Source of the DNA: a phage
Strand: one strand, 5' to 3'
Length of the DNA: 64,000 bases
Sequence record: PZ445551.1
Each line of letters opens with the position of its first letter. Position 1 is the first letter of the stretch. Below the pieces are notes generated by a model, which saw only the letters and a program-made list of their open reading frames with translations, had not been told where the DNA came from and made no database searches. Positions 1 to 64,000 of this stretch are shown here, piece by piece. The position numbers and the translations under genes are program-made.

Positions 1-30
1 GTGGATGCTATTGTTGCTAAACGCACATAA
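1..30 (+). CDS. 3' end of an upstream gene (partial; frame 1 runs from window edge to TAA at 28-30)
   Basis: Open frame entering from the window edge, followed directly by a terminator hairpin. Confidence 0.3.
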   Translation: MDAIVAKRT

Positions 31-33
31 TCA

Positions 34-58
34 AAGCCCCTTCGGGGGCTTATTGTTT
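34..58 (+). terminator. Rho-independent terminator (AGCCCC-ttcg-GGGGCT + T-rich tail)
   Basis: Perfect GC stem with UUCG tetraloop followed by TATTGTTT, sits just upstream of the RBS of the 70-2898 gene. Confidence 0.6.
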
Positions 59-69
59 AAGGAGATTAA

Positions 70-2898
70 ATGTATCCTATTCCTTTATTTATGTCAACAA
101 CATCAGCTTCAGTAGTAACAGCTACATCTATAACCACTTCCTCTATTGGTATTGCAATAGTTGGTAGTAAAAAACAACTGACATATACAGTTACACCCGA
201 AGATGGTGCGTTATTTGATATAGCTTTTTCATCTTCAGATAATACCAAAATGGTTATAGATAATAATGGTATGATGGAGTTTGTTGCTGAAGGTGGTTTT
301 GATGCAATAATGACAGCTAAAAATAATTTAGGTGCTGTCTTAACTGATCAATCTGGTGGTTATGCTTCAGAATTAAGTGTGTACACTGAAAGTCTATCGG
401 CTATGGATGTAGGCACTACTCAACAGTTGGTTGCTACAATCAGTCCAGAAGGTGCTAAAGACCTTCCAGACATGGTAATTACATACACCACAACAGATCC
501 AGAAGTAGCTACTGTAAGCCCTACAGGATTAATAACTGCTCTTAAAGATGGCAATTGCCGTATAGGTTGTACTGCAACGTATCAAGGAACAGTTGTGGCC
601 TCTGATAGTTCTTATTTAGGTGTTAATGCTATTCCTGTTATTTCTAATGTAACAGCCGTGGCAAACAGTTATGGAGACGTTCGTGTTGCTTGGGATGTAA
701 CTGATCCGCTAGACGGTGATACTTATACTGTAGAAGTATTAGATTTAAGTAATAACAGTGTCCAATGGACTACAACAACCACGAATACTTACGCCTACTT
801 TGATATCTCTGACTCTATTCCTCTTTATGGGTTTGCTCCAACATACCTTAAAATTAGCGTTAAGAGCACCAAAGCAGCAGCCGTTATCTTTAATAATTCA
901 ATAGCTACAGATGATTCATTCATTAAAGAAGTTATTGTCTTTGCTGGACAAGATAACGTAAATGCACACTTTACAGAACTATCTGGTGCAAATAAAGCAG
1001 CAATGAGTAGCACAACAGCCCGTAATGCATATGCTACGCAACGTGGTTTAGCAAATGCTGAAGTTCTTCCGTTAAATACAGCTTCTGGATCATCAGCAGC
1101 AGATAAATATGCAGATGATAAAGCTGGAACAGGTACACCAGACAACTACTGGTATGATCTGGATAACACAGCAGATGGGCCATGTTTAACTAACTTTATC
1201 ACTAAAGTCACACCTTATGCAAGTAAGGTTAAAGCAATTATTTGGGGACAAGGTGAAAATGATGCTGTATCAGCATCTTCAACTGTTGCAGGTAGGTACA
1301 GTAACACTACACGTTACCATGATGCCACGATAGCCATTTTTGATAAGATGCGTACAATAGTTCCTGCTTCTCAAGCAAAAATTGTTTGGCAGATCCTAGG
1401 ACGTTCTTATTTATATGGTGTAGAAGTTAATGGTGTGGATTGGCAGAAGTACAGAAATGTACAAAGAACCATCTCTACAGCACGTGATGATGTTATCATT
1501 GGTTCTTGGGTAGATGGTGCTGAACGTTACAGTGGCTATGTTTATGAAGAAGGTATTGATGGTCGTATCCATTATGTTTCTTCTGTATACCAAACAGCAG
1601 CTACAAAACTTGCTAAATCGGCAGCAGACGGTACAGACTTAACATCAACGTCACCTGTTTGGGTTGATATGGCTGTTCCAACTGGAGCAACAGCTACTTC
1701 CCAACCTAATCAAGATACAATTTTAGCATGGGATGCTCAAGGCTATAGTAAACACTACTTCCGTAATATTAACGTCTTAACCGCATCTGTATTAACTGAA
1801 CAAACGCTTAATACGAACAGTTATACGTTTACCTATGCAGATCAAGTAGAACAATATGGTTTTGCAGCAGGAACTACTATATTTGATGTTGCATATTATG
1901 ATGAAGCAAATGATGTGTTATCTCCTTTAGTACGTTTTAATGTTAACGTTACAGCAGGAACCGTAGAAGATAAACCTGTCGTGATGGACTATGATTTGAC
2001 GCAAGAAACTCTTCCAGCAGATGTGCGCGTAAACAGGAGCAACCATTATGCTAGGGCTTCTGGAGATATCCTTGTACCGACAGAGGTTTCTGCTCCTATA
2101 GCACCTTTAGAATATATTGGTACAACGCCACAAGGTAGACGTGTTGTAGCAGCCAGCCGTACATATATCTTTGTCAACAATAACTTGACAACAGCTTCCC
2201 CGTGGTTGAAGACGAACTTGACAGTTACAGCATCAACAATCAACTCTCCGGTTGGAACTACAGCTAACACTTACAAGTTAACACCTTCTACAACTTCAGG
2301 ACAACATATTTTATCAGCGGTGAATACAGCTTCTGATATTACAGCAGGTAAACAATGGGCTGCATCTGTATTCTTGAAGCCAGACGGGATCACTAAAGTG
2401 AAGCTCAAATTGACTTCAGGAGATGAGGTTAACGAAGGGACTTATGATCTTGAAGCTGGAACATTTACAGGCACAGATGCAAATATGATCGACATGGGGA
2501 ATGGTTGGTATCGTGTAATCTTACATAAAGTAACGATTGCTAAACAAGCCTCTATGACTTATGAGATTATAGCTTTGAATGCCAGTGGATCAGACACTTT
2601 TGCAGGAGACGGCACTGGAGGTCTTATTGCTTGGGTTCCACAACTTGAAATGGGTGATATGACAAACCCAGTTTGGGCGGGGACACCATTTGTTTGTACT
2701 TATGCACGAGACACAGATAGTGCTGCCACCTTCACTATTCCTAAGAACGGACACACTGGCGTGGATATTTACCACACAGATGGAACTGTGCAAAGAGAGA
2801 TTTTCACTGGCACAGCTACTACTTGGATGTTGTCATTCAACGCCGCAAGTGCGGATTGGGGATCGAAATTCATTTCTGGTTTGAAATATTACGACTAA
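70..2898 (+). CDS. Tail fibre / receptor-binding protein with Ig-like (BIG2-type) domain and a possible carbohydrate-esterase (sialate-O-acetylesterase/SGNH-like) domain
   Basis: 942-aa ORF with SD aaggag upstream; Thr/Ser-rich N-terminus; BIG2-like motif (TGLITALKDGNCRIGCTATYQG); W-QGEND esterase-like motif in the middle; terminator immediately downstream. Confidence 0.65.
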   Translation: MYPIPLFMSTTSASVVTATSITTSSIGIAIVGSKKQLTYTVTPEDGALFDIAFSSSDNTKMVIDNNGMMEFVAEGGFDAIMTAKNNLGAVLTDQSGGYASELSVYTESLSAMDVGTTQQLVATISPEGAKDLPDMVITYTTTDPEVATVSPTGLITALKDGNCRIGCTATYQGTVVASDSSYLGVNAIPVISNVTAVANSYGDVRVAWDVTDPLDGDTYTVEVLDLSNNSVQWTTTTTNTYAYFDISDSIPLYGFAPTYLKISVKSTKAAAVIFNNSIATDDSFIKEVIVFAGQDNVNAHFTELSGANKAAMSSTTARNAYATQRGLANAEVLPLNTASGSSAADKYADDKAGTGTPDNYWYDLDNTADGPCLTNFITKVTPYASKVKAIIWGQGENDAVSASSTVAGRYSNTTRYHDATIAIFDKMRTIVPASQAKIVWQILGRSYLYGVEVNGVDWQKYRNVQRTISTARDDVIIGSWVDGAERYSGYVYEEGIDGRIHYVSSVYQTAATKLAKSAADGTDLTSTSPVWVDMAVPTGATATSQPNQDTILAWDAQGYSKHYFRNINVLTASVLTEQTLNTNSYTFTYADQVEQYGFAAGTTIFDVAYYDEANDVLSPLVRFNVNVTAGTVEDKPVVMDYDLTQETLPADVRVNRSNHYARASGDILVPTEVSAPIAPLEYIGTTPQGRRVVAASRTYIFVNNNLTTASPWLKTNLTVTASTINSPVGTTANTYKLTPSTTSGQHILSAVNTASDITAGKQWAASVFLKPDGITKVKLKLTSGDEVNEGTYDLEAGTFTGTDANMIDMGNGWYRVILHKVTIAKQASMTYEIIALNASGSDTFAGDGTGGLIAWVPQLEMGDMTNPVWAGTPFVCTYARDTDSAATFTIPKNGHTGVDIYHTDGTVQREIFTGTATTWMLSFNAASADWGSKFISGLKYYD

Positions 2899-2900
2899 TA

Positions 2901-2930
2901 AAAAAGGAGCCTATTGGCTCCTTTTCTTTT
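2901..2930. terminator. Bidirectional intrinsic terminator (AGGAGCC-tatt-GGCTCCT flanked by A-run and T-run)
   Basis: Perfect 7-bp stem between convergent genes, with T tracts on both strands. Confidence 0.6.
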
Positions 2931-2933
2931 ATC

Positions 2934-3314
2934 TTAATCAGTGAAAATTACGCTTACATCTTCTTTAGAAAAGAGTTTATGATCTTCACCTTTTGTCTCA
3001 AGAGTTTCATACAGGTTAAGAAGTTCTGAAACATCTTTCTCTACCAGTTTCTTCAATGTTGCAATTTTCTGTTTGCGACTCTTAATACGTTCAGCTACAA
3101 CCTTACGTTGGTATCCAGCAGTACGATAACCTGAGAAAGTTACACCAGTGAGACTTGCAGTTACAGGATCGTAATGACGTTCAATCTGAAATTTATTAAA
3201 AGGTACAGCGTCATCACGAATAATCTTCCCGCCATTACTTACTTGACGAAGACCAGTAACTTGTTCTAGTCGTGCCATAGAAATCTTTGGAGACAGACCA
3301 GAGTCCAGGTTCAT
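2934..3314 (-). CDS. Hypothetical protein (longest ORF extends to 3365; start uncertain)
   Basis: ORF on the same strand as neighbours; internal ATG at 3314 avoids a 44-nt overlap with the upstream methyltransferase gene. Confidence 0.55.
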   Translation of the reverse strand: MNLDSGLSPKISMARLEQVTGLRQVSNGGKIIRDDAVPFNKFQIERHYDPVTASLTGVTFSGYRTAGYQRKVVAERIKSRKQKIATLKKLVEKDVSELLNLYETLETKGEDHKLFSKEDVSVIFTD

Positions 3315-3321
3315 ACCATTG

Positions 3322-4053
3322 TTAATCAGTGCTTTCAGGGTGATTTTGCTGTTCAGTGTACTCATTTAGTCGTTCCTCCGCTTGCTTAAAAATATTTACA
3401 TCGGCTTCACAGCCTAAGTATTCTCTACCTGTTAAAAGTGCCGCAACTTGTGTTGTTGCACTTCCAGAGAAGAAGTCTAAGACTACATCTCCTTCGTTGG
3501 TGTGTATATTAATAAGGTCACAAAACAAAGTCAAGTGTTTTTGTGTTGGATGAAAACGATCTGCTCCTTGATAGATAGGATACTCAAACACACCCTTATG
3601 GTAGGAAGCATTGAAGGTTGGCTTAGAACCTTTAACACAAACAATAGCCATTTCTTTAGCGTTACTAAGATAGTTAACACCACTGTTGATGGGTACAGGG
3701 TTTGTTTTAATCCATTCGATAGTACGGAACATACGAAAACCAAGCGGTTCAAGGATTTCACGTAGCTCCTGGATCTTCCAGATATCATACCAAACTATGC
3801 AAGTACCACCTTTTCTAAGCACCCTATAGGCTTCTTTGAATACTTCTTTAAAGTAAGGAATATCTACAACATCCCAATCACCAAAGTTGTAAGATACACG
3901 GAATCTATCCGTATCTTTTCCAGTAGGCTCTCCAGACTGAAAATTTGTGTCACGAGAAATAGCATATGGTGGGTCAGTAAGAATCAAATCTACACTATTG
4001 CTTTCGAGGGTTTGCAGGTAGTTTAATGCAGTGTTGTTTACAAATTCGCTCAT
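3322..4053 (-). CDS. DNA methyltransferase (beta-class N6-adenine / N4-cytosine, DPPY motif)
   Basis: Motif IV DLILTDPPY precedes motif I FFSGSATT; SD GGAG upstream of ATG. Confidence 0.8.
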   Translation of the reverse strand: MSEFVNNTALNYLQTLESNSVDLILTDPPYAISRDTNFQSGEPTGKDTDRFRVSYNFGDWDVVDIPYFKEVFKEAYRVLRKGGTCIVWYDIWKIQELREILEPLGFRMFRTIEWIKTNPVPINSGVNYLSNAKEMAIVCVKGSKPTFNASYHKGVFEYPIYQGADRFHPTQKHLTLFCDLINIHTNEGDVVLDFFSGSATTQVAALLTGREYLGCEADVNIFKQAEERLNEYTEQQNHPESTD

Positions 4054-4063
4054 TATATCTCCT

Positions 4064-4091
4064 TCAAAGAAAAGGAGCCGTTAGGCTCCTT
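4064..4091 (-). terminator. Intrinsic terminator (AAGGAGCC-taac-GGCTCCTT + U-tract on minus strand)
   Basis: GC stem-loop followed by TTTTCTTT on the minus strand, between 4114-5061 and the methyltransferase start. Confidence 0.5.
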
Positions 4092-4113
4092 ATATTCACA
4101 CAATACTTAACTA

Positions 4114-5061
4114 TTAGAAACAGTGCAGGAAGTTTCGACCATACTGCAAACCAATAGGAGCAAATGGGATATCATCATCGAAATCTTGAACAACAGGTTC
4201 TGGTTCTTTCGGTGCTGGCTCTTTCTTCTCTACTTTTTTAGTTTCTTTCTTAACTTCTTGTACTGGGGTAGACATTCCACGGATAGCAGCAGCTACTTTA
4301 TCAGACAAAGCAAGAACTTCACGAGCAGCTTCAATAATCTCTTCTGCCGTTACAGTTTTACCTGTATGATCACGACAAGCGTTAAGAATTGCGTGTCCAA
4401 CTGAAGCACCAAGATCATAGTCAGTCACATCAACGCCACGATCTTTAGCAATTTCTGCTTTCAGAGTAACAGTTGCAGATTGTACCACACCAGCCAAGTC
4501 GAAAGCATCACCTTTCACACCAGCACGTAGAAGCTCCAGAGCGCCGTTTACAGCGTGTCCTGTTTCAATCCCTACGGTATCACGTTTTTTGTAGTTAGGC
4601 TTGCTACCTTCGTTATTAGATGGCTTATTTCCACCTTTTGAAGAAGATTGTGCTTGCTGAACACCTTCTGTTGAAAGAATAGTGATTTTACCTTTAGAGG
4701 AATTGTAGTATGTTTTGCCATTCCATTCAGAAGGTTTAACATCCATAGTTAGTTCTACACCTTTTTCGATAGTAACCCACTTGTCACCATCTTTAACTTG
4801 CAGGTTTTCATGTTCTGGATGCAGCTTAACTTCACCTAGGCTAACCCAAACACCTTTATCATCAGCACTAGCACCTTTCTCTTTAATAAGCAGAGATGCT
4901 TTGTGAGTTGATTCAATTTTCTTATCTGGCTGACCTGCAACCTTAATATAAGAGACTTTCATTTCATCAAACTTATCCAGTTTGACATATTCAACGATAC
5001 CTTCAGCCCAGAATGCTTCTTTTTTAGTACGACGGTCGATTTCAGAATTAATTACTGGCAT
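4114..5061 (-). CDS. Putative DNA-binding protein carrying an E. coli SSB C-terminal-tip motif (DFDDDIPF) 15 residues from its end
   Basis: 315-aa ORF; Gly/Ser/Asn-rich linker; Lys/Glu-rich tail; exact DFDDDIPF octapeptide followed by APIGLQYGRNFLHCF (frame re-checked by hand). Confidence 0.65.
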   Translation of the reverse strand: MPVINSEIDRRTKKEAFWAEGIVEYVKLDKFDEMKVSYIKVAGQPDKKIESTHKASLLIKEKGASADDKGVWVSLGEVKLHPEHENLQVKDGDKWVTIEKGVELTMDVKPSEWNGKTYYNSSKGKITILSTEGVQQAQSSSKGGNKPSNNEGSKPNYKKRDTVGIETGHAVNGALELLRAGVKGDAFDLAGVVQSATVTLKAEIAKDRGVDVTDYDLGASVGHAILNACRDHTGKTVTAEEIIEAAREVLALSDKVAAAIRGMSTPVQEVKKETKKVEKKEPAPKEPEPVVQDFDDDIPFAPIGLQYGRNFLHCF

Positions 5062-5077
5062 AAATTCTCCTCTATAA

Positions 5078-5476
5078 TTACATTACTTTAACACAAAACT
5101 CTCGTAAAAGAGTAGCGTCAGTTTCTTCCAACAGGTATTTACCAAGACCAATACCAAATCCTATTTCACCACTTTCGAAATGGAGGATTTGTATCTTTTC
5201 TCCACCAAGGTTAATTACTTTTGCTTTTCCAGGATTATCCAAAACATCTCGTATTGTATCCTGTAGTAGCATTAGTTCACGTTTTGTGATAGTGGTTTCA
5301 GATATCTCTTTGTTTTCTACTCTCACTGTTAAACGGTTGTATCCACCAAAGAGACATAGTATTTGAATAAAAAAGGTATTATCTTGAGGTTCAACATCTT
5401 TTTTAGTTAGCTCAAGACGATTAGTTTCTCTACTATAGAACGTCTCGACTAAGATTTTAGAACGATTATCTGTCAT
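5078..5476 (-). CDS. Hypothetical protein
   Basis: 132-aa ORF in the replication-gene operon, tightly spaced with neighbours. Confidence 0.55.
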   Translation of the reverse strand: MTDNRSKILVETFYSRETNRLELTKKDVEPQDNTFFIQILCLFGGYNRLTVRVENKEISETTITKRELMLLQDTIRDVLDNPGKAKVINLGGEKIQILHFESGEIGFGIGLGKYLLEETDATLLREFCVKVM

Positions 5477-5519
5477 TCAAGTCCTCATAATAACACATAA
5501 TTATAATGTTTGTCAACAC

Positions 5520-6113
5520 TTAAATTTTAAATTCTTCACTGTTAAATGAATCCAGTGTACGTACTTCTGGTTCTTTGGGAATGAAAACGTCTTTTACAAA
5601 GCGGAACATAGGGAAACGTTCTGCCATTTTACGGACGTGTGCTTCTTTACCTGTGTATCGGTGATTAATAGTACAAATATTAGTTTTCAGTGCAAATTCA
5701 AAGTCTGGATGATATACATAATTTTGACCATCCCAGTAACACAAGCAAATAGCTACATCAAAGTTCCATACGATTTCACTGCGTACACCCTCTTCCATGA
5801 TCATAAAGTTAAACTTAAGATCTTTATAGTATGCTTCAAATACCCATTTCAAATGTGGTAGTTCGGCATAAGTGTGTTCTGTTTGCTTAGTAAGTTGTTT
5901 AACATTACGTGCACCAACACCCAACATCAAAAATTTCTCTACTAATACGAGTGTATTGTGGTTAGGCATACGCAAGTAAATGTCAATATCTTGCGCAGGT
6001 TTCTCTAATCGCCAATCACGTACAGCGCCGCCAGCTACAATTGCAAACGGATCTACCAGTTGGCACATACGTAATACTTCTAAAGCTCGTACTTTTTGAT
6101 CTTCAATATTCAT
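5520..6113 (-). CDS. Minimal nucleotidyltransferase (Pol-beta superfamily, GGAVRD head motif as in CCA-adding enzymes / poly(A) polymerases)
   Basis: N-terminal AIVAGGAVRDWRL...DIDIY matches the class II tRNA-nucleotidyltransferase head signature; 197 aa. Confidence 0.6.
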   Translation of the reverse strand: MNIEDQKVRALEVLRMCQLVDPFAIVAGGAVRDWRLEKPAQDIDIYLRMPNHNTLVLVEKFLMLGVGARNVKQLTKQTEHTYAELPHLKWVFEAYYKDLKFNFMIMEEGVRSEIVWNFDVAICLCYWDGQNYVYHPDFEFALKTNICTINHRYTGKEAHVRKMAERFPMFRFVKDVFIPKEPEVRTLDSFNSEEFKI

Positions 6114-6250
6114 ATTTTCTCCTATCTCTTATGGTCTTTGCGTTATTCTAGATGTTCAAACATCTAATTATGAAATGGTTTAAAAGTGCGGAACAACCTT
6201 GGCAATTACAGATTGTTCCACATAAAAACTCCTTTAAAATCAAAGATTTG

Positions 6251-8830
6251 TCAATGACAACTAGCCCATGAGTTACCAACATCGTAACCAGCAGTTAGAG
6301 GTACATTAAGATTGTAATACTCACCAGCTTTATTAACAGCGATAGATGCTAATTCTCCAGCACGACTGTAGGCTGTAAACCAACCACCTTTTGGAGACTC
6401 ATGTACGTTAGCCCAAATCTTGCCAGTACGTTTCTCTTCCTCTTCTTTCCAGGCATTAACTTTATCCAAACATTCTTTATCAATTTTCTTTTGTTCTTCT
6501 GGATCATCAACTTGAGTCCAACCTAAAGATTCTTTAGAGAACCATTTAAAATGCACCAGATCACGAGTTACTTCAAGCTGTGCTTCATCGTGATATGCAA
6601 TCATTTGTTGAACGAATGACTTATTTTTCCAGTCATCAACAAAAAAGTCAACAGCTAATCCTTCTTCTTCGATAAGATCGTCGTAGATAACCATTGCTCT
6701 TTTTGCACAAATAACACCACCGCTCTGGAACAGGGAGTTAAGTATTGCGTGTGCAGATCGTGTAGGTACTTTCCTACCATCAATACCAAGAATGTATTTC
6801 TTACCTGTTTTAACCCAAAAGTCATGCAGACGTTCTTTAAGAAGAGCAAGAGGCTTTGCAGCTTCCCAGAAAGCATCGTATACAAGCTGTCCTGTATACA
6901 TATCACTACCAATGGTTTTTGCTACTTTTGCAGCTTGAGCACCATAAGTAATACCATACTTAACAGATTTAGCAGGGCTTCGTTCAAACTTACGACCAAT
7001 AGTATCAGAAATACGTCGAGCCATCATTGTATGAACATCATTAGGTTTTTCCAACAATAGAGCATTACAATATTCGTGTGGTTCCTGCTCGTACCGCCAA
7101 CAGTAGTGTGATTCTATTTTTGCCTCAAGAGAATCAAAGTCATAACCAATTTGGAAGTATTTTGGAACTTCTACACCAAATAAGTTACGCATTTCATATC
7201 CGTACAGAGATGTTACACGTGGGATATTTGCTACTAACCTATGTTTCATACGAGATGTAGCTGCATCACACGTTGCAGCAGGAGTTGGTATACGACCATC
7301 AGCCCTTACTGCTGCCAGATAACCCTTATCGTAATCCTCTTCATCTTCTTCCCAATCAGCACCACCCCCTAGAATAGAGTTCCTACGGTGTTTATACGTA
7401 AGATACTGCACAATCTGCGTAGCATAAGGAAACTTTTCACCTAGTGCTTCCAAGTTAGGACAAATATCCTTCTCTTGCCCTTTTGTAAAGGAAGGGTTAG
7501 TAAGCACTTTAACACCACGACCTTTAGCTTTAGCAATACGATCTCTTAGTTTCCATTCCAAAGTTTCTGGTGTGCACTCCAGATGATCACATCTATCCTG
7601 GCAGAAGTTAGATGCTAATGTTTGATCAACATAGTCACGAATAGCTTTCTCCATTTGTGCTTCATCTTTCTTAATCTTAGTGCCAGATTTAAGAGTGATA
7701 TCTTTATCTTTATATTCAGATGGACTCCAACCTAAACCAACTAACCAATTTTTAATATGTGTAGTGTCATCTAAAGTAGCAGGTACTGTAGGATCACAAA
7801 TAGGTTCTTCTGCTGGAATAGGTAGTTTAAACTCTTTACCTAATGCAAATAACCACCAACCATCTTCTTTTTGTACAAGTTCACCAGAATGTTTCTCTGC
7901 AAACTTTATCATGTTACTTGAAGGTTCACCATTCTTTTTAAACTGTAGTTTAGGTGGAATGAATGATTTCAAATAACCTTTAGTAGCAGGTTTAGGAGGT
8001 AGTACAGGTTCTGCCTCTAAACGACATGCTTCCATTCGAGCATCCAGATCACGAATATTATCTTCTGCTTGTTTCATATTGAAAGCAAAGCCACGGTGCT
8101 CTTGACGTGTAATAATATCAGCTACACGTTGTTCTAAGTTAAATGGTTCAGACCACTTATTATAATCACCCCACTCTTCCATCAAATAACGGAACACTGC
8201 GGTGTTAGCTTTGTTATCGTAAATACAGTAATACAGCATATCTGCTGCAAATGTTCTAAATCTTTCAGTTTCAGGGATGTTTTTTCTGAAATCAATTTTA
8301 ACATCCCCTCCAGCTTTCTTAGATAACTCTGCCAGACTATGACCACCGAAGCGATCAGGGTTTAGTGTCTTACTTAAGATCATAGTATCACAAATTTCAA
8401 TGTTACTATTACCCCAAGTATTGTACTTAATACTGTAGTTGAGTTTAAAAAATAATTTAATTGCCAGTAAGTCGAAGTTAATGATGTTGTGTCCAACTAC
8501 TTTGGTAATTTTATAGTTTGAATTACCTTTAAATTTACCTGTTCCATTTACAAAATCAGGAAAATCTTTAAGAGGGAAATGGGTATATTCTAAATGCTCA
8601 TATTCCTCCAGTCGGTATTCATACTTTCCGTCAGTCTCAATATACGGACGACCATCGAAAAGATATTTATCACCATCATGGAAAGCAATAATCTCTCCAG
8701 TATCATGACTTTCGCACACAATACAGTGCATTGCAAAACTATCTTTTAAACGATATGGACTTGCCAAGTAATCTACACTTTCGTCATTAAGCAAGTTGTT
8801 ACTTTCAATGTCGAAAGTAAAAGCTCCCAT
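6251..8830 (-). CDS. DNA polymerase, family A (T7 gp5-like) with 3'-5' exonuclease domain
   Basis: Exo I motif FDIES at N-terminus; Pol motif B (RSPAKSVKYGITYG) and motif C (YHDE); 859 aa. Confidence 0.9.
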   Translation of the reverse strand: MGAFTFDIESNNLLNDESVDYLASPYRLKDSFAMHCIVCESHDTGEIIAFHDGDKYLFDGRPYIETDGKYEYRLEEYEHLEYTHFPLKDFPDFVNGTGKFKGNSNYKITKVVGHNIINFDLLAIKLFFKLNYSIKYNTWGNSNIEICDTMILSKTLNPDRFGGHSLAELSKKAGGDVKIDFRKNIPETERFRTFAADMLYYCIYDNKANTAVFRYLMEEWGDYNKWSEPFNLEQRVADIITRQEHRGFAFNMKQAEDNIRDLDARMEACRLEAEPVLPPKPATKGYLKSFIPPKLQFKKNGEPSSNMIKFAEKHSGELVQKEDGWWLFALGKEFKLPIPAEEPICDPTVPATLDDTTHIKNWLVGLGWSPSEYKDKDITLKSGTKIKKDEAQMEKAIRDYVDQTLASNFCQDRCDHLECTPETLEWKLRDRIAKAKGRGVKVLTNPSFTKGQEKDICPNLEALGEKFPYATQIVQYLTYKHRRNSILGGGADWEEDEEDYDKGYLAAVRADGRIPTPAATCDAATSRMKHRLVANIPRVTSLYGYEMRNLFGVEVPKYFQIGYDFDSLEAKIESHYCWRYEQEPHEYCNALLLEKPNDVHTMMARRISDTIGRKFERSPAKSVKYGITYGAQAAKVAKTIGSDMYTGQLVYDAFWEAAKPLALLKERLHDFWVKTGKKYILGIDGRKVPTRSAHAILNSLFQSGGVICAKRAMVIYDDLIEEEGLAVDFFVDDWKNKSFVQQMIAYHDEAQLEVTRDLVHFKWFSKESLGWTQVDDPEEQKKIDKECLDKVNAWKEEEEKRTGKIWANVHESPKGGWFTAYSRAGELASIAVNKAGEYYNLNVPLTAGYDVGNSWASCH

Positions 8831-8900
8831 TCTCCCTCCTTAAAATATTTCTAAAGTCTTAATTTGTTAATACTGTACCATAAATTAATTGTTTTGTAAA

Positions 8901-8914
8901 GGGGCTTTCGCCCC
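8901..8914. other. GC stem-loop (GGGGC-tttc-GCCCC) between a small gene and the polymerase gene
   Basis: Perfect 5-bp GC stem; weak U-tract in the minus (coding) direction, so function (attenuator, RNA stability or processing) is unclear. Confidence 0.35.
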
Positions 8915-8920
8915 TTCTTG

Positions 8921-9316
8921 TTATTTATTGTCAGCACTTAATTGTACTTTAATAAGGCAATTAGGGACACCATTGGTATTTCTCAAGCCTACACGTTCAA
9001 TTTTAACTGTCCCTGTTAAGCCACTAAAAGTGGAAACAATGTTATTAATGTTTTCATCCTTACTAGTGATATCAAGAACAACTTTATCACTAACATTTTT
9101 CAACATACGATCTACAAGCTCTCCCACAAAACCACTGGTAGTTTGAATGAGAAGGTATAGACAACCATCCTCAAACCACAAATGTTCACCATAAGCATAA
9201 CCGTATGGTTCTAATTCTGATCCGTCTTGAAATTTAAACTTAGCAATAGTTTTCGTATAATCATACGCTAAAGCAGAAGGGCATACCCCATAGAGGATAT
9301 TTTCATTGTCTTTCAT
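8921..9316 (-). CDS. Hypothetical protein (start set at internal ATG with strong SD)
   Basis: SD AAGGAG 8 nt upstream of ATG at 9316; the longest ORF would overlap the primase gene by 119 nt. Confidence 0.55.
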   Translation of the reverse strand: MKDNENILYGVCPSALAYDYTKTIAKFKFQDGSELEPYGYAYGEHLWFEDGCLYLLIQTTSGFVGELVDRMLKNVSDKVVLDITSKDENINNIVSTFSGLTGTVKIERVGLRNTNGVPNCLIKVQLSADNK

Positions 9317-9326
9317 ATTTTTCTCC

Positions 9327-11099
9327 TTAATAAGAACCAGCAGAAATATTTTCTGGGTTACTTGTGTATTGATCGTAATCGTGAAGTGTAGCTGTTTTAA
9401 TCTCATAGAAGAAACTACCTGCTGCACCAGTCTCTGAGAACTCACGGTTCTTTAGAATGTAGCAATATGTGCGGTTACGTTCCATAGGATCTTCAGCTTG
9501 TTTATCACGCTCCAGCGCAATTGTGATACCAGCACCTTTAGCAAGGAAGCTACTACCCATTGCATCATCTTCTACAATATGTTCATTACTATTGTTAGAA
9601 GACTTTTTAACGTGTGAAATTACAACAATGGTTATTGCATACTCTTTCATAATGCGTTTCAGCCACGTCGCAAGTTCCTCTTGTTGTGACACGTCCATAC
9701 CAGAAAGCAAATCAGAATAAGGGTCGATAACAAGAATGGTTACTCCGAAATAAATAATCATTTCCAGAACCTTCTCTTTAATCACATCTACGTTAGCTCC
9801 ACGATCATCACAAACATAGAAACGTGGTGTTCCATCTTCCCGTTCGTAAAAATCACGAATCTTTTCTTCATTATCTTTTAAAATCTTTTCCTTCTCTTCT
9901 TTCGTTTTACGGTGAAGAGGGATATGCAAGAATGAAGACAGTAAGTTACGAGAATACTTCTTATACGTTGCCTCCAAAGATAAAATACCAAGAGTATGTT
10001 CTGGGTGTGCAAGAATAATGTGTTTCGTAATCTCGTTAACCAACAGTGTCTTACCGATACTTGTTTTTGCAAGTATAACAGTAATTTCTTCTTCTACCAA
10101 GCCTCCACCTAACATATTAGAAGCAACACGCATGAATGGAGGAAGGGTAATCATTTTAGCTTCCAGGCATTCCAAGGCTGCTTCATACAGTACGTTAGAA
10201 GCGTAAACACCAGCAGGTGTGTATAGTTTAGCTTTGAAAAAGCGATCAATAAAATGATCAATTTTTCCTTCTACTAGTGCCTGGTTAGGATCTTTAACAT
10301 CAGTTAGTTCCATCACGTAAACTTTATTACGTGGTAAGATTTTAACACATTTCTCAACTGCTGCACGTCCAGCTTCATCATTATCCATACATAGAACAAT
10401 CTTTTTAAATTGATCTAAGAATTTATAACGATGTTGAAGCTGCTTATGCAGAGATGTTTCGCCACAAGTACCAGATACTACAGCAGGAACAGGATATTTA
10501 CCACCCTTGTTATAATCTTTTAGCATCTGTGTTGCAGCCAGCATATCGTGTTCACCACCAACGATTAGAATAGTACCGCTGTGGTTACGATATTTAAACT
10601 CCCCAAAAAGATCACAATCCTTTCCTGTTTCACCGATAGGATGTGAGAAATCTTTTGGATCGATACGTTGTTTATACCCAGCAATATTGTAATCTTTAGT
10701 TGTAGGGTATAGTGTTGAAATTACTTCGCCAGTAGCTTCATCGTACATATAGCGTACACCGAAAGGCTTAGAGATATCTTCACGAATACCGCGATAACCT
10801 TTTGGATTAGTTCCAGTGCTGGCTTTTAGTTTATCATGTACTTCTGGATTAAACTCACTACCCAAGATATCCTCCTCTTCAATTTCTTCGCCGTGTGCAT
10901 TTAACCATTTTTGATCAGGGATAGTAAAGCCACAAGAAAAACAATGTGCGCCTCGATGGTCTTCATCGGCATCTAAGCCATATACCATCAAATTGTTTTG
11001 TGATCGATCACGCCCTCCTTTCATACAACGAGGACACCCAGTATGTCCTTCTTGACTTAGATCAATGTTATACCCATATTTATTTACAACATAAGACAC
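9327..11099 (-). CDS. Bifunctional DNA primase-helicase (T7 gp4-like: zinc ribbon, TOPRIM, DnaB-type helicase)
   Basis: N-terminal Cys4 zinc motif (CPRC...CFSCGF), TOPRIM DxD (CMDNDEAG), Walker A AKTSIGKT; 590 aa. Confidence 0.9.
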   Translation of the reverse strand: MSYVVNKYGYNIDLSQEGHTGCPRCMKGGRDRSQNNLMVYGLDADEDHRGAHCFSCGFTIPDQKWLNAHGEEIEEEDILGSEFNPEVHDKLKASTGTNPKGYRGIREDISKPFGVRYMYDEATGEVISTLYPTTKDYNIAGYKQRIDPKDFSHPIGETGKDCDLFGEFKYRNHSGTILIVGGEHDMLAATQMLKDYNKGGKYPVPAVVSGTCGETSLHKQLQHRYKFLDQFKKIVLCMDNDEAGRAAVEKCVKILPRNKVYVMELTDVKDPNQALVEGKIDHFIDRFFKAKLYTPAGVYASNVLYEAALECLEAKMITLPPFMRVASNMLGGGLVEEEITVILAKTSIGKTLLVNEITKHIILAHPEHTLGILSLEATYKKYSRNLLSSFLHIPLHRKTKEEKEKILKDNEEKIRDFYEREDGTPRFYVCDDRGANVDVIKEKVLEMIIYFGVTILVIDPYSDLLSGMDVSQQEELATWLKRIMKEYAITIVVISHVKKSSNNSNEHIVEDDAMGSSFLAKGAGITIALERDKQAEDPMERNRTYCYILKNREFSETGAAGSFFYEIKTATLHDYDQYTSNPENISAGSY

Positions 11100-11111
11100 A
11101 TGATTCTCCTA

Positions 11112-11381
11112 CTAAAATGATTCGTTTGTCTCCATAATATATTGCATTTCCAAATCTTCCATATGTTTCTTAAATTGGTAAACAATTTCCGATGGGGAAA
11201 TATCTATATCAAAAAGTTCTTTTGTACCAGAATAAAACCTAATACCATCAACAATAAGACCACCATAATAATCCCAATCACTTTCTCGTGAGAAAGGGTT
11301 AGGTTCTTCATAATAGTAATCTACTTCAACAATAATAGGTTCTTTATTATCTTGTTTATACTCAAAATCAAAAGTGTTCAT
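11112..11381 (-). CDS. Hypothetical protein (acidic, 89 aa)
   Basis: ORF in operon context, start adjacent to the upstream stop. Confidence 0.5.
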   Translation of the reverse strand: MNTFDFEYKQDNKEPIIVEVDYYYEEPNPFSRESDWDYYGGLIVDGIRFYSGTKELFDIDISPSEIVYQFKKHMEDLEMQYIMETNESF

Positions 11382-12325
11382 TATAAATCCTCGATAAGCA
11401 GTCTGCGGGTTTCATTTAAATCATCAATATTGTAGTTATCTCTTACATACTTAGCAAGAGCCAATCCTTTCTCAATACAAACATCAGGAGATTCGATTAA
11501 GTATTCTACAATATCTTTCCACTCTTTAACTGAATCAGCAAAGAAGATTAGATCTTTAAATTCTTCAGTATAATAGTTCTCTCGTGGCGAACAAACGAGT
11601 GGCAAACCTTTAGCACCAGCTTCAAGAATTTTTAAATTACTTTTGGCATTATTAAAATGATTATTTACTAATGGAGCTATGGAGATTTGATGACCATCAT
11701 ACGCTTCCATATAACACTCATAAGGACGAATACCTTCATAAACACAATCTGGTTGAATATCTTCTTTAATTTGCAACCATTGAGCACTACTTAACTCTTC
11801 GTGATCTCTACGAAATCCACATAAAGTTAAATCTTTACCAAAATCAGGAAGAATTGCTAAATCATGTTTATGTGTTTCACTTCCCGCCCAAACCAGTGGA
11901 CTTTTAGAATAACGGTCTTTCGTAAGAACAAACTGTCCTTCATCAAAAGGTAGTCCGTTAGGCACAATATGTACATTATCATTGTATTGGCTTAATTCAA
12001 CCTTTAATGCCGGAGTTGTTGTAGTTACAAGATCGCTTCTTTCAAGGAACCATTTTAGGTCATCTCGGATTTGATTTTCAAATAGTCCTTCAAGCATGTG
12101 CCCTTCAGGAATAATTAAAGAATCATCCAGATCCATTACCAATTTAAACCCAAGTTGTTTAAGAGCCAGGAAACCTGGCTTTCCACGTGTTGGTACTCCA
12201 TTGAACACAAAAATATTATGCTTAGGATTAATGGTCAGTTTGCGTTTATATGGCAAAATGATTCTATGAAAATCACATACACTATACTTTTCATTTCCGC
12301 GTGTGTCAAGAATAATATTAGGCAT
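11381..12325 (-). CDS. Glycosyltransferase (GT-B-like), paralog of 12337-13311
   Basis: Shares LTKDRYS...WAG and SNLKILEAGAKGLP motifs with the adjacent paralog; 314 aa. Confidence 0.65.
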   Translation of the reverse strand: MPNIILDTRGNEKYSVCDFHRIILPYKRKLTINPKHNIFVFNGVPTRGKPGFLALKQLGFKLVMDLDDSLIIPEGHMLEGLFENQIRDDLKWFLERSDLVTTTTPALKVELSQYNDNVHIVPNGLPFDEGQFVLTKDRYSKSPLVWAGSETHKHDLAILPDFGKDLTLCGFRRDHEELSSAQWLQIKEDIQPDCVYEGIRPYECYMEAYDGHQISIAPLVNNHFNNAKSNLKILEAGAKGLPLVCSPRENYYTEEFKDLIFFADSVKEWKDIVEYLIESPDVCIEKGLALAKYVRDNYNIDDLNETRRLLIEDL

Positions 12326-12336
12326 ATAACTCCTTG

Positions 12337-13311
12337 TTAAAGACTTTCAATAACTTGACGACGCAGTTCATTGGCATCTGCAAGATTATAATTAAGACGA
12401 ACGTGTTCTGCAAGCATCATACCACGATCTTCTGTGTATCTAGGGTTCCTCATTAGCTTGACAACTTCATAATGCCAAGATGCTTTAGAGTCTGCATAGA
12501 TAACAGCCTTTGCATCTACCGGATTGAAGTACGGCAGCACAGGAGAACAGATAATAGGAAGACCCTTTGCACCTGCTTCCAAAATCTTCAAATTGCTTTT
12601 ACAGTTGTTGAAGTCATTATCTACCAGAGGAGCAATTGCAATACTGTGACCGTCATACACAGACATATACTCACCTAAATTTTTAATAGCTGGTTTATAC
12701 TGTGCATTTGGAATTTTACGTTTTACTTTAACCCACTCCGCAGTAGTTAGATACTGACTATTATTTCCAACAGGTGCAGAAGGATACACTTCATACCCTG
12801 CAATTGTCAATAGCGTATCATCAAATGTATTAGCTACAAGAGATAAATCAGGTTCATGGCTTGCTCCTCCCGCCCAAATAATAGGCGTGTCAGAATAACG
12901 GTCTTTTGTCAAAGTAAATTGACCTTCGTCGTAAGGTAGTGCGTTTCTAACAACGACAACATTACGATTTAAATGACGAATTTTGTAAGCTAGGTATTCT
13001 GTTGTTACAGTAACCACATCTGCTAACTTAATCATCTCTACAATAGTCTTTGAGTGATTAGTAAATACGCCAGCCATATAATGTTCAGGATTAAGCGAAT
13101 AAAAATCATCTAAATCAACAATAATCTTAACACCTTGTGCCTTCAGGCGTTTAACTTCGTCTGATCCACGAGAATACACTCTATTAAAAACTAAAACGTC
13201 TTTCTTAGGTTTAAACGTATTTCCAGCAAATGGCATTACAATACGATGGTAATCACAACCACTGCCTAACTTATTATCACACTTAAGTACAGGAGTATTA
13301 GGATTTACCAT
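12337..13311 (-). CDS. Glycosyltransferase (GT-B-like), paralog of 11381-12325
   Basis: Start set at ATG 13311 (SD GGAGG upstream; N-terminus then aligns with the paralog); longest ORF runs to 13350. Confidence 0.65.
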   Translation of the reverse strand: MVNPNTPVLKCDNKLGSGCDYHRIVMPFAGNTFKPKKDVLVFNRVYSRGSDEVKRLKAQGVKIIVDLDDFYSLNPEHYMAGVFTNHSKTIVEMIKLADVVTVTTEYLAYKIRHLNRNVVVVRNALPYDEGQFTLTKDRYSDTPIIWAGGASHEPDLSLVANTFDDTLLTIAGYEVYPSAPVGNNSQYLTTAEWVKVKRKIPNAQYKPAIKNLGEYMSVYDGHSIAIAPLVDNDFNNCKSNLKILEAGAKGLPIICSPVLPYFNPVDAKAVIYADSKASWHYEVVKLMRNPRYTEDRGMMLAEHVRLNYNLADANELRRQVIESL

Positions 13312-13984
13312 ATTTTTGAGCCTCCTCATAAGAGATAAAAGTTTTACCATTGCGAAGATCCTCCAGTGATTGTTTATATTGTTCCCAGTTTACACCAATC
13401 CCCTGTTCTTTCTCTTCTTTTGACAGATTCGCAAAAGGTAAAGGATTGTCTCCAAACACATCGTCAGGATGGATAAACGCCATAATTCGAATAGGACATG
13501 GTACGCCGTGAATACCTCGGTTCAAACCTGCCAGTGGAACGCGCTGAATCCACTCTGCATCTTCATATCCATAACCGTGGGTGTATGAGCGGAAATAGCC
13601 AGCTTTCTCAATAACTGCACGGGAATACATACCAAACTGGCACATGCCTAGCTCCCAAATAACCACTTCTCCTTCAATACCTTTTACTTTATCTTTAAAG
13701 TATTCAGGCATACCAAAGAAATCCCAACCATTTTCCTTCGCCTGTTTTACAAAATATGTTTCCCAACCTGGAACAACAGGATAGCAATCATCATCAAAAA
13801 TAAACCAGTAGTCATACCCTTCATCATAAAACTTTTTCATCAGTTCATTACGGGCATATGCAACACCTTTTCGTTCACGATCATACTGTACAACAAAAGT
13901 AGCATTAGGATCAGTCACAAGATAATCTTTAAGAGGACGCTTACCTACAGTAATAACACCAACACCAATTTTTGTATTTTCCAA
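13298..13984 (-). CDS. Glycosyltransferase, GT-A fold (family 2-like, DxD motif)
   Basis: GVGVITVGKR N-terminus and FIFDDDCYP DxD-type motif; 228 aa. Confidence 0.6.
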   Translation of the reverse strand: MENTKIGVGVITVGKRPLKDYLVTDPNATFVVQYDRERKGVAYARNELMKKFYDEGYDYWFIFDDDCYPVVPGWETYFVKQAKENGWDFFGMPEYFKDKVKGIEGEVVIWELGMCQFGMYSRAVIEKAGYFRSYTHGYGYEDAEWIQRVPLAGLNRGIHGVPCPIRIMAFIHPDDVFGDNPLPFANLSKEEKEQGIGVNWEQYKQSLEDLRNGKTFISYEEAQKYGKS

Positions 13985-13993
13985 AATAACTCC

Positions 13994-14557
13994 TTAAATA
14001 ATTTTATTCATGTCTTGACAATGTAAAAGGTGTGAAACAGCTTTTCTAGGATCATCATTACCTAAACGGTATGTGTGAAATAAATATAACCCACGTAGTA
14101 AACCTAGCCTTTTATTGTTAGCGTGCAATGCTTTAGAGAAAATTATATCAAACTGTATTGATCTTTCCTCAAAAGGCATTTCATTCCACAGACTCTTACG
14201 AAAGAGAAGAAAGAATCCTGCTAAGATAGCATCTGTAGGTACTTCCTCTATTGAGTTTCCCCATTCTAGATGTGCTCTTTTTGCAATCTCAATGTGGTGT
14301 AATATATTCGGATCTTCACTTCTTTCATTATTAAATAATTGATATGTTGATCCCAATCTGTTACAAGATGCACCAAGAACATCAAAATCAGGATTTGAAC
14401 GGACAATTGATTCCAGCCAAGCAGGTTGTTCTGGAAGAAGAAACATTGTATCAATGTCTCTTAGGCAAATCCAACTATCTTCTGGTAAGACACTTATTGT
14501 GTCATTGATACCTTTTCCAATATCTCCAGAAAGATAGGGAGTTATGTGAAATATCAT
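13994..14557 (-). CDS. Hypothetical protein, possible nucleotide-sugar transferase
   Basis: 187-aa ORF co-operonic with the glycosyltransferases; LRDIDTMF DxD-like motif. Confidence 0.5.
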   Translation of the reverse strand: MIFHITPYLSGDIGKGINDTISVLPEDSWICLRDIDTMFLLPEQPAWLESIVRSNPDFDVLGASCNRLGSTYQLFNNERSEDPNILHHIEIAKRAHLEWGNSIEEVPTDAILAGFFLLFRKSLWNEMPFEERSIQFDIIFSKALHANNKRLGLLRGLYLFHTYRLGNDDPRKAVSHLLHCQDMNKII

Positions 14558-14614
14558 ACTCCCTCCGTATTATTACTTTAGCATTTTTAGACTAAAAAGT
14601 CCAAATGGTTTTAC

Positions 14615-14809
14615 CTATTGATTACGTTTTGCGAGTTCCATTTGGATAGCTAAACTGTGATCTCGTGCTTCCATATACTCTTTATATGTTTCATTAAGAT
14701 GATCACGACAAACATCACGCAGTTTAATCAGTTTATCTGTAGGGATACCACTAAGATCATCCCAAGATTTTACAACTTCACCAGTATCATTGATCCCAAT
14801 GGTTTTCAT
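14615..14809 (-). CDS. Hypothetical small protein
   Basis: 64-aa ORF. Confidence 0.45.
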   Translation of the reverse strand: MKTIGINDTGEVVKSWDDLSGIPTDKLIKLRDVCRDHLNETYKEYMEARDHSLAIQMELAKRNQ

Positions 14810-15017
14810 CTACAACCTCCTTAATTGCTACAGCACAGTTTTTGCAGATACACTGCCCTTTACCTTTAGAAATCTGGATGTAAGGTTCATTTTCATTTTC
14901 GCCCTTACGTGAGTCATATATTACAGAATTGAAGCACACAACGCAAATATTTTTTAAGATTGTATACTTATCAACTTTCTTTTTTGTTTTAAAGTTAACT
15001 TCAATAACATCAGCCAT
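14787..15017 (-). CDS. Small zinc-ribbon protein (CxxC...CxxC)
   Basis: Two CxxC pairs (CVVCF...CICKNC); start set at ATG 15017 forming an ATGA overlap with the upstream stop. Confidence 0.5.
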   Translation of the reverse strand: MADVIEVNFKTKKKVDKYTILKNICVVCFNSVIYDSRKGENENEPYIQISKGKGQCICKNCAVAIKEVVDENHWDQ

Positions 15018-15295
15018 CAGTGTAACACTCCCAGTATGTTGCTTTGTGACATAACCATAGAACATTCAACATTATCGTGACTACGTGAAAAACGTTCCCA
15101 AACATCTTCATCGACTCGTAAAGCTATACAAGGATAGACGTTATCATTGATCATTTCAATTGAATAAACATCCACATTGTCTTCGTCTTCGATGAACATC
15201 ATTGCAAACTGTTCTAAATGTTTCCTAATGTAATGTACATCCTCTTCTGTAAGACCAATAACAAGATAACTTGCAACGATAACGCCATCTTTCAT
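15017..15295 (-). CDS. Hypothetical protein
   Basis: 92-aa ORF. Confidence 0.5.
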   Translation of the reverse strand: MKDGVIVASYLVIGLTEEDVHYIRKHLEQFAMMFIEDEDNVDVYSIEMINDNVYPCIALRVDEDVWERFSRSHDNVECSMVMSQSNILGVLH

Positions 15296-15305
15296 CTATA
15301 TCTCC

Positions 15306-15815
15306 TTAGCGATAGAATTGATGTTCTTTGTAGCGGTACACTAGAACCATATCTTTTTCCCAGTGTGCTCTTATTGTAGATTTTTTAAAGTATAATGCTC
15401 CTTTTGTAATATCTAATGCAATTCGTAATTCTGGAAAATGCGTATCGAGATAAAGTAGACGTTCTGCTATAGCCTTAGCTTCCTTCCACTTATCACGTTC
15501 CATAACGTTGAATGTCTTTGTGTAAGAGAATTGTCCTTTTTGAAACAAAACTTCTTTTATAGTATCAGGGAAATATGAATCTCTAGCCCTATTCAATACT
15601 ACATTACCAACAGCAGACATACCGCGCTTTCCTTGATTACGACTTTCTGCATAGATTGCACAAGCTAATAGATTTTCTTTACTATCACGCTTTGTACACT
15701 TGTGAACTACTTTAGCAGTTTTTACGTTTGCAGCTTCGGCTTGCGCCACAACAGGTGTAAATGTAAAAGCAGTTAAGGATAGTAACGCAATTGCGACAAA
15801 GGTTTTTATTGACAA
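15306..15815 (-). CDS. Secreted cell-wall hydrolase (SleB/CwlJ Hydrolase_2-like), candidate endolysin
   Basis: N-terminal signal peptide (AFTFTPVVAQA); Hydrolase_2 signature CAIYAESRNQ...AVGNVVLNR. Confidence 0.7.
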   Translation of the reverse strand: MSIKTFVAIALLSLTAFTFTPVVAQAEAANVKTAKVVHKCTKRDSKENLLACAIYAESRNQGKRGMSAVGNVVLNRARDSYFPDTIKEVLFQKGQFSYTKTFNVMERDKWKEAKAIAERLLYLDTHFPELRIALDITKGALYFKKSTIRAHWEKDMVLVYRYKEHQFYR

Positions 15816-15878
15816 ACTTGCCTCCTATTTTGTTAAACGAACTTTTATTGTAACACAGAAGAGGCTGTTTTGCAAGTG

Positions 15879-15897
15879 GAGGGGGATTATCCCCCTC
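15879..15897. other. Perfect palindromic stem-loop (GAGGGGGA-tta-TCCCCCTC)
   Basis: 8-bp G/C stem in an intergenic position; no clear U-tract. Confidence 0.35.
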
Positions 15898-15907
15898 TTA
15901 CACTCTG

Positions 15908-16510
15908 TTAGATATTGTAAACCTTCGTATGAGTTACTACACCATCTTCTACAAAATCAATACGTTCTTGATCCGTAACTAGTGCAGACAACACTTTAAA
16001 TTTAATTTTTACACGTTCAAAAGCTGGTTGACCATCTTTAAGATAATTATGTTCGGTTGTCACTGTCTTGTTTACAAAATCAACTTTCGCTTTACCGTTT
16101 TCGCGTAGGTGGAATGTTTTTCCTGCTTTGTACACAATTTCAACATTACCTTCGAGAATAATTCCTTCAAAAAGTTCACCCTCTTCTTCATTTTCTTCAC
16201 TTTTGAACAGACGACGAAACTCTTCCATATCAAGATAAACAACATCTTCAGAATAACTATCAGTAAGGTATGTCTTACCATCCATTAACCCGAAATATTG
16301 CCAGATCGCAGAATAAACATCACTAGTTGATCCAAGGGTTTCTCTGAGTTTAGTTCCACGGATTACTTCATAAACTTCAAAATTGAAACCAGACTGCAAA
16401 GCATCAAACAGTACATCACTAACTTCTACAGCATAATCTTGATTGTTGTCAACATCCACAAGAAAATTGCCGCTACGAATAAGTTTTTGACCTTCTAAAG
16501 TAATACCCAT
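15908..16510 (-). CDS. Hypothetical protein (possibly a divergent TerD-like paralog)
   Basis: 200-aa ORF immediately downstream of the TerD gene; weak N-terminal resemblance only. Confidence 0.55.
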   Translation of the reverse strand: MGITLEGQKLIRSGNFLVDVDNNQDYAVEVSDVLFDALQSGFNFEVYEVIRGTKLRETLGSTSDVYSAIWQYFGLMDGKTYLTDSYSEDVVYLDMEEFRRLFKSEENEEEGELFEGIILEGNVEIVYKAGKTFHLRENGKAKVDFVNKTVTTEHNYLKDGQPAFERVKIKFKVLSALVTDQERIDFVEDGVVTHTKVYNI

Positions 16511-16535
16511 TGTTTTCTCCTCTTTTATTTAAAAT

Positions 16536-16556
16536 ATGCGCCCCGAAGGGCGCTAT
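16536..16556 (-). terminator. Intrinsic terminator (GCGCCC-UUCG-GGGCGC + AU-rich tail)
   Basis: Perfect stem and tetraloop between the TerD stop and the RBS of the next gene. Confidence 0.5.
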
Positions 16557-16562
16557 GATTTA

Positions 16563-17159
16563 TTACTCGAACCAATCGTCGCCAGCGCCAAACGCTTTAA
16601 CTACATCGTAAATGTCAAGCCCAGCTTTACCCACACCATACGCTTTCAGTTTCCATTCGCTATCTTCTCGCACCAGGGAGGCAACGTGGCAAATGGTGTT
16701 ACCTGCAAGTTCTGGAGCCAAGAAGTCAAAGTCCAGCAGTTCAACATTACGTTCATCATCGAAGATTTTAAGGAAACCTTCGGTAGCGTGACCAAGGCGT
16801 TTCTTACCCGTTTCGTCATCAATAGTAATTACGAATGCAATTTCCTGTGCTTCAGCAGAGATATTATCCAGTGTAACATCAATCTGCTCCATCTGTCCTA
16901 CACCATCACGAACATCTTCACCTGCAAAAGTAGAACGTTCAGGATCAAATTTCTGCGCGTAGCACACCAGGTGACGAGGAGACAACAGTTCCGGCAGACC
17001 AGATGCATTGTGTCGGCAAATCAGAGCACTAACATCCAGATCCAGTTTTTCGTTAGATTTCCAAGAGAATTCCAGACGAATGCGTTTCAGTGCTGGTGCA
17101 ATCTTTTTCAGAGAAACTTTTTCGCTAGAACCTTTTTTCAGGGAAATTTTCTGAGTCAT
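16563..17159 (-). CDS. TerD-domain protein (tellurite-resistance / stress-response TerD family)
   Basis: N-terminal ISLKKG...VSLKK, LDLDVSA, GEDVRDG and C-terminal GxGKAG pattern typical of TerD; 198 aa. Confidence 0.8.
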   Translation of the reverse strand: MTQKISLKKGSSEKVSLKKIAPALKRIRLEFSWKSNEKLDLDVSALICRHNASGLPELLSPRHLVCYAQKFDPERSTFAGEDVRDGVGQMEQIDVTLDNISAEAQEIAFVITIDDETGKKRLGHATEGFLKIFDDERNVELLDFDFLAPELAGNTICHVASLVREDSEWKLKAYGVGKAGLDIYDVVKAFGAGDDWFE

Positions 17160-17231
17160 AATTTATTATCTCCTTTGTTGTTAATTTACGTTGTCTATTT
17201 TACTAATCTTTTCTACAAAGTCAAGCGTTTT

Positions 17232-18026
17232 TTACGCTTTTGCTCCAAATTTTTTAACCCACTCACCAAACTCTTCGGATAGCAGTTTATCGTAAAGTTC
17301 TTCGTCAGACAAGGACAAATCTGCAATACCGATAAAATCAACATTATCGTATTCTTTTGCCAAGTCTTTCAGGAATTTAAAGTTTGCATTACCTACACCA
17401 ACCATAAACCAGTAAACAGGTGTATTGCGGTGTTTGTTCAGTAAGCTACGTACTGCTGAAGTATCCATGTTCTCCCCGTCAGTTTGGAAGAAAATCATTG
17501 CAGGAGTACGATCAACTTGTGCATCAGTATCTACAACCTGTTCTACAACAGTACGTGTTACTTCTACAAGTTCTTTTTTACCAGTTAGTTTAGCAAGGAA
17601 ACCTTTAGCCGGAACTTCTTCATACTCAACGACTTCGCGTGTAATATTTTTCATAGGTACACTACCGAAGTATGTATCATAGATCTCTTGCATTACTGGA
17701 GCATAAGCAGTACCACCGTTGATGCAAACATTAGACATGCAAGAGCCGACATAATCATCATACACATCAGCCGTTGCAGGAGGCAGTTCAAAAGAAGAAC
17801 TATTGAAAGCCCACATGTCAATCTGTGCATTATCATCAAACTTCATACCAAACGGCAGCAGTTTACCTACAAAATCGCTAACAGTGCCATCACGATACAG
17901 CTCACACATACTACCCGAAATATCTAAGGCGCTACCTACACGAAGAACAACATCGTTAATCTTTTTCTTACGCAGGGATACAGTAAGAGTTTCTTGACGT
18001 TTTTTAAGACTGATTTTATTGGACAT
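17232..18026 (-). CDS. von Willebrand factor A (vWA) domain protein, TerY-like
   Basis: MIDAS motif DISGSM; sits next to TerD as in Ter operons. Confidence 0.7.
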   Translation of the reverse strand: MSNKISLKKRQETLTVSLRKKKINDVVLRVGSALDISGSMCELYRDGTVSDFVGKLLPFGMKFDDNAQIDMWAFNSSSFELPPATADVYDDYVGSCMSNVCINGGTAYAPVMQEIYDTYFGSVPMKNITREVVEYEEVPAKGFLAKLTGKKELVEVTRTVVEQVVDTDAQVDRTPAMIFFQTDGENMDTSAVRSLLNKHRNTPVYWFMVGVGNANFKFLKDLAKEYDNVDFIGIADLSLSDEELYDKLLSEEFGEWVKKFGAKA

Positions 18027-18027
18027 A

Positions 18028-18297
18028 TTATTTCTCCTTTCTGACTGTAATGTTAGTAACTTCTAAATCCACTTCTACCACTTCTGTATCATATAAAATA
18101 CAGTTAAGTTGACCTCTTTGTGAACCGTTAAGACACATTGCTTGGTTTGTATTAACCTTAATAAACACTAAGTTTCTGAACGTATCTAAACCAGCATCTT
18201 GATAGGCAACATAATATACGAATGTATCACCTGTGTCAAGTTCTCCAAAACATTTAGGTTCATCTGATTTGTCGTCTTTGATATTAAATTTAAGCAC
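18028..18297 (-). CDS. Hypothetical protein
   Basis: 89-aa ORF. Confidence 0.5.
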   Translation of the reverse strand: MLKFNIKDDKSDEPKCFGELDTGDTFVYYVAYQDAGLDTFRNLVFIKVNTNQAMCLNGSQRGQLNCILYDTEVVEVDLEVTNITVRKEK

Positions 18298-18853
18298 TGT
18301 TTTCTCCTTTACCTGCTCTCAAGCCTAAATAGAAAGCCTCTCTAGTGATTTTTTGCAACTCGTTTAAAGAGATAGTTACAACTAAATCATCTTCAATTTC
18401 TAGCTTTGAGTCTTCTTCTGTCTCAATGCAAGTATTATGCACTTTGTGGTAAGGATTGTCAACACGTTTAAATTTATTATTTTCAGTGCTGAAGAAGCAA
18501 TCTGGATCTTCTTCTCCATCACCCCAACCCTGGTTAGGGTCTTCTTCAGATCTTTCTGTTGGGATCTCACCTGTAAAGTGTTCTTCTAATACCAGAGCAA
18601 TCCCATCTCCAAGATCGGAAGAGAACATCAAATTACAAACTTCTTCCCAAGGCATAGACCACTTGAATCTTTTACGATTGCCATGTTTATCTTCTTCGTT
18701 AGAGAAAACACTACCATAGCTATCATAATTCCCATACATCTCTTCGACAACCTTACCACCTTTCAAAAGAAATAGGTAGCAAGGAGAGCCATCGAAAGAG
18801 GTAGAAAGAGCAGCATTACCAGACTCTTTGCACAAGAAACTAAAACACCCCAT
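18290..18853 (-). CDS. Hypothetical protein (acidic C-terminal half)
   Basis: 187-aa ORF. Confidence 0.55.
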   Translation of the reverse strand: MGCFSFLCKESGNAALSTSFDGSPCYLFLLKGGKVVEEMYGNYDSYGSVFSNEEDKHGNRKRFKWSMPWEEVCNLMFSSDLGDGIALVLEEHFTGEIPTERSEEDPNQGWGDGEEDPDCFFSTENNKFKRVDNPYHKVHNTCIETEEDSKLEIEDDLVVTISLNELQKITREAFYLGLRAGKGENSA

Positions 18854-19053
18854 TATACACCAGCCTTAAGATCAATTAAAGCCAAAGTTGTTTCAGAGTG
18901 TGTTTGCTCGTCTACAGGTGCAGTCATATGATAATACAAAAAATCTTCGGCATCATACCAATCTGATTCTTGACCTTGTTTCCAACCATCAATGAAAGCA
19001 TCTTCCATAATGGTTTGCAATTCTTCACGAGTTAAGTGAATATCTTTACTCAT
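18853..19053 (-). CDS. Hypothetical small acidic protein
   Basis: 66-aa ORF with ATGA-type overlap to its neighbour. Confidence 0.5.
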   Translation of the reverse strand: MSKDIHLTREELQTIMEDAFIDGWKQGQESDWYDAEDFLYYHMTAPVDEQTHSETTLALIDLKAGV

Positions 19054-19259
19054 TACACATTCTCCTCTTTTACCAATTCCATCGTTGAACTATCAAAACC
19101 ATCTTTAGAAGAATAGGTATAGACAGAACGTAGTTCTCGCAGGACAGTGAATACATTAGGATCATCTAACCAAGCATCCTGGAGGAGAACATAACGATCT
19201 TCATTGTCATACTGAACAGCAATCATAGAACCAGACAGTTTGTAAATTTTAATATTCAT
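19053..19259 (-). CDS. Hypothetical small protein
   Basis: Start set at ATG 19259 with SD AAGGAG upstream; longest ORF runs to 19286. Confidence 0.5.
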   Translation of the reverse strand: MNIKIYKLSGSMIAVQYDNEDRYVLLQDAWLDDPNVFTVLRELRSVYTYSSKDGFDSSTMELVKEENV

Positions 19260-19272
19260 AATATATTTCTCC

Positions 19273-20376
19273 TTAAAGTAGACCACGTTTAACAGTTTGA
19301 ATCATACCATCTTCAAGAGATTGCACTTCTTGAATGTAATCAATACGCGCAGCACGGGCTTCAGTGTTTATTCGGTTAGTTTCTTCCAACATTTTAACTA
19401 AGTTTTCTTGATCGCGACGTAATGTTTCAATATCCAATACTTGACGATTAGCAAGTTGTGTAGCTTCAATTTGGTTTTGTGCAGCCAGATCACTACCCAT
19501 TGCAATAGCAGCATTAAATTCATTCAGCACATTGTTCTGTGTATCGGCTGCTTTCTTCTGGCGTAGACTTTCAATATACATAGAAAAGTTTGCAGAGTAA
19601 GCAGGGATAACATTATTCACAATATTACGGGCTGATCGCATCAAACTTGTAGATACTTTCTGCATACTTTGTACACGTGGCCCCATCTGAACACACAGTA
19701 AACGCAAGGCTTTCAGGTCTGCAATACGAATTTCAAGCAGATCCATAGTATCACGAGTACGTTGACGCTCTTCTACTTCATTTTCAGGTAGTGTATTAAG
19801 GCGAACTTCTTCTTTTTCATAAGTAGCTGTTAGAAGCTCTATATCCCTGTTTAAGCTAAGAGCATATTTTGCAATAGCCTCTTCTAAACGTTGCAGATAT
19901 CGTAAAGAATCTTCTTCTTTTTTCAAGTCTGTTTGTAGTGTCTTTACCAAACCTTCAATACGATTATTGATGGTGTCAAATTCACCAAACAAATCTTCTT
20001 TCATACCTAATACTTTCTTAACTAGTTTACCTAAGCCTTTAGATTGTTTAATAGAGTTAGGATCAAGTTGCTTTGCTTGCTTAATAAGTGCAGTTAAACG
20101 TTCACTCATTTCATCCCCCTGAGATGAACGCTGGTGTTTAAGCACTTCAGCATTAAGGTTACGAAGAGTAAGTCCTGCATCAGCACCAACTTGTTCAATC
20201 TCTTCACGAGACATTGGAGGCAGCATTTGTACAGGTCGTGCAACAGCAGGGGCATATACAGGGCTTGCATCCATAGCACTTGGAGCAAACAAAGACTTAC
20301 TTTTTTCTGTTGTTGCCGTGAATACACTCATTTCAGACGGTTTGCTTTTTACGGCACTGATAAAAGGACTGGACAT
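19273..20376 (-). CDS. TelA/KlaA-like toxic-anion-resistance family protein
   Basis: 367-aa, mostly alpha-helical, repeated heptad-like segments consistent with TelA; clusters with TerD, vWA and TerC. Confidence 0.6.
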   Translation of the reverse strand: MSSPFISAVKSKPSEMSVFTATTEKSKSLFAPSAMDASPVYAPAVARPVQMLPPMSREEIEQVGADAGLTLRNLNAEVLKHQRSSQGDEMSERLTALIKQAKQLDPNSIKQSKGLGKLVKKVLGMKEDLFGEFDTINNRIEGLVKTLQTDLKKEEDSLRYLQRLEEAIAKYALSLNRDIELLTATYEKEEVRLNTLPENEVEERQRTRDTMDLLEIRIADLKALRLLCVQMGPRVQSMQKVSTSLMRSARNIVNNVIPAYSANFSMYIESLRQKKAADTQNNVLNEFNAAIAMGSDLAAQNQIEATQLANRQVLDIETLRRDQENLVKMLEETNRINTEARAARIDYIQEVQSLEDGMIQTVKRGLL

Positions 20377-20444
20377 TCAATTTCCTCCATATTCTTTAGT
20401 AGATGGTGATACCTCTGTACCACCATCATAACACAAATTAAGTA

Positions 20445-21296
20445 TTAAACAAACATATCTAAATAATTTGTAGTAATAAATGCTCCATCTGCTTCCAGAT
20501 TAACATAACCAGTAGCATTAGTGGTTAAGAAATCCAGATCGAAGGACTCTTTAACACCCCGTACCTCAACACGAGAGATATCGAATACAGGTAGTGTAAC
20601 AGCCTCTTCGTGCAATACCGTACCTTTGTAGGTTGCCTTAATGATAAACTTGATATTACCCGTTCCAGCATCATACAAAACACTTTCAAACCCTTTGAGA
20701 GTATACTTATCACCAGAAGTGAAGTGCAAAGTTGCTTTGTTTACAGTACGTTTTTTACGAGGAGTTCCTTTCACACGTTTATGATCACTACGTTTTTTGT
20801 ATTTAGGAATGAATACAAACGATACATTGTGAAGAAAGGTATCAACATCAAGGATTTTAATATCCTCTGTTGCAGCAAATTTTGAAGTTGTTGCATCAAA
20901 ATGCTTTTCCCGGCGATCATACATAAAGATATCAAACCGATCTTCTAAATCAAACAAATTATGTATTTTAATTTCAGAATGCTTGCGCATTGCAGCAACC
21001 TTGAACTCTTCAAAACGTGGGTGTTCTACAAGTTCTTCAAGTTTTACACCAAAGACAGTATATTGCTTCGGAGTTTTTTCTGGTGTTGGCATTACAGAAG
21101 CATAATCACCGATTGCGCTTTTAAAGCAAAATTGTTCTTGACCTGTATTTTTACCAACGAATTTACAGTATTCGTCATCGTGCATACTTTCCTGGGTAGT
21201 ATCAACAAACTCAAAACCATCTTTATTCTTCTCAAGAATTTCTTGATTAAAGATCCAACCTTCCAGGCGATATACTTTACCAACTTCTAGTTTCAT
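20445..21296 (-). CDS. Hypothetical protein
   Basis: 283-aa ORF. Confidence 0.6.
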   Translation of the reverse strand: MKLEVGKVYRLEGWIFNQEILEKNKDGFEFVDTTQESMHDDEYCKFVGKNTGQEQFCFKSAIGDYASVMPTPEKTPKQYTVFGVKLEELVEHPRFEEFKVAAMRKHSEIKIHNLFDLEDRFDIFMYDRREKHFDATTSKFAATEDIKILDVDTFLHNVSFVFIPKYKKRSDHKRVKGTPRKKRTVNKATLHFTSGDKYTLKGFESVLYDAGTGNIKFIIKATYKGTVLHEEAVTLPVFDISRVEVRGVKESFDLDFLTTNATGYVNLEADGAFITTNYLDMFV

Positions 21297-21331
21297 CTGT
21301 TTCTCCTTCTTATTTAATCTGTATTAAATTA

Positions 21332-21922
21332 TTAACGACGACGTGAGCTACTAAAACTACGTTTCGACGAAGAATAACTTTTCGAAGACTTACTATAAGA
21401 GCTAATAGGGCTTGAGTAAGACTTACGAGCAGAGTAATTACTATTCACTTTTGTTGTTGATGGGCGTGAATACGTTTGTACACTTTGCTGCTTAATTGTG
21501 TTTTGTTTAGTGGTTGTATATGTATTTCCTTGTTTATCATAAAAACTATGCTTTTGTGTTGTATATGCTTTACTATTAGTTGTAGGAGCAGCGTTGTTAT
21601 TGATAATTGTTGTATTGCTACCGCCATCTCTATAACCACCACCGCCACTATTACCACTCAACATATGACCAAGGAGCATACCTGTAGCAAATTCACCTAC
21701 ACCAGAAGAACCACTACCGCCTCCTTGCACAACAACTGTTGAAGGTTGTGCAGGTGCTGCTTGAACAACTTGAGGTGCAGGTTGATTTACATATTGTTCA
21801 TCTACCATCTGATTTGGTGTTTGTTGGTAACGTTGATTTTGTACATTTTCAGAATCATCACAACCTACCAGCAATACACTACCTAAAACAACTGCAACAA
21901 TAAAAGATTTAATGTTTTTCAT
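21332..21922 (-). CDS. Lipoprotein with Gly-rich middle and Ser/Tyr/Lys-rich C-terminus
   Basis: Signal peptide with lipobox LLVGC after start MKNIKSF; low-complexity tail SYSKSSKSYSSSKRS. Confidence 0.55.
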   Translation of the reverse strand: MKNIKSFIVAVVLGSVLLVGCDDSENVQNQRYQQTPNQMVDEQYVNQPAPQVVQAAPAQPSTVVVQGGGSGSSGVGEFATGMLLGHMLSGNSGGGGYRDGGSNTTIINNNAAPTTNSKAYTTQKHSFYDKQGNTYTTTKQNTIKQQSVQTYSRPSTTKVNSNYSARKSYSSPISSYSKSSKSYSSSKRSFSSSRRR

Positions 21923-22115
21923 TTGTAACCCTCTCATTTAAAGTCTCAACACAATTTTTAAAATCCCTAGAGAAACAATACATCTGTTCTCCGTTCCTGT
22001 TGATAGTAATTGTATGGTTATCAATATATGTTGTCAAGATAAAAATCAAACAAAACAACCCTAGAGCAAAACAAATATTTTCAAACAGAATCCAAAGAAC
22101 ACGTAAAACCACCAT
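21909..22115 (-). CDS. Small membrane protein
   Basis: 68-aa hydrophobic ORF; SD GAGGTGA upstream. Confidence 0.45.
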   Translation of the reverse strand: MVVLRVLWILFENICFALGLFCLIFILTTYIDNHTITINRNGEQMYCFSRDFKNCVETLNERVTNEKH

Positions 22116-22127
22116 CAGATCACCTCA

Positions 22128-22150
22128 ATAAAGCCCCCGAAGGGGCTTAA
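22128..22150 (-). terminator. Intrinsic terminator (GCCCC-UUCG-GGGGC + UUUAUU)
   Basis: Stem-loop plus U-rich tract on the minus strand after the TerC gene. Confidence 0.5.
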
Positions 22151-22166
22151 TGAATTAAGCAACAGC

Positions 22167-23132
22167 CTAGTCTTCTTTTTCAGGGAAGATTAAACTTGCA
22201 ATAACACCCAGCCCAAGAGTACCTAACACAATATACATACTGATCGTCGGATCAATGTGTGCTGGCAGGAAACTCACTTTTGCGTGCAGAGTTTCTGCAA
22301 ACGGGTGATACATCAGTTTTACACCCACAAATACCAGGACTACGATAACTGCTTTCTCCAGATGAACCAAATACTTCAGTGCAACACTAAGAACAAAGAA
22401 CAGAGCACGTAAACCTAAGATTGCACAGAGCATCGAAGAGAACACCAGCAGAGGTTCTTGTGTCACTGCAATTACTGCTGGAACAGAGTCTACTGCAAAG
22501 ATTACGTCAACCATTTCCATTACAAACACACAAACCAGAGCCGGAGTTGCTACACGAACACCATTTTTGATTGTGAAGAACTTCTCACCATCCATCTGAT
22601 CAGATACAGGGAACAGCTTACGAACAATGCGAGTAGCCCAGTGTTTAGAGTAATCAACTTCTGCATCATTATCTCCAGCGAATACCATTTTAGCCGCACA
22701 GAAAAGGATGACAGCACCGAAGAAGATATTAACATACCAGCCCAAACTCAACAAGTAAGTACCTACTGCTACAAACACACCTCGGAAGACAATCGCACCT
22801 GCAATACCCCAAAGTAGAATCTTGTGTTGCAAGTGTGTGCTTTTAATACCAAAACTTGCGAATACTGCCACAAATACTACTAAGTTATCTACAGAAAGAG
22901 ATTTCTCCAACACATACCCACTCAAGAACAAGCTCGCAAAATCAGCACCGTGTTGGAAGTATACAAAACCATAGTAGGCTAATGATACCCCAATCCAGAA
23001 AATTGACCAACCAACTGCCGATTTAAATGAAATCTCTTTGTTTTCTCTGTGTCCAAAGAAATCAATACAAATCGACAACACTAAAATACCCACTAAAACA
23101 ACCACATCAATAATTGGGAAACCCAGTTGCAT
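22167..23132 (-). CDS. TerC-family integral membrane protein
   Basis: Multi-pass membrane protein with TerC signatures (EKSLSVDNLVVF, DSVPAVIAVTQ, ILGLRALFF). Confidence 0.85.
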   Translation of the reverse strand: MQLGFPIIDVVVLVGILVLSICIDFFGHRENKEISFKSAVGWSIFWIGVSLAYYGFVYFQHGADFASLFLSGYVLEKSLSVDNLVVFVAVFASFGIKSTHLQHKILLWGIAGAIVFRGVFVAVGTYLLSLGWYVNIFFGAVILFCAAKMVFAGDNDAEVDYSKHWATRIVRKLFPVSDQMDGEKFFTIKNGVRVATPALVCVFVMEMVDVIFAVDSVPAVIAVTQEPLLVFSSMLCAILGLRALFFVLSVALKYLVHLEKAVIVVLVFVGVKLMYHPFAETLHAKVSFLPAHIDPTISMYIVLGTLGLGVIASLIFPEKED

Positions 23133-23150
23133 TCTTTTCTCCTCTTTAAT

Positions 23151-23169
23151 GCGGAGGACAATCCTCCGC
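23151..23169. other. Palindromic stem-loop (GCGGAGGA-caa-TCCTCCGC) upstream of the TerC RBS
   Basis: Perfect 8-bp stem in the intergenic region. Confidence 0.4.
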
Positions 23170-23209
23170 TCTATGTCTTATACTATAAACTGTTTTTAAA
23201 GAAAGTCAA

Positions 23210-23458
23210 CTAGTTCAGTTCTGTAATTTTAAGTTTATCTTCTTTGTTAATGATAGGGAAAGCTACAGCATCACCTACGTCATCAATAAAGCAAATAGCA
23301 ATACCACCTTCCACTTTGCTAATCTGACCATTAAAGGCGTGATACGGGGCAGGAACTTGATCTCCATCTTCAAGGAGAATAGCCTCGTAAACCTTGCCGA
23401 TAGTACAATCACGAGTGTTTCTAAATTTTTCAAGCACTTCAACATTTACTTTACGCAT
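23210..23458 (-). CDS. Hypothetical protein
   Basis: 82-aa ORF. Confidence 0.5.
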   Translation of the reverse strand: MRKVNVEVLEKFRNTRDCTIGKVYEAILLEDGDQVPAPYHAFNGQISKVEGGIAICFIDDVGDAVAFPIINKEDKLKITELN

Positions 23459-23472
23459 ATAAAAATCCTCTC

Positions 23473-23679
23473 TTATTTGTTAGATTGAAAGATACCACGA
23501 AGTACCGCAAGAATGAACGTCACACAGACTACACTCCAAAACGTTACAGGAACATGATGCCAGTCTAAGCCGATAATGTCAATCATATAGTTGTATGCTA
23601 AAAGCAGTAGCCAACTAGGGATTAACACAATCAAGAACACAACAATAAAACAACCTAATACTGCTAAAACACCTGCCAT
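23473..23679 (-). CDS. Small membrane protein
   Basis: 68-aa ORF with two hydrophobic helices. Confidence 0.5.
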   Translation of the reverse strand: MAGVLAVLGCFIVVFLIVLIPSWLLLLAYNYMIDIIGLDWHHVPVTFWSVVCVTFILAVLRGIFQSNK

Positions 23680-23688
23680 ACTTTCTCC

Positions 23689-24405
23689 TTATTTCAGTTT
23701 GTAAACAATTACATTTAAACCTTTGTTTACTAGAGTTTCTTCGATCATAAGTTTTACAATATTCCAAGAACCTCCAGCCAAACCACAACCAAGCATTGGT
23801 AAACCTACAATTTTACCGCCTGAAGATACAACATCGTCTCCCATACTATCTAACGCATTATAGATAGCTTCATAATTCAGGTCACGCTTACCTTCCTCAC
23901 GACGACTATAACCATATTGTCCATATAAATTATAAATTGTCAAATTGTTTTCTGTATACTTGGTAAACGTACCTAATTTTTTATAATCACCACGTTTAGT
24001 GGCACAGTCTGCTTTAAACGCCCCAGGCCACTTACTTTTAATTTTTGGTGCAATACCACTACCCATAGTGCAAAAACAGTTACAGCAGTGTGCTATAGCG
24101 TCTATATCGCCTCTCTCGGCTGCTGCTAAAAGATCACCGTATACCTCAATGATACCTGCTGGATAACTTGTTACAATTTCATCTTCCCAGTACATTTTCT
24201 CTACACCACCGATCAGTGCAAAGTTTTGTGTAATGCGATCATCAATATAGTTAAGACCTGAAACATACACAGCATATTCATCCTGTGCTGTAATACCTTG
24301 TACACGAATTCTTAAGACACCATCTTTATCTGTTGCTACACGCCCAAAATCTTTTTCTGTAATATTGGTGATAGGATCTCCGAAAGTCATTACTTTATTA
24401 GACAT
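23689..24405 (-). CDS. Macro-domain protein of the TARG1/DarG type (ADP-ribose hydrolase) with an N-terminal extension
   Basis: C-terminal half matches TARG1/DarG macro signatures (AHCCNCFCTMGSGIA ... LGCGLAGGSW ... VIVYK); start at ATG 24405 with SD AGGGG. Confidence 0.65.
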   Translation of the reverse strand: MSNKVMTFGDPITNITEKDFGRVATDKDGVLRIRVQGITAQDEYAVYVSGLNYIDDRITQNFALIGGVEKMYWEDEIVTSYPAGIIEVYGDLLAAAERGDIDAIAHCCNCFCTMGSGIAPKIKSKWPGAFKADCATKRGDYKKLGTFTKYTENNLTIYNLYGQYGYSRREEGKRDLNYEAIYNALDSMGDDVVSSGGKIVGLPMLGCGLAGGSWNIVKLMIEETLVNKGLNVIVYKLK

Positions 24406-25255
24406 AATAATCCCCTTTAACATTAGATTTGTCGATAATGTTGCTTTCAAAAAATTGACGTAAGAAATCAAAATTCTCTTTGTATTTTTCAATATTATTG
24501 TAACCTTCTGCAAGGCAACCAAAGAACAGTTGTTCTACATAATACAAAGGAAGTTGTGAAAGTGCAATTTTAAAGTCAACTTCGCTTTGACTCATTAGAT
24601 ACTTAATAGGACGAACCAAACATTTAGCATCAGTTTCTTGCTTAATCATTTTAATAAAAGCTGCCAGATTATTAATATAGTTGAAGTTAAGTGCAGCTTC
24701 GGTATTGGCTTCTGTACCTTCATACTTTGCAAAGTACAGGAAAAACGTATCGTTTTCAACACCTTCTTTGTCTAAAATTTCAATAAGTTTTTCTTCGTGT
24801 GTTCCTGTAATATTAACATCATCAATGAAAATCAGAGTTTTATTACCCCAGAAATCACGATTGATAGAGAAAGTGTCACCATCGATCAAAGCCTTACGAT
24901 CTTCTTTGCTAAGAAATCCATAATCATTGATATAGCTCACTTTACGATGAACGATATCCCACTCCACTGCTTTACCTCCTTTGATAGAGATTAGGTAGTT
25001 GATGTGATCTACAAAATGTTCAGATAACACTGTAGCTGCATTTTTCACATAGTTATATGGAGATGGAATAACAACAAAACTTTCATTTACCAGTCGTTCT
25101 TCATACTTAGAAAAGAAACTTTCAGCCAGAATGCGCCCCATTCTTTTTGCTGCCTGGTTACTACCAAACTTTAACTTGGAATAATCTGCAATGTTAAATT
25201 TTGCTTCCTTCAGGTTAGTAAAAGTATTAGCAAAATGTTGAATTTGATTACGCAT
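24398..25255 (-). CDS. Phosphoribosyltransferase (PRTase type I) domain protein
   Basis: PRPP-binding motif TLIFIDDVNITGTHEEK; 285 aa. Confidence 0.7.
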   Translation of the reverse strand: MRNQIQHFANTFTNLKEAKFNIADYSKLKFGSNQAAKRMGRILAESFFSKYEERLVNESFVVIPSPYNYVKNAATVLSEHFVDHINYLISIKGGKAVEWDIVHRKVSYINDYGFLSKEDRKALIDGDTFSINRDFWGNKTLIFIDDVNITGTHEEKLIEILDKEGVENDTFFLYFAKYEGTEANTEAALNFNYINNLAAFIKMIKQETDAKCLVRPIKYLMSQSEVDFKIALSQLPLYYVEQLFFGCLAEGYNNIEKYKENFDFLRQFFESNIIDKSNVKGDYYV

Positions 25256-25904
25256 TAATAAGTTCCTCTTTTTTAAGTTTAGCCAACAAGTCTTCTGGAT
25301 TAATAATATGACAGAACTTCATCCCTATGTCAACAGCTTTTCCATCATAAATCAAACTATCTCCAACGTGTAAAATCTCCTCTGGTGCGAGATCAAACGT
25401 CACCATTTCATCAAAAGAGAGTTTAAAAAACCTAGGATCTGGTTTACACAAGCAAAACTCGTCAGAAAAATGCATAAAGTCGAATGGTAATTTTGTTAAA
25501 CCAGAATATACAGCTAAGAAACTACCTGGTACAAAATTAGTATTACTCTTAATACTCAAAGAGTAGGTTGAACTTAGCTCTTCCAACTTCTTGCAAAGTT
25601 CAGGATTCAATGTTGGAGGATGTTTTATAAACATTGCTAAACAGTCTCTTTTTAACCCATCCACTTTATCAAGATCAATGTTCAAATGAGCAGAAAGTGT
25701 TACCCAAGCATCCTTAGACGTTCCACAAATGCCTTTTTCTGCTTTTAAATCCAAGAGAGTTTTTACCTCTTTATATACGGTAGCTGCTTCTGCCTCAGAA
25801 CAAGAGGCATACTCGGCAATAACCTTGTTGCGCTCTTCTGCATACAAAGGGTTAGCAGTAATAAGAGTATTCCATACATCAAAAGAAATATGCTTAACAG
25901 TCAT
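25248..25904 (-). CDS. HAD-superfamily hydrolase (haloacid-dehalogenase-like phosphatase)
   Basis: Motif I ISFDVWNTL and motif IV HVGDSLIYDG; start at ATG 25904 with SD GGAGG. Confidence 0.65.
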   Translation of the reverse strand: MTVKHISFDVWNTLITANPLYAEERNKVIAEYASCSEAEAATVYKEVKTLLDLKAEKGICGTSKDAWVTLSAHLNIDLDKVDGLKRDCLAMFIKHPPTLNPELCKKLEELSSTYSLSIKSNTNFVPGSFLAVYSGLTKLPFDFMHFSDEFCLCKPDPRFFKLSFDEMVTFDLAPEEILHVGDSLIYDGKAVDIGMKFCHIINPEDLLAKLKKEELINA

Positions 25905-26073
25905 TTTTAATCCTCCGTCCAAAAGAATATCATCTGCTTAATTTTATTGATTTCTTGATGTAGTAACTTTCCAGCATGTGATTGATCTTTAATATTGACA
26001 GCAAGAATTTCAAGTTCCGTTAGTTTTTCTTGGATAGTTTTATATTCATCATCTGTAAGCATTTTCTTCCCCT

Positions 26074-26277
26074 TTAGAATGGTAATCTTTGTATGTCACT
26101 TATCCCCACACCAAGAAGTCTAGCAATATCCTTATCTAAAAGCAACTCTTTTTGTTCTAAAATGTTAATCAGATCTCCTAATACTTCTTTAATGTCACGA
26201 TCATTTTTAGCAACGTGACCACCTGCTGTATCAACTTTATCTTTAAAAACAAAGTAATGATCCATAATACCCTCCAT
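26074..26277 (-). CDS. Hypothetical small protein
   Basis: 67-aa ORF; SD GGAGG upstream. Confidence 0.5.
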   Translation of the reverse strand: MEGIMDHYFVFKDKVDTAGGHVAKNDRDIKEVLGDLINILEQKELLLDKDIARLLGVGISDIQRLPF

Positions 26278-26282
26278 ATAAA

Positions 26283-26306
26283 TAAAGGAGGCTTTCGCCT
26301 CCTTTT
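26283..26306 (-). terminator. Intrinsic terminator (AAGGAGGC-gaaa-GCCTCCTT + U-rich)
   Basis: Perfect 8-bp stem with GNRA-type loop after the ATPase gene. Confidence 0.5.
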
Positions 26307-26311
26307 ATCAC

Positions 26312-27472
26312 TTAGTAAGAACGACCACCAAACACATACTCTGTGTAGTTTTTACGTTCTTTGTTTTTAATAACAACTTCAATGTTGTTGCCTTTATCAT
26401 CGGTGAACACAAAGTGATAACCGTCACCACCCATTGTACGGATGTGTTTTTCATCATACGTCAGCAAGATACGGTCTACACCCCAGTAGTAGTCACCTTC
26501 TTCATCTTTGTCTTCTACTGTAACGACTCCTTCCATTTCAGGAAGATGCTCTTCTCCTGACTTATGATCTACAGCTACAACATAACGATTACCGCTAAAC
26601 AAACCTTGTGCTGTCATACCGTCAATATCGGTATCTGACGAAACATCTCCTGTACGATCTACACCGTTAACTTTCAGGAGTTTAACTTCTTTTGCAGCAT
26701 AGCGGTGTTCAGTGATACTGATACCCATTAATGCAAGTGCATCAGAGAATTTGTCATTAGGGTAACGGTTAAGTTCTTCTACTAATGACTGAACAATATC
26801 AAAGTTCAAGTCCACGGACAGATTATAAAGCGTTTCAAAATCTGGTAAAAAGGCTTTGTTCTCCAGATTTTTAGCCAGATAATCATCCATAGTAGCTTTA
26901 GGTAGTTTCTTATAGCTAAAACTGTAGAAAATACGGCTAGGACGATTACGCAAAAATTCTGATACATAACCATCATTTTTAGTCAATACAAACAGCTTGT
27001 CGTAGCCACCAACACCATCCAGCAGGGTAAGCAAACCATCTTGTGCATCTTTTTCAGCATACAGTTTATCAAATTCATCGATCATAATCATCACAGGTTG
27101 TGTGATTTTAGACATAAAATTGATAAAGCCTTCACCATTAAAAGCACTACCGATAGAAATAGTAGGAATACCCATTTCACGAAGAGCAGAAGACAGCATT
27201 TTAGCTTGCAAAGTTTTACCGCTACCTTTCGTACCCTCAAGGAGAACACCTGTGTTTTTACCTTTGCGGCTAAGGAACGTCTTGATAATACGTTCTGATT
27301 TATCATCAGTATCACCGTATGTTACTGAAGGGACTTCCATATCGTTTTTAGGATACAGGAAGAACTCACCACTTTGAGTAACACCTACACCAAAAGTTCC
27401 TGCTGGAATTTCTTCGATATCTGTACCAGACTTCTGACGCAGGAAGATTTGATTGCCGAATACTGTAAACAT
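26312..27472 (-). CDS. P-loop NTPase (AAA-like ATPase), paralog of 41452-42579
   Basis: Walker A GTKGSGKT, Walker B IMIDEFDK; long collinear similarity to the plus-strand paralog. Confidence 0.8.
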   Translation of the reverse strand: MFTVFGNQIFLRQKSGTDIEEIPAGTFGVGVTQSGEFFLYPKNDMEVPSVTYGDTDDKSERIIKTFLSRKGKNTGVLLEGTKGSGKTLQAKMLSSALREMGIPTISIGSAFNGEGFINFMSKITQPVMIMIDEFDKLYAEKDAQDGLLTLLDGVGGYDKLFVLTKNDGYVSEFLRNRPSRIFYSFSYKKLPKATMDDYLAKNLENKAFLPDFETLYNLSVDLNFDIVQSLVEELNRYPNDKFSDALALMGISITEHRYAAKEVKLLKVNGVDRTGDVSSDTDIDGMTAQGLFSGNRYVVAVDHKSGEEHLPEMEGVVTVEDKDEEGDYYWGVDRILLTYDEKHIRTMGGDGYHFVFTDDKGNNIEVVIKNKERKNYTEYVFGGRSY

Positions 27473-27492
27473 AGTTTTCTCCTCTATTTAAT

Positions 27493-27963
27493 TTAGTCAG
27501 ATTCCCAAATGTTGTCTTTCTTAACCCACATTCGTTGATTATCTGAACCTCTATAACGTTTCGTTGTTGGTTGATTCATATCATACTTACCATCTATCAC
27601 TATGTCAACCAGTTTTTTAATTTTTTCTGGAATTTCTTCAAAAAGATATCCTGTATATAAGACAATATCTTTTTTGTTTCCAAAACAATCTCTTACCTTT
27701 TCAAGAACATACTCTACAGTGTCAATGTTCTCTTTGTCAAGAGGTTCACCACCTAAAACTGTTAATCCTTTAATGAAAGGTCGAGATAAATCTTTCAAGA
27801 TAAGATCTAATGTTTCAGTAGTGAACTCTTGTCCGTAGTTATACGACCAGGCTTTCTGGTTAAAGCAGCCACGGCAACCGTGGCTACAACCGCTCACCCA
27901 CAAAGAGCATCTTACACCGTCACCGTTGAGCATGTCAACAGGTTCATATCCGGCGTAATTCAA
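27493..27963 (-). CDS. nrdG: Anaerobic ribonucleoside-triphosphate reductase activating protein (radical SAM)
   Basis: Cys cluster CSLWVSGCSHGCRGCFN; lies immediately downstream of nrdD with a 4-nt overlap. Confidence 0.85.
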   Translation of the reverse strand: MNYAGYEPVDMLNGDGVRCSLWVSGCSHGCRGCFNQKAWSYNYGQEFTTETLDLILKDLSRPFIKGLTVLGGEPLDKENIDTVEYVLEKVRDCFGNKKDIVLYTGYLFEEIPEKIKKLVDIVIDGKYDMNQPTTKRYRGSDNQRMWVKKDNIWESD

Positions 27964-29759
27964 AAATGTTTCTCCCTTTCTAATACTTCTTGCATTTTAC
28001 CTTTATTATAAGGGCGAGAGTTAGGGGCAGAAAGGTATCCTGACACTCTTCTGATCACAGATATGGATTCTTCTTCATGATTGCCACAACTTGGACACTC
28101 GAAGCCTTTAGCCGTTGCTTTAAATTCACCATGAAAACCACATTTGAAACACTGATCTACAGGTTGGTTCACACCAAAATAAGGAATTTTGTTGTAGGCA
28201 TAATCTACAAGAGTTTCCAGTGCTTGCAAGTTATTTTTAAGGTTTGGTGTTTCTACATAACCTATGTTCCCACCATTACTGATTTGTGCAAAACCTTCCT
28301 CATAATCCCACTTTTGGAACGGGGTAGTGTGCATCCATACAGGTTGATGGAAAGAGTTTGTCAAGTAGTCACGATCAATAGAACCAGGATAGCGATCATT
28401 TAATGCTTTGGCAAATTTATAGCACAAGGATTCTGCTGGTGTTCCATACAAACTAAAAGCTAAACCAGAACGTTCTTTAAATGTGCCACAGATATCCTTC
28501 ATATATTGAAGGATGTTTTTACCCATTGCTTTTGGATTGGTGTTACCTGGGTATAAAATCTCCATAGCTTCTGCTAAACCTACATAACCGATACTAATAG
28601 AGGCATAACCACCTTCGAATAGTTTACCAATCTCTTCATTAGCTTCTAGTCGAGCTAAAGCCCCTTCCATAAACAATGTAGGGTTTTGAGATGCTTTGGT
28701 ATGTCTAATACGGTTAACACGTAGCATATGTGCCTTATACGCCATCTCCATATGTTGTTCCAACAGTTCAGTAAATAAGATGCCCTTTTCACGGGACTCT
28801 GCTGCAATGATAGGTAAGTTTAAAGAAACTACGCCTAAGTTGAAACGACCATCATATTTTTCACCTTGCTCTGTTGCATAGTATGACAAGAAGCTACGGC
28901 AACCCATGCTTGTGACGCGACCATCTGAAGATCCTGTAACTTCTTTGTTTAAAGGTACAGAGATAAAATCAGGATAAATGCGTTCAGCACAACACTCCAT
29001 CGCCAGTTGCTTCAGATCATAATTTGGATCGCCAGCTTTCATGTTAACACCATCTTCCAAGAAGAAGATAACTTTAGGAAACACAGGAGTTACCCTATCT
29101 TTTCCTAATCCTTGTTTGTGCACCATTAGGTAGTTTTTAGTGATCATTCTACCAAAAGCAGAGGTATCCAAACCTAAACTAATTGTTATAAAAGGTGACT
29201 GACCATTTACACTCATTAGAGTGTTCACCTGGTAGATTAAAGTTTGCATTGCATCATAGACCTGTTTATCTACCATACGCATAGCAATATCATAATCGCC
29301 AACATCGGCATATATTTTATTAAAACTTGCTTTAACGTATTGACTAAGCCCAGTATCAACATGTGCACAAGTTTGTCCACCATATTGGCTAGAAGCTACT
29401 GCTTGAATAATTTGAGTTAGGACAGTAGTCGCCACACCGATAGATTTTGGTTTTTCAATATGTGCATTACCAATACGGAAACCGTTCTCAAGCATATCTT
29501 GGTAATTTACTAGGCAACAATTAGTTAAAGGTGAGAGTAAATAATCTAAATCGTGGATGTGACCATACCCACTTTTATGCCATTCTGCTAAATCTTCAGG
29601 TAAAATATGGGTCATTGCCATGTGCTTGCTTAGGATACCTGCTAGTAAATCTCGGTGAGTATTAACAATCATTGCAGGTTTGTTTGCATTTTCACGAGTA
29701 AATTCTTCGGATGTTTGTTCGAGGAATCCGATTACATCCTCATATAGTTTTTGGGTCAT
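27960..29759 (-). CDS. nrdD: Anaerobic ribonucleoside-triphosphate reductase (class III RNR)
   Basis: C-terminal glycyl-radical motif RVSGYL and Zn motif CFKCG...CPSCG; 599 aa. Confidence 0.9.
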   Translation of the reverse strand: MTQKLYEDVIGFLEQTSEEFTRENANKPAMIVNTHRDLLAGILSKHMAMTHILPEDLAEWHKSGYGHIHDLDYLLSPLTNCCLVNYQDMLENGFRIGNAHIEKPKSIGVATTVLTQIIQAVASSQYGGQTCAHVDTGLSQYVKASFNKIYADVGDYDIAMRMVDKQVYDAMQTLIYQVNTLMSVNGQSPFITISLGLDTSAFGRMITKNYLMVHKQGLGKDRVTPVFPKVIFFLEDGVNMKAGDPNYDLKQLAMECCAERIYPDFISVPLNKEVTGSSDGRVTSMGCRSFLSYYATEQGEKYDGRFNLGVVSLNLPIIAAESREKGILFTELLEQHMEMAYKAHMLRVNRIRHTKASQNPTLFMEGALARLEANEEIGKLFEGGYASISIGYVGLAEAMEILYPGNTNPKAMGKNILQYMKDICGTFKERSGLAFSLYGTPAESLCYKFAKALNDRYPGSIDRDYLTNSFHQPVWMHTTPFQKWDYEEGFAQISNGGNIGYVETPNLKNNLQALETLVDYAYNKIPYFGVNQPVDQCFKCGFHGEFKATAKGFECPSCGNHEEESISVIRRVSGYLSAPNSRPYNKGKMQEVLEREKHF

Positions 29760-29775
29760 TAATCCTCCGTGGAAA

Positions 29776-29803
29776 ATAAAAGCCAGCTTAATGCTGGCTT
29801 TAG
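29776..29803 (-). terminator. Intrinsic terminator (AAAGCCAGC-loop-GCTGGCTTT + UUUUAUUUU)
   Basis: Stem-loop and U-tract on the minus strand, immediately before the nrdD RBS. Confidence 0.55.
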
Positions 29804-29848
29804 GGTGGATCTTTATTTTAAATCTTTTTCGTAAGATTGTCCTTGATC

Positions 29849-30799
29849 TTAGTCAAGGTTTTTGGTAATACGTGTACAACCGTCAGAAGTCAAACCGTCA
29901 ACTTGAGTTTCCCAAGTGCCATGAATATTTCGGAACAATGTTGTTACACCTTTTGGTTCATTAATAATGATTGCCATAACAAGTTTAGGATCGATAACAG
30001 ACATAATCTTTTCCTCAATACCCTCTGTAATAACATTATTGCGCACAATATTAATTGCATCTTCTTGTACAGTAAGAACACTTACGTTCTTAAGAGTATA
30101 TACCTGCTGTGTAGTGTAAATGATACGAACATAACTTACAGAACGAGTAGGCACAGGTTTACGCGGTCGGCGAAAACGTGGTTTTGGTGAAGATTCAGTC
30201 TTACTTTCATTTTTTGAATAATACTCCTCAAACAGTTTAGTAAATGTTTTTACATCAACTACAAACCGATCTTTCCTATATGGAGAATTCTTATGTGCAC
30301 CATTAATACCACTGTTTTCATCGAAGAAAGTAATGTTTTCTTCAGTTGAATACATTAGATAATGATCTGCATTTTTCCAATGTGGTTGTGGACAACGAGG
30401 ATTACAAACGGAAAGCAGATAACTAATATCTTCTTCCGTGGCATCAGTATCCAGGAAACACGTATTATGCACAGTCAGTTGTACTTTTTCAGCCATATCT
30501 TTTTCTTTATCCTCTTTAGCAAGATATTCAGTACGAATAATCTCCAGAAAACCTTCAGGTGTTACTTCCATAAATTTATATTCAGGATGAAGCTCCATAT
30601 ATTCAAATCCACAACCATCTAATTGCTGTAGGAAGTTAGGGTAGAAGAACAAATCATTAACACTGTGAATCAGATCATTGATTTCTGCTTCAGTTGTGTA
30701 ACCAAAACTCTTGTGAATTGCTTCGTTAAGAATATGCAGGATACCCATCTCTTCTGCTGCTTTTTTAACTTCCAGTTTATTAGCGTAAAATGCAATCAT
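29849..30799 (-). CDS. Hypothetical protein
   Basis: 316-aa ORF. Confidence 0.6.
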   Translation of the reverse strand: MIAFYANKLEVKKAAEEMGILHILNEAIHKSFGYTTEAEINDLIHSVNDLFFYPNFLQQLDGCGFEYMELHPEYKFMEVTPEGFLEIIRTEYLAKEDKEKDMAEKVQLTVHNTCFLDTDATEEDISYLLSVCNPRCPQPHWKNADHYLMYSTEENITFFDENSGINGAHKNSPYRKDRFVVDVKTFTKLFEEYYSKNESKTESSPKPRFRRPRKPVPTRSVSYVRIIYTTQQVYTLKNVSVLTVQEDAINIVRNNVITEGIEEKIMSVIDPKLVMAIIINEPKGVTTLFRNIHGTWETQVDGLTSDGCTRITKNLD

Positions 30800-30816
30800 T
30801 ATGTTCTCCTTCTAAA

Positions 30817-31251
30817 TTAGTTTAAAATTTCTTTTGCAATGGTAGAAGCAAGTTTTCCATCATATTGATTCGGATACTCTGCTTTAAGGTGTTTCATCAT
30901 ATCTGGCATTTTCTTGCCTGTCAAGGCAAATTCTTCAGCAATAGCTCGAAGATCATCTTCAGATAGCATTTCTGGCAAATATTTTTCCAGAGTGGTGATA
31001 TCACGCATAGCTCGCTCACACTTGCTAATGGAGGCATTAACTTTCTTAAGCGAGTCTAGTTCCTCTTTAGCGTGTGCAATACCAATCTTAACAATGTTAA
31101 TCATAATATCGTCTTCTGATTTATTCAGATTTGCCTTTTGAGTACGAGCAAGGTCAAACTCACCAATAATATTAGTTAACAAAGCAAAAGCACCCTTATC
31201 GGTTGTACGTGCTAAGATACGATCTGCTTTCATTTGTGTCACAATAGACAT
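30817..31251 (-). CDS. Hypothetical protein
   Basis: 144-aa helical ORF. Confidence 0.55.
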   Translation of the reverse strand: MSIVTQMKADRILARTTDKGAFALLTNIIGEFDLARTQKANLNKSEDDIMINIVKIGIAHAKEELDSLKKVNASISKCERAMRDITTLEKYLPEMLSEDDLRAIAEEFALTGKKMPDMMKHLKAEYPNQYDGKLASTIAKEILN

Positions 31252-31263
31252 TCTATTCTCCTC

Positions 31264-31836
31264 TTATTTGCTAATGCTTTGAATCTTATTTACAACACGG
31301 TTTATTGCCAGTGAAGCCCTAGGCTCCGCAATACCTGTTGCATAGATATAAGGATGACCTTTTGGAGACTCCCTCATACCGAATGAACCTAATTCTAAAC
31401 CATATTCATCCTCTACGTCAACCCCAATATTAGTGGGTACTAAATATGTTTTAACTCCATAATAAGTAGAGAAGAAACAGCGCATAGAGTTAGCATACTC
31501 TTCAATTGTAGCATCAGGGTAGAACTCAATCAACTCCAATTTCAAGAAAATATTAAAATGGGTATCATCTAAATTTTCTTCTGTGCGGTAACATGGTGTT
31601 AGTGCCATATACGGATTACCTACTGCAAATTCAAAACCATCCTTCTCCATTTGCAGGAAAGATTGTTCTGCACTAGCTACATAGTATTTACCGTTAGGAT
31701 GCCCTAATGGGCGATCCTCTTTATTTTCTGGTAGTGTGTACGCCAGTATATCAGCATCCACGAGATATGGAACTTCCAACATTTGTGCAAACCGACCATA
31801 GTAATCAATAGCTTGAGCTATTACTGCAACATTCAT
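31264..31836 (-). CDS. Hypothetical protein
   Basis: 190-aa ORF. Confidence 0.55.
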   Translation of the reverse strand: MNVAVIAQAIDYYGRFAQMLEVPYLVDADILAYTLPENKEDRPLGHPNGKYYVASAEQSFLQMEKDGFEFAVGNPYMALTPCYRTEENLDDTHFNIFLKLELIEFYPDATIEEYANSMRCFFSTYYGVKTYLVPTNIGVDVEDEYGLELGSFGMRESPKGHPYIYATGIAEPRASLAINRVVNKIQSISK

Positions 31837-32084
31837 GATCGACCTCCATTGCGGAATGCACGTTTAGTAATGTTTGACATAGTGATCAAATCTTGAAGCG
31901 TCATACCAGGAAAATGCTGTTCAAGAACACCTTCAACAGCGCCTACAATATCTGATAACTCAATAAGTTGCATCAGCTTGCAATCTTGATCAATAGCATC
32001 TTGAAGTTCATAAAGCTCTTCTTGAATCTTAGCAACAGAACCATATTCCTCTTTGCTAATCTCCTTCAAATGATACCCTGCCAC
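31833..32084 (-). CDS. Possible MazG/HisE-like nucleotide pyrophosphohydrolase (small all-alpha)
   Basis: 83 aa with EExxE-like acidic helix (IQEELYELQDAI); weak assignment. Confidence 0.4.
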   Translation of the reverse strand: MAGYHLKEISKEEYGSVAKIQEELYELQDAIDQDCKLMQLIELSDIVGAVEGVLEQHFPGMTLQDLITMSNITKRAFRNGGRS

Positions 32085-32094
32085 TTTAACCCCC

Positions 32095-33831
32095 TTAGTT
32101 TACCAGTTTATTTATATCTGGTAAAAGATTTATTTCACCTAAGAAATCACCTTCACCTTCCTCTAGCCAACTCTCATATGCTTGTGCATGATTATAGTTA
32201 CCATCAAAAGAATCTGCAACAAATTTTTCTACAGTTTTTCGAGATGTGCCAGCACCAAATACACCAAGTTTAATACCATTGATCGGTAAAGTGGTACTTG
32301 TGGGTACTTTCTCTGTTGCAACACGGTTGATATCTATAATCTCCTGTACGGTTGTGTTCCATTGTAAGCATTTAACACAACGGGTATGCGCTACATACAG
32401 TAGGTTTCGCTCTGCCTCTTCCAGTCCTACCCATTCACCAGTCTTTTTATCATAGTTGGAAGGAAAATCATTAGCAACAATAACCTGATCCCACTCCAAA
32501 CCTTTAGACTTGTGTGCTGTAGTCAGTGTGACTTTTGCTGTAGGAGAATTTCTATGCGTTCTAAGTGTATGTGCTATAGTGTTTGCCTTACCAGAAACTA
32601 CGATGTTTAACAAGCGTTTAGCATCTGGATCAGCCTCTGCACACTCAACAAATTCATCCCAGTCTGCGTAAGGTAATACAGTTTCATGTTTTACTTTCTC
32701 AATATCTCCTCTACGAAGAGCATTAACACTATCTACCATAGAGATAAAATCCCTGGTATCTACGTTAATAATAATTTCTTCCCCATCTGCAATACGATCC
32801 ATTGCCTCCATAAGCAAGGTTAAATTCTTGCGAAAGATGATAGTGTAAGGTTTTGTATAGTCTACAACATCTGATTTGTAGCTACCTACTACAGTATCAA
32901 AGCCTTTACCAACCAAAGGGTGACGCAAAGGTTCTTTATCGCTTAAAATCATATTGGCAATGTTTGCCACTTTGGGGCCAAAACGGAAGCAAGCAGTTAA
33001 TGGAAGCTCTGCCCCATATGTAGATGTTTCCTTCATCATATTTTGGCTTCCACGGAACTGGTAGATGCTCTGATATTCGTCACCCACCACTACTACTTGT
33101 TTTGCAGATTTAGCATTTCGCAGAATAGACAAGAATGCAGGGTTAACATCCTGGAATTCATCACCAAAAATAATATCATAACCAAGATCAGCACCAGACA
33201 ATTCAAACAATTTTACATAGGTGTCATGCGTCATCAAAGTATCTGTGTTAGGATCGATGCGCTCTCGCCACAATTGTTTTGCATACTTAACTACTTCTGT
33301 AATTAGTTTGTGTTCGTTAATACCTTTTCTTTTAATATCTGCAAGATGTACACCAGGAAAATGTTTACGGCTGATAAAAGGATCATCCGAAAATTCAAAC
33401 TTACCTACGGTTTGTTTGATCATTAAACCAATCATAGCACGAGTTAACAGTGTTTTCCCTCGTTTATCAATAAGATTATTAATCTTAAATTTCTTTGCTA
33501 TTTCGCTACCTGTACCTGCAACGTTAACATACTGTCCTTCTGGTCGTGACAGTTTTGCACGTAAACGATGATCCAGGAATTGATAGCAAATAGAATGCAA
33601 TGTACGGCATTCTACATTTAGTGGCATCTTACGCCGTGCTTCTTCTGCCATGCTTTTATTGAAAGCTAAGTAAAGAATGCGATCTTCTGTACTGTTAGCC
33701 AGCAAATAAAGTGTTGACGTTTTGCCTGATCCAGATTTAGCTTGGATAGTTAAAAAGCGATGGTCTGGAAAAGCCTCCTTAATAGCTGTTTGCTCTTCTG
33801 TTGGAGTGAAGCTCAACTCTTTCTTAGCCAT
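32095..33831 (-). CDS. Superfamily-1 DNA helicase (UvrD/PcrA-like)
   Basis: Walker A AKSGSGKTST, motif TLHSICYQ, Walker B GDEFQD; start at ATG 33831 with SD AAGAGAGG. Confidence 0.75.
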   Translation of the reverse strand: MAKKELSFTPTEEQTAIKEAFPDHRFLTIQAKSGSGKTSTLYLLANSTEDRILYLAFNKSMAEEARRKMPLNVECRTLHSICYQFLDHRLRAKLSRPEGQYVNVAGTGSEIAKKFKINNLIDKRGKTLLTRAMIGLMIKQTVGKFEFSDDPFISRKHFPGVHLADIKRKGINEHKLITEVVKYAKQLWRERIDPNTDTLMTHDTYVKLFELSGADLGYDIIFGDEFQDVNPAFLSILRNAKSAKQVVVVGDEYQSIYQFRGSQNMMKETSTYGAELPLTACFRFGPKVANIANMILSDKEPLRHPLVGKGFDTVVGSYKSDVVDYTKPYTIIFRKNLTLLMEAMDRIADGEEIIINVDTRDFISMVDSVNALRRGDIEKVKHETVLPYADWDEFVECAEADPDAKRLLNIVVSGKANTIAHTLRTHRNSPTAKVTLTTAHKSKGLEWDQVIVANDFPSNYDKKTGEWVGLEEAERNLLYVAHTRCVKCLQWNTTVQEIIDINRVATEKVPTSTTLPINGIKLGVFGAGTSRKTVEKFVADSFDGNYNHAQAYESWLEEGEGDFLGEINLLPDINKLVN

Positions 33832-33832
33832 T

Positions 33833-34309
33833 TCAACCTCTCTTAATTTGTTTAACAAGCATAGGAACAAAATCTCGTTTTAAAATTTGTTCAATAATAT
33901 GATCAGGTAGCTGTTGGAAATTATAATTAAAAGCTACTGTCTCACCTTTAGGTGTTTCTACCCGCACATATAACATGTTACGAAGTTTATCCACTTGTGC
34001 TGTGTATTCTAAACCATGTAATTGATGTAATGCAAACATCAAATCATCAGTTTCAGTTTGGAATCTATCCCTTCCCTGCATCAAGGACAAGGAAAAAGGT
34101 AGATTTTCCCTAAGAGCCACCTTCTTAGGCACTAGTGAAGGGAAATACTCCCCAATAACTTCCTGTGTAAGCTGAATACACTCTTTTTCAAGCTGGTTTT
34201 GTTCCTTGAGTTCACAAACACTCTTTTGTAAAGTGTTAACCTCTTTTTGCAAAGCTGCTAGTTGAGCACTTAACTTTCTTTTTTGATTACGACCAAAACG
34301 TTTAGACAT
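33833..34309 (-). CDS. Hypothetical protein (coiled-coil N-terminus)
   Basis: 158-aa ORF. Confidence 0.55.
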   Translation of the reverse strand: MSKRFGRNQKRKLSAQLAALQKEVNTLQKSVCELKEQNQLEKECIQLTQEVIGEYFPSLVPKKVALRENLPFSLSLMQGRDRFQTETDDLMFALHQLHGLEYTAQVDKLRNMLYVRVETPKGETVAFNYNFQQLPDHIIEQILKRDFVPMLVKQIKRG

Positions 34310-34317
34310 ATTTCCCC

Positions 34318-34833
34318 CTAGTAAAACCCTTTAACAATCTGTATTAACTCGGCACAACGGTTGACCAACTTTTCCTCATACAATACACGTTGTGGCATAT
34401 GTTGTATAATATACTCCATTTGCTCATGCCATGTCCACTTTTCTTTTTTGTCTGGGATAACATCACTAGCACGAGAATTATCTTTTAATGTTTGTATAAT
34501 CCAATTGCTTGGAAAGTGCTCTCCACCTTTCTTAAATGGTTTATAGTGGCCTAGAGTGAATTGAGAATCCCCTGTTAGAGCACCCAATTTATTTAGATGG
34601 ATAATCAAACTACGAAACACATAGTATTCATAGATGTTATCCACCGTATAGCAAGCATAATATTTCAAGATGCCCTTATCTCGCGGATACTTACCAACAT
34701 CCAGATTGCACCAGTTGACATTTTCTGGATCATAGTGGTGTTCCTTAAGCCATATTTCTCTTTCATCAAAGTCTGGATATATTACCGCTCTGCTTACAGA
34801 GTCAACAAGTGGAGATTGAGCATCAAAAAACAT
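34318..34833 (-). CDS. Hypothetical protein
   Basis: 171-aa ORF. Confidence 0.55.
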   Translation of the reverse strand: MFFDAQSPLVDSVSRAVIYPDFDEREIWLKEHHYDPENVNWCNLDVGKYPRDKGILKYYACYTVDNIYEYYVFRSLIIHLNKLGALTGDSQFTLGHYKPFKKGGEHFPSNWIIQTLKDNSRASDVIPDKKEKWTWHEQMEYIIQHMPQRVLYEEKLVNRCAELIQIVKGFY

Positions 34834-34854
34834 TATATTTTCCTTATTGGTTTG

Positions 34855-35220
34855 TTAAACGTTTTCTAAATCTTTTAAGGCATTACCCAACGTTAGAACA
34901 ATAACATCGTTTGCTGCCTCTTCCCCATTGATATTGGTGAAATTTGGTGTGACAAAAGTAACCATATAAAACTCGTCCACCTGGAAGATAGCAATAACAC
35001 CATCCATCTTAACATCTTGACGAAAGGAAAAACCAATCATCTTCTCTTGCAAAGGCATATCCCCTTCCTTCATTACCGCTAGGGAGTTTTCAGGAATGTT
35101 ATATTTATCTGCTCCGATGTAGATGTACGTAATGTTATCTTTATCGTGATGATACAGGGTTGCTTTTTCCATATCTAAACCTGACAGATCAAATACGTTA
35201 ATTTCTTGTGTAGTCTTCAT
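34855..35220 (-). CDS. Hypothetical protein
   Basis: Start at ATG 35220 with SD GGAGG; longest ORF runs to 35295. Confidence 0.5.
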   Translation of the reverse strand: MKTTQEINVFDLSGLDMEKATLYHHDKDNITYIYIGADKYNIPENSLAVMKEGDMPLQEKMIGFSFRQDVKMDGVIAIFQVDEFYMVTFVTPNFTNINGEEAANDVIVLTLGNALKDLENV

Positions 35221-35584
35221 AAATATCCTCCCAAATCCAATAATCATCTGTGTAAGTAGGATGCCTTTTATCCCACTCTGTTCTAGCCCAAGCAACCGCT
35301 GCTACCAACACATCACCATGACAAGGTTGAGGTGAGCAGAAGCAAACTAAGTCTTTCCCTTCTAATTCTAACAAATCCTCAAGAGTGATTTTACCACAAC
35401 GAATTTGTTCCCACAACCACTCTTTATATCTTTGTATAGTTGATCCTCGTGGTTCATCATCCTTTAACTTAAAAGGATTTGCAAACTTTGAGGCTTTTAA
35501 CCCCATATGAGGCATAGCTCTGCCAATGTACACTGCACCTTCAGGTATTACTTTACCTAAGTGGTAAAAATTTAATACTTTCAT
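35198..35584 (-). CDS. Hypothetical protein with CxC...CHGD motif
   Basis: Start at ATG 35584 abutting the upstream stop; Cys/His cluster DLVCFCSPQPCHGD. Confidence 0.5.
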   Translation of the reverse strand: MKVLNFYHLGKVIPEGAVYIGRAMPHMGLKASKFANPFKLKDDEPRGSTIQRYKEWLWEQIRCGKITLEDLLELEGKDLVCFCSPQPCHGDVLVAAVAWARTEWDKRHPTYTDDYWIWEDIYEDYTRN

Positions 35585-35585
35585 A

Positions 35586-35936
35586 TTAACCCAAACACAT
35601 TTGTGCAATCAAGCCCTGTATAAATTTATTAGCTTCTTTACTGTCGTAGTCAGTCTCTTCTGGATATCCATCTTCATCGTACACAACTGTACCTTCAATA
35701 TACCCTGCCTCAATTAAGGCGCGGATCATATCAAATTGCCAGCATGAGTTACCAAATGGACGTTTACCATTAAAACACTCTTCTTCTCTCCATAACGTAG
35801 AGAGTAGTTGTCGGAAATATTCCCGTACAGTGACAGTACCAAGATCTGAATCCTCAAACATAACATCCAGGGCATCAGGATTGCTTTTCTCTACATAAGG
35901 GATATATTTAACACCATTAATAGTTACATCAAGCAT
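35586..35936 (-). CDS. Hypothetical protein
   Basis: 116-aa ORF. Confidence 0.55.
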   Translation of the reverse strand: MLDVTINGVKYIPYVEKSNPDALDVMFEDSDLGTVTVREYFRQLLSTLWREEECFNGKRPFGNSCWQFDMIRALIEAGYIEGTVVYDEDGYPEETDYDSKEANKFIQGLIAQMCLG

Positions 35937-36299
35937 TTATTTCTCCTTATCATCATATTCTAAGAACATATCTGCACGATATGCTTTACGCTCTTCAAAC
36001 TTAGCAGGATCTACAACAATAAGCAATACAAGGTTAACATCTAAATACTTCTTAACAAATAGAAATAAATCTTTTCCACAGTTAAAACCTACACCAGTAT
36101 AGGCATCCCCATATTGATCTACTGATTTAATCTTCTTACTAACCGTACACTCTATGCTATTCTTTTCTTCTTGGTATAAGGCTTTCCCACCCCAATATGT
36201 AAAGAATTTAGTACCGTCAGCACCAAGTTTAAAACCCTCTGTTGCATGTCCCGCAAATGAAAGTAAACATAACCAAGTGATCATCAGGTACTTTAGCAT
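35937..36299 (-). CDS. Secreted / periplasmic hypothetical protein
   Basis: Start at ATG 36299; signal peptide MLKYLMITWLCLLSFAGHA. Confidence 0.5.
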   Translation of the reverse strand: MLKYLMITWLCLLSFAGHATEGFKLGADGTKFFTYWGGKALYQEEKNSIECTVSKKIKSVDQYGDAYTGVGFNCGKDLFLFVKKYLDVNLVLLIVVDPAKFEERKAYRADMFLEYDDKEK

Positions 36300-36300
36300 T

Positions 36301-36783
36301 TTAACCACCCAATTGCAAATGTTTAGAAAGAACAATATCCCACTGATCACCACAACCGTTATCTATGCGGAACATAATGTACGTATCATCTTCTTCTACG
36401 ACATATAATACCTCATAGGAATTACAACAGCCTTCCCAATTTTTAACAGCCTCTGGTGTATCATGTGTAAAAATTTCATTACCATCATATGACCAAAACA
36501 AAGGGGTAAGGTTTTCGAAGGTCAGTGAAGTAGGGTTTACTTCATCTTTAACTGCTTCCTCATATTCTTTATGCGTTTGTACTGCTTTAGTTAGTGTACT
36601 CATGTCTATCTCCTTTTCTCCTTCTTGACTATGGAGGATAGCAAACTCTCTAAACTCCACTTCACGCCATGTTTTCAGGTAGTGCTTTATAATTTTATCA
36701 ACATCTGCCTGTTCAACATTACTTTTCAAGCAATAGTAATCATGGTCTTCGCCCATTCTACCCCATATGCTATACATTGTCAT
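36301..36783 (-). CDS. Hypothetical protein
   Basis: 160-aa ORF. Confidence 0.55.
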   Translation of the reverse strand: MTMYSIWGRMGEDHDYYCLKSNVEQADVDKIIKHYLKTWREVEFREFAILHSQEGEKEIDMSTLTKAVQTHKEYEEAVKDEVNPTSLTFENLTPLFWSYDGNEIFTHDTPEAVKNWEGCCNSYEVLYVVEEDDTYIMFRIDNGCGDQWDIVLSKHLQLGG

Positions 36784-37051
36784 CTGATTGATCCTTTACA
36801 TTGTTCTTGGCATACACAGGAATAACATCATTGTGATCTTTATTACTTTCATCTGTTAAAGCCCAAAACAACTTACCTGCTGGATGTTTAAAGATGTAAG
36901 CAATAGGTTCCTCTTCCTGGGCTTCTTTGCTACGGATACCATCCCGCCAGGCAAGCCAAGTGTAGATCATCACTTCTTGACGTTCTTCTTCGTTAGGCCA
37001 CATATGTGGTGGAAAGTTTTTATCAAACCATTGCTTAAATTCTTCAGTCAT
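36770..37051 (-). CDS. Hypothetical protein
   Basis: 93-aa ORF; SD GGAG upstream. Confidence 0.55.
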   Translation of the reverse strand: MTEEFKQWFDKNFPPHMWPNEEERQEVMIYTWLAWRDGIRSKEAQEEEPIAYIFKHPAGKLFWALTDESNKDHNDVIPVYAKNNVKDQSDDNV

Positions 37052-37061
37052 AGTCTACTCC

Positions 37062-37226
37062 TTAGCGTACAAAGTTAACTTCTGCTTCTTTCAGCTTTGA
37101 CACTTCTACATAACCACCATGATCATCTTTAATCCATTCTTTTCCTTTACGGATGATAACAGGATATGTAGAGTGAGTAAGTTTAGGTACAGATCTTTTT
37201 GTTTTAGTGATAGAAATGTTTTGCAT
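37062..37226 (-). CDS. Small hypothetical protein (54 aa, below the ORF-track threshold)
   Basis: ATG at 37226 preceded by SD AAGGAG; stop at 37062; hand-translated. Confidence 0.4.
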   Translation of the reverse strand: MQNISITKTKRSVPKLTHSTYPVIIRKGKEWIKDDHGGYVEVSKLKEAEVNFVR

Positions 37227-37286
37227 AGTAGTCTCCTTAGTAAATTTTACATAGAGTCTAGATTATTTAGTAGATAGAGTCAATAA

Positions 37287-37553
37287 CTAATTACTGTTAG
37301 ATCTGTATTCTGTCTTCCATTCACAATGGTAAACTTCAACAGGTTCTAACTTCCAATGTTCAGGAACTAATTCAGGGCAATATCTACAAAAGAGAAATAG
37401 ATAGATAACTAAGACAGGTATTAAATAGTAAAATGGTATACGATCATAACCATACTTACGAGATAACATGTAGACATATAGATAGGGTATAACAATTAAT
37501 CCTATAACTATAAGTAAGAAGAGAAGTATAAACCTTAGTGTAGTAACATCCAT
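37287..37553 (-). CDS. Small membrane protein
   Basis: 88 aa with two hydrophobic helices. Confidence 0.5.
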   Translation of the reverse strand: MDVTTLRFILLFLLIVIGLIVIPYLYVYMLSRKYGYDRIPFYYLIPVLVIYLFLFCRYCPELVPEHWKLEPVEVYHCEWKTEYRSNSN

Positions 37554-37717
37554 AGTATTCTCCTATACAGTAATATACTCTGTTCCTGCCCCTCCATGAG
37601 TGACAGGAACAATATCTATAGAGAATACTAACTCGCTTCGCTCGTCACCTTTCAGGTTTAGGGTAGCATGTTTTTCTGAAAAAGTCAATACTCTCCACAA
37701 AACTTTACAAAATACTT

Positions 37718-37990
37718 TTACATAGGTACAACAGAGTCTGTTTTGAAGTCGTACATATGATTTACACCTGTGATTTTTGACATAGAGATTGCACGTTTAG
37801 CACCTGCAATTACCTGGTCTGTCTTCTTAATCTCTTTACGGAACTTACGTACAGTTAAAGAGAAGAAACGATGATCCATCCATTGACGATTCACACGATC
37901 ACGCTTGAAGTGACGGAAATCTTCAATCTGTTTATTGCGCAATCGGCGCAGTACATGCAATAGTTGATAGTAAGGGTGTTTATTTTTCAT
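37718..37990 (-). CDS. Hypothetical basic protein
   Basis: 90-aa Arg/Lys-rich ORF. Confidence 0.5.
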   Translation of the reverse strand: MKNKHPYYQLLHVLRRLRNKQIEDFRHFKRDRVNRQWMDHRFFSLTVRKFRKEIKKTDQVIAGAKRAISMSKITGVNHMYDFKTDSVVPM

Positions 37991-37993
37991 AAT

Positions 37994-38422
37994 TTATTCT
38001 CCAAATCGAAAATCGTCAATATCATCAAACCATACACAATGGCGAGTCCTTTCTTTTTCTGTTGCAGACATTGTTTCAACAGCTTTAGGACTAAGTACAA
38101 CAGGAATGTAACGAACAGGTCGTTCATAATAGTAGCCATACTTTTCTGTATTAGCTGCCTCAAAGACTTTACGGCGTTCTTCAAGATCTTCTATGGTGAA
38201 TCCTACCATATAACCATCATGTTTGCTACCCCATCCTTCCTCACTTTCAACAATCGGGATATAAAAGCCGTTACGCGTCCCTGACGCTGGTTCTTCTTGA
38301 GCCTGAAGGCAAGCCTCCCATCCTGCTTTAAAGACGTTATAGAGCGATTTACGCACGTTATGAGTGCCGCTTTCGCTTGCTGGATAGAGTTCATTAAACT
38401 TGTCTTGGATTTGTTGTGTCAT
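37994..38422 (-). CDS. Hypothetical protein
   Basis: 142-aa ORF. Confidence 0.55.
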   Translation of the reverse strand: MTQQIQDKFNELYPASESGTHNVRKSLYNVFKAGWEACLQAQEEPASGTRNGFYIPIVESEEGWGSKHDGYMVGFTIEDLEERRKVFEAANTEKYGYYYERPVRYIPVVLSPKAVETMSATEKERTRHCVWFDDIDDFRFGE

Positions 38423-38565
38423 ACTCGCCCCTTAGTGATTATTTGACCAGCTAAACAAATAGCTTGTAGTACAATAAAGAAGTAGCCTAATTTTACACTA
38501 CCCAATACCCAGAATGCAATGTTTGCAAACAAACAAAAAGCAATATTAAGTCTAAAGAATAACAT

Positions 38566-38766
38566 TTAATCCCCTTCATATTTAGGTAAAGGCATATATG
38601 CCACAATGGGAGGGTAATCAAAGTGAAAATGATGGTTCACCACAATAATCTTACCAGACATACTTTTATGCACTTCACAATACCCTTTTCCACCATCTTC
38701 CATTACCACCACATACTCACCTAGTGGGATATCGTATGGGTCTTCTACTTTCACCCATTCTGTCAT
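38566..38766 (-). CDS. Hypothetical small protein
   Basis: Start at ATG 38766 (MTEWVKV) with SD GAGGAG and an ATGA overlap to the upstream small ORF. Confidence 0.5.
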   Translation of the reverse strand: MTEWVKVEDPYDIPLGEYVVVMEDGGKGYCEVHKSMSGKIIVVNHHFHFDYPPIVAYMPLPKYEGD

Positions 38767-38918
38767 TTTGTAAACTCCTCGTAGTAAGGTAAAGCCTTGA
38801 TTAGTTGTTCTGAAGTGCCATTTTGCACCCACGTAACACCATTGTCAACAGAAACATACCCTTTTTTGTCAATAAATTTACGCAGACAGCCAGTGAACTT
38901 ATTTTTGTAGATAGCCAT
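38763..38918 (-). CDS. Small hypothetical protein (51 aa, below the ORF-track threshold)
   Basis: ATG at 38918 preceded by SD AAGGAG; hand-translated; stop overlaps the next start. Confidence 0.45.
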   Translation of the reverse strand: MAIYKNKFTGCLRKFIDKKGYVSVDNGVTWVQNGTSEQLIKALPYYEEFTK

Positions 38919-38930
38919 GTTTACTCCTTG

Positions 38931-39284
38931 TTACATCCACAGATTATGAAAATACTTAGCAAACAAAATACGACCTTCTAAACGATCTTGCCGCTGTTTT
39001 TCATTAACTTCTTCTGGTGGAGTTGAGTCCTTAAAAGAAGACTCCATTTTTTCAAGAATTTCTAACCAGTGTTCTGCTGCTCGTTCTTCCATATAAGGTA
39101 GATAGTCACCTTTAGCGTGTGGGTACATCCGACGAAGTAACCCACTAGGAATTTTAACATTGTTTGTGGCTATCACTTTTGCACGATACGCAGAAAGTGC
39201 ATTGTAGATCAGTTTACTTAGTGTCACATCCAGATCAAGAAGATCACTCTCTTCAAATTGAATTTCATCGTGTACAATTTTCAT
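38931..39284 (-). CDS. Hypothetical protein
   Basis: 117-aa ORF; 4-nt overlap with the upstream gene. Confidence 0.55.
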   Translation of the reverse strand: MKIVHDEIQFEESDLLDLDVTLSKLIYNALSAYRAKVIATNNVKIPSGLLRRMYPHAKGDYLPYMEERAAEHWLEILEKMESSFKDSTPPEEVNEKQRQDRLEGRILFAKYFHNLWM

Positions 39285-39568
39285 CGTGCCTTCTCCCGAT
39301 CTGCATCTAATTTCAACAAGAAAGCTGTATACTCTTCCGAACCTTGGTGTAAAAACATGTGATAAGAGCTTACCAGTTTCTTCGTTGTTGTATAACGTTC
39401 CATTTCCCCAACAACACCTCCACCTAGTGTGTAGAGCACAATACCTTCAACTCCAACATAGGTTACTACTTCAACCAAGTCTGTGTTATCCCAATAGTAG
39501 TTAGGTGACACAATAAGATCGCCCACTGCCAGTTTAATGTTTGCTACTTCGTCTTGTGAATAATACAT
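39281..39568 (-). CDS. Hypothetical protein
   Basis: 95-aa ORF. Confidence 0.55.
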   Translation of the reverse strand: MYYSQDEVANIKLAVGDLIVSPNYYWDNTDLVEVVTYVGVEGIVLYTLGGGVVGEMERYTTTKKLVSSYHMFLHQGSEEYTAFLLKLDADREKAR

Positions 39569-39580
39569 TTGGTTCTCCTC

Positions 39581-39871
39581 TCACATTAAGACACGTTTTG
39601 TGTTGATGGGTGCATTATCAAACATGTTTATCACTTTGTCAAGTTTGTGTATTAACTCGTTCGTAATGTTCCACTCTTTGTATGATCTCCATTGTTTCTT
39701 ATTCTCACCTACCTGGTGTAAAACTTTGATTGGTGCATTCAAACGTACATTGCGTTCTTTGTCCTCTTCAAAAGAGGCTAACCATTTTTCGTTATGTCCA
39801 TGAACAGCAATAATAATGCCAAAACCATCAAAAGTTTCTGTAATATTCTTAGTTGCTAGTGTGATGTTCAT
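39581..39871 (-). CDS. Hypothetical protein (first gene of the minus-strand block)
   Basis: 96-aa ORF adjacent to the divergent intergenic region. Confidence 0.55.
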   Translation of the reverse strand: MNITLATKNITETFDGFGIIIAVHGHNEKWLASFEEDKERNVRLNAPIKVLHQVGENKKQWRSYKEWNITNELIHKLDKVINMFDNAPINTKRVLM

Positions 39872-39990
39872 ATCTAACCTCTTTTGTTACGATACACACA
39901 GAGTACCAGAAATTAATTTCAGATCAAGTATTGACATACTGTTTTATTGTGCTAATCTTAATGCATACACAAATGAGAGGAGATAAACGA
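39872..39990. promoter_or_regulatory. Divergent intergenic control region (strand switch; TTGACA -35-like box for the plus-strand block)
   Basis: Genes to the left are all minus-strand, genes to the right all plus-strand; TTGACA about 50 nt upstream of the 39991 start. Confidence 0.4.
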
Positions 39991-40542
39991 ATGCAAAACA
40001 CCGATCTGACTTGGATAGAAGCCAAAGAAGCAATGTTAAAAGGCAAACGCGTTAAACATAAATACTTTTGCGAAGGAGAATGGTTTGAAATGCGTAACCG
40101 ATCCCTTGTAGATGAAAAAGGGAATGACATGCAACAATGGTTCAAAAATGAAATTTGGCAGGGAACAGGTTGGTCTGTAGTTGAAGAGCAGCCTAGCTCA
40201 AGCGCACTGTTTAGCCCTATTATGTATCGCGTTATCGGTGCTTTAGTTGTTGATCACAGGATTGCAGTGGAAAAAGAATGCTGGGAAGAGGTATCTTTTT
40301 TCAACCTGGCTTCTTATGCAAAAAGCCATATGCACTTGTTTGAAGAAGGGGATGAATTTGTTCTTCGTATGCGCTATGGCAAAGAATTCAGATTATCACT
40401 TGATAATGATGTAGACACTGTTGTAAAATGGTTAGCAGAGCATTACGCTTACGATGCAATTTGTGGTCGCAGCTTCGGCAACGAACGCTGGGACATGATT
40501 TGTGAAAAATATGATTTTGAGCCGGAGTACGGAGTTTTATAA
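39991..40542 (+). CDS. Hypothetical protein
   Basis: Start at ATG 39991 with SD GAGAGGAG; longest ORF from 39931 lacks an RBS. Confidence 0.6.
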   Translation: MQNTDLTWIEAKEAMLKGKRVKHKYFCEGEWFEMRNRSLVDEKGNDMQQWFKNEIWQGTGWSVVEEQPSSSALFSPIMYRVIGALVVDHRIAVEKECWEEVSFFNLASYAKSHMHLFEEGDEFVLRMRYGKEFRLSLDNDVDTVVKWLAEHYAYDAICGRSFGNERWDMICEKYDFEPEYGVL

Positions 40543-40793
40543 TGTTAAGTATCAAACCTAAAATGATAACAGAAGACGAAGCAGACTTTATTTTCAAATG
40601 TGGACGTGTATGGAGAGAATTCACAAAAGGAAATGAAGTGGTGGTTGTTGTTGAACACAAGATATCTATTCAGGATCTGTTTGGACAATATGTTGATGTT
40701 ATTAAATTAGGTATTGACAAGGGTTTAGTTGAGGTGTTAACATTAGATCAAGTTGAAGCAGAGCACCTCAATAAAGTAGTGGTTGAATTTTAA
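40542..40793 (+). CDS. Hypothetical protein
   Basis: 83-aa ORF, translationally coupled to its neighbour. Confidence 0.55.
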   Translation: MLSIKPKMITEDEADFIFKCGRVWREFTKGNEVVVVVEHKISIQDLFGQYVDVIKLGIDKGLVEVLTLDQVEAEHLNKVVVEF

Positions 40794-40813
40794 AATACAG
40801 ACGGGAGAAAGGT

Positions 40814-40987
40814 ATGAGTTTCTTTGTTACAGTATTTATGGCTATCTGGATTGTAGTCTCACTCGTTCTTTTCCTGGTGGGTTGTCTGGAAGAGATTAAG
40901 AAAGCGGTTATTTGCGGTTTCTTTGGCTTTATTATCTCTCCTGCCTGGATGTGGTTCTTCATTATTATTGGTTTCCTTAAAAGGTAA
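40814..40987 (+). CDS. Small membrane protein (57 aa, below the ORF-track threshold)
   Basis: ATG 40814 after GGGAGAAAGG; two hydrophobic segments; hand-translated. Confidence 0.45.
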   Translation: MSFFVTVFMAIWIVVSLVLFLVGCLEEIKKAVICGFFGFIISPAWMWFFIIIGFLKR

Positions 40988-41001
40988 GTGAGGAATAAAG
41001 A

Positions 41002-41439
41002 ATGAGTAAAACAAACGCAATCGCAGATAAAGCAACTGATGTACTTCTGAACATGGTTAACGTCACTATTCAAACAATGAGTGATGTTGTAGAGTTTGGA
41101 AAACAACAAATTCCAGAAGTAATTCATCAATTATTAGTGTGGAAAGCAGTATCCGCAGGTTTATGGCAACTTTTTAGTATTTGCTTTATGTTTATTACTT
41201 TTATTGCTGTGCGGAACCTCGTAAAAGCAATTAAAGATAAAGAATGCCTGTGGTCACGAGATCGCTATGGTGAAGTATCTGCTTTACCTATTGTTGGCCT
41301 TGTTGTCTGTGCTTTCTTTTTCTTTTTAGGATTTGTTATTTTCTTTTCGAATTTTGATTGGCTAAAAATCATTATTGCACCAAAAGTGTATCTGATTGAA
41401 TTTGCTGCTGATTTAATTCGTTCATCTCAACAAAAATAA
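41002..41439 (+). CDS. Membrane protein
   Basis: 145 aa with several hydrophobic helices. Confidence 0.6.
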   Translation: MSKTNAIADKATDVLLNMVNVTIQTMSDVVEFGKQQIPEVIHQLLVWKAVSAGLWQLFSICFMFITFIAVRNLVKAIKDKECLWSRDRYGEVSALPIVGLVVCAFFFFLGFVIFFSNFDWLKIIIAPKVYLIEFAADLIRSSQQK

Positions 41440-41451
41440 AAGGGGTTTAAA

Positions 41452-42579
41452 ATGAAATACACGATTTATGGTGATATTGTAAGTGTAAATAAAGATATGG
41501 GCGTGGAATCTAACTATCTTCCACCAGGATTCTATACTGTTAGTCGTGATCCCCTTGGCAATTATTTTTTAAGCCGTGGTAATCTGACAGGTGTACCGGA
41601 TGTTTTGTATGGTGAAACAGAAAAACGAGCAAATCACGTTATCCGTACATTCCATCGCCGGAGTGCACAAGGTAAAAACACAGGCTTGCTTCTGACAGGA
41701 ACTAAGGGCAGTGGTAAAACTATGTTAGCCAAACTCATTAGTCGTGACCTTGTAGAAGAAGGTATTCCAACTATTATGGTTACTCAAGCCTATAGTGATG
41801 CTAATTTCATTGAACTTATTAGCAAGATCACCGACAAAGCAGTGATTATTTTTGACGAGTTTGATAAAGTATATGAGAAGAAACAAGATCAAGAAGCACT
41901 TCTCACTTTGTTAGATGGTACTGGCAGTGGTAATAAACTGTTTATTCTGACTAAAAACAGTGGTTTTATCTCTGAATTCTTTTTAAATCGTCCTAGTCGT
42001 GTGTTTTATAATTTTAATTATGATAAAATCTCACTAGAAACTATGATTGACTATTTAGATAAAAACCTGGATAACAAAGCACACTTTGATAATTTCCAAA
42101 GACTTTGGGATGTAAGTTTAGAGTTGTCCTTTGATGTGATCCAAGGTATAGTAGAAGAACTTAATTTCTACCCTGATTTATCCTTTAAAGAATGTATCTC
42201 TATGATGGGCGTTTCTTTAGGTGGTGGTAATAAATGGGATATCAGCAGTGTTGTTATTAATGGGAAACTTCAGAAAGTTAGCTGGGTATCTAGTTGGCAT
42301 AACTTTACACCTGCAATCTTTTTAGGTGGCTCGTGCACACTAGACGTGTACTTGTCATCTCCAAGTGATGCAGACTCTAAAGAAGCCCTTGCTAATAGCT
42401 CTTACGTGGTTTTTGATGATGAAGGAGATGCTCGAATTCCATTGAATGCGACAAAAATGAAAGCAGATCTTATTACAGGCGGTAAAATCGTTGTGTTTAG
42501 TGATGATCCAGAAGATTCTTTCCGTATTGTTCTGGAACCAACTATCACCAATGGTGCAACTTTGGCAAGTGTGTTTTAA
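41452..42579 (+). CDS. P-loop NTPase (AAA-like ATPase), paralog of 26312-27472
   Basis: Walker A GTKGSGKT, Walker B IIFDEFDK; collinear with the minus-strand paralog over about 250 residues. Confidence 0.8.
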   Translation: MKYTIYGDIVSVNKDMGVESNYLPPGFYTVSRDPLGNYFLSRGNLTGVPDVLYGETEKRANHVIRTFHRRSAQGKNTGLLLTGTKGSGKTMLAKLISRDLVEEGIPTIMVTQAYSDANFIELISKITDKAVIIFDEFDKVYEKKQDQEALLTLLDGTGSGNKLFILTKNSGFISEFFLNRPSRVFYNFNYDKISLETMIDYLDKNLDNKAHFDNFQRLWDVSLELSFDVIQGIVEELNFYPDLSFKECISMMGVSLGGGNKWDISSVVINGKLQKVSWVSSWHNFTPAIFLGGSCTLDVYLSSPSDADSKEALANSSYVVFDDEGDARIPLNATKMKADLITGGKIVVFSDDPEDSFRIVLEPTITNGATLASVF

Positions 42580-42593
42580 GTAAGCCAGCAAAT

Positions 42594-42620
42594 AAAAACC
42601 CGCTCCGGCGGGTTTTCTTG
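42594..42620 (+). terminator. Rho-independent terminator (AACCCGC-tccg-GCGGGTT + TTCTTG)
   Basis: Stem-loop and T-tract immediately after the ATPase stop. Confidence 0.65.
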
Positions 42621-42653
42621 TATTGATACCAGATTTAATAAGAGGAGTAATAG

Positions 42654-43826
42654 ATGACAGCACCAAAATCATGGGAACAATATAAAGAAGAATTAACACC
42701 CCTTGCTAAAAATCACAATATTCAAATCCTGGGTTATGTTGGTGAATGGAAAGGGAACAAGACTAAACTTAAGCTATCTTGCCCTAAACATGGAGAGTGG
42801 AACACCACGAACATTAATGATTTTAAGAAGGGACGTGGTTGTCCTATCTGTTCTGGTAAGAAGCCGTTAACATGGGAAACAGAATTGCCGATCTTGGAAG
42901 AGATAGCACAGAAGAGGGGGTATCAGGTGTTAGGGTACGTGGGAGAATGGAAAGGGAATAAAACAAAACTTGATTTGTTGTGTCATTGTGGTAATAAATG
43001 GGATACTACAAGTATTAACAATTTTAAACGTGGTAGCGGTTGTCCACAATGTAAGAGGGAGAGACAAACAATGTCCGACGATCAACATATTGCAGATTTC
43101 TTTTCTACAGGGGAATTTAAGGAAGGCACTATCTTCACCAATACAGGGAAACGTAACAAGCGTGATGCAGTATGGATGGTTGAGTGTCCTGTTTGCTCCC
43201 ATGATGAATATGTTCAAGCAGGTGTTTGTGATGGTAAATTTTACTCTGCAGGACATAACCTTAAACAAGGGTATATTCCGTGTCGTTGTGGGAACTATCA
43301 GTATACAGAAGACCAGATCACCTATAGGGTAAAAAAGGAAGTAGAAGGGAAAGGGTATGTCTGGGTAGATTGGATTACCAAACCCTCTTCTATAGGTAAG
43401 TTTAAATATCTTTGTCTTGTGCATGGTGAGCAGATAGGGAGTGCTCGTAATTTATTAAGCCTCGGTCAAGGTTGTCCACAGTGTGCTGGTCATAATCAAC
43501 AGCAATTATATATTAATATTGTTAAAGATAATGATATTATAGTTGCCCTTAAGTTTGGTATATCTAAAGATAGCGATAGACGATTAAACGGTCAAAATAG
43601 CCGTAATCTGTTTTTTATGGAGCGTATTTGTTTATATGATTTTAGCACAGTGAAACAATGTAGGGCTGCTGAAAGAGCTATAAAGAAAAAATTAAAAACT
43701 GGTATTTTAACGGCAAGAGAGTTGAAAGATGGTTATACAGAAACAGTAAGTGTTTCTGATTTGGAAAATCTTCAAAAAATTATTACACAATATGGTGGCA
43801 AATTAGTATACAGTAAGGAGATGTAA
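42654..43826 (+). CDS. Protein with three zinc-ribbon-type repeats (GCPxC) and a C-terminal T5orf172/GIY-YIG-like domain
   Basis: Tandem repeats LGYVGEWKGNKTKL...GCPICSG / ...GCPQCK / ...GCPQCAG; C-terminus IVALKFGISKDSDRRL resembles T5orf172. Confidence 0.55.
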   Translation: MTAPKSWEQYKEELTPLAKNHNIQILGYVGEWKGNKTKLKLSCPKHGEWNTTNINDFKKGRGCPICSGKKPLTWETELPILEEIAQKRGYQVLGYVGEWKGNKTKLDLLCHCGNKWDTTSINNFKRGSGCPQCKRERQTMSDDQHIADFFSTGEFKEGTIFTNTGKRNKRDAVWMVECPVCSHDEYVQAGVCDGKFYSAGHNLKQGYIPCRCGNYQYTEDQITYRVKKEVEGKGYVWVDWITKPSSIGKFKYLCLVHGEQIGSARNLLSLGQGCPQCAGHNQQQLYINIVKDNDIIVALKFGISKDSDRRLNGQNSRNLFFMERICLYDFSTVKQCRAAERAIKKKLKTGILTARELKDGYTETVSVSDLENLQKIITQYGGKLVYSKEM

Positions 43827-44378
43827 ATGCGGATTACTGATAAGTATGTGTTCTTCTTCTCGGCAAAAGATGAATTTAGCAACTGGTATCTATCATCTTT
43901 TATTGAACCTTTAGCTCCCAAGTATAATAATTCTATTACAAGTTCTGTTGAATTTACTTGTGTGGAACAATATATGATGTGGAGAAAAGCATGTTTGTTT
44001 TATGATTACAACATTGCATCTTCTATTTTAACCGGAGATCTAAGATATACAGGAGAAAAAGAACAAGCATATTATAAGCGACTAGGCAGATTAGTTAAAG
44101 ATTATGATGAAGATACCTGGACTTCTTTACGGGAGAAGATTGTCAAACGTGGTTTGTATCTTAAATACACACAAAATGAAGATCTCAAAAATAAACTTAT
44201 AGCCTACGCAGATAAGGAGTTCGTAGAGGCAAGCCCTTATGATTCTATTTATGGTATCAAAATGGGGATGTGGGATCGGGACGTGGAAAATAAGGATTGT
44301 TGGAAAGGACAAAATCTTTTAGGAAAATGGCATACAGACCTTGCTGTTTATCTAAAAGCACAATCTGATATTTCCTGA
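43827..44378 (+). CDS. NADAR-domain protein (YbiA-like; candidate DNA ADP-ribosyl-guanine hydrolase)
   Basis: Motifs FFFSAKDEFSNW, CVEQYMMWRKA, W-KGQNLLGKW agree with the NADAR/YbiA pattern; 183 aa. Confidence 0.55.
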   Translation: MRITDKYVFFFSAKDEFSNWYLSSFIEPLAPKYNNSITSSVEFTCVEQYMMWRKACLFYDYNIASSILTGDLRYTGEKEQAYYKRLGRLVKDYDEDTWTSLREKIVKRGLYLKYTQNEDLKNKLIAYADKEFVEASPYDSIYGIKMGMWDRDVENKDCWKGQNLLGKWHTDLAVYLKAQSDIS

Positions 44379-44596
44379 TATTTTGAAAATTTTTATTTTT
44401 ATAAAAAGGGGTGTGGGTTTCATGTACGGAAATTCACCCTCTGCACAGTATATCCAGAGTAAGTAGTATTCTATACCCTGTTAATAAAGTATTTAATTTG
44501 TTTGTTGGACTATGGTATCTGATCTTTAAAAGGCATACTATCTCTTAACTACTACTTATAACAGAACAGTAAAATCATTTTTATAAAAAGTACAAA

Positions 44597-44800
44597 ATTA
44601 TTTAAAGTTTTTACAGATTTTTGGGTACAAATTTTGAAAATGAAAAGTTCAAGTTTGGTCAAAATTATTTAAAGTTTTTGTACGTATTTCTATTCAGATT
44701 TTGAAAATGAAAACTTCAATTTTTTAAAAATTCCCCAGTTTATTTAAAGTTTTTTTGCCTTTTTCCGTAGAAAAATCAAAAATGAAAAGTTCAATTTCGT
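44597..44800. repeat. Three tandem direct repeats (about 65-75 bp units: TATTTAAAGTTTTT ... GAAAATGAAAAGTTCAA)
   Basis: Repeated unit read directly in an AT-rich non-coding stretch. Confidence 0.6.
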
Positions 44801-44817
44801 GTTTTTATAGGTGTGTT

Positions 44818-44928
44818 AATGAGAATCATTTTCGTTTGTAAATGAGAATCATTATCATTTAACTATGTAAGTGATAATCATTCTCAGTAAGAGAATGAGA
44901 ATCCTTAGCAAATGAGAATTTTCTCATT
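44818..44928. promoter_or_regulatory. Cluster of five AATGAGAATCATT / GATAATCATTCTC iteron-like sites (Fur-box-like), including the perfect 18-bp palindrome AATGAGAATTTTCTCATT
   Basis: Repeated half-sites resembling the GATAAT hexamer of the Fur box; non-coding. Confidence 0.45.
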
Positions 44929-45044
44929 TAGAGAATAACGCGCAGGGGTGGTGTTTGTCTCGCGCTCCCGTGTCCCCTCGCCATACAATAAGAATAGCAT
45001 AACCAACAACAAAAGCAAGCGATTATTTTTATCTTTACATTTCT

Positions 45045-45458
45045 TTACAAATTTATTTTAGACGAGCTACCGGCGATCAACCTTCCAACCAGTGCCCCCT
45101 GGTATGTTAGCCCCGCCTTTACGCCGTGGGGGTGGCGCTTCCTCTTCTGTATGTAAAACAGTATAAGCCCGATCCCTGGGCTTGTCAAGATTATTTTTTG
45201 TTTTCTTGCCAGGATAGGACACCTAACCAAAAATACATGTCGCCCCGCGCCCCCTGGTGGGATCTTGCTTTCCCCGCCGCCACTGCAAGCCCATAGATAA
45301 CCATTTGCGAACGTATCAAAATGATCTATTTCTTCCACCTTATGATCGCCCAGGTTGAGAACGGTTTCAACCTTTAAGCCCGTTGCGCTTGCTACCTGGT
45401 GCACCGTGCCGCCTTGCCAGCCTAATGAGTGCATGAGGTGTGAAGTAGTATTTGTCAT
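45045..45458 (-). CDS. Hypothetical ORF inside a GC-rich island (coding status uncertain)
   Basis: 137-aa ORF on the opposite strand from flanking genes; region is visibly GC-richer than its surroundings; no clear SD. Confidence 0.25.
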   Translation of the reverse strand: MTNTTSHLMHSLGWQGGTVHQVASATGLKVETVLNLGDHKVEEIDHFDTFANGYLWACSGGGESKIPPGGAGRHVFLVRCPILARKQKIILTSPGIGLILFYIQKRKRHPHGVKAGLTYQGALVGRLIAGSSSKINL

Positions 45459-45829
45459 GGTATCGCCCTTTCTTTGATGTGTGCCCTGGTTGGCGCGGTA
45501 GAAAGATAATAGCCCTTTCCTTTATAGATAGCAAGCAAAAAAGAAATGAAAAAAAGATTAAAAAAGGGGTTGACGTTCCTCACCTGGTAGCGTATTATTC
45601 ATCTTGTCGAGGGGGGCGAGGCACAACGACAATAAACAAAAGGAGGGCGCAATGTAGGACGGGCAAAGGTGAGGATCTCCACAATCCACCGTCACAATAA
45701 CATTACTTATAAAAGGTTGATAACGATGATCAAGAAAGAAAACAGCTTGACGGTTGGAACGATTAACGCTATCATTTTCGCCGTTCCATTTTGGGTTGTA
45801 GTAGCGGTTATTATCTTTTAAAAATATTC

Positions 45830-45887
45830 TTGACAACGTTTTTTAATCTGATAAGATGTATCACATAGGGCGGCAATAGTGCCGCTC
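45830..45887 (+). promoter_or_regulatory. sigma70-like promoter (TTGACA -35) + 5' GC stem-loop cassette
   Basis: TTGACA at 45830; stem-loop GGGCGGC-aatagt-GCCGCTC; ATG at 45910. Confidence 0.55.
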
Positions 45888-45909
45888 ATAACAGAAGAGA
45901 GAAATAATC

Positions 45910-46182
45910 ATGGCATCATATAGCGCATCAATGATCGTAACGGGCATCACTGGTAAACCTATGCGCGGTGGCGGATCTTTCGCTAACATCAATATTGATG
46001 GGCGTTTATCCCTGGACGCAGCGATCACAGTGGCACGGGAAACGTTTAAAAAAGAATGTAATTTCAATAAACAAGATTATCTCGGTTTCGCTATTGAAAA
46101 AACCGCGCGCTTTGTTGATTATAAAAGCCCGAAAATGGTTGATACTACACTAAAAGCGCAAGATGTAGCATTTTTGCTTTAA
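45910..46182 (+). CDS. Hypothetical early protein
   Basis: 90-aa ORF behind a promoter/stem-loop cassette. Confidence 0.6.
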   Translation: MASYSASMIVTGITGKPMRGGGSFANINIDGRLSLDAAITVARETFKKECNFNKQDYLGFAIEKTARFVDYKSPKMVDTTLKAQDVAFLL

Positions 46183-46185
46183 GGC

Positions 46186-46246
46186 TTGACACTGAAAAAT
46201 AATTTGGTAATATATACTACATAGGGCGGGGAAATGGTTTCCCGCC
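46186..46246 (+). promoter_or_regulatory. sigma70-like promoter + 5' GC stem-loop cassette
   Basis: TTGACA at 46186; stem-loop GGGCGGGG-aaatggttt-CCCGCC; ATG at 46269. Confidence 0.55.
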
Positions 46247-46268
46247 AAATCAAAGAAAGGGTAACACA

Positions 46269-46631
46269 ATGAGCAAGCAAATCAATACTATCATGTTAAA
46301 CCTGGTATCTTTCCGCGATGACGTGAAAAATCTTTCGCGTGATGCAGTGGATGCACGGATCGAAAGCTATCGCTCACAGATCGCAACATTACCGCTAAAA
46401 CGTGATCAACATGCCGCTAATATGATGCTTAATGCTATGCTTAAAAAGATGATTCAATGTGATCTTACCCTGGCTTATGAATATGCTGGCGATCTCTTTG
46501 TAACATACAATAAGCCCGTTCCAGGTATGAGCACAACCGAAGAATTGCATGCCTTAAATCTGCGACAAGATGCATGGGATAATATGCGCCGCGTTATGGT
46601 ATGGGTAGAAAGCGGCAAAATTTACGCATAA
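46269..46631 (+). CDS. Hypothetical early protein
   Basis: 120-aa ORF behind a cassette. Confidence 0.6.
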   Translation: MSKQINTIMLNLVSFRDDVKNLSRDAVDARIESYRSQIATLPLKRDQHAANMMLNAMLKKMIQCDLTLAYEYAGDLFVTYNKPVPGMSTTEELHALNLRQDAWDNMRRVMVWVESGKIYA

Positions 46632-46670
46632 AGGCTTTACATTACACGAAAACCTGATAAGCTATCTTAA

Positions 46671-46690
46671 AGCGGGAATAGTTCCCGCTT
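46671..46690 (+). promoter_or_regulatory. 5' GC stem-loop (GCGGGAA-tag-TTCCCGC); upstream promoter weak or unclear
   Basis: Same class of stem-loop as the other cassettes, about 18 nt before ATG 46708. Confidence 0.4.
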
Positions 46691-46707
46691 TCATAGGATA
46701 AAACTTT

Positions 46708-46854
46708 ATGAAACAATATGTAATGAGTATTCACACCAAAAACGGCGCTACTGTTACGACTCCGGCACGGTTTGCACTTGTAAACCGTTGCAAGAGACTA
46801 AAACGAGAGTTAAAAAATAACCGTGCAACGGGCTTTAAACGCTGGGGAGGATAA
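46708..46854 (+). CDS. Small basic protein (48 aa, below the ORF-track threshold)
   Basis: ATG 46708 directly after the stem-loop; Lys/Arg-rich; hand-translated. Confidence 0.45.
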   Translation: MKQYVMSIHTKNGATVTTPARFALVNRCKRLKRELKNNRATGFKRWGG

Positions 46855-46856
46855 TC

Positions 46857-47117
46857 TTGTTTTTTCTAAAAGTTTTTGATAATGTGATCGCTTTTGAACA
46901 TGCTACAACGTTCGACCTAGCGAGATACGCTATCAGGTTTAAAGATAATGTTTATCCCCGTGCTGGAGGCGGTTACACTATTTTTAATCATCGTAACGCT
47001 CAATTAACGGATATAACTAATCCAGATCCTGGAGTGTATCGCATAGGCTGGCTACCGTCAAAAGACGCGGCAAGCATGTTTAAGGTGTGTAAACTACTAA
47101 CAGAAGAGGCAAATTAG
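46857..47117 (+). CDS. Hypothetical early protein (TTG start)
   Basis: 86-aa ORF; SD GGGGAGG 5 nt upstream of TTG. Confidence 0.5.
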   Translation: MFFLKVFDNVIAFEHATTFDLARYAIRFKDNVYPRAGGGYTIFNHRNAQLTDITNPDPGVYRIGWLPSKDAASMFKVCKLLTEEAN

Positions 47118-47118
47118 C

Positions 47119-47664
47119 ATGGGGCGTGAGTATGTGATCCAGTCCTGGGTAAAGCATGACGCTAATGATCCGCGCATAATACCAGATGACATGATCGATC
47201 ACATGGTAGGGTATAGCGGGGAGCAGATAGGAAATCGAGCGGCAAAGAGCAACGGCAACACAAAGGCGCGATCCGTTCGCCCTGGTTGGCTGGCAAATGG
47301 TAACGCTGACATTGCAAGCGCCGCAGATCCAAGCGATGACGCTAAAAATAATCCCTTATACAGCATTGATCCGGCTTTTAAGGTGTTAGAAGAGTATCCC
47401 GCTAAATTAGCCGCACTAGATAAGGCATACGAAGAAAAGCGCATGGCATGGACGGTATACAACACCGCTAAAATGGTGCTAGATGCAAAATTGATTAAAG
47501 CCCAGGAGAAGATCAATAAACTTGTTGCAGTAGCGCAAGAGGAAGACCAGGAGGAAGAGGAAGAAATCATGCCTACCCTGGAAGAGGAAGAGATCCAGCC
47601 ATACATGCCGACGGAAGAGGAAAAAAGACAAGCCCTAAAAAATTATGAAAATTGCATTGTGTAA
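47119..47664 (+). CDS. Hypothetical early protein with strongly acidic C-terminus
   Basis: 181-aa ORF; C-terminal QEEDQEEEEEIMPTLEEEE. Confidence 0.6.
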   Translation: MGREYVIQSWVKHDANDPRIIPDDMIDHMVGYSGEQIGNRAAKSNGNTKARSVRPGWLANGNADIASAADPSDDAKNNPLYSIDPAFKVLEEYPAKLAALDKAYEEKRMAWTVYNTAKMVLDAKLIKAQEKINKLVAVAQEEDQEEEEEIMPTLEEEEIQPYMPTEEEKRQALKNYENCIV

Positions 47665-47667
47665 GGC

Positions 47668-47723
47668 TTGACATATGCAAACAAGCCCCGTAATATGTAC
47701 CACATAAAGCGGGGCAACGCCCC
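47668..47723 (+). promoter_or_regulatory. sigma70-like promoter (TTGACA...TAATAT) + GC stem-loop GGGGC-aac-GCCCC
   Basis: Boxes and stem-loop read directly. Confidence 0.5.
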
Positions 47724-47745
47724 ATAAGGTGAAATAAAAAATCAC

Positions 47746-47773
47746 TTGACACCTGAAATCAGTAAGCTATAAT
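47746..47773 (+). promoter_or_regulatory. Consensus sigma70 promoter (TTGACA-N16-TATAAT)
   Basis: Exact -35 and -10 hexamers with a 16-nt spacer, 37 nt upstream of ATG 47811. Confidence 0.65.
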
Positions 47774-47810
47774 GCTTATATAGATTGAAACATTACTAAG
47801 GAATAAAAGC

Positions 47811-47990
47811 ATGGCTATTATTGCAAAAACTGAGATCGTAGGTTTAGATTCTATCATCCTGGCATATGAGGAAGCTATAGAAATGTATGTAGTGACCTAT
47901 GGTGATTATGTGCGTGAATACGAATACATTGATCTTGCTTTCGAATGTTACATTCGCCAGGTCAATAAAGCCTATGATGATTATCGTTAA
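47811..47990 (+). CDS. Small hypothetical protein (59 aa, below the ORF-track threshold)
   Basis: ATG 47811 after SD AAGGAATAA; hand-translated to TAA at 47988-47990. Confidence 0.5.
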   Translation: MAIIAKTEIVGLDSIILAYEEAIEMYVVTYGDYVREYEYIDLAFECYIRQVNKAYDDYR

Positions 47991-48085
47991 AAGTTTTAGT
48001 CTTGTGCTATTGACAACGAACGATAGTACAAGCATAATAACTTTTATCGGGAATACTCCTAACTAATCAAAAGAGATTAAAGACT

Positions 48086-48451
48086 ATGGCTAAAAATATC
48101 AATGTTTCTGCTTATGCTACCCTGGCTAACACTGCTAAAATTGAACTATCCAGCATTGAAGCGGTACATATTAGCGCCCGTCGCTGGTTTCAAAAGTCTT
48201 ATGGTAATACTTATTTCTCTTTGATGGTTGACGTTGAGATCGGCGGTAAACTGATTGAAGTCGTTAACGTTCCGTTTCACTATGGCTACGGGGATCATTT
48301 TGATACCGTTGCCCTAGAAGAGTTTAGCAAGGTTGTCAACCTGGAAGGTAAAGAGTTTTCAAATTATGCCTACCTTTCCCGTTTTTGCCGTGATAATGGG
48401 ATCGCTGTATACAGTCATGCAAGCGATGTTAAACGTAAAAAAGATTTATAA
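48086..48451 (+). CDS. Hypothetical early protein
   Basis: 121-aa ORF. Confidence 0.6.
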   Translation: MAKNINVSAYATLANTAKIELSSIEAVHISARRWFQKSYGNTYFSLMVDVEIGGKLIEVVNVPFHYGYGDHFDTVALEEFSKVVNLEGKEFSNYAYLSRFCRDNGIAVYSHASDVKRKKDL

Positions 48452-48457
48452 AAAGCA

Positions 48458-48516
48458 TTGACAGCACGAATAAAAAGCATATAATACTTATATCGAGAGC
48501 GGGAATAGTTCCCGCC
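48458..48516 (+). promoter_or_regulatory. Consensus sigma70 promoter (TTGACA-N16-TATAAT) + 5' stem-loop GCGGGAA-tag-TTCCCGC
   Basis: Boxes and stem-loop read directly; ATG at 48541. Confidence 0.6.
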
Positions 48517-48540
48517 TCACTGAAAAAAGAGATTAACATC

Positions 48541-48780
48541 ATGGCTAAATCTAAAATGTTCTTAGGTCACAAAAACAAAACTCATTGGAATGTAAGCCTT
48601 TGGATCAACAACGATGAAGGTTTTTATAATCTTGCGCGTGAATTTATCGCAGCTAACACCAATAAGAATGACGCAGCGCGTGATATGATGTTATTTCTTG
48701 AAAGTATGGATCAAGATAAAACGCCAGACGGTTACAAGTTCAGTAAAACTGCGATCCGCGCCGCGATGGTTGGAATGTAA
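48541..48780 (+). CDS. Hypothetical early protein
   Basis: 79-aa ORF. Confidence 0.55.
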   Translation: MAKSKMFLGHKNKTHWNVSLWINNDEGFYNLAREFIAANTNKNDAARDMMLFLESMDQDKTPDGYKFSKTAIRAAMVGM

Positions 48781-48885
48781 AGGAGACATAAAAATGAAAC
48801 ATCGTTCGACCTATCTCACAAAACGTTTTAGCTTAGATCATAAATTGGGCTATTACGGAAGAAATAGAAAATAATTTGACACTGT

Positions 48886-48935
48886 TTAAAATTCTGGTAT
48901 AGTTTATCACATAGGGCGGGAAATGGTTTCCCGCC
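48886..48935 (+). promoter_or_regulatory. sigma70-like promoter + 5' GC stem-loop cassette
   Basis: TTGACA at 48886; -10 TATAGT; stem-loop GGGCGGG-aaatggttt-CCCGCC; ATG at 48958. Confidence 0.55.
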
Positions 48936-48957
48936 AAATGAAAGAAAGGTTATCATT

Positions 48958-49185
48958 ATGGCTATCGTTATTGTTCGCGTATCCGGCACGGTTGGAATCT
49001 CCCAGGTAGTAGCAGTTATCACCGAGAAGAAAGGGGATGATCTTCACTCTTCCTTGAATAGCTGGGCGGTCGCTAACTTCGGGCAATGGTCGAGCGTTGA
49101 GTACATCGAATCCTACCAGGTGCCAACGATTAGCCTAACCGATCTAAATGTTGATCGCTTGTTGTGCCTGGATCAATTAAACTAA
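48958..49185 (+). CDS. Hypothetical early protein
   Basis: 75-aa ORF. Confidence 0.55.
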   Translation: MAIVIVRVSGTVGISQVVAVITEKKGDDLHSSLNSWAVANFGQWSSVEYIESYQVPTISLTDLNVDRLLCLDQLN

Positions 49186-49193
49186 AAATAATA

Positions 49194-49252
49194 TTGACAA
49201 GATAACTAAAATCAGTAAAATGTAATGCATAGGGCGGCAATAGTGCCGCTCC
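49194..49252 (+). promoter_or_regulatory. sigma70-like promoter + 5' GC stem-loop cassette
   Basis: TTGACA at 49194; -10 TAAAAT; stem-loop GGGCGGC-aatagt-GCCGCTC. Confidence 0.55.
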
Positions 49253-49272
49253 TAGTGAGAGAGATTATCAAG

Positions 49273-49488
49273 ATGGCTAATATCCGCACACTGTTAAAAA
49301 ATGCAAGTCAAGTTTTATTTTCAGATGACGAGTATTTCAACAAAGACATTACAGGCGTGAAAAATTTAAAAGACGTGAAGGATGTTATCGGTATTCGTGG
49401 ATCTTTACGTAAAGGTGACATATACGGTAACAAGGTGCAATATAAACTGTCAAAAGATTATGATTTTACTTTGACATTTATTTCATAA
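49273..49488 (+). CDS. Hypothetical early protein
   Basis: Start at ATG 49273 (MANIRTL) downstream of the stem-loop; 71 aa. Confidence 0.55.
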   Translation: MANIRTLLKNASQVLFSDDEYFNKDITGVKNLKDVKDVIGIRGSLRKGDIYGNKVQYKLSKDYDFTLTFIS

Positions 49489-49494
49489 AACCGC

Positions 49495-49555
49495 TTGCAA
49501 TACTACAAAAATAAAGTAAACTGTATTCATCAAGGCGGTGGAATAGCCCACCGCC
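49495..49555 (+). promoter_or_regulatory. Promoter-like boxes (TTGCAA...TAAACT) + stem-loop GGCGGTGG-aatagc-CCACCGCC
   Basis: Perfect 8-bp stem; promoter boxes are weaker than in the other cassettes. Confidence 0.45.
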
Positions 49556-49579
49556 TAACAAAGAGAAGAGGAAAACATC

Positions 49580-49750
49580 ATGATCACTTTTGCTACCCGT
49601 GAAGCCGCTCGCAACGTTGCACGTAAAGTTAACGCCGCCAACCTGGGCGCTACGCTTAAAGCCCCGGTAAAAGATGAATCAGGGAAATGGATCTTCCCTG
49701 GTCTGCGTCACGCTGATAAGCTGGGAACATTAACGTTAAAAAATAAATAA
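49580..49750 (+). CDS. Small hypothetical protein (56 aa, below the ORF-track threshold)
   Basis: ATG 49580 after SD GAGAAGAGGAAAA; hand-translated. Confidence 0.45.
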   Translation: MITFATREAARNVARKVNAANLGATLKAPVKDESGKWIFPGLRHADKLGTLTLKNK

Positions 49751-49757
49751 TATCCGC

Positions 49758-49816
49758 TTGACAGTAGCATGATTTATAAGTAAAGTAACAACAACGGCGG
49801 GAAATGGTTTCCCGCC
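49758..49816 (+). promoter_or_regulatory. sigma70-like promoter + 5' GC stem-loop cassette
   Basis: TTGACA at 49758; stem-loop GGCGGG-aaatggttt-CCCGCC; ATG at 49837. Confidence 0.55.
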
Positions 49817-49836
49817 ATCAATAAAGAGATAAGATT

Positions 49837-50196
49837 ATGAAATCAGTAAAAGCAATTAAAACTTACATTTTGTCGGCTATTTCTTTTGATGGTACTACAA
49901 CCGAAAAAGAAAAAATCACCGAACTGATGCGCCGTTTTAACTCTGAATACTGGTATCCCGATAATCAAAAACGTTACAATTATAACGTGATTAAGGCGAT
50001 AGCCTCATGGTTACAAGGTTTACCGTCAGAAATCAATATTGCTTTTGATTATAACGAGATCGATCACTTGTTAATTGAATGGAAGTACATAAAAGAAACA
50101 AGCAAAGAAACAACCGTTACCCGTGAGCGGGAAAATTATTGGTTATATATTGCAAGCATGATCGTAATCCTGGCAAAACAGCATAACGTGGCGTAA
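49837..50196 (+). CDS. Hypothetical early protein
   Basis: 119-aa ORF. Confidence 0.6.
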   Translation: MKSVKAIKTYILSAISFDGTTTEKEKITELMRRFNSEYWYPDNQKRYNYNVIKAIASWLQGLPSEINIAFDYNEIDHLLIEWKYIKETSKETTVTRERENYWLYIASMIVILAKQHNVA

Positions 50197-50211
50197 TTAA
50201 GAGGAAGAAAC

Positions 50212-50349
50212 ATGAACGCATCACAGCAGATCGAAAAATTCAACCGCAGCAAGGCGCGTAAAGATTGGAACGAAGAGATCACCAAAAAAGGCGACAAGCG
50301 GAACAAAACAAAGAGAGATCGCAGCACAAAAAGATACTGGAACGAATAA
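50212..50349 (+). CDS. Small basic protein (45 aa, below the ORF-track threshold)
   Basis: ATG 50212 after SD AAGAGGAAG; Lys/Arg-rich; followed by a terminator. Confidence 0.45.
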   Translation: MNASQQIEKFNRSKARKDWNEEITKKGDKRNKTKRDRSTKRYWNE

Positions 50350-50351
50350 CA

Positions 50352-50378
50352 AAAAGGGCGCAATAAGCGCCCTTTTAG
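50352..50378 (+). terminator. Rho-independent terminator (GGGCGC-aataa-GCGCCC + TTTT)
   Basis: Perfect stem followed by a T run. Confidence 0.6.
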
Positions 50379-50466
50379 CTTATATAGAGGCTTGTTACCC
50401 ATAGGCAATGGTAACGCCAGGATAAGCCTATAAACCACGTTAGACAGCTTTACAGGAGCTTTAAAA

Positions 50467-50649
50467 ATGAAATTAGACGAAATAAGCAAGGCACTAGCCC
50501 AGGGGCAAAGGTTATGCGCCCGATATCGTGATCAATATGGCTTCATAACTAGCGGCGTGATCCTGGGGATTGAAGGCAATAAGATTTTTATTGACACGTT
50601 GAAAAACGTTGTATATAGTGACAATATAATCTCAATAAAACATATATGA
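50467..50649 (+). CDS. Hypothetical small protein
   Basis: 60-aa ORF; SD AGGAG upstream. Confidence 0.5.
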   Translation: MKLDEISKALAQGQRLCARYRDQYGFITSGVILGIEGNKIFIDTLKNVVYSDNIISIKHI

Positions 50650-50657
50650 GGCAAGAA

Positions 50658-51059
50658 ATGAAAAAATTATTGATCGCTGGTTTAATCTCTTTTGGCATGG
50701 TTGGAACATCTAGCGCGGCGATATCCTCCACAGTAGCAGAATTAAGCGCCGTTGATGCAATGGAAAACGTCATGCTTATTAATAACGCGATCCCCGATGA
50801 AATCATGGAGGATTCACACATGATCGCTTATGGTGCTGTTACACAACTAACGGCAAAAATAGATAAATCTATTGTTAACGGCTTAAATGAAGATGTGCCA
50901 TGTGAAATTATTACCAGTGTGCTGACTACTCAAAATTTTACGCCGTGGTTAAAAAGTATTCAAAAAGTACACAGTACAGCCGCAGATCGTAGCAATGAAA
51001 AACTAGTGTCAGCACTTGCAACGTATACCCTAGCAAAATGCACCGAGATAAAAGATTGA
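50658..51059 (+). CDS. Secreted / periplasmic hypothetical protein
   Basis: Signal peptide MKKLLIAGLISFGMVGTSSA; start at ATG 50658. Confidence 0.55.
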   Translation: MKKLLIAGLISFGMVGTSSAAISSTVAELSAVDAMENVMLINNAIPDEIMEDSHMIAYGAVTQLTAKIDKSIVNGLNEDVPCEIITSVLTTQNFTPWLKSIQKVHSTAADRSNEKLVSALATYTLAKCTEIKD

Positions 51060-51084
51060 CAACATAGAAAGCACGTTATAAGAT
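51056..51084 (+). promoter_or_regulatory. sigma70-like promoter (TTGACA-N17-TAAGAT), no stem-loop
   Basis: Hexamers read directly upstream of ATG 51107. Confidence 0.45.
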
Positions 51085-51106
51085 ACACACAACAAAGGAG
51101 AACTAC

Positions 51107-51409
51107 ATGAACGGCATAGCTAAAACGTTTTTTCTTTTTTCTGGTGTAAATGATCCATCAATAAAAGTCGATAGTGTAAAAGAAAACAATACTATCACCG
51201 CTAAATTGTTTCAAGATGAAACAAATAACGTGCTAATCATTAATCTTAAAGAAGTAACTAAAGGTTATTATACTATTGCTTACCATGCGATTTATCATGC
51301 TGGTACTAGTGAGGAAGTGCAAACAAGCAACAACGAAAGCGCGGCGCTACCTGGTGATCTGGTGCTGGGCGTTATCAGTTTAATTGTCAATGATTTTTTT
51401 AAGGAGTAA
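51107..51409 (+). CDS. Hypothetical protein
   Basis: 100-aa ORF; SD AAAGGAG. Confidence 0.55.
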   Translation: MNGIAKTFFLFSGVNDPSIKVDSVKENNTITAKLFQDETNNVLIINLKEVTKGYYTIAYHAIYHAGTSEEVQTSNNESAALPGDLVLGVISLIVNDFFKE

Positions 51410-51738
51410 AACCATGCCCTATTTACATTTATTTTTCGGTATCTTATTGACAGGATCTTTTTTCTTCTGTATGCTTGTTTCTATTGTAAACCACGTTTTA
51501 AGACATTAAGGAAACAGCATGAAAATTATTCCCGTACAATATAGCGTAATAAATCCAGCATACGAGGAAGGAAGGAAAACAAGCATGGCTTTATGTTGTA
51601 TTGCTACTATAGCCATGTTGTTATATATTGTGTTTTAATAGGTTTTATAGTTGTACGCTTTAAGGGCTTGACAATTTTTTGTTATGCTTTAAACTATATC
51701 TTGAAAACGGCAAAGGCCGCAAACAAAAGGGTAAAATT

Positions 51739-52062
51739 ATGAAATCTGTGATCGGTGTTTATTTGGATAACTCTGATTTTTTCTATCATCGCGCTCGTTT
51801 CCTTGATGCGATTGAAATGATAGAATCAGGCTTTAAAGAGTATCGCCTTGCACATGATGACCTGGAAGCATTACAGGGCAATAGTGTTTTTACATTGCAA
51901 GCTAAAGCACTATGCAAAAGCCGGATCGACATTGCGAGCAAAAAGATAGAACGCGGCATGTCCTGGTTGCGCACCGCAGAAATCAACATGGGGCAATGGT
52001 ACGGCGAAAACTTAGAAAATAAACATACTTTTGTCAATGTAGAAAATATTGAAGATTATTGA
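51739..52062 (+). CDS. Hypothetical protein
   Basis: Start at ATG 51739 (MKSVIGV); TTGACA at 51668 upstream; 107 aa. Confidence 0.55.
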   Translation: MKSVIGVYLDNSDFFYHRARFLDAIEMIESGFKEYRLAHDDLEALQGNSVFTLQAKALCKSRIDIASKKIERGMSWLRTAEINMGQWYGENLENKHTFVNVENIEDY

Positions 52063-52125
52063 TTGACAGCACACCTAACGGGTAGTATATTGTATCTCAT
52101 AGAGCGGGGAAATGGTTTCCCCGCC
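52063..52125 (+). promoter_or_regulatory. sigma70-like promoter + 5' GC stem-loop cassette
   Basis: TTGACA at 52063; -10 TATATT; stem-loop GAGCGGGG-aaatggttt-CCCCGCC. Confidence 0.55.
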
Positions 52126-52144
52126 TTAAAAGAAGAGATAAGCT

Positions 52145-52429
52145 ATGAAGATCACAAAAGCACTTTCCAACTATGCAGCACGTCGCGGATTATGTTTAAC
52201 CGTTGAAAATTTAGGGAAAGAAGATTTTTTGTGCTTTTGGGAGCTTGAGAATGATAATGAGTGGATCTTCTCTTATTCTATCTGCGAAGATCAAAACGGT
52301 TGTTTATTAACCTGGCGCGGTAATATCTATTTACCGGAAGAAATCAAAGAAGAATTACCAGGCACGATCATGACTGAGAAACAGCTTAAGGAAGTGATCA
52401 ATTTTGTAGGGCAAAACATTAAAAAATAA
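52145..52429 (+). CDS. Hypothetical early protein
   Basis: 94-aa ORF. Confidence 0.55.
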   Translation: MKITKALSNYAARRGLCLTVENLGKEDFLCFWELENDNEWIFSYSICEDQNGCLLTWRGNIYLPEEIKEELPGTIMTEKQLKEVINFVGQNIKK

Positions 52430-52430
52430 T

Positions 52431-52489
52431 TTGACACTAGGCAAACAACGTAGTAAAGTTTATCACATAGGGCGGCAATAGTGCCGCTC
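52431..52489 (+). promoter_or_regulatory. sigma70-like promoter + 5' GC stem-loop cassette
   Basis: TTGACA at 52431; -10 TAAAGT; stem-loop GGGCGGC-aatagt-GCCGCTC. Confidence 0.55.
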
Positions 52490-52510
52490 ATAACAGAAGA
52501 GAAACAAATC

Positions 52511-52681
52511 ATGATCCCGACTATGTTTTATGTATCGCGCAAAGGTCACAATATTTTTTGGTCTGAAGATTTAAATGAAGCTATGACGTTTGCCCGTGAT
52601 CGTGTCGCTATCGGTGGCGTTAACATCACTGTAACCGATGAAAACGGCATTGAATACTATAACGGCGACGATGAAGAGTAA
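52511..52681 (+). CDS. Small hypothetical protein
   Basis: Start at ATG 52511 downstream of the stem-loop; 56 aa. Confidence 0.5.
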   Translation: MIPTMFYVSRKGHNIFWSEDLNEAMTFARDRVAIGGVNITVTDENGIEYYNGDDEE

Positions 52682-52688
52682 TCAACAA

Positions 52689-52706
52689 GGCGGGATTAAT
52701 CCCGCC
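52689..52706 (+). promoter_or_regulatory. GC stem-loop GGCGGGAT-ta-ATCCCGCC preceding a small ORF
   Basis: Perfect palindrome; no clear promoter hexamers upstream. Confidence 0.35.
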
Positions 52707-52725
52707 TGTATTAAAGGGTAATATA

Positions 52726-52863
52726 ATGAAAACTTTCAACGCAACAGCCTCGACAATTGGTTATATTATTACAGTGCAAGCCGTTGACCTGGTAGCGGCA
52801 GCAAACAAGATTAAAAAGATGATCCCAACAGGCAGCGAATTTTCCGTTTGGGAAGTAAAATAA
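52726..52863 (+). CDS. Small hypothetical protein (45 aa, below the ORF-track threshold)
   Basis: ATG 52726 after AAAGGGTAATATA; hand-translated. Confidence 0.4.
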   Translation: MKTFNATASTIGYIITVQAVDLVAAANKIKKMIPTGSEFSVWEVK

Positions 52864-52866
52864 ATC

Positions 52867-52924
52867 TTGACAATAGTTTATTACTTGATAGAATGTATTT
52901 CGTAGGGCGGCAATAGTGCCGCTC
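52867..52924 (+). promoter_or_regulatory. sigma70-like promoter + 5' GC stem-loop cassette
   Basis: TTGACA at 52867; -10 TAGAAT; stem-loop GGGCGGC-aatagt-GCCGCTC. Confidence 0.55.
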
Positions 52925-52945
52925 ACAACTAAAAGAGAAATCATC

Positions 52946-53140
52946 ATGGCGCTTAAAAAATTAACAAGCAATACTCGTTGGGATGAAATCGACGGGGAAG
53001 TATACATTTTCGCCCGTAAACCAGGTGATCAAAAATGGTCAAAGGCTTTTACTTGCCACCCTGCAACAATAGATCTAATAAAAAGTAAAGGTTTACGTGA
53101 AGCAGTAGCGAGAAGTTTACTGATCCCTTATAAAAAATAG
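52946..53140 (+). CDS. Small hypothetical protein
   Basis: Start at ATG 52946 (MALKKL); 64 aa. Confidence 0.5.
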   Translation: MALKKLTSNTRWDEIDGEVYIFARKPGDQKWSKAFTCHPATIDLIKSKGLREAVARSLLIPYKK

Positions 53141-53141
53141 T

Positions 53142-53203
53142 TTGACAATATGCTGTTATCTGGTAAAGTGTACGACATAGGGCGGGGCAATAAGGCAACG
53201 CCC
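53142..53203 (+). promoter_or_regulatory. sigma70-like promoter + 5' GC stem-loop cassette
   Basis: TTGACA at 53142; -10 TAAAGT; stem-loop GGGCGGGGC ... GCAACGCCC. Confidence 0.5.
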
Positions 53204-53221
53204 ATTAATGAGGGTAGAATC

Positions 53222-53326
53222 ATGTTAGAGAAAATTTTCACGGTTGTAGTAGTTGGCCTGGCGTTATCGGTTGGATTGGTTGCAACTATGGCTAACATGA
53301 TCCTATCTTCCCACGGTATTGGATAA
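53222..53326 (+). CDS. Small hydrophobic peptide (34 aa)
   Basis: ATG 53222 after GAGGGTAGAATC; one transmembrane-like segment; hand-translated. Confidence 0.35.
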   Translation: MLEKIFTVVVVGLALSVGLVATMANMILSSHGIG

Positions 53327-53336
53327 GGTGAATCAA

Positions 53337-53552
53337 ATGATCACGAATAAGACAGGTAAAACAGAATTTTTACGCGGCTTGCAAATAGGTAAACCTGAGA
53401 TCTGGCATTGCACTAAATCCGCGCATAATGAAATGAAAGATTTTACCGCTACTTTACAACGTGTTAAAATATCTATCACGCAGAAAAAAGCCTTGTTAGT
53501 AGTAGAAAACGAGATACCGCAAACCATTATTATTGTCGAGCGTACAGCATGA
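53337..53552 (+). CDS. Hypothetical small protein
   Basis: Start at ATG 53337 with SD AAGGTGA; 71 aa. Confidence 0.5.
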   Translation: MITNKTGKTEFLRGLQIGKPEIWHCTKSAHNEMKDFTATLQRVKISITQKKALLVVENEIPQTIIIVERTA

Positions 53553-53935
53553 AAACTGAAATCATTATTGAAATCATCAACGGTTATAAAGAAGCCTTTA
53601 TTTTTGCTGAATCAGCCAGGGATCATGAAGGCTATTTTATTGATAACTTAGACGATTATGATTTTTCAGATCAAGCCCATCAGCGGATCATTCATGACGT
53701 AGCGGCTTATTGTGATGCCAATGATGCTGCTATCTCTGAGGCAATGAGCGACGGCGCTACAGCAAACCAGATCGGGAATGATTTACATTTTACCCGTAAC
53801 GGTCACGGCGTAGGCTTTTGGGATCGCCCTGAAATATACACTACTAACACCGCCAACCGCCTAACAAATGCAGCTAAATTAATGCCATCGGTGCATGCTT
53901 ACATTGGTGAAGATAATTTGATTTATATTGAATAA
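53549..53935 (+). CDS. Hypothetical acidic protein
   Basis: 128-aa ORF, Asp/Glu-rich; 4-nt overlap with the upstream gene. Confidence 0.6.
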   Translation: MKTEIIIEIINGYKEAFIFAESARDHEGYFIDNLDDYDFSDQAHQRIIHDVAAYCDANDAAISEAMSDGATANQIGNDLHFTRNGHGVGFWDRPEIYTTNTANRLTNAAKLMPSVHAYIGEDNLIYIE

Positions 53936-53941
53936 AAAGTA

Positions 53942-54000
53942 TTGACACCGATCCCCCATATGGTATTATTTACCACGTAGGCGGGAAATGGTTTCCCGCC
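53942..54000 (+). promoter_or_regulatory. sigma70-like promoter + 5' GC stem-loop cassette
   Basis: TTGACA at 53942; -10 TATTAT; stem-loop GGCGGG-aaatggttt-CCCGCC. Confidence 0.55.
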
Positions 54001-54023
54001 AGGTAATCAAAAAGGTAAATACT

Positions 54024-54413
54024 ATGCGCAACCTGGTTTCTGTTTCTAACGTTGAAAAATTTCAATCCTTGCAGGGTATCGTTAACAACGTAGCGCCTTT
54101 TTTAGTCAATGGCTTGATTGCAAAGATGAAAAATAAACATCATGCGGCATGGTCTGCTTACTGCTTTGATAATGATGAAAAAGCGGCTGAAATGATGTTA
54201 GATATGCTGTTAAATAGTGTAGAAACATCTTTACCGGAAAACATCGCAGAAGAGATCACCTATCGTTATAATATGGCGATCACTTACCAGGAGGTTGCGC
54301 AATTTAATATGATGGATGATGACGAACAACAGGATCAGGAAATGTTTTGGGAGTATGCAGATCGTCAATCGGCTTTTGATGAAAAGTTAGCGATGTATTA
54401 TAACGAATATTAA
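54024..54413 (+). CDS. Hypothetical acidic protein (candidate DNA mimic)
   Basis: Start at ATG 54024; 129 aa; C-terminal MMDDDEQQDQEMFWEY. Confidence 0.55.
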   Translation: MRNLVSVSNVEKFQSLQGIVNNVAPFLVNGLIAKMKNKHHAAWSAYCFDNDEKAAEMMLDMLLNSVETSLPENIAEEITYRYNMAITYQEVAQFNMMDDDEQQDQEMFWEYADRQSAFDEKLAMYYNEY

Positions 54414-54423
54414 TACACGGTAA

Positions 54424-54455
54424 AAGAAAGGGGCGCACTAAGCGCCCTTTTTTGT
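54424..54455 (+). terminator. Rho-independent terminator (GGGCGC-actaa-GCGCCC + TTTTTT)
   Basis: Perfect stem with a T6 run. Confidence 0.7.
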
Positions 54456-54799
54456 ATTCTTTTTTCACGATGGAAGTAACACGTAAAGAATAAACGTAAA
54501 AGGTGGTGTAAAACAGCCTAAAACCGATTATAACCGCTTAAACAAGGTAGTAATGACTAATCACCTTGCCAGGATGAAAAAGCTGTTATAAAGCTATTTA
54601 GAGCGTTTAAAGCACATAGGAAATAATTTGCTTTTTATCTTGCCTTTTATCCTGCTTTTGATTATTATTATGGAACGGGCGGCACCTGGGGACAGGGGAA
54701 GGTAATCACCGGAAGATCCCGCTATATATTGATAGCTAATATCTATTAAACAACAAAACATCAAAGGAATAAACTATCAAATCTTTACAATTCTACCTA

Positions 54800-54859
54800 T
54801 TGACACAGGATCACCCTTATAATAAGATGTATCCAGTAGGGCGGGAAATGGTTTCCCGC
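54800..54859 (+). promoter_or_regulatory. sigma70-like promoter + 5' GC stem-loop cassette
   Basis: TTGACA at 54800; -10 TAAGAT; stem-loop GGGCGGG-aaatggttt-CCCGC. Confidence 0.55.
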
Positions 54860-54878
54860 TTGATATAGGAATCATACC

Positions 54879-55112
54879 ATGATCGAACAAATTAAAAGCA
54901 CTACACCAAATGTTAACGGCAATGTTTCACACTTTATCGGGGATAATGAAAGGGGTACACCATACGCCGCCGTAACCGTGCAACCTAATGGCGATTATTG
55001 GTTTACCGTGTACGGATCATATTCTTTCGGACGCCCGGCACATGATAAGATCTTGCAAGCGGTTAAGCCTACTGGGAAGAATATCACAGCAGAAAAATTT
55101 TATAAAAAATAG
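54879..55112 (+). CDS. Hypothetical early protein
   Basis: 77-aa ORF. Confidence 0.55.
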   Translation: MIEQIKSTTPNVNGNVSHFIGDNERGTPYAAVTVQPNGDYWFTVYGSYSFGRPAHDKILQAVKPTGKNITAEKFYKK

Positions 55113-55113
55113 C

Positions 55114-55142
55114 TTGCTTTATAGTCTCTGTTAATTTATAGT
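55114..55142 (+). promoter_or_regulatory. sigma70-like promoter (TTGCTT-N17-TATAGT)
   Basis: Hexamers read directly upstream of ATG 55188. Confidence 0.45.
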
Positions 55143-55187
55143 TATCGTGTAGGGCAAACAATTTTAAACGGTAAACGAGGAATCACC

Positions 55188-55571
55188 ATGAGCAATATCA
55201 GCAACCTGGCGGCTACTGTAAACGGTAAAGATTTTAACGGCGCTGTAGATCGTGATCCTATGTGGTGCTTATCAGTGTTTAAAGGCGATCTGGTTGAAGT
55301 TAGAACAACCGAAGGGTATAGCGATGATTATAAATGCGAGATCCATTTACACAACTGGTACACGGGTAAAACTTATGCGCTGAATCATGCGTTTATCGGC
55401 AAGGTTGAATATAGAGAAATGATCGACGAAGAAACGGGGCAAGATTTTAGCGAGCATGTTTATATTCGTTCCGAGACATTAGCCGAACGTTTGATCGAGA
55501 AAATGAAAGCAAAAAATAAAATTAATTTATCTCATTGGATTGATATAACAAACGATCCAGCTTATCAGTAA
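55188..55571 (+). CDS. Hypothetical early protein
   Basis: 127-aa ORF; SD GAGGAATCACC. Confidence 0.6.
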   Translation: MSNISNLAATVNGKDFNGAVDRDPMWCLSVFKGDLVEVRTTEGYSDDYKCEIHLHNWYTGKTYALNHAFIGKVEYREMIDEETGQDFSEHVYIRSETLAERLIEKMKAKNKINLSHWIDITNDPAYQ

Positions 55572-55583
55572 ATAACATTTCAT

Positions 55584-55613
55584 ACCAGGGCGCACAAAGC
55601 GCCCTTTCTTTTT
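55584..55613 (+). terminator. Rho-independent terminator (AGGGCGC-acaaa-GCGCCCT + TTCTTTTT)
   Basis: Perfect stem with T-tract right after the 55188-55571 stop. Confidence 0.7.
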
Positions 55614-55817
55614 ACCTAAATAAAGATGATAGCTTTTACCTATCAAAAACGTTCACCGAAAAAAGTGAATAGATCGCGGTATCGAGCTAATCAAGGAGCA
55701 GATGAACAACCATACCATGAAGATCATAAGGCGCTTACAACGTGTTTTAGACCGCTTATTTTTAATTTCTCAATGTAACTATCTGGCAAAAACAGCCTTT
55801 TTCTTGTCTTTCCTCTT

Positions 55818-55893
55818 AAATGATAATCATTCTTATTTATAGCTGATTATTTATGCAATAAACTGAATAATGCAATAATGATAATCATTCTTA
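55818..55893. promoter_or_regulatory. Two Fur-box-like sites (AATGATAATCATTCTTA)
   Basis: Two copies, each matching most of the E. coli Fur consensus GATAATGATAATCATTATC. Confidence 0.45.
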
Positions 55894-56250
55894 ACTTATG
55901 ACCATCTAACCTATAAAATAATAAGTTATCTAACTAAATTAAAACTAATTATCTCACCTTTATTTATAACTTACTGTTACTATCTCATTGATAACCTTAT
56001 ATTAAACAACAATAACCAATATAAATCATTACTAAGCTAAATATAATCTATCTAACCTTTAAAACTATAACTATAATCTATCGAATTGTTGCACAAAGTA
56101 ACTATTAAATTGTTAGTAACATTACTAAATAATTAATATCCTATCTATTTATGATCTAATCTTTATCTTCCTATCTATTACCTAAATAATCATTTCATAC
56201 AGTAATCATTTCATACAATAATTATAACAAGAAATATAATTCGCAAGCGT

Positions 56251-56430
56251 ATCATTAGCAGCCTATGCCGGACACATAGGCGGCTAATAATAACGCAACT
56301 ACACACCCCACATAATAACCATCACCGATAGTTATTATTTGTGCTTATGTAGCTTGCAACAATTGCAAGCGCAACAATATACATGGTATATTGTATCCCT
56401 TACATTGTTGCGGTGCGTTATTATTAGCTA
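56251..56430. repeat. Large imperfect inverted repeat with nested palindromes (CCTATG/CATAGG; CTTGCAA-caa-TTGCAAG; GCTAATAATAACGCAAC / GTTGCG..GTTATTATTAGC)
   Basis: Inverted-repeat arms read directly in an AT-rich non-coding region; could form a cruciform or hairpin. Confidence 0.5.
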
Positions 56431-56756
56431 ATGTTTAGAACATTGGCTATAATATAAGCTAAGTAATAAGCTATGCAATAATAAACATGGTGAATAATGA
56501 CATTGATGATCATAATGCGCCACCTTCCAGGGGGCGCTATGTGAACACAAAGAAATCTTTCTTGTCAAGAAAAAATATTGCCATTATTGCGCAAAATTAT
56601 TTATATCTGAATAGATGATTTTTCATACTATTGCCCCATATAACATACCTCATTTGTTGAGCATAGTTATAGCCTATTTGTTGAGCCTACTTTCTTAAAA
56701 GCGCAATAAATCAGAATTATCTTGATTTTTAGTCTGTTTTATAGTATAGAAAGTAT

Positions 56757-56778
56757 GCAAATGATAATCATTATCAGC
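56757..56778. promoter_or_regulatory. Fur-box-like site containing AATGATAATCATTATC (16/16 match to consensus positions 4-19)
   Basis: Direct match to the canonical Fur box core. Confidence 0.5.
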
Positions 56779-56940
56779 TATCTTCCACGGGTAGCACTAT
56801 TTCACGCCAGATCATTTCATTTGGCAAGGTGTATATAGATGTTTAGACTTGCCAAGCCATTGATTTACTTAGAATTTATCTGTTTTGTTGTGAGTAGAGC
56901 CTTTCTTGCTCAGAAAATAATCAAAAGTCTTATAAGTCAT

Positions 56941-56976
56941 TGAATGATAATGCAAATGATAATTATTCTCATTGAT
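56941..56976. promoter_or_regulatory. Fur-box-like repeats (TGAATGATAATGCAAATGATAATTATTCTCATTGAT)
   Basis: Tandem GATAAT-type hexamers. Confidence 0.4.
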
Positions 56977-57332
56977 ATTTGAGGGGGACGGTCGGCAGAA
57001 ATCGGGGGGCGCTGAAAATCGCGTTAAGCACCTCTCGCAAGCGAGCAGTATTTTGCGGCAAGTTATTGATATTATTGGCTTTACGCTTATGAAAAGGGGG
57101 TGTGTCGAAATAAATCGGGTATACCGGAAAATTTTTGTGGCATAGATATTTATTTGTCTATATTATGTACAAAAGGGTGTGTTAAAAATATTAGGTATAT
57201 ATAGAATAATTGATAGGGAAATCCTATACTAATTCCTCCATTAATGATGTTTCTATGTTACTGTTCTTGTAACAGATGAAAAGACGCTGTATGATGTGTG
57301 GCATGAAACGTAAATTTATAAAGGAGTCTGAT

Positions 57333-57692
57333 ATGTGTGTTCCTCTTAGCAGTCCACTGCTGTTAGAATTTTACAAAGCATGGATGGAAGATCATTCCTC
57401 AATGCATCGTGAGAATGTTGGTTTGTGTAATTGCCTTATGGATTACCTGGCAACCACTATGTCAAAGAAAAAACCTACGGAAGAAGATATAGAATATTTC
57501 AAGATGGTTCGTAGCAAAACGCTGGAAGAGATGAAACTGCAATTCACGTGTGCTGGGCTATCCTCCTTTCTACCCTTTAATTATGATCTTCTGTGTTATG
57601 AAGATGAAGGTAAGACACATTCTTGCCATACCAACCCAAAGAGATTGCAGTGGGTGAAAGATCGTATTGCCGATTCATGCAAGGGTGTGTAG
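57333..57692 (+). CDS. Cys/His-rich small protein, paralog family member 1
   Basis: Start at ATG 57333 with SD AAGGAG; motifs LLEFYKAW, GLCNCL, QFTCAGL, PFN, RLQWVKDRI shared with three paralogs. Confidence 0.6.
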   Translation: MCVPLSSPLLLEFYKAWMEDHSSMHRENVGLCNCLMDYLATTMSKKKPTEEDIEYFKMVRSKTLEEMKLQFTCAGLSSFLPFNYDLLCYEDEGKTHSCHTNPKRLQWVKDRIADSCKGV

Positions 57693-57693
57693 A

Positions 57694-57849
57694 ATGTTGG
57701 AATTGATTGGGATAGTTTGGTTAATGATAAAAGCAGGTTTCGTCGGTTTCGGACTTCTTATAATTTTGTGTATGTTCCTTAGTGCAATACAGGCATTCTT
57801 TTATCTGCTAGGTAGAATACTTAAGTTGGGAGGTGATAATGAAAAGTAA
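57694..57849 (+). CDS. Small membrane protein (51 aa)
   Basis: Hydrophobic helix IGIVWLMIKAGFVGFGLLIILCMFL; longest ORF from 57667. Confidence 0.45.
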   Translation: MLELIGIVWLMIKAGFVGFGLLIILCMFLSAIQAFFYLLGRILKLGGDNEK

Positions 57850-58207
57850 TATTCCGTTGAGTAGTGCAGCTTTAATACGATTCTATAAAGCATGGATTGC
57901 CAACCATCCTGCAATGAATCGCACAACGAGTGGCTTATGTGGTTGTCTGGTAGATTATGTAGATGATTTTGTTGGTGAGATAACTAGAGAAGAAGATAAA
58001 AGATGGCGTGATCGTTTGTTGGATAGTTTGAAATACGAAATGAGGAAACAATTTACATGTGCAGGACTGGACTACAATCTTCCGTTCAATGCAGATTGCA
58101 TGGATTACCTTTCAGAGTGTATAGACTTGGCGTGTCATACCAACACGTTACGTCTTCAATGGGTGAAAGACAGAATCGAAGATGCAAATAATGCTTGCAT
58201 TGAATAG
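57839..58207 (+). CDS. Cys/His-rich small protein, paralog family member 2
   Basis: SD GGGAGGTGATA; motifs LIRFYKAW, GLCGCL, QFTCAGL, PFN, RLQWVKDRI. Confidence 0.6.
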   Translation: MKSNIPLSSAALIRFYKAWIANHPAMNRTTSGLCGCLVDYVDDFVGEITREEDKRWRDRLLDSLKYEMRKQFTCAGLDYNLPFNADCMDYLSECIDLACHTNTLRLQWVKDRIEDANNACIE

Positions 58208-58277
58208 AAATGTCTGTACACTGTGTTCCATAAGATATACAATATCGCGCATAACAAACTACTAATGAGAGGTGTAA

Positions 58278-58736
58278 ATGAAAACTGTATCTTTGTATCT
58301 TGCTAACACGGAGCGTGTACATAATCTTGTAAAAGAATGCGGTGTGAGTGTTCAATTTAATACAGGAAAGCCTTCCGTGGTGACAGGCAGTGAGATATGT
58401 GTTATTGATTTCCTCAATGAATATTTTCGTGGAAAACCTATTGCTCGTCACTTCATTCAAGAAATGCGAGATGTACTACAGGCTTATGAATTCTACCCTG
58501 AAGTTTGTGAACGCTATGAAACGATTCTTAGCTCTGTAGAAGATCCAGATACTAGTGAAACAGGTGCTTCCCACTTGCTGTGGATGTTGAATGAAATTCA
58601 GGATGGGTGTAATGGTATGTCTGAAACCAAACGCCATCGTTGGCTAGGCTATATTCAGGGTGTTATGGTTATGAAAAACCTTATTACAGTGAATGATGAA
58701 CGTAACGCTACACGCCCAGTCTTTAATGGAGCATAA
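58278..58736 (+). CDS. Hypothetical protein
   Basis: 152-aa ORF; SD GAGAGGTG. Confidence 0.6.
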   Translation: MKTVSLYLANTERVHNLVKECGVSVQFNTGKPSVVTGSEICVIDFLNEYFRGKPIARHFIQEMRDVLQAYEFYPEVCERYETILSSVEDPDTSETGASHLLWMLNEIQDGCNGMSETKRHRWLGYIQGVMVMKNLITVNDERNATRPVFNGA

Positions 58737-58737
58737 C

Positions 58738-58953
58738 ATGAAAAGCATTAGGGTGTGTATCGAAAATAATTGTGGTTATCTGGGGTTGACACACGTCGCT
58801 TTCCCTCTTATATTGGATGCCGATATAGCTTACAGCGGAGTTGCTTATGTGTCATTCAAAACAATGAGCCAAGTACCTGGCTGGAATTGGGAAGTGGTTG
58901 ATGTTGTTGAAGGAGAAGACTATGTTTTCCTTCCACACGAATATACAGTTTAA
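58738..58953 (+). CDS. Hypothetical small protein
   Basis: Start at ATG 58738 with SD GGAGCATAAC; 71 aa. Confidence 0.5.
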   Translation: MKSIRVCIENNCGYLGLTHVAFPLILDADIAYSGVAYVSFKTMSQVPGWNWEVVDVVEGEDYVFLPHEYTV

Positions 58954-58967
58954 AAGAGGAAAAGAAG

Positions 58968-59144
58968 ATGGATAAACAAACTACTATGTACTTAGTAACA
59001 AAGAATACCCCAGGCTGGAGCCAATGCAGCACTGTTCCTTATAAGATCTGTGCAACATTAGAACTAGCACAACGTGCAGAAGCAGAAGTGAATGCCATGC
59101 AATACAGCTATGGTGAAATCATTCCTTTTACTCTTGAACAATAA
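58968..59144 (+). CDS. Small hypothetical protein (58 aa, below the ORF-track threshold)
   Basis: ATG 58968 after AAGAGGAAAAGAAG; hand-translated. Confidence 0.45.
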   Translation: MDKQTTMYLVTKNTPGWSQCSTVPYKICATLELAQRAEAEVNAMQYSYGEIIPFTLEQ

Positions 59145-59155
59145 GGATTTGTGTA

Positions 59156-59608
59156 ATGTTTGAAATTGGTAAAGTGTATCGTTTTAAGAACCCATCTTAT
59201 ATCCGTAAGTTTGCTAACGTGTCTGAGTGCAATAGCAGGATTGCTTCTTTCTTAGGTGATTCTTATTTTCGTGTATTAGATGTGGATGATTGGTATGGTG
59301 TCACTGCTTTGCAATCCTTGGCAGGAGAACAAGAAATTATCGCTCAAAATGAAGGAGACTTTCTTCAGTGTTACACGTTGCTTGCAAAAAGTGAGTTTGA
59401 GTATTTTGTAGAAGTCTTAGAGGAAGCACCAAAAAGTAAACACGAAGAGAAATACCTGCTTGTAGTGGATGGAGTTCCGATCATGGAAACCATCTCCCGT
59501 GAGGAAGTTGAAAAAGAGGCGAAACGTTACAAACTGGATCGTACACAGAGTGTAGTTGAAATCTATTCTCTTGTTGGTGTTGCAGATATTAGTGTGAACA
59601 TCGTATAA
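59156..59608 (+). CDS. Hypothetical protein
   Basis: 150-aa ORF. Confidence 0.6.
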   Translation: MFEIGKVYRFKNPSYIRKFANVSECNSRIASFLGDSYFRVLDVDDWYGVTALQSLAGEQEIIAQNEGDFLQCYTLLAKSEFEYFVEVLEEAPKSKHEEKYLLVVDGVPIMETISREEVEKEAKRYKLDRTQSVVEIYSLVGVADISVNIV

Positions 59609-59611
59609 TAT

Positions 59612-59824
59612 ATGTGTAATGACAGATACATTCTCCGTGTATCTGATAAGTCTCCTATGTTTGACTGGCGGGGCTGGTGGCTACTAGCTCCGATGCAAGG
59701 TCTGACAGACGTGGAAAAGGAGGCTTATGTGTATACAAAAGAAGAGATAGAAGATAGCCTTTATTTGACAGATAACATTAAGAATGGTATCTTTGAGTGT
59801 AAATTGAAAGGAGAGGAAGAATGA
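59612..59824 (+). CDS. Hypothetical small protein
   Basis: 70-aa ORF. Confidence 0.5.
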   Translation: MCNDRYILRVSDKSPMFDWRGWWLLAPMQGLTDVEKEAYVYTKEEIEDSLYLTDNIKNGIFECKLKGEEE

Positions 59825-60120
59825 CTATTACAGAAAAACTGCGCTGTATTGCAAAGCAAAGTGGAGAAGGTTTATGGTTTCCTATTGAGGAAATTATTCA
59901 GGACTGTTATGATCAGGCTAAGACTGGCAAATACTCCAAAGCATTTAAACCGTCTGTTTTCGGTTTGGATGACTATCCAAAAAATGAACAAGCAAAGAAA
60001 CGACAAGTTGATTTGATTGATCTTGCTATGGAAGCACTACGAGAGCATGGGCTTAGTAAGGTGTATGCTTTAAACACCAAAGAGGGCTTTGTAGATTCAG
60101 TGATCGTAGACTGGTATTAA
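59821..60120 (+). CDS. Hypothetical protein
   Basis: 99-aa ORF; 4-nt overlap with the upstream gene. Confidence 0.55.
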   Translation: MTITEKLRCIAKQSGEGLWFPIEEIIQDCYDQAKTGKYSKAFKPSVFGLDDYPKNEQAKKRQVDLIDLAMEALREHGLSKVYALNTKEGFVDSVIVDWY

Positions 60121-60129
60121 GGAGAAGCC

Positions 60130-60498
60130 ATGCAAGAAAATAATAAAGTGTGTAACATGAAAAGCAGCCCCTATTTGCTACAATTTTATGAGTGGTGGTT
60201 AGAACAAGAAGATACAAACTTTAGCAAAAAGCATTATGGTCTTTGCACGTGTCTTGTAGACTTCTTATACAATATTGCTTGGATAAAAGATGTTGAGAAT
60301 GTAGCAAACCTCCAGTCCTCTGTACGAGAGGAAATGAAGGAACAGTTTAAGAAAGCAGGTTTGAACCATTTACACCCATTTAATACAGATTTCTCACATT
60401 ACTTTACGGAAACAGAGTTAGGCATTGCACACCTTAACAAAGAACGTGTACAATGGGTGATTGATCGTATTCGTGATATGGAGGAATATAATGGTTAA
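60130..60498 (+). CDS. Cys/His-rich small protein, paralog family member 3
   Basis: Motifs LLQFYEWW, GLCTCL, QFKKAGL, PFN, RVQWVIDRI. Confidence 0.6.
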   Translation: MQENNKVCNMKSSPYLLQFYEWWLEQEDTNFSKKHYGLCTCLVDFLYNIAWIKDVENVANLQSSVREEMKEQFKKAGLNHLHPFNTDFSHYFTETELGIAHLNKERVQWVIDRIRDMEEYNG

Positions 60499-60700
60499 GT
60501 TTAAAACTTTCTGTGCAATCTCTGTTTGTCTTATTCTTGCATACGTGTTATTCTCTAGTATCATTCGTTTAGGTGAGTATATGGCAAGAGAAGCTCGTGA
60601 AAGTGAAGCTAAAAAAGAACAGTGCATCGTGTTAAAGCACCAAAGGGATGCTGAAAAATTTCTTGAACAGGATTGTGGGCGCTATGTGAATTATAATTAG
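60491..60700 (+). CDS. Small membrane-anchored protein
   Basis: Start at ATG 60491 with SD GGAGGAATATA; N-terminal transmembrane helix. Confidence 0.5.
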   Translation: MVKFKTFCAISVCLILAYVLFSSIIRLGEYMAREARESEAKKEQCIVLKHQRDAEKFLEQDCGRYVNYN

Positions 60701-60709
60701 GAGGGAAGT

Positions 60710-60958
60710 ATGTTAGATATTTTTACCTTTGATCGTGTTGGTACACCGATTACCGAAGAAGAACGTACCAAAATTGAACAAGAATTGGATGCTTTACGTG
60801 CGTCTCTTACAGACACAGCCTCACTACAACGTGAAGCTGCACATCTCACAGAGATCACTGGTATTCAGTGGAGCACGGAGTGGGTTGTAATTACAATTGA
60901 AGCGGATATTTGGGGACATGAAGAGACGCTACGTACCGGAGTAGTAACGGTTTGGTGA
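60710..60958 (+). CDS. Hypothetical small protein
   Basis: 82-aa ORF; SD GGAGGGAAG. Confidence 0.55.
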   Translation: MLDIFTFDRVGTPITEEERTKIEQELDALRASLTDTASLQREAAHLTEITGIQWSTEWVVITIEADIWGHEETLRTGVVTVW

Positions 60959-61004
60959 TAGATGTTATTCTTTTGTGTTTCTTGATATATAAATAGGAGG
61001 GTTT

Positions 61005-61229
61005 ATGGTAAAACGTCTGGAATGGGATGCGTGTACTGCTCACGCTTGTCACTGTAATATTGTGGAAGATCCTAATGGAGAAATGGTGTATTATGAGGAT
61101 TACGAAGCATTGCATAATGCTGTGATCGCTTTACTGGATGATATTAGCTCACGCTATCCAGGACAACAGTTTACGTGTCCACATATCCAACTATTAGCCA
61201 AACTTACGGAGTATCCAAGTGTTTCATAA
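61005..61229 (+). CDS. Hypothetical small protein
   Basis: 74-aa ORF; SD AGGAGGG. Confidence 0.55.
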   Translation: MVKRLEWDACTAHACHCNIVEDPNGEMVYYEDYEALHNAVIALLDDISSRYPGQQFTCPHIQLLAKLTEYPSVS

Positions 61230-61230
61230 T

Positions 61231-61398
61231 ATGGGTGTCCCTGAACAACTCCTCTTTATTGTAGGATTAGTGGGCTTATTAGCGGCTGGAGCCAAAGCCG
61301 CTTCTCACACGCATCACATAATGTTAAGATTTCTGTTCCTACTCCCTTCTATCCTTGTATTATTAGTCATATTGATTGATAACATTTTTCACAATTAA
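61231..61398 (+). CDS. Small membrane peptide (55 aa), weak RBS
   Basis: Hydrophobic ORF filling the gap between neighbouring genes; hand-translated; no clear SD. Confidence 0.3.
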   Translation: MGVPEQLLFIVGLVGLLAAGAKAASHTHHIMLRFLFLLPSILVLLVILIDNIFHN

Positions 61399-61407
61399 GG
61401 AGAGGTT

Positions 61408-61992
61408 ATGAGTAAAATTATACCAAGCAGTTATGAATTATTGCAGTTTTATGTATATTACTTAGACTGGGTTAATAGATCGAATGTTAAAGACAATGCG
61501 ATGTTTAGTAAAAACATCTGTTTAACAGAAAGTATCTTCCGTTATTGGCACACAGGCAGAAAGTGTACACACAGTGAAGCTATGCGTATTGTAGGTGAAT
61601 ACCTGGAGCAATTGCAAAAAGCAGAACTTCCTGTCCTTCACCCATTCAACGAATCTAAAGAAGAATTAGAACAAGAGTGTAGAGAAGGTAAGTGCCATTT
61701 AAATGAAAAACGTATCGAATGGGTGAGGCAACGTTTAGCCGATGCAGGAAAGACTCCTAGTGACTCTGACTATACGTGGTATGATGTAGAGGGTTTAGTT
61801 CAAGGTTTTGAGGCTTGTGCTATAGATAATACCAACTTTGCCAAAGTTTTATGTGAGGCTTATGATCTGGCAGATAAAATCCGAAATCACGGATGGAAAC
61901 AAGAGCATAAAGAATCATATGAACGCCTTGACAAGATTTTCAAACAGATCTATTCTAACCACAAGAAGATGTTCCAAATGGAGGATGTGTAA
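61408..61992 (+). CDS. Cys/His-rich protein, paralog family member 4 (extended C-terminus)
   Basis: Motifs LLQFYVYYL, PFN, RIEWVRQRL; SD AAGGAGAGG. Confidence 0.6.
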   Translation: MSKIIPSSYELLQFYVYYLDWVNRSNVKDNAMFSKNICLTESIFRYWHTGRKCTHSEAMRIVGEYLEQLQKAELPVLHPFNESKEELEQECREGKCHLNEKRIEWVRQRLADAGKTPSDSDYTWYDVEGLVQGFEACAIDNTNFAKVLCEAYDLADKIRNHGWKQEHKESYERLDKIFKQIYSNHKKMFQMEDV

Positions 61993-62678
61993 TGAAAGAG
62001 ATTATGTTTGAAGGGCATTGTTACGAAGTTCCAGACAATGCAAATTTCATGGCTCGTGATATCACTGGAGATGTGTTCTGGTTTGAAGATGAACCTATGT
62101 TTTCTTCGAACAAACACTGGTTTTCACAACAATCTTCTTCGGAAAATATGACTTTTGGCTACGTAGAGTCTAAAGTACGTTGCAAAGCAGCTTCTTCTTT
62201 GGTAAAAATTTCCCAAGATGACCAAGAAAATACTCAAGATGTTGTTAGTGCGCTACTGAAGTACATTGCAGAACTTGAGAAGAAAATTAAAGAAGCAGAA
62301 ACTAAGGTGAAAGCACGATCAGCAATCATCGAAACTATGTCTGAACGTATTTTAGAACTAGAAGATTTGTGTGGAGAGGCTTATCAAGTGGTTGGTGCGC
62401 TGGCGTGTGAAGCACAAATGTTTGAAACTTCAGAACAAGTTTCGCATATGTTAGATAATTTGAGTGAATGTAAAATGATTCATGATGATGTATTGCCATT
62501 TTGTTGCAATGTTAACAAAACAGAGCAAACACAAGATTCAGAAACAGTTTATGTTCCGCTAATGTGTGTTCCAGATCATCTAAAAGGTGTATTCTCTTGT
62601 AAATGGTCGCTGTTGAGCGTTACTAATTGTGGTGAAAACTATTCTGCCAACATTGAATTGCTAAAACACGTTAAATAA
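61992..62678 (+). CDS. Hypothetical protein (Cys-rich)
   Basis: 228-aa ORF. Confidence 0.6.
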   Translation: MKEIMFEGHCYEVPDNANFMARDITGDVFWFEDEPMFSSNKHWFSQQSSSENMTFGYVESKVRCKAASSLVKISQDDQENTQDVVSALLKYIAELEKKIKEAETKVKARSAIIETMSERILELEDLCGEAYQVVGALACEAQMFETSEQVSHMLDNLSECKMIHDDVLPFCCNVNKTEQTQDSETVYVPLMCVPDHLKGVFSCKWSLLSVTNCGENYSANIELLKHVK

Positions 62679-62688
62679 GGAGAGTAAT

Positions 62689-63093
62689 ATGTGGTCTGTT
62701 AAAATCAAATATAATGCGCAGTATTATGGTGGAAAGCCTTACGAAGTTGTTATTTGTGATTGTATCTCTAAAGAAGTTGCACAGCTTTGTGGCGCTGGTG
62801 TTAGTGAAGCTATGAACAAAATGCATAACTCTACTGTGCGTTACTTGGATCAAGATATTCCAGAAGATGTAAATGACTATGCTTACGAAGTTATTTACAG
62901 TGAAGGTAAGAAGCTCTCTATTGAAGATGCACTTAAAGCACTACCTGCTATGTGCAGCCCAACACCAAAAGCAGTTAAAGAGATTTTACCAGAATCCAAC
63001 CCCGATGAATATGCTGCTATGGTTGCTTCGGACATGTGGAATCTCTGTCGAGAAACTATGATTAAAAATCTGGTGGAAATGGCGCATGAGTAA
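62689..63093 (+). CDS. Hypothetical protein
   Basis: 134-aa ORF; SD AAGGAGAG. Confidence 0.6.
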   Translation: MWSVKIKYNAQYYGGKPYEVVICDCISKEVAQLCGAGVSEAMNKMHNSTVRYLDQDIPEDVNDYAYEVIYSEGKKLSIEDALKALPAMCSPTPKAVKEILPESNPDEYAAMVASDMWNLCRETMIKNLVEMAHE

Positions 63094-63304
63094 AACGCAC
63101 TTTATACATCCGTTTGATCCAAAGAACAAGGCGGTTATACACCGCCGTTGGACTGAAACGCGCATTACAAAATGTCCTGTGCCAGCAGCACAGGAATATA
63201 ACAAAACATATAAAGCAGAATTTGTGGAGTACACCTTTGTAAATAACAAAGGGAAGGAGGTTTATGTTCCAGAATACTGCCTTTGGATAAAATGGGAGGA
63301 ATAA
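63086..63304 (+). CDS. Hypothetical small protein
   Basis: 72-aa ORF; overlapping start/stop with neighbours. Confidence 0.5.
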   Translation: MSKTHFIHPFDPKNKAVIHRRWTETRITKCPVPAAQEYNKTYKAEFVEYTFVNNKGKEVYVPEYCLWIKWEE

Positions 63305-63471
63305 TGCAAACATTTTTTATCGACAAGTTCAATAAAAGTATGAACACGTGGATGGCAACATTCACTATGCAATTTGCGTCATTTAAAGAAGCTCAAGAAT
63401 GGTGCGATCAACACAAGGATTTTGATTTTTACTATCAAGTTAATGCAAACCTTTCTCCAGAGGAGAAATAA
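63304..63471 (+). CDS. Hypothetical small protein
   Basis: Start at ATG 63304 with SD GGGAGGAATA; 55 aa. Confidence 0.5.
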   Translation: MQTFFIDKFNKSMNTWMATFTMQFASFKEAQEWCDQHKDFDFYYQVNANLSPEEK

Positions 63472-63472
63472 T

Positions 63473-63817
63473 ATGTTGGCTGATATTGAAATCCTTATGT
63501 ACCGACAAGGTATGATCAAAATGTGGCTAGATTCTTTTAGCAACATATACTGCACAGTACGATCAGCAGACGAGCGTAAAACGCTTATTTTATCTGCTAT
63601 TGTTGATAAACAACGTTTCTTCAAAGAAATTTTGCAAACAGGCTTCTCCGATGCAGGAGTAGAGATTGCAACGCTTAGTCTTGGAGTGCTGTCTTACTTG
63701 GAATCCGTTGTTTTATATGTCTTCTCTTTAGAAGAACACTTGCAATTTGAAGCATTAAAACTTATCTTAGATGCTGCAATTGACATAGAACAAAATCGAA
63801 TTGATTCTTTTGAATAA
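63473..63817 (+). CDS. Hypothetical protein
   Basis: Start at ATG 63473 with SD GGAGAAATAAT; 114 aa. Confidence 0.55.
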   Translation: MLADIEILMYRQGMIKMWLDSFSNIYCTVRSADERKTLILSAIVDKQRFFKEILQTGFSDAGVEIATLSLGVLSYLESVVLYVFSLEEHLQFEALKLILDAAIDIEQNRIDSFE

Positions 63818-63833
63818 AAATAAGGAGGAAACT

Positions 63834-64000
63834 ATGCAAGAGGTTAAACATTATCCACATGGTCGTAGTTTTGTAGCTGTATGGCATGTTCCTGCTCGTA
63901 ATGAACTATTTTGCGCATCTTTTCATTACAAAGATGGACAATATTTCACCTATGACGAGACGATGGATGATTTCATCCCAGAGTGCGATCATGGGTATAC
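63834..64000 (+). CDS. Hypothetical protein (5' partial, runs off the window)
   Basis: ATG 63834 after SD AAGGAGGAAACT; open to the window end. Confidence 0.5.
   Translation, partial: MQEVKHYPHGRSFVAVWHVPARNELFCASFHYKDGQYFTYDETMDDFIPECDHGY

What the first reader, a model, noticed from the sequence alone, without database searches (positions are those of the whole stretch)
11381..14557. Cluster of three to four glycosyltransferases inside the replication block
Two paralogous GT-B-like enzymes, a GT-A (DxD) enzyme and a further putative transferase are co-transcribed between the primase-helicase and the cell-wall hydrolase, in the same block as a DNA methyltransferase. In phages, such clusters often glycosylate modified DNA bases to evade restriction, or modify the host surface. 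No hydroxymethylase was seen in this window, so the substrate is unknown.
Basis: inference. Interest (0 to 1): 0.55.

Follow-up and report, generated by a model that had tools for sequence, protein, structure and literature searches.

The report
Phage glycosyltransferase cluster, probably not DNA-modifying
A phi92-like E. coli phage carries four adjacent sugar-transferase genes plus its own rhamnose-donor pathway; published restriction data and comparative genomics argue against sugar-coated DNA and point instead to glycosylation of proteins, most likely the virus particle itself, which has not been tested.

Summary
Four tightly packed minus-strand genes at 11381-14557 encode two paralogous GT4-like GT-B enzymes (41% identity), one GT2-like GT-A enzyme with a DDD motif, and one small putative GT. 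The window is a phi92-like coliphage (Justusliebigvirus), 100% identical to phage VivaForever over this region.

The DNA-glycosylation reading is disfavoured:
- No hydroxymethylase or TET was found in the genome.
- Near-identical BASEL phages Bas60-62 give no plaques on EcoRI, EcoRV or EcoP1 hosts.
- Fold searches rank known DNA glycosyltransferases below generic GT4/GT2 enzymes.

New points:
- A complete rmlBACD (dTDP-L-rhamnose) operon lies about 70 kb away and co-occurs with the cluster across the same two phage genera.
- The GT-A + GT-B pair is a mobile module. In Pseudomonas prophages, one family of metagenomic phages and, as the GT-B alone, a Streptomyces phage, it sits directly upstream of the terminase/portal/capsid genes.
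- The GT-A matches a glycosyltransferase in the Cluster F mycobacteriophage locus whose Che8 counterpart glycosylates capsid and tail.
- Bacterial GT-B homologs sit next to invasin-type adhesins.

Best guess (about 0.4): a rhamnose-containing O-glycan on virion proteins. Host-envelope remodelling is the main rival. The genes are already annotated in over 100 genomes, and their function is untested.

The parts
11381..12325 (-). ORF1 (phi92 gp163 equivalent): GT4-like GT-B glycosyltransferase, acidic (pI 5.1), no TM segment
12337..13350 (-). ORF2: paralog of ORF1 (GT-B), basic (pI 8.9). The true start is probably the ATG at 13311 (324 aa), preceded by GAGGAGG.
   Evidence: 41% identity to ORF1, E = 3e-83. 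phrog_7162 E = 5e-149. Homologs of this paralog are 322-328 aa. Both candidate starts have Shine-Dalgarno sequences.
13298..13984 (-). ORF3: GT2-like (inverting-type) GT-A glycosyltransferase with R16, D64-D65-D66 and E141-D142; TTG start 5 nt after GGAG
13994..14557 (-). ORF4: small putative GT-A-like transferase with invariant D34-x-D36, H161, Y163 and R164; fold not verified
   Evidence: phrog_14179 E = 2e-112 and the C-terminal half of phrog_26101. Alignment A2. No Pfam hit, only faint GT2-type hits in 3 of 31 members. Distant homologs sit inside multi-gene glycan clusters in L010 and L011.
11112..11381 (-). Small conserved ORF (89 aa, phrog_4240) between the GT-B and the primase/helicase. 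It is syntenic in distant relatives; its role is unknown and it may belong to the replication genes rather than the GT module.
   Evidence: An 83-85 aa ORF occupies the same position in L007, L008 and L013.
16538..16553 (-). GC-rich hairpin (GCGCCC-TTCG-GGGCGC) after terD: the only terminator-like site upstream of the cluster, and the likely 5' boundary of the transcription unit that runs through the GT genes into primase/helicase
   Evidence: This is a consensus scan only. The count of such sites is not above the shuffled expectation.
70..2898 (+). Lateral tail fibre with Big_2 (Ig-like) domains: a candidate protein acceptor only (inference, not shown)
   Evidence: PF02368 Big_2 54.9 bits. 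GT-A/GT-B or GT-B homologs sit next to Big_2/Big_1 proteins in Pseudomonas prophages and Burkholderiaceae.

Best explanation
The four genes are a cytoplasmic glycan-assembly module. Using phage-made dTDP-L-rhamnose and probably host UDP-sugars, it builds a short rhamnose-containing O-glycan on proteins, most likely structural proteins of the phage particle. Candidates are tail fibres or other surface-exposed subunits, possibly those with Ig-like domains.

The conserved core is the ORF3-type GT-A plus an ORF1-type GT-B. The second GT-B paralog and ORF4 would add or diversify sugars.

Shown:
- Enzyme folds and motifs.
- Paralogy of ORF1 and ORF2.
- A complete rmlBACD operon in the same genome.
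- Phyletic co-occurrence of rml and the GT cluster.
- The mobile GT-A/GT-B pair and its neighbourhoods in other phages and bacteria.

Inferred:
- The donor used by each enzyme.
- That the acceptor is a protein.
- That the protein is part of the virion.
For: 1. The donor is linked to the transferases. rmlB, rmlA, rmlC and rmlD all score above NCBIfam cut-offs in the identical phage. RmlC occurs in 55 records at >=95% identity and 77 at 60-80%. That matches ORF4 (55 and 77) and ORF1 (54 and 74).

2. The ORF3-type GT-A and ORF1-type GT-B are adjacent in independent lineages:
- phi92-like and phAPEC8-like phages.
- L007, L008 and L013.
- Four Pseudomonas prophages, scoring 252 and 376 bits against my profiles.
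- L025.

3. In the smaller phages a module containing the GT-B lies in or just upstream of the packaging and head genes:
- Pseudomonas prophages: Big_2 protein, GT-A, GT-B, metallopeptidase, TerS-like, TerL, portal, MuF.
- L025: GT-A, GT-B, TerS, TerL, portal, protease, capsid.
- L027: the GT-B lies about 4 kb upstream of TerS; an acetyltransferase and an unrelated GT2 directly precede TerS and TerL.
- Streptomyces phage KimJongPhill: UDP-Glc dehydrogenase, methyltransferase, GT-B, TerS, TerL, portal, capsid.
- L010: ORF4 homologs lie between terminase and portal.
Che8 has a comparable layout, with gp108-110 and an HNH gene at the right genome end.

4. Outside its own phage group, ORF3 matches the GT-A domain of Boomer gp102-type proteins in about 340 mycobacteriophage records. 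Boomer gp102 shares a locus with gp105, which is 82% identical to Che8 gp110. Che8 gp110 is reported as essential for capsid glycosylation, and Che8 capsid and tail-tube proteins are glycosylated (PMC12363180; PMC11256854).

5. Bacterial GT-B homologs at 34-35% identity follow inverse-autotransporter invasins with Big_1/Big_2 domains and a T/P-rich protein of about 560 aa, in B. dolosa and Trinickia. From established knowledge, this is the usual layout for adhesin glycosyltransferases such as aah-aidA, tibC-tibA and hmw1C.

6. All four proteins lack TM segments and three are acidic. That fits a cytoplasmic protein acceptor.
Against: - No glycoprotein has been demonstrated for any phi92-like or phAPEC8-like virion. 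I could not read the phi92 proteome paper or Freeman et al. 2023.
- No ortholog of the Che8 enzymes gp108-110 is present.
- In this phage the cluster lies in the replication block with polymerase and primase, not with structural genes.
- Neighbourhood arguments are circumstantial. A position just before the terminase would also suit an enzyme that modifies DNA before packaging.
- In one distant phage (L022) the GT-B sits among nucleotide-pool and DNA-metabolism genes.
- Ser/Thr-rich tails in this phage's structural proteins are unremarkable. The exceptions are the sheath C-terminus (NRTANSQNSNSSTVSS) and the portal C-terminus.
Confidence: 0.4

Rival explanations
1. Host-envelope remodelling. 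The soluble GTs act at the inner face of the membrane on lipid-linked intermediates or lipid A-core (LPS core, ECA, NGR, O-antigen or colanic acid precursors) and add rhamnose or other sugars. Infected cells and their debris then stop binding phage, giving superinfection exclusion and less loss of progeny.
For: - Structural neighbours are dominated by enzymes that act on undecaprenyl- or lipid-linked and cell-wall glycans. These include PglA, WlaC, PimA, WbnH, WaaG, GlfT2, TarP, TarS and the Listeria rhamnosyltransferase RmlT.
- The cluster shares a transcription unit with a signal-peptide-bearing SleB-type wall hydrolase and adjoins a Ter membrane-stress cluster.
- These phages recognise several surface glycans and depend strictly on LPS core and wecB.
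- ORF4 relatives occur with Glf, DegT, deacetylase, sugar methyltransferases and Stealth-like genes typical of polysaccharide synthesis.
Against: - No membrane component (flippase, polymerase, bactoprenol-GT or Gtr-type protein) accompanies the cluster, and no TM segment is present in the four GTs.
- The PDB is biased toward such enzymes, so the fold hits discriminate poorly.
- The recurrent position next to terminase/head genes, Big-domain proteins and adhesins is not predicted by this model.
Confidence: 0.27
2. DNA glycosylation. The GTs transfer rhamnose or other sugars to a modified base in phage DNA, perhaps only at rare or sequence-specific sites.
For: - The cluster sits between DNA polymerase/primase and nucleotide-metabolism genes, and this synteny is conserved in L007, L008 and L013.
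- 16 of 17 ORF3-family members give weak TAGT (PF20691) matches and carry an R...DDD...ED pattern like DNA-acting phage GT-A enzymes.
- In L022 the GT-B lies among MazG, a dATP/dGTP diphosphohydrolase, RNR and RecA.
- The phage encodes Dcm- and Dam-type methyltransferases and a divergent ThyX.
- The idea has been published as speculation (PMC7552041; PMC10844046).
Against: - Bas60, Bas61 and Bas62 give no plaques on EcoRI, EcoRV or EcoP1 hosts in every replicate. The authors call the group 'exceptionally susceptible' to RM.
- Every known DNA glycosylation needs a hydroxylated base. None of the enzymes that make one was found by Pharokka annotation, curated BASEL annotation or my Pfam/NCBIfam checks of 20 proteins.
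- The window ORF3 scores 23.3 bits against TAGT, below the 27.5 gathering score. GT2 and GT7C match the family about as well.
- Known DNA GTs rank below generic GT4 enzymes, and none is named in the top 50 viral fold matches.
- Three of the four proteins are acidic.
Confidence: 0.07
3. Another cytoplasmic acceptor. This could be a host protein (takeover by glycosylation), an RNA such as a queuosine-type tRNA base (the phage carries 15 tRNAs), or a small molecule linked to the neighbouring Ter/PRTase/HAD/Macro genes.
For: - The enzymes are soluble and the GT4 and GT2 folds are generic. Top GT-B matches include small-molecule enzymes such as sucrose-phosphate synthase, BshA and TreT.
- The cluster lies about 2 kb from a Ter cluster, which is followed about 9 kb away by Macro, PRTase and HAD genes. 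The Ter system has been proposed to make a nucleoside-like metabolite (Anantharaman et al. 2012, cited).
- The genome carries tRNA-Asn and tRNA-Tyr genes.
Against: - The GT pair occurs without Ter, PRTase or tRNA genes in the Pseudomonas prophages, L025 and the Streptomyces phage.
- No specific homology to any known protein-toxin, tRNA or metabolite GT was found, and PADLOC gave no hits.
- A dedicated rml operon implies high donor demand, which fits a stoichiometric structural target better.
Confidence: 0.14

Closest known systems
Mycobacteriophage virion-glycosylation loci (Che8 gp108-110; Boomer gp102/gp105; Freeman et al. 2023, read only through citing papers)
   Same: - Phage-encoded soluble GT-A enzymes in a multi-GT locus.
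- ORF3 is homologous to the Boomer gp102 GT-A domain (E = 6.5e-14; 71.5 bits by profile).
- Relatives of the ORF3/ORF1 pair sit just upstream of the terminase/head genes, as the Che8 locus does across the genome ends.
- Sugar methyltransferase domains accompany distant relatives, as in Che8 gp108.
   Different: - No ortholog of Che8 gp108, gp109 or the GT25-like gp110.
- This cluster has two GT4-like GT-B enzymes that Che8 lacks.
- It is backed by a phage rmlBACD operon.
- The host is Gram-negative.
- In this phage the cluster lies in the replication block.
- Virion glycosylation is not demonstrated here.
T-even DNA glucosyltransferases and TET/ThyA-linked phage DNA glycosyltransferases (T4 alpha-/beta-GT, TAGT PF20691, HY126/RB69 arabinosyltransferases)
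   Same: - GT-B and GT-A folds.
- Location among replication and nucleotide-metabolism genes.
- Several sequential GTs.
- Weak TAGT similarity and an R...DDD...ED pattern in ORF3.
   Different: - No hydroxymethylase, 5hoC synthase or TET was found.
- DNA of near-identical phages is fully restricted by EcoRI, EcoRV and EcoP1.
- ORF3 scores below the TAGT gathering score.
- Known DNA GTs are not the nearest structures.
Giant-virus capsid glycosylation machinery (e.g. chlorovirus PBCV-1 A064R and relatives, Mimivirus GTs)
   Same: - The virus encodes both sugar-nucleotide synthesis and several soluble GTs that act in the cytoplasm.
- Rhamnose is a typical component (established knowledge).
- The PBCV-1 A64R domain, Mimivirus R699/R655 and Megavirus GTs appear among ORF3's structural matches.
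   Different: - The hosts are eukaryotic.
- No shared gene order.
Adhesin O-glycosyltransferases encoded beside their autotransporter substrates (Aah/AIDA-I, TibC/TibA, HMW1C/HMW1; from established knowledge)
   Same: Bacterial homologs of ORF1 (34-35% identity) lie immediately downstream of inverse-autotransporter invasins with Ig-like domains. This is the gene arrangement typical of such systems.
   Different: - No sequence relationship to the Aah/TibC or HMW1C families was tested or seen.
- The Burkholderiaceae system is itself uncharacterised.
Prophage O-antigen modification systems (GtrABC, Oac)
   Same: They are phage-encoded glycosylation systems that alter a surface glycan recognised by phages.
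   Different: Gtr systems need a membrane flippase, a bactoprenol GT and a periplasmic-facing GT. The four GTs here have no TM segments, and no flippase, bactoprenol GT or Gtr-type gene is annotated in the neighbourhood. The phage is also virulent.

Membership tests
GT4-like GT-B glycosyltransferases (ORF1, ORF2) | Two-Rossmann-domain GT-B fold, closest to GT4 enzymes | tested here: met
   [not shown]
GT4-like GT-B glycosyltransferases (ORF1, ORF2) | Pfam group-1 GT domain at or above the gathering score | tested here: inconclusive
   ORF1 scores 26.8 bits on PF13524 against a cut-off of 25. ORF2 scores 14.7 (PF13524) and 18.1 (PF13692), both below their cut-offs.
GT4-like GT-B glycosyltransferases (ORF1, ORF2) | E-x7-E motif in the C-terminal domain | tested here: inconclusive
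   The second Glu (E235 in L-E-A-G-A) is invariant. The position eight residues before it is Ala, with invariant K228-S229 next to it (read from the sequence).
GT2-like GT-A glycosyltransferases (ORF3) | GT-A fold with a DxD metal/nucleotide motif and a downstream acidic ED motif | tested here: met
   [not shown]
GT-A-like glycosyltransferase (ORF4) | Recognisable GT-A fold or profile match | tested here: inconclusive
   PHROG families labelled glycosyltransferase and an invariant DxD. No Pfam hit, only 3 of 31 members with faint GT2-type hits. hhalign against the ORF3 family gave probability 0.7%.
TAGT, TET-associated DNA glycosyltransferases (PF20691) | Profile score at or above the Pfam gathering score | tested here: not met
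   ORF3 scores 23.3 bits against 27.5, covering residues 16-75 only. 16 of 17 family members hit TAGT weakly, with best E = 6.8e-5 from the window member. Scores of the other members were not listed.
TAGT, TET-associated DNA glycosyltransferases (PF20691) | Genomic association with a TET/JBP dioxygenase or a ThyA-type hydroxymethylase/hydroxylase | tested here: not met
   None appears in the Pharokka or BASEL annotations of whole genomes, nor in my scans of 20 candidate proteins including the Dcm neighbours. The only TS homolog is ThyX (PF02511, 37 bits). Not every small ORF was scanned.
T4-type DNA alpha/beta-glucosyltransferases | Specific structural or sequence similarity to T4 AGT/BGT | tested here: not met
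   [not shown]
T4-type DNA alpha/beta-glucosyltransferases | Virion DNA protected from restriction enzymes | tested here: not met
   Published raw data show no plaques for Bas60-62 on EcoRI, EcoRV and EcoP1 hosts. These phages are 98.8-98.9% identical to the window over 11000-15000. This is phenotype data from relatives, not from this isolate.
Mycobacteriophage virion-glycosylation system (Che8 type) | Ortholog of the essential GT Che8 gp110 (GT25-like) | tested here: not met
   No significant BLASTP or profile match of any of the four ORFs to Che8 gp108, gp109 or gp110.
Mycobacteriophage virion-glycosylation system (Che8 type) | Homology to another GT of the same locus in Cluster F phages | tested here: met
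   ORF3 against Boomer gp102 residues 20-199: 27% identity, E = 6.5e-14; A1 profile 71.5 bits. About 340 mycobacteriophage records hit. Boomer gp105 is 82% identical to Che8 gp110.
Mycobacteriophage virion-glycosylation system (Che8 type) | Glycans covalently attached to capsid or tail proteins | not testable with these tools
   This needs glycoprotein staining or mass spectrometry of purified virions.
dTDP-L-rhamnose pathway (RmlA-D) as donor supply | All four enzymes present above curated cut-offs in the same genome | tested here: met
   RmlB 444 bits (cut-off 365), RmlA 474 (361), RmlC 260 (156), RmlD 254 (224). The genes lie at VivaForever 58327-61588, outside the window. Co-occurrence with the GT cluster is shown.
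Gtr-type prophage O-antigen glucosylation | Membrane flippase, bactoprenol-GT and serotype-specific membrane GT | tested here: not met
   Maximum 19-residue Kyte-Doolittle hydropathy is 0.8-1.2 for the four GTs. No flippase, bactoprenol GT or Gtr-type gene is annotated in the neighbourhood.

The most novel reading that the evidence does not exclude
phi92-like and phAPEC8-like coliphages, which are broad-host-range therapy candidates, coat parts of their virions with a rhamnose-containing O-glycan. They would make it with a mobile GT-A/GT-B pair and their own dTDP-rhamnose pathway. The same pair would be a widespread protein-glycosylation module shared by phages of Proteobacteria and Actinobacteria and by bacterial invasin-type adhesin loci. 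This would be the first virion glycosylation system in phages of Gram-negative bacteria.
Probability: 0.35. Interest if true: 0.65.

Novelty: new variant of a known kind. Interest (0 to 1): 0.45.

Why it matters
phi92-like and phAPEC8-like phages have some of the broadest host ranges among coliphages and are being developed for therapy and biocontrol.

If their particles carry a glycan coat, antibody recognition, clearance, stability and possibly receptor interactions could be affected, as reported for mycobacteriophages. Producing the phage on hosts with different sugar pools might then change its properties.

The analysis also corrects an idea that keeps being repeated in the literature, namely 'rhamnose modification' of the DNA of this subfamily. 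It contradicts existing restriction data and lacks the required base-hydroxylating enzyme.

Finally, the analysis defines a two-gene GT-A/GT-B module, present in many unrelated phages and some bacteria, that can be tested with simple experiments on phages already in public collections (Bas60-62).

Tried and rejected
- **PDB sequence and profile searches.** The ORF3 and ORF4 families gave nothing significant. ORF1/2 gave only weak GT4 hits, plus a spurious match to a designed TIM barrel.
- **PADLOC.** No hits for the four GTs or four neighbouring ORFs.
- **Papers expected to be directly informative.** 'Paula' (hit H11) is not a Durham Collection phage, and the Durham paper covers only Straboviridae. 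The 5hoC paper concerns RB69, DLP3 and HY126. The phi92 genome paper and Freeman et al. 2023 are not held, so Che8 facts come from citing papers. The Jabs preprint text was not available.
- **rml genes in the window.** The downstream ORFs turned out to be a Ter cluster instead. The rml operon is about 70 kb away in the genome.
- **hhalign of the ORF4 family** against the ORF3 family and Che8 gp109: not significant.
- **Ser/Thr-rich tails in structural proteins** as O-glycosylation sites: only weak hints, not used as evidence.
- **The small Pseudomonas Big_2 protein** against the window proteins: only a marginal match to the tail fibre's Big_2 region, E = 0.04.
- **Promoter scan.** The number of sigma-70-like sites is not above the shuffled expectation, so no promoter is claimed.
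- **Gtr-like O-antigen modification** was considered and rejected because there are no membrane components.
- **EarP-type EF-P rhamnosylation** was considered from memory only and not pursued. No Pfam match to that family appeared.
- **Not used.** The 1.84-billion-protein HMMER job, because its output has no annotation or context.

Full report
**What the window is.** Positions 11000-15000 are 100% identical to Escherichia phage VivaForever. They are 98.5-99.8% identical to the 29 other best-matching records listed, including phi92, PaulScherrer (Bas60) and EmilieFrey (Bas61). All 56 matching records are at least 95% identical. These phages belong to genus Justusliebigvirus, subfamily Stephanstirmvirinae. 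The four genes correspond to phi92 gp163-166. Many records already annotate them as glycosyltransferases, and the curated BASEL record calls them 'putative disaccharide synthase' (twice) and 'putative glycosyltransferase' (twice).

**Checking the observation.** Four minus-strand ORFs lie at exactly the reported coordinates.
- ORF1 (11381-12325) and ORF2 (12337-13350) are paralogs with 41% identity, E = 3e-83. Both match phrog_7162.
- ORF1 passes the Pfam PF13524 cut-off. Its AlphaFold model (pLDDT 94) is a GT4-like GT-B.
- ORF3 (13298-13984) has an invariant DDD and ED across 17 family members. Its model (pLDDT 87.8) is a GT2-like GT-A.
- ORF4 (13994-14557) is only a putative transferase. It has PHROG labels and an invariant DxD, but no Pfam or profile support.

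The genes are separated by at most 11 nt or overlap. ORF2 probably starts at 13311 rather than 13350, because both ATGs have good Shine-Dalgarno sequences and homologs are 322-328 aa. No terminator-like hairpin lies on the minus strand between the one after terD (16553-16538) and about 8900. One unit probably runs from about 16.5 kb through the SleB-type hydrolase and the GT genes into primase/helicase.

**The donor.** Olsen et al. 2020 stated that phi92-like and phAPEC8-like phages encode a complete dTDP-rhamnose pathway. It is not in the window. The ORFs downstream of the cluster are a Ter cluster (TerD, vWA-TerF, TelA, TerC) followed by Macro, a ComF-like PRTase and HAD. In the identical phage the pathway lies at 58327-61588, beside the RNR genes. 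RmlB, RmlA, RmlC and RmlD all score above NCBIfam's curated cut-offs. RmlC occurs in 55 phage records at >=95% identity and 77 at 60-80%. This matches ORF4 (55 and 77) and ORF1 (54 and 74). Donor pathway and transferases therefore travel together in the same two genera. Which of the four enzymes uses dTDP-rhamnose is not known.

**Is DNA the acceptor?** Every known DNA glycosylation uses a hydroxylated base made by a ThyA-type hydroxymethylase/hydroxylase or a TET/JBP dioxygenase.
- Neither enzyme appears in the Pharokka annotation of VivaForever or the curated annotation of PaulScherrer.
- Neither appears in my scans of 20 proteins, including the neighbours of the Dcm-type methyltransferase.
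- The only thymidylate-synthase homolog is a divergent ThyX.
- BASEL raw data show no plaques for Bas60, Bas61 and Bas62 on hosts carrying EcoRI, EcoRV or EcoP1 in every replicate. EcoKI gave EOP 0.1-0.7. The authors describe the group as 'exceptionally susceptible' to RM despite a 'putative dTDP glycosylation machinery'.
- For comparison, three Vequintavirus phages still plate at about 1e-4 to 1e-3 on EcoRI. That genus is not named among the organisms with hits to ORF1, ORF3 or ORF4.
- ORF3's TAGT match is below the gathering score and covers only the nucleotide-binding third. GT2 and GT7C match the family about as well.
- Three of the four proteins are acidic.

Points in favour of DNA remain. 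The synteny with primase/helicase and PolA is conserved. The R...DDD...ED pattern is shared with DNA-acting GT-A enzymes. One distant phage (L022) has the GT-B among MazG, a dATP/dGTP diphosphohydrolase, RNR and RecA. Bulk DNA glycosylation is excluded for this genus. Rare or site-specific modification cannot be excluded, and I give it about 0.07.

**What the relatives show.** The ORF3-type GT-A and ORF1-type GT-B form a mobile pair.
- Four Pseudomonas chromosomes carry a prophage with a small T/S-rich Big_2 protein (in three of the four), the GT-A (252 bits to my ORF3 profile) and the GT-B (376 bits). These are followed by a metallopeptidase, a TerS-like protein, TerL, portal and MuF.
- In a 36-kb phage seen on eight contigs (L025), the pair opens the late operon before TerS, TerL, portal, protease and capsid.
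- In L027 the GT-B lies about 4 kb upstream of TerS, and an acetyltransferase and an unrelated GT2 directly precede TerS and TerL.
- Streptomyces phage KimJongPhill has UDP-glucose dehydrogenase, a methyltransferase and a GT-B homolog, followed by TerS, TerL, portal and capsid.
- ORF4 relatives lie in larger glycan clusters with Glf, GT2, GT-D-like, TOD1/MUCI70, DegT, deacetylase and sugar methyltransferases. In L010 this cluster sits between terminase and portal.

Outside its own phage group, ORF3's only relatives among cultured phages are GT-A domains of Boomer gp102-type proteins, found in about 340 mycobacteriophage records. Boomer gp102 shares its right-end locus with gp105, which is 82% identical to Che8 gp110. 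Che8 gp110 is reported as essential for capsid glycosylation, and Che8 capsid and tail-tube proteins are glycosylated. Che8's GTs lie with an HNH gene at the right genome end.

In B. dolosa and Trinickia, the GT-B (34-35% identity) follows an inverse-autotransporter invasin with Big_1/Big_2 domains and a T/P-rich protein of about 560 aa. From established knowledge, this is the arrangement of adhesin glycosyltransferases. The window's own tail fibre (70-2898) carries Big_2 domains.

**Most likely mechanism.** I propose that the cluster builds a short rhamnose-containing O-glycan on proteins in the cytoplasm, most likely on virion proteins. The GT-A/GT-B pair would be the core, and the second GT-B and ORF4 would extend or vary the glycan.

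Shown:
- The enzyme folds.
- The paralogy of ORF1 and ORF2.
- The donor operon and its co-occurrence with the cluster.
- The mobile pair and its neighbourhoods.

Inferred:
- The protein acceptor.
- Its identity.

Confidence is about 0.4. The main rival is remodelling of host envelope glycans (about 0.27). It is supported by the lipid- and wall-glycan bias of the structural neighbours and by the envelope-related genes nearby. It is weakened by the lack of any membrane component and by the neighbourhood pattern in other phages. Other cytoplasmic acceptors (host protein, tRNA, small molecule) get about 0.14.

**Comparison with known systems and novelty.** The cluster is not a member of the T4 GT or TAGT families as tested, nor of the Che8 system in the strict sense, because it has no gp108-110 orthologs. 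It resembles the mycobacteriophage and giant-virus virion-glycosylation systems in logic: soluble GTs plus viral sugar-nucleotide synthesis. The genes are already annotated in over 100 genomes. DNA rhamnosylation has been speculated, and the conflicting RM phenotype is published. I found no study of their function. I rate it a new variant of a known kind, with moderate interest (0.45).

**Limits.**
- All acceptor arguments are comparative.
- The primary Che8 paper and the phi92 proteome paper could not be read.
- ORF4's fold is unverified.
- Not every small ORF was scanned for oxygenases.
- The RM data come from near-identical relatives, not from this isolate.

Noticed in passing
window 16563-25922 (minus strand): A phage-borne Ter (tellurite-resistance-type) cluster. 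It comprises TerD (16563-17159), vWA-TerF (17232-18026), TelA (19273-20376) and TerC (22167-23132), then Macro (23689-24522), a ComF-like PRTase (24398-25255) and HAD (25248-25922). Two unannotated ORFs (20445-21296, 21332-21937) lie inside it. Its presence in phi92 is already noted in the literature, and its role in infection is unknown.
   Followed up: partly
window 15306-15815 (minus strand): A SleB-type cell-wall hydrolase (PF07486) with a clear N-terminal signal peptide (…VVAQA/EAA). It appears to be co-transcribed just upstream of the GT genes. The genome has a separate endolysin elsewhere (bas60_0207), so this is a second, exported wall hydrolase of unknown role.
   Followed up: partly
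phage collection records MG065645, MG065639, MG065656, MG065650 ('Campylobacter phage A145, A150, C3, B15'): Unannotated records of 146-151 kb labelled as Campylobacter jejuni phages. Across the GT genes they are about 99% identical at the protein level to Justusliebigvirus coliphages, or about 76% identical, like the Phapecoctavirus-type phages. They look like mislabelled or contaminating coliphage genomes.
   Followed up: no
window 6251-8830 and 32095-33870: The DNA polymerase (859 aa) and the UvrD/Rep-type helicase (591 aa) are intein-free in this isolate. The PaulScherrer orthologs each carry an intein.
   Followed up: no
L005 1456-2427 (VivaForever 51456-52427; outside the window): The phage 'thymidylate synthase' is an unusually long (323 aa), very divergent ThyX. 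It scores 35.8 bits on TIGR02170 against a cut-off of 87.9, and 37 bits on PF02511, covering only residues 22-170. It is flanked by thymidine kinase and an NT5C-like nucleotidase. It is probably a normal dTMP synthase, but its substrate is untested.
   Followed up: partly
L004 19204-20610 and 26354-27922 (VivaForever; outside the window): The tail sheath ends in an S/N/T-rich tail (…NRTANSQNSNSSTVSS). The portal ends in a G/S/T/A-rich segment. These are possible O-glycosylation sites, but this rests on composition alone.
   Followed up: no
L022 (Acetivibrio MAG contig, a phage) 371-10739: A distant GT-B homolog and a second GT4 enzyme lie among a dATP/dGTP diphosphohydrolase-NT5C fusion, class II RNR, RecA, MazG, HNH, Cpn10 and a resolvase. 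This phage may well modify its DNA and would be a good comparison case.
   Followed up: no
L006 3025-8440 (B. dolosa) and L020 2807-8960 (Trinickia): A conserved three-gene bacterial locus: an inverse-autotransporter invasin (IAT_beta, Invasin_D3, Big_1, Big_2), then an uncharacterised T/P/A-rich protein of about 560 aa (30% identity between the two species), then a GT-B of the ORF1 family. It is a candidate adhesin-glycosylation system.
   Followed up: partly
whole genome of the identical phage: Five genes are annotated as DNA methyltransferases, including a Dam-like one at window 3322-4053 and a Dcm-type one. The genome also has NAMPT, PRPP synthetase, Sir2, a macrodomain protein and 15 tRNAs. 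Despite this large set of candidate anti-defence and metabolic genes, relatives are fully restricted by EcoRI, EcoRV and EcoP1.
   Followed up: no
window about 40000: GC skew changes sign at about 40 kb and gene orientation switches from minus to plus. This marks a divergent transcription boundary.
   Followed up: no

What the first reader, a model, noticed from the sequence alone, without database searches (positions are those of the whole stretch)
16563..25904. Phage-borne tellurite-resistance-like (Ter) cluster: TerD, vWA (TerY-like), TelA-like and TerC, next to a macro/PRTase/HAD trio
Four hallmark Ter-system components sit within about 7 kb on one strand of a virulent phage, immediately followed by a phosphoribosyltransferase, a HAD phosphatase and a macro domain. 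Comparative genomics of bacterial Ter systems has reported PRTase and HAD enzymes associated with TerD and proposed that they make a nucleoside-like metabolite. A phage carrying the whole ensemble suggests an infection-time stress or small-molecule pathway (membrane homeostasis, Ca2+ or metal signalling, or anti-defence) that is not a standard phage function.
Basis: partly seen in the sequence, partly recalled or inferred. Interest (0 to 1): 0.8.

Follow-up and report, generated by a model that had tools for sequence, protein, structure and literature searches.

The report
Tellurite-resistance-like gene cluster in phi92-type phage
A virulent E. coli phage of the phi92 group carries a conserved set of bacterial "Ter" stress genes beside a two-enzyme ribosylation module; the genes are real and under selection, similar clusters have already been reported in other phages, and their job during infection is still untested.

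Summary
All seven domain calls pass Pfam's curated thresholds: TerD, TerF-like vWA, TelA, TerC, Macro, ComF-like PRTase_3 and HAD. The window is Escherichia phage VivaForever, a phi92-like Justusliebigvirus.

The genes lie on the minus strand in a 9.7-kb block bounded by two terminator-like hairpins. The block is colinear in phAPEC8-like phages, rearranged but retained in a third Klebsiella-phage lineage, and under strong purifying selection (87 synonymous against 9 non-synonymous changes).

HAD sits directly upstream of PRTase_3 in 25 of 25 loci, and Ter genes lie within 10 kb in 15 of them, in varied orders. The macrodomain is not part of this unit. Its family occurs in about 2,970 phage records and is adjacent only in this phage subfamily. 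Several interspersed ORFs, such as gp175, are also unrelated.

terC carries the phage's own early-type promoter and stem-loop cassette in place of the bacterial Mn riboswitch.

Phage Ter systems, including PRTase plus HAD, were described by Iyer et al. in 2021. This is therefore a new member of a known kind. The most likely role, inferred and not shown, is an early-expressed inner-membrane and cation-homeostasis module that protects the infected cell and excludes competitors.

The parts
26284..26305 (-). Terminator-like hairpin that closes the upstream AAA-ATPase gene and marks the upstream edge of the block
   Evidence: A terminator was predicted independently at the same place in phage Paula's annotation (L001 12781-12803).
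26074..26277 (-). gp189-like small protein (67 aa), first gene of the block, function unknown
   Evidence: ORF. Conserved in phAPEC8 (49% identity) and in L017-L022. No Pfam match.
25248..25904 (-). HAD-superfamily hydrolase (218 aa), first enzyme of the two-gene Ter 'biosynthetic module'. Motif I is FDVWNT: the nucleophile Asp is present but Asp+2 is replaced by an invariant Trp.
   Evidence: Pfam PF00702, 27.0 bits against 26.4. Alignments show invariant D9, W11, T13, S120/N121, K154, G181-D182 and D187. It lies directly upstream of PRTase_3 in 25/25 loci and overlaps the PRTase gene by 8 nt. Nearest solved relative is 2om6, which has the same FDVWNT motif.
24398..25255 (-). ComF-like type I phosphoribosyltransferase (PRTase_3, 285 aa) with an intact PRPP loop (IFIDDVNITGTHE) and a C-terminal all-helical domain
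23689..24405 (-). Macrodomain protein (238 aa): macro domain at residues 88-237 plus an N-terminal extension specific to Justusliebigvirus. Adjacent to the cluster but probably not part of the Ter system.
   Evidence: Pfam Macro, 30.8 bits. Nearest PDB entries are SCO6735 (5e3b), BT1257 (2fg1) and TARG1 (4j5q). Homologues occur in 2,973 phage records including T4-like Tk.4. Adjacent to the PRTase only in Stephanstirmvirinae. The DarG model gives only 49 bits against a cut-off of 250.
23473..23679 (-). gp184-like small membrane protein (68 aa, two hydrophobic segments)
   Evidence: Hydropathy. 60% identical in phAPEC8. PHROG of unknown function.
23210..23458 (-). gp183-like protein (82 aa), function unknown
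   Evidence: Found only in Justusliebigvirus-like loci.
23151..23209 (-). Early-type promoter and stem-loop cassette in front of terC: TTGACT-16-TATAGT, then the hairpin GCGGAGGA-TTG-TCCTCCGC, then the Shine-Dalgarno sequence
   Evidence: The architecture is kept, with compensatory stem changes, in phAPEC8, L019 and L020. The same cassette type recurs 10 times at 45.8-54.8 kb on the + strand. phAPEC8's authors annotated a host-dependent promoter at this spot. There is no Rfam yybP-ykoY riboswitch.
22167..23132 (-). TerC/Alx-family integral membrane protein (321 aa, at least 8 hydrophobic segments), predicted divalent-cation (Mn2+-type) exporter
   Evidence: Pfam TerC, 1.1e-38. TIGR03718, 323 bits against 246. 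Motifs SxDN and ExxDxxFxxDSxP are conserved. Hydropathy. dN/dS 0.05.
21909..22115 (-). gp181-like single-pass membrane protein (68 aa)
   Evidence: 49% identical in phAPEC8.
21332..21922 (-). gp180-like lipoprotein (196 aa): lipobox LLVGC, Asp at position +2 (the inner-membrane retention signal in E. coli), and a Ser/Thr/Gln-rich tail
   Evidence: Sequence; lipobox scan. Weakly conserved in phAPEC8 (35%).
20445..21296 (-). gp179-like protein (283 aa), function unknown, specific to this lineage
   Evidence: No Pfam or NCBIfam match. PHROG of unknown function. Only partly conserved in phAPEC8.
19273..20376 (-). TelA-like protein (367 aa), soluble and helical
   Evidence: Pfam TelA, 2.9e-34 over residues 57-362. 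78% identical in phAPEC8. 246 phage records hold a relative. dN/dS 0.015. No solved relative by sequence.
18028..19259 (-). Four interspersed ORFs (gp177, gp176, gp175, gp174) that are not Ter-linked elsewhere
   Evidence: No Pfam match. The gp175 domain occurs in about 300 proteins from phage contigs without Ter genes and is missing from some Justusliebigvirus loci.
17232..18026 (-). TerF-like von Willebrand A protein (264 aa) with a complete MIDAS metal site (DISGS, GGT, TDGEN-D)
   Evidence: Pfam PF10138, 1.2e-38. MIDAS residues are invariant in 11 phage homologues. dN/dS 0.015.
17197..17224 (-). Sigma-70-like promoter (TTGACT-16-TAAAAT) in the vWA-terD intergenic gap
   Evidence: It is a consensus match only; the count of such sites in the region is not above chance.
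16563..17159 (-). TerD-domain protein (198 aa). The DLD motif is kept; the acidic Ca2+-binding loop is partly degenerate (GEDVRDGVGQMEQ against the bacterial GDNRTGEGDGDDE).
   Evidence: Pfam TerD, 5.1e-28. Alignment to Klebsiella TerD 2kxt. Loop comparison across 18 TerDs. 13 synonymous and 0 non-synonymous changes against phage Paula.
16538..16553 (-). Terminator-like GC hairpin (bidirectional) 10 nt after the terD stop codon; downstream edge of the block

Best explanation
This is a minimal, phage-adapted Ter system. It combines the TerC-TerD-TerF(vWA)-TelA hub with the two-enzyme HAD + PRTase_3 'biosynthetic' pair.

The genes lie in one leftward block of a phi92-like virulent phage. At least terC is transcribed from an early, host-RNA-polymerase-type promoter.

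Proposed mechanism:
- TerC, an Alx-type exporter, moves a divalent cation (most likely Mn2+-like) across the inner membrane. It does so constitutively, because the bacterial Mn riboswitch has been replaced by a phage early cassette.
- TelA, the MIDAS-containing vWA protein and TerD form a metal-binding assembly on the cytoplasmic face of the membrane.
- Together they keep the infected cell's inner membrane tolerant to permeabilising insults. These include DNA injection by secondary phages, pore-forming colicins and possibly pore-forming suicide effectors. The resident phage is thereby protected and competitors are excluded.
- The PRTase uses PRPP to phosphoribosylate an unknown acceptor. The HAD enzyme processes the product into a small ribosylated, nucleoside-like ligand that feeds into the complex.

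Shown here: identity of the domains, intact metal and PRPP motifs, operon-like layout, co-conservation, purifying selection, and the early-type promoter cassette.

Inferred: the transported ion, the physical complex, the product of the enzyme pair, and the exclusion or protection phenotype.

The adjacent macrodomain and several interspersed ORFs are most likely independent accessory genes.
For: - Domain identities all pass curated cut-offs.
- The block is bounded by terminator-like hairpins, and the HAD/PRTase and PRTase/Macro gene pairs each overlap by 8 nt.
- The whole block is colinear in phAPEC8 at 49-81% amino-acid identity. It is retained after rearrangement in Klebsiella phage KP13-16.
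- Independent phage-like contigs at 45-50% PRTase identity carry TerC, TerD, vWA, HAD and PRTase together in different orders.
- HAD lies directly upstream of the PRTase in 25/25 loci, and Ter genes lie within 10 kb in 15/25.
- A Hymenobacter plasmid has the same pair beside three TerD genes, two vWA genes, a PP2C phosphatase, a kinase and a DUF475 protein.
- Purifying selection: 87 synonymous against 9 non-synonymous differences in the six core genes compared with phage Paula, omega 0-0.06.
- The MIDAS site, the TerC motifs and the PRPP loop are conserved.
- The PRTase model is confident and closest to ComF.
- The terC promoter plus hairpin is conserved with compensatory changes. It is of the same type as 10 cassettes in the small-ORF region of the phage.
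- Literature on bacterial systems. The R478 ter cluster gives phage inhibition, resistance to pore-forming colicins and tellurite resistance (cited). Klebsiella TerC gives tolerance to envelope-acting agents (PMC9933665). Alx and TerC proteins export Mn2+ (PMC10197570, PMC10550928, PMC13274385).
- The superinfection-exclusion proposal for phage Ter systems comes from PMC7824862.
Against: - No experiment on any phage Ter gene was found.
- TerD's acidic Ca2+ loop is degenerate in this lineage, so Ca2+ sensing may be lost.
- The HAD lacks the Asp+2 general acid/base of phosphatases; a Trp is invariant there. The 'dephosphorylation' step is therefore uncertain.
- No TerB was found, although one paper says TerB usually accompanies the biosynthetic module.
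- In 10 of 25 loci the HAD-PRTase pair has no Ter gene within 10 kb, so the two parts can function apart.
- PADLOC models give no hit for any Ter protein.
- Sigma-70-like sites in the region are not more frequent than in shuffled sequence: 47 found against 40 +/- 7 expected.
Confidence: 0.4

Rival explanations
1. Metal manipulation for the phage's own metabolism. TerC/Alx, expressed without its riboswitch, simply lowers or redistributes Mn2+ or another cation in the infected cell. This could tune metal-dependent phage or host enzymes, or metalate exported proteins. TerD, vWA and TelA would serve as metal buffers. No exclusion or membrane protection is involved.
For: - TerC passes the Alx subfamily cut-off.
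- Alx and TerC proteins are Mn exporters or metalation factors.
- The riboswitch is absent and is replaced by an early promoter cassette.
- The vWA MIDAS site is conserved.
- The block sits next to the anaerobic ribonucleotide reductase genes.
Against: - It does not explain why TelA and the HAD-PRTase pair travel with TerC in several phage lineages.
- It does not account for the bacterial phage-inhibition and colicin phenotypes.
- In Klebsiella, TerC was dispensable for metal-stress resistance.
Confidence: 0.2
2. Two or three independent modules that are merely neighbours. HAD-PRTase would be a nucleotide-pool or ribosyl-transfer module, either salvage or house-cleaning or PRPP-dependent ribosylation of some acceptor (the precedent being Ribf-transferases that act on glycans). 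The macrodomain would be a separate anti-ADP-ribosylation factor. The Ter genes would act on their own.
For: - The pair occurs without Ter genes within 10 kb in 10/25 loci. Examples are Rhizobium phages, where it sits next to DHFR, a PurA/PurZ-like gene and a cytidylyltransferase, and plasmid pRL10.
- It lies just downstream of nrdD/nrdG here.
- The HAD profile weakly matches the phosphatase domain of a PRPP-dependent ribofuranosyltransferase, 7shg, E 0.003.
- The HAD also weakly matches the YjjG nucleotidase model.
- The macrodomain is ubiquitous in phages.
Against: - The pair is tightly linked to Ter genes, in varied gene orders, in 8 of 18 divergent loci and on a bacterial plasmid.
- PF15610 is the Ter-associated PRTase family.
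- Caulobacter and Brevundimonas phages that have the pair also carry Ter genes elsewhere in the genome.
- The PRTase profile does not match 7shg.
Confidence: 0.2
3. A host-benefit 'moron'. The genes would give the carrier cell resistance to tellurite or other xenobiotics during pseudolysogeny or a carrier state, with no role in the lytic cycle.
For: This is suggested as a secondary possibility for jumbo phages in PMC7824862. Bacterial ter loci confer tellurite resistance.
Against: - The phage is virulent.
- The cluster is conserved with omega around 0.03 across dozens of lytic isolates.
- terC uses the phage's early promoter cassette.
- The classical tellurite determinants (the TerZ/A/B/E set) are absent.
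Confidence: 0.05

Closest known systems
Phage-borne Ter systems described by Iyer, Anantharaman, Krishnan, Burroughs and Aravind 2021 (Viruses 13:63): Acinetobacter phage vB_AbaM_ME3 with PRTase + HAD, and Caulobacter jumbo phages with TerD/TerC/TerF/TelA
   Same: Same component set (TerC, TerD, TerF-type vWA, TelA, PRTase, HAD) in a virulent phage. The same PRTase_3/HAD pair is found in Caulobacter and Brevundimonas phages.
   Different: - This is a 146-kb non-jumbo myovirus of Stephanstirmvirinae that infects E. coli.
- All components lie in one 9.7-kb block, whereas in Caulobacter phages the pair is about 28 kb from TerD.
- TerD's Ca2+ loop is degenerate.
- A macrodomain gene overlaps the end of the PRTase gene by 8 nt.
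Otagovirus phiPsa374 (terC gp11, terD gp12, terF gp13, telA gp15) and Klebsiella phage phiKp34
   Same: The TerC-TerD-vWA-TelA hub is present in virulent phages, noted by their authors as being of unknown role.
   Different: Neither paper reports a PRTase/HAD pair for those phages, and the PRTase search hit only 2 Pseudomonas phage records or fewer against 24 for TelA. TelA is only about 22% identical to the window's protein.
Bacterial Ter systems: terZABCDEF of IncHI2 R478, E. coli O157 and Klebsiella pK2044, and the B. subtilis yceCDEFGH operon
   Same: They share the TerC, TerD and TelA families, a metal-binding logic at the membrane, and an associated PRTase + HAD biosynthetic module.
   Different: - The phage set has a single TerD paralogue, no detected TerB and no TerZ/A/E expansion.
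- The TerW/X/Y, kinase and phosphatase genes and the ATP-grasp and TIM-barrel enzymes are absent.
- The phage PRTase has no detectable relative on enterobacterial ter plasmids.
- TerD matches Klebsiella TerD only distantly (E 9e-15, 58 bits).
E. coli Alx, the riboswitch-controlled TerC-family Mn2+ exporter
   Same: The phage TerC scores above the curated cut-off of the Alx subfamily model.
   Different: There is no yybP-ykoY riboswitch. A phage early promoter and stem-loop cassette takes its place.
SCO6735 / BT1257 / TARG1-type macrodomains, and T4-like Tk.4
   Same: These are the best sequence matches to the macro domain, and the family is widespread in phages.
   Different: - There is an extra N-terminal domain of about 87 residues, found in Justusliebigvirus only.
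- The TARG1 catalytic Lys and Asp appear replaced. This rests on my own reading of the alignment and on residue numbers from memory.
- It is not a DarG: 49 bits against a cut-off of 250, and no C-terminal domain.

Membership tests
Ter system hub (TerC-TerD-TerF vWA-TelA, sensu Anantharaman/Iyer/Aravind) | TerD domain protein | tested here: met
   PF02342, 98.2 bits against a cut-off of 25.3. Aligns over 176 residues to Klebsiella TerD 2kxt.
Ter system hub (TerC-TerD-TerF vWA-TelA, sensu Anantharaman/Iyer/Aravind) | TerC-family integral membrane protein with the paired acidic motifs | tested here: met
   PF03741, 133.2 bits. TIGR03718, 323 bits against 246. At least 8 hydrophobic segments. SxDN and ExxDxxFxxDSxP motifs are conserved.
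Ter system hub (TerC-TerD-TerF vWA-TelA, sensu Anantharaman/Iyer/Aravind) | TelA-family protein | tested here: met
   PF05816, 119.1 bits against 30, covering positions 13-330 of the 332-position profile.
Ter system hub (TerC-TerD-TerF vWA-TelA, sensu Anantharaman/Iyer/Aravind) | TerF/TerY-type vWA protein with a MIDAS site | tested here: met
   PF10138, 133.8 bits against 29.4. DxSGS, GGT and TDGxNxD are invariant in 11 phage homologues.
Ter system hub (TerC-TerD-TerF vWA-TelA, sensu Anantharaman/Iyer/Aravind) | Genes co-localised and co-conserved across lineages | tested here: met
   Colinear in phAPEC8 and retained in KP13-16 and in unrelated contigs with different orders. Omega is 0-0.06.
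Ter system hub (TerC-TerD-TerF vWA-TelA, sensu Anantharaman/Iyer/Aravind) | TerD Ca2+-binding acidic loop (GDN-TG-GDGDDE) | tested here: not met
   The loop reads GEDVRDGVGQMEQ. The GDDE cluster is lost in Justusliebigvirus and Phapecoctavirus but kept in other phage and plasmid TerDs. This is a feature of canonical TerD, not of the system as a whole.
Ter system hub (TerC-TerD-TerF vWA-TelA, sensu Anantharaman/Iyer/Aravind) | Confers resistance to tellurite, phages or pore-forming colicins | not testable with these tools
   This needs expression and deletion experiments. None was found in the literature for phage copies.
Classical terZABCDEF operon (IncHI2 / O157 / Klebsiella type) | Several TerD paralogues (TerZ, TerA, TerD, TerE) plus TerB | tested here: not met
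   There is only one TerD-domain ORF, and no TerB Pfam match in any of the 17 cluster ORFs scanned with Pfam, at E up to 0.01; the 68-aa gp177 ORF was scanned only against PHROGs.
Ter two-enzyme biosynthetic module (PRTase + HAD) | PRTase of the Ter-associated ComF-like family with an intact PRPP loop | tested here: met
   [not shown]
Ter two-enzyme biosynthetic module (PRTase + HAD) | HAD gene adjacent to the PRTase | tested here: met
   HAD lies immediately upstream in 25/25 loci. The two genes overlap by 8 nt here.
Ter two-enzyme biosynthetic module (PRTase + HAD) | HAD has the phosphatase catalytic motif DxD | tested here: not met
   Motif I is D-V-W-N-T with an invariant Trp at Asp+2. This holds in phage copies and in both plasmid copies. 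The nucleophile Asp, the motif II Ser, the motif III Lys and the motif IV GDxxxD are present.
Ter two-enzyme biosynthetic module (PRTase + HAD) | Genomic linkage to Ter genes | tested here: met
   Linked in 15/25 loci, including a bacterial plasmid. Absent within 10 kb in the other 10.
Ter two-enzyme biosynthetic module (PRTase + HAD) | Makes a nucleoside-like metabolite | not testable with these tools
   This is a prediction from comparative genomics. No substrate is known for PF15610, and no solved relative was found by sequence.
DarG antitoxin (DNA ADP-ribosyl glycohydrolase) | Scores at the equivalog cut-off and has the C-terminal DarT-binding domain | tested here: not met
   NF048014 gives 48.9 bits against a cut-off of 250, and only positions 4-147 of the 338-position model are matched. 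The PADLOC DarG hit covers the macro part only.
TerY-P defence system (PADLOC) | TerY vWA with PP2C phosphatase and Ser/Thr kinase | tested here: not met
   No PADLOC match for the vWA or any other Ter protein. No kinase or PP2C domain was found in the block.
Dual-domain ribofuranosyltransferase (PRP phosphatase + gPRT) | Both the HAD-type phosphatase and the glycan PRTase domain are related | tested here: not met
   The HAD profile matches 7shg only at E 0.003, and the PRTase profile does not match it at E up to 0.1. It is a functional analogy only.

The most novel reading that the evidence does not exclude
The phage Ter hub would be a broad counter-defence device. Expressed early, it would make the inner membrane refractory to pore-forming or depolarising suicide effectors of abortive-infection systems, as well as to colicins and rival phages. 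The HAD-PRTase pair would make a previously unknown ribosylated small molecule that switches the complex on. The invariant Trp at the HAD Asp+2 position would then reflect chemistry other than simple dephosphorylation.
Probability: 0.12. Interest if true: 0.75.

Novelty: new member of a known kind. Interest (0 to 1): 0.3.

Why it matters
The function of Ter systems has been unclear for decades, even though they are common in pathogens. A compact seven-gene version exists in easily handled E. coli phages, and relatives of this phage are in the BASEL collection. That gives a tractable system for deletion, exclusion, membrane-potential and metabolomics experiments.

If the cluster proved to protect membranes or exclude competitors, it would explain why unrelated lytic phages keep acquiring these genes. 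As it stands, the finding extends a published observation to another phage family and adds anatomical detail. It does not reveal a new kind of system.

Tried and rejected
- **Mn riboswitch before terC.** Rfam found nothing in the whole window.
- **Macrodomain as a DarG-like anti-DarT factor.** The score is far below the cut-off, only the macro part matches, and the family is ubiquitous in phages.
- **Macro/PRTase/HAD as a conserved trio.** The macrodomain is adjacent only in Stephanstirmvirinae.
- **A fifth conserved component.** I compared the 290-420-aa unknown proteins beside TerD, TelA or TerC in other loci. Each has relatives only in one or two other loci (for example L005-L025, L007-L030, L008-L027/L021), and none resembles a window protein.
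- **Linkage of the SleB-like hydrolase to Ter genes.** It holds only within Stephanstirmvirinae.
- **Origin from enterobacterial ter islands.** tblastn of the PRTase against 72,556 plasmids hit only Rhizobium, Sinorhizobium and Hymenobacter.
- **PADLOC defence models.** No hit for any Ter protein.
- **The Anantharaman 2012 paper (PMC4104200).** It could not be read, so its content is cited second-hand.
- **Sequence search of PDB.** No solved relative was found for TelA or vWA, and only a marginal hit for the PRTase profile (4rqa, E 0.05).

Full report
**1. What is there**

The window is 100% identical over the tested 9.5 kb to Escherichia phage VivaForever (PP925843.1). It is about 98% identical to phi92 and some 50 other Justusliebigvirus genomes. 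Phage Paula's record gives the taxonomy as Stephanstirmvirinae, Justusliebigvirus.

All genes between about 4 and 40 kb run on the minus strand.

| Coordinates | Family | Bits (cut-off) |
|---|---|---|
| 16563-17159 | TerD | 98.2 (25.3) |
| 17232-18026 | vWA-TerF-like | 133.8 (29.4) |
| 19273-20376 | TelA | 119.1 (30) |
| 22167-23132 | TerC | 133.2 (27.8) |
| 23689-24405 | Macro | 30.8 (22) |
| 24398-25255 | PRTase_3 'ComF-like' | 141 (28.7) |
| 25248-25904 | HAD hydrolase | 27.0 (26.4) |

TerC also passes the NCBIfam TerC/Alx subfamily model, 323 bits against 246.

**2. Anatomy**

In the direction of transcription the order is: gp189, a 51-aa ORF, HAD, PRTase, Macro, gp184, gp183, TerC, gp181, gp180, gp179, TelA, gp177, gp176, gp175, gp174, vWA, TerD.

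- HAD/PRTase and PRTase/Macro each overlap by 8 nt.
- A terminator-like hairpin lies upstream at 26305-26284, after the AAA-ATPase gene. It was predicted independently in phage Paula. Another lies 10 nt after terD at 16553-16538. Together they bracket a 9.7-kb block that coincides with the finding.
- gp184 has two hydrophobic segments and gp181 has one.
- gp180 has a lipobox (LLVGC) followed by Asp, which is the inner-membrane retention signal in E. coli.
- TerC has at least eight hydrophobic segments.

**3. Regulation**

The 77-nt gap before terC holds TTGACT-16-TATAGT, then the hairpin GCGGAGGA-TTG-TCCTCCGC about 10 nt later, then the ribosome-binding site.

The same architecture precedes terC in phAPEC8, L019 and L020. 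The stem sequences differ but remain complementary. phAPEC8's authors annotated a host-dependent promoter there.

A scan of the window found the same cassette type ten times on the + strand between 45.8 and 54.8 kb, the region of many small ORFs. That cassette is TTGACA-N17-TAnnnT followed by a GCGG...CCGC hairpin. terC therefore uses what looks like the phage's early, host-polymerase cassette.

Rfam finds no yybP-ykoY Mn riboswitch, or anything else, in the window. Bacterial Alx-type genes are defined by that riboswitch (PMC10197570). A second sigma-70-like site sits in the vWA-terD gap. Taken alone such sites are no more frequent than in shuffled sequence, so only the conserved cassette carries weight.

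**4. State of the active sites**

- **vWA.** The MIDAS triad (DISGS, GGT, TDGEN-D) is intact and invariant in 11 phage homologues.
- **TerC.** Both acidic motifs are kept.
- **TerD.** The DLD motif is kept, but the acidic Ca2+ loop of Klebsiella TerD (GDNRTGEGDGDDE) reads GEDVRDGVGQMEQ here. Other phage and plasmid TerDs retain GDDE.
- **PRTase.** The PRPP loop is intact, and DDVxITGTHE is invariant in 60 sequences.
  - The AF2 model is confident: pLDDT 91.6, pTM 0.88.
  - An unmatched helical domain spans residues 185-272.
- **HAD.** The nucleophile Asp and motifs II-IV are present, but a Trp is invariant at Asp+2. This holds in all phage and plasmid copies.
  - The feature is shared with the uncharacterised archaeal protein 2om6.
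  - From established HAD enzymology (my own knowledge), Asp+2 is the general acid/base of phosphatases. The usual label 'phosphatase' is therefore not secure.

**5. Co-conservation**

- phAPEC8 (Phapecoctavirus) carries the whole block in the same order at 49-81% amino-acid identity. Its macrodomain is shorter and it has an extra hydrolase.
- Klebsiella phage KP13-16 has TerC, vWA, two TerD genes, TelA and the HAD-PRTase pair rearranged within 11 kb, and no macrodomain.
- Two phage-like metagenomic contigs with PRTases 45-50% identical have TerC, TerD, vWA, HAD and PRTase together.
- I pooled 25 PRTase_3 loci: phage records, IMG/VR contigs and two plasmids.
  - HAD is immediately upstream in all 25.
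  - Ter genes lie within 10 kb in 15. That count includes 8 of 18 loci outside the close relatives, with several different gene orders.
- A Hymenobacter plasmid has the pair divergent from three TerD genes, two vWA genes, a PP2C phosphatase, a kinase and a DUF475 protein.
- Rhizobium phages and plasmid pRL10 have the pair alone.
- Caulobacter and Brevundimonas phages have the pair, with Ter genes elsewhere in the genome.
- Against phage Paula the six core genes show 87 synonymous and 9 non-synonymous differences, omega 0-0.06. Against phAPEC8, omega is 0.08-0.25.
- The cluster's G+C content matches the rest of the phage.
- The PRTase has no detectable relative on enterobacterial ter plasmids. 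This is therefore not a recent capture from the host's ter island.

**6. What does not belong**

- **Macrodomain.** Residues 88-237 have homologues in 2,973 phage records, among them T4-like Tk.4 genes.
  - It is next to the PRTase only in Stephanstirmvirinae.
  - Its closest solved relatives are SCO6735, BT1257 and TARG1.
  - The DarG models match only the macro part, far below the cut-off.
- **gp175.** It is highly conserved, but its N-terminal domain occurs in about 300 proteins from Ter-free phage contexts, and it is missing from some Justusliebigvirus loci.
- **Other small ORFs.** gp174, gp176, gp179, gp180, gp181 and gp184 are shared only with closely related Stephanstirmvirinae loci, apart from one gp180-like hit in L025.
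- **TerB.** No TerB or other Ter-associated Pfam domain was detected in any of them at E up to 0.01.

**7. Comparison with what is known**

- Iyer et al. 2021 (PMC7824862) described Ter systems in phages. They reported a 'relatively complete' one with PRTase and HAD in Acinetobacter phage ME3 and abbreviated ones in Caulobacter jumbo phages. They also mention 'certain other related smaller tailed phages'.
- The same paper proposed a role in competition with superinfecting phages.
- phiPsa374 and phiKp34 papers list TerC/TerD/TerF/TelA sets.
- phi92 gp172, gp173 and gp178 were flagged as Ter proteins in 2015. GenBank records annotate most parts.
- According to PMC11994780, the bacterial biosynthetic module comes in two-enzyme and five-enzyme forms that always include a PRTase and a HAD. 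The predicted product is a pyrimidine-derived ribonucleoside. The phage has the two-enzyme form.
- I found no experiment on any phage Ter gene.

**8. Mechanism**

The bacterial data come from the literature:
- phage inhibition and resistance to pore-forming colicins by the R478 ter cluster (cited);
- TerC-dependent tolerance to envelope-acting agents in Klebsiella;
- Mn2+ export by Alx and TerC proteins.

Combined with the early-type cassette and the four membrane proteins in the block, these point to an early-expressed inner-membrane and cation-homeostasis device. It would protect the infected cell and exclude competitors. The HAD-PRTase pair would supply a ribosylated small ligand.

This is inference. 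I give it about 0.4, against 0.2 each for a purely metal-metabolic role and for independent neighbouring modules, and 0.05 for a host-benefit moron.

A PRPP-dependent transfer followed by HAD processing has a biochemical precedent in ribofuranosyltransferases. Sequence relatedness to those enzymes is marginal for the HAD and absent for the PRTase.

**9. Verdict**

Three points need correcting:
- the 'trio' with the macrodomain is not a unit;
- the kind of system is already known in phages;
- the function is unproven.

The additions made here are:
- the terminator-bounded block;
- the early cassette that replaces the riboswitch;
- the 25/25 HAD-PRTase linkage and the 15/25 linkage to Ter genes;
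- the degenerate TerD loop;
- the invariant Trp in the HAD.

Noticed in passing
[not shown]
   Followed up: partly
window 45830-54830 (+ strand), and 23209-23151 (- strand): A repeated regulatory cassette: TTGACA-N17-TAnnnT, then about 10 nt later a GCGG(G/C)AA-ATAGT/ATGGT-TTCCCGC-type hairpin. It occurs at least 10 times in the small-ORF region and once before terC. It resembles the promoter-early-stem-loop cassettes described in T4-type phages (from my own knowledge).
   Followed up: partly
terC, window 22167-23132; phage records: Some Phapecoctavirus genomes (for example ECO340P1, tuntematon, BI-EHEC) carry a TerC 95-96% identical to the Justusliebigvirus protein, while most have a 72% allele. 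This suggests allele exchange between the two genera.
   Followed up: no
window 25248-25904 (HAD) and all 25 related loci: This HAD clade has an invariant Trp at the Asp+2 position (FDVWNT). The feature is shared with the uncharacterised Pyrococcus protein 2om6. It argues against a canonical phosphatase mechanism.
   Followed up: partly
phage records MG065639, MG065645, MG065656, MG065689, MG065650: Records labelled 'Campylobacter phage' with host C. jejuni are 98.5% identical to E. coli phi92-like or phAPEC8-like phages over this region. The host label is probably wrong or the samples were contaminated.
   Followed up: no
window 15306-15815 (- strand): A SleB-type cell-wall hydrolase with an N-terminal signal-like hydrophobic segment lies just downstream of the block. 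It stays next to the Ter genes in phAPEC8 and KP13-16, but not outside Stephanstirmvirinae.
   Followed up: yes
window 21332-21922 (- strand), gp180: A predicted lipoprotein with Asp at +2 (inner-membrane retention) and a long Ser/Thr/Gln-rich tail. Together with gp181 (one TM) and gp184 (two TM), it could be an exclusion or lysis-related membrane factor.
   Followed up: no
L003 (Rhizobium phage RHph_TM30) 600-12000: Here the HAD-PRTase pair sits among nucleotide-metabolism genes: DHFR, a metallophosphoesterase, a cytidylyltransferase and a PurA/PurZ-like adenylosuccinate synthetase. No Ter gene lies in the stretch examined (about 5 kb upstream and 14 kb downstream of the PRTase).
   Followed up: no
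window 12337-14557 (- strand): Three consecutive ORFs of 337, 228 and 187 aa. The 187-aa one (13994-14557) is annotated as a glycosyltransferase in the source record, and the other two look glycosyltransferase-like by eye. I did not examine them.
   Followed up: no
window ~40000: GC skew changes sign at about 40 kb together with a switch in coding strand. No tRNA or other Rfam family reaches the gathering score anywhere in the 64 kb.
   Followed up: no
window 23689-24405, residues 1-87 of the macrodomain protein: An N-terminal extension of about 87 residues is present only in Justusliebigvirus copies. phAPEC8 and thousands of other phages have the macro domain alone. No family matches the extension.
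   Followed up: no
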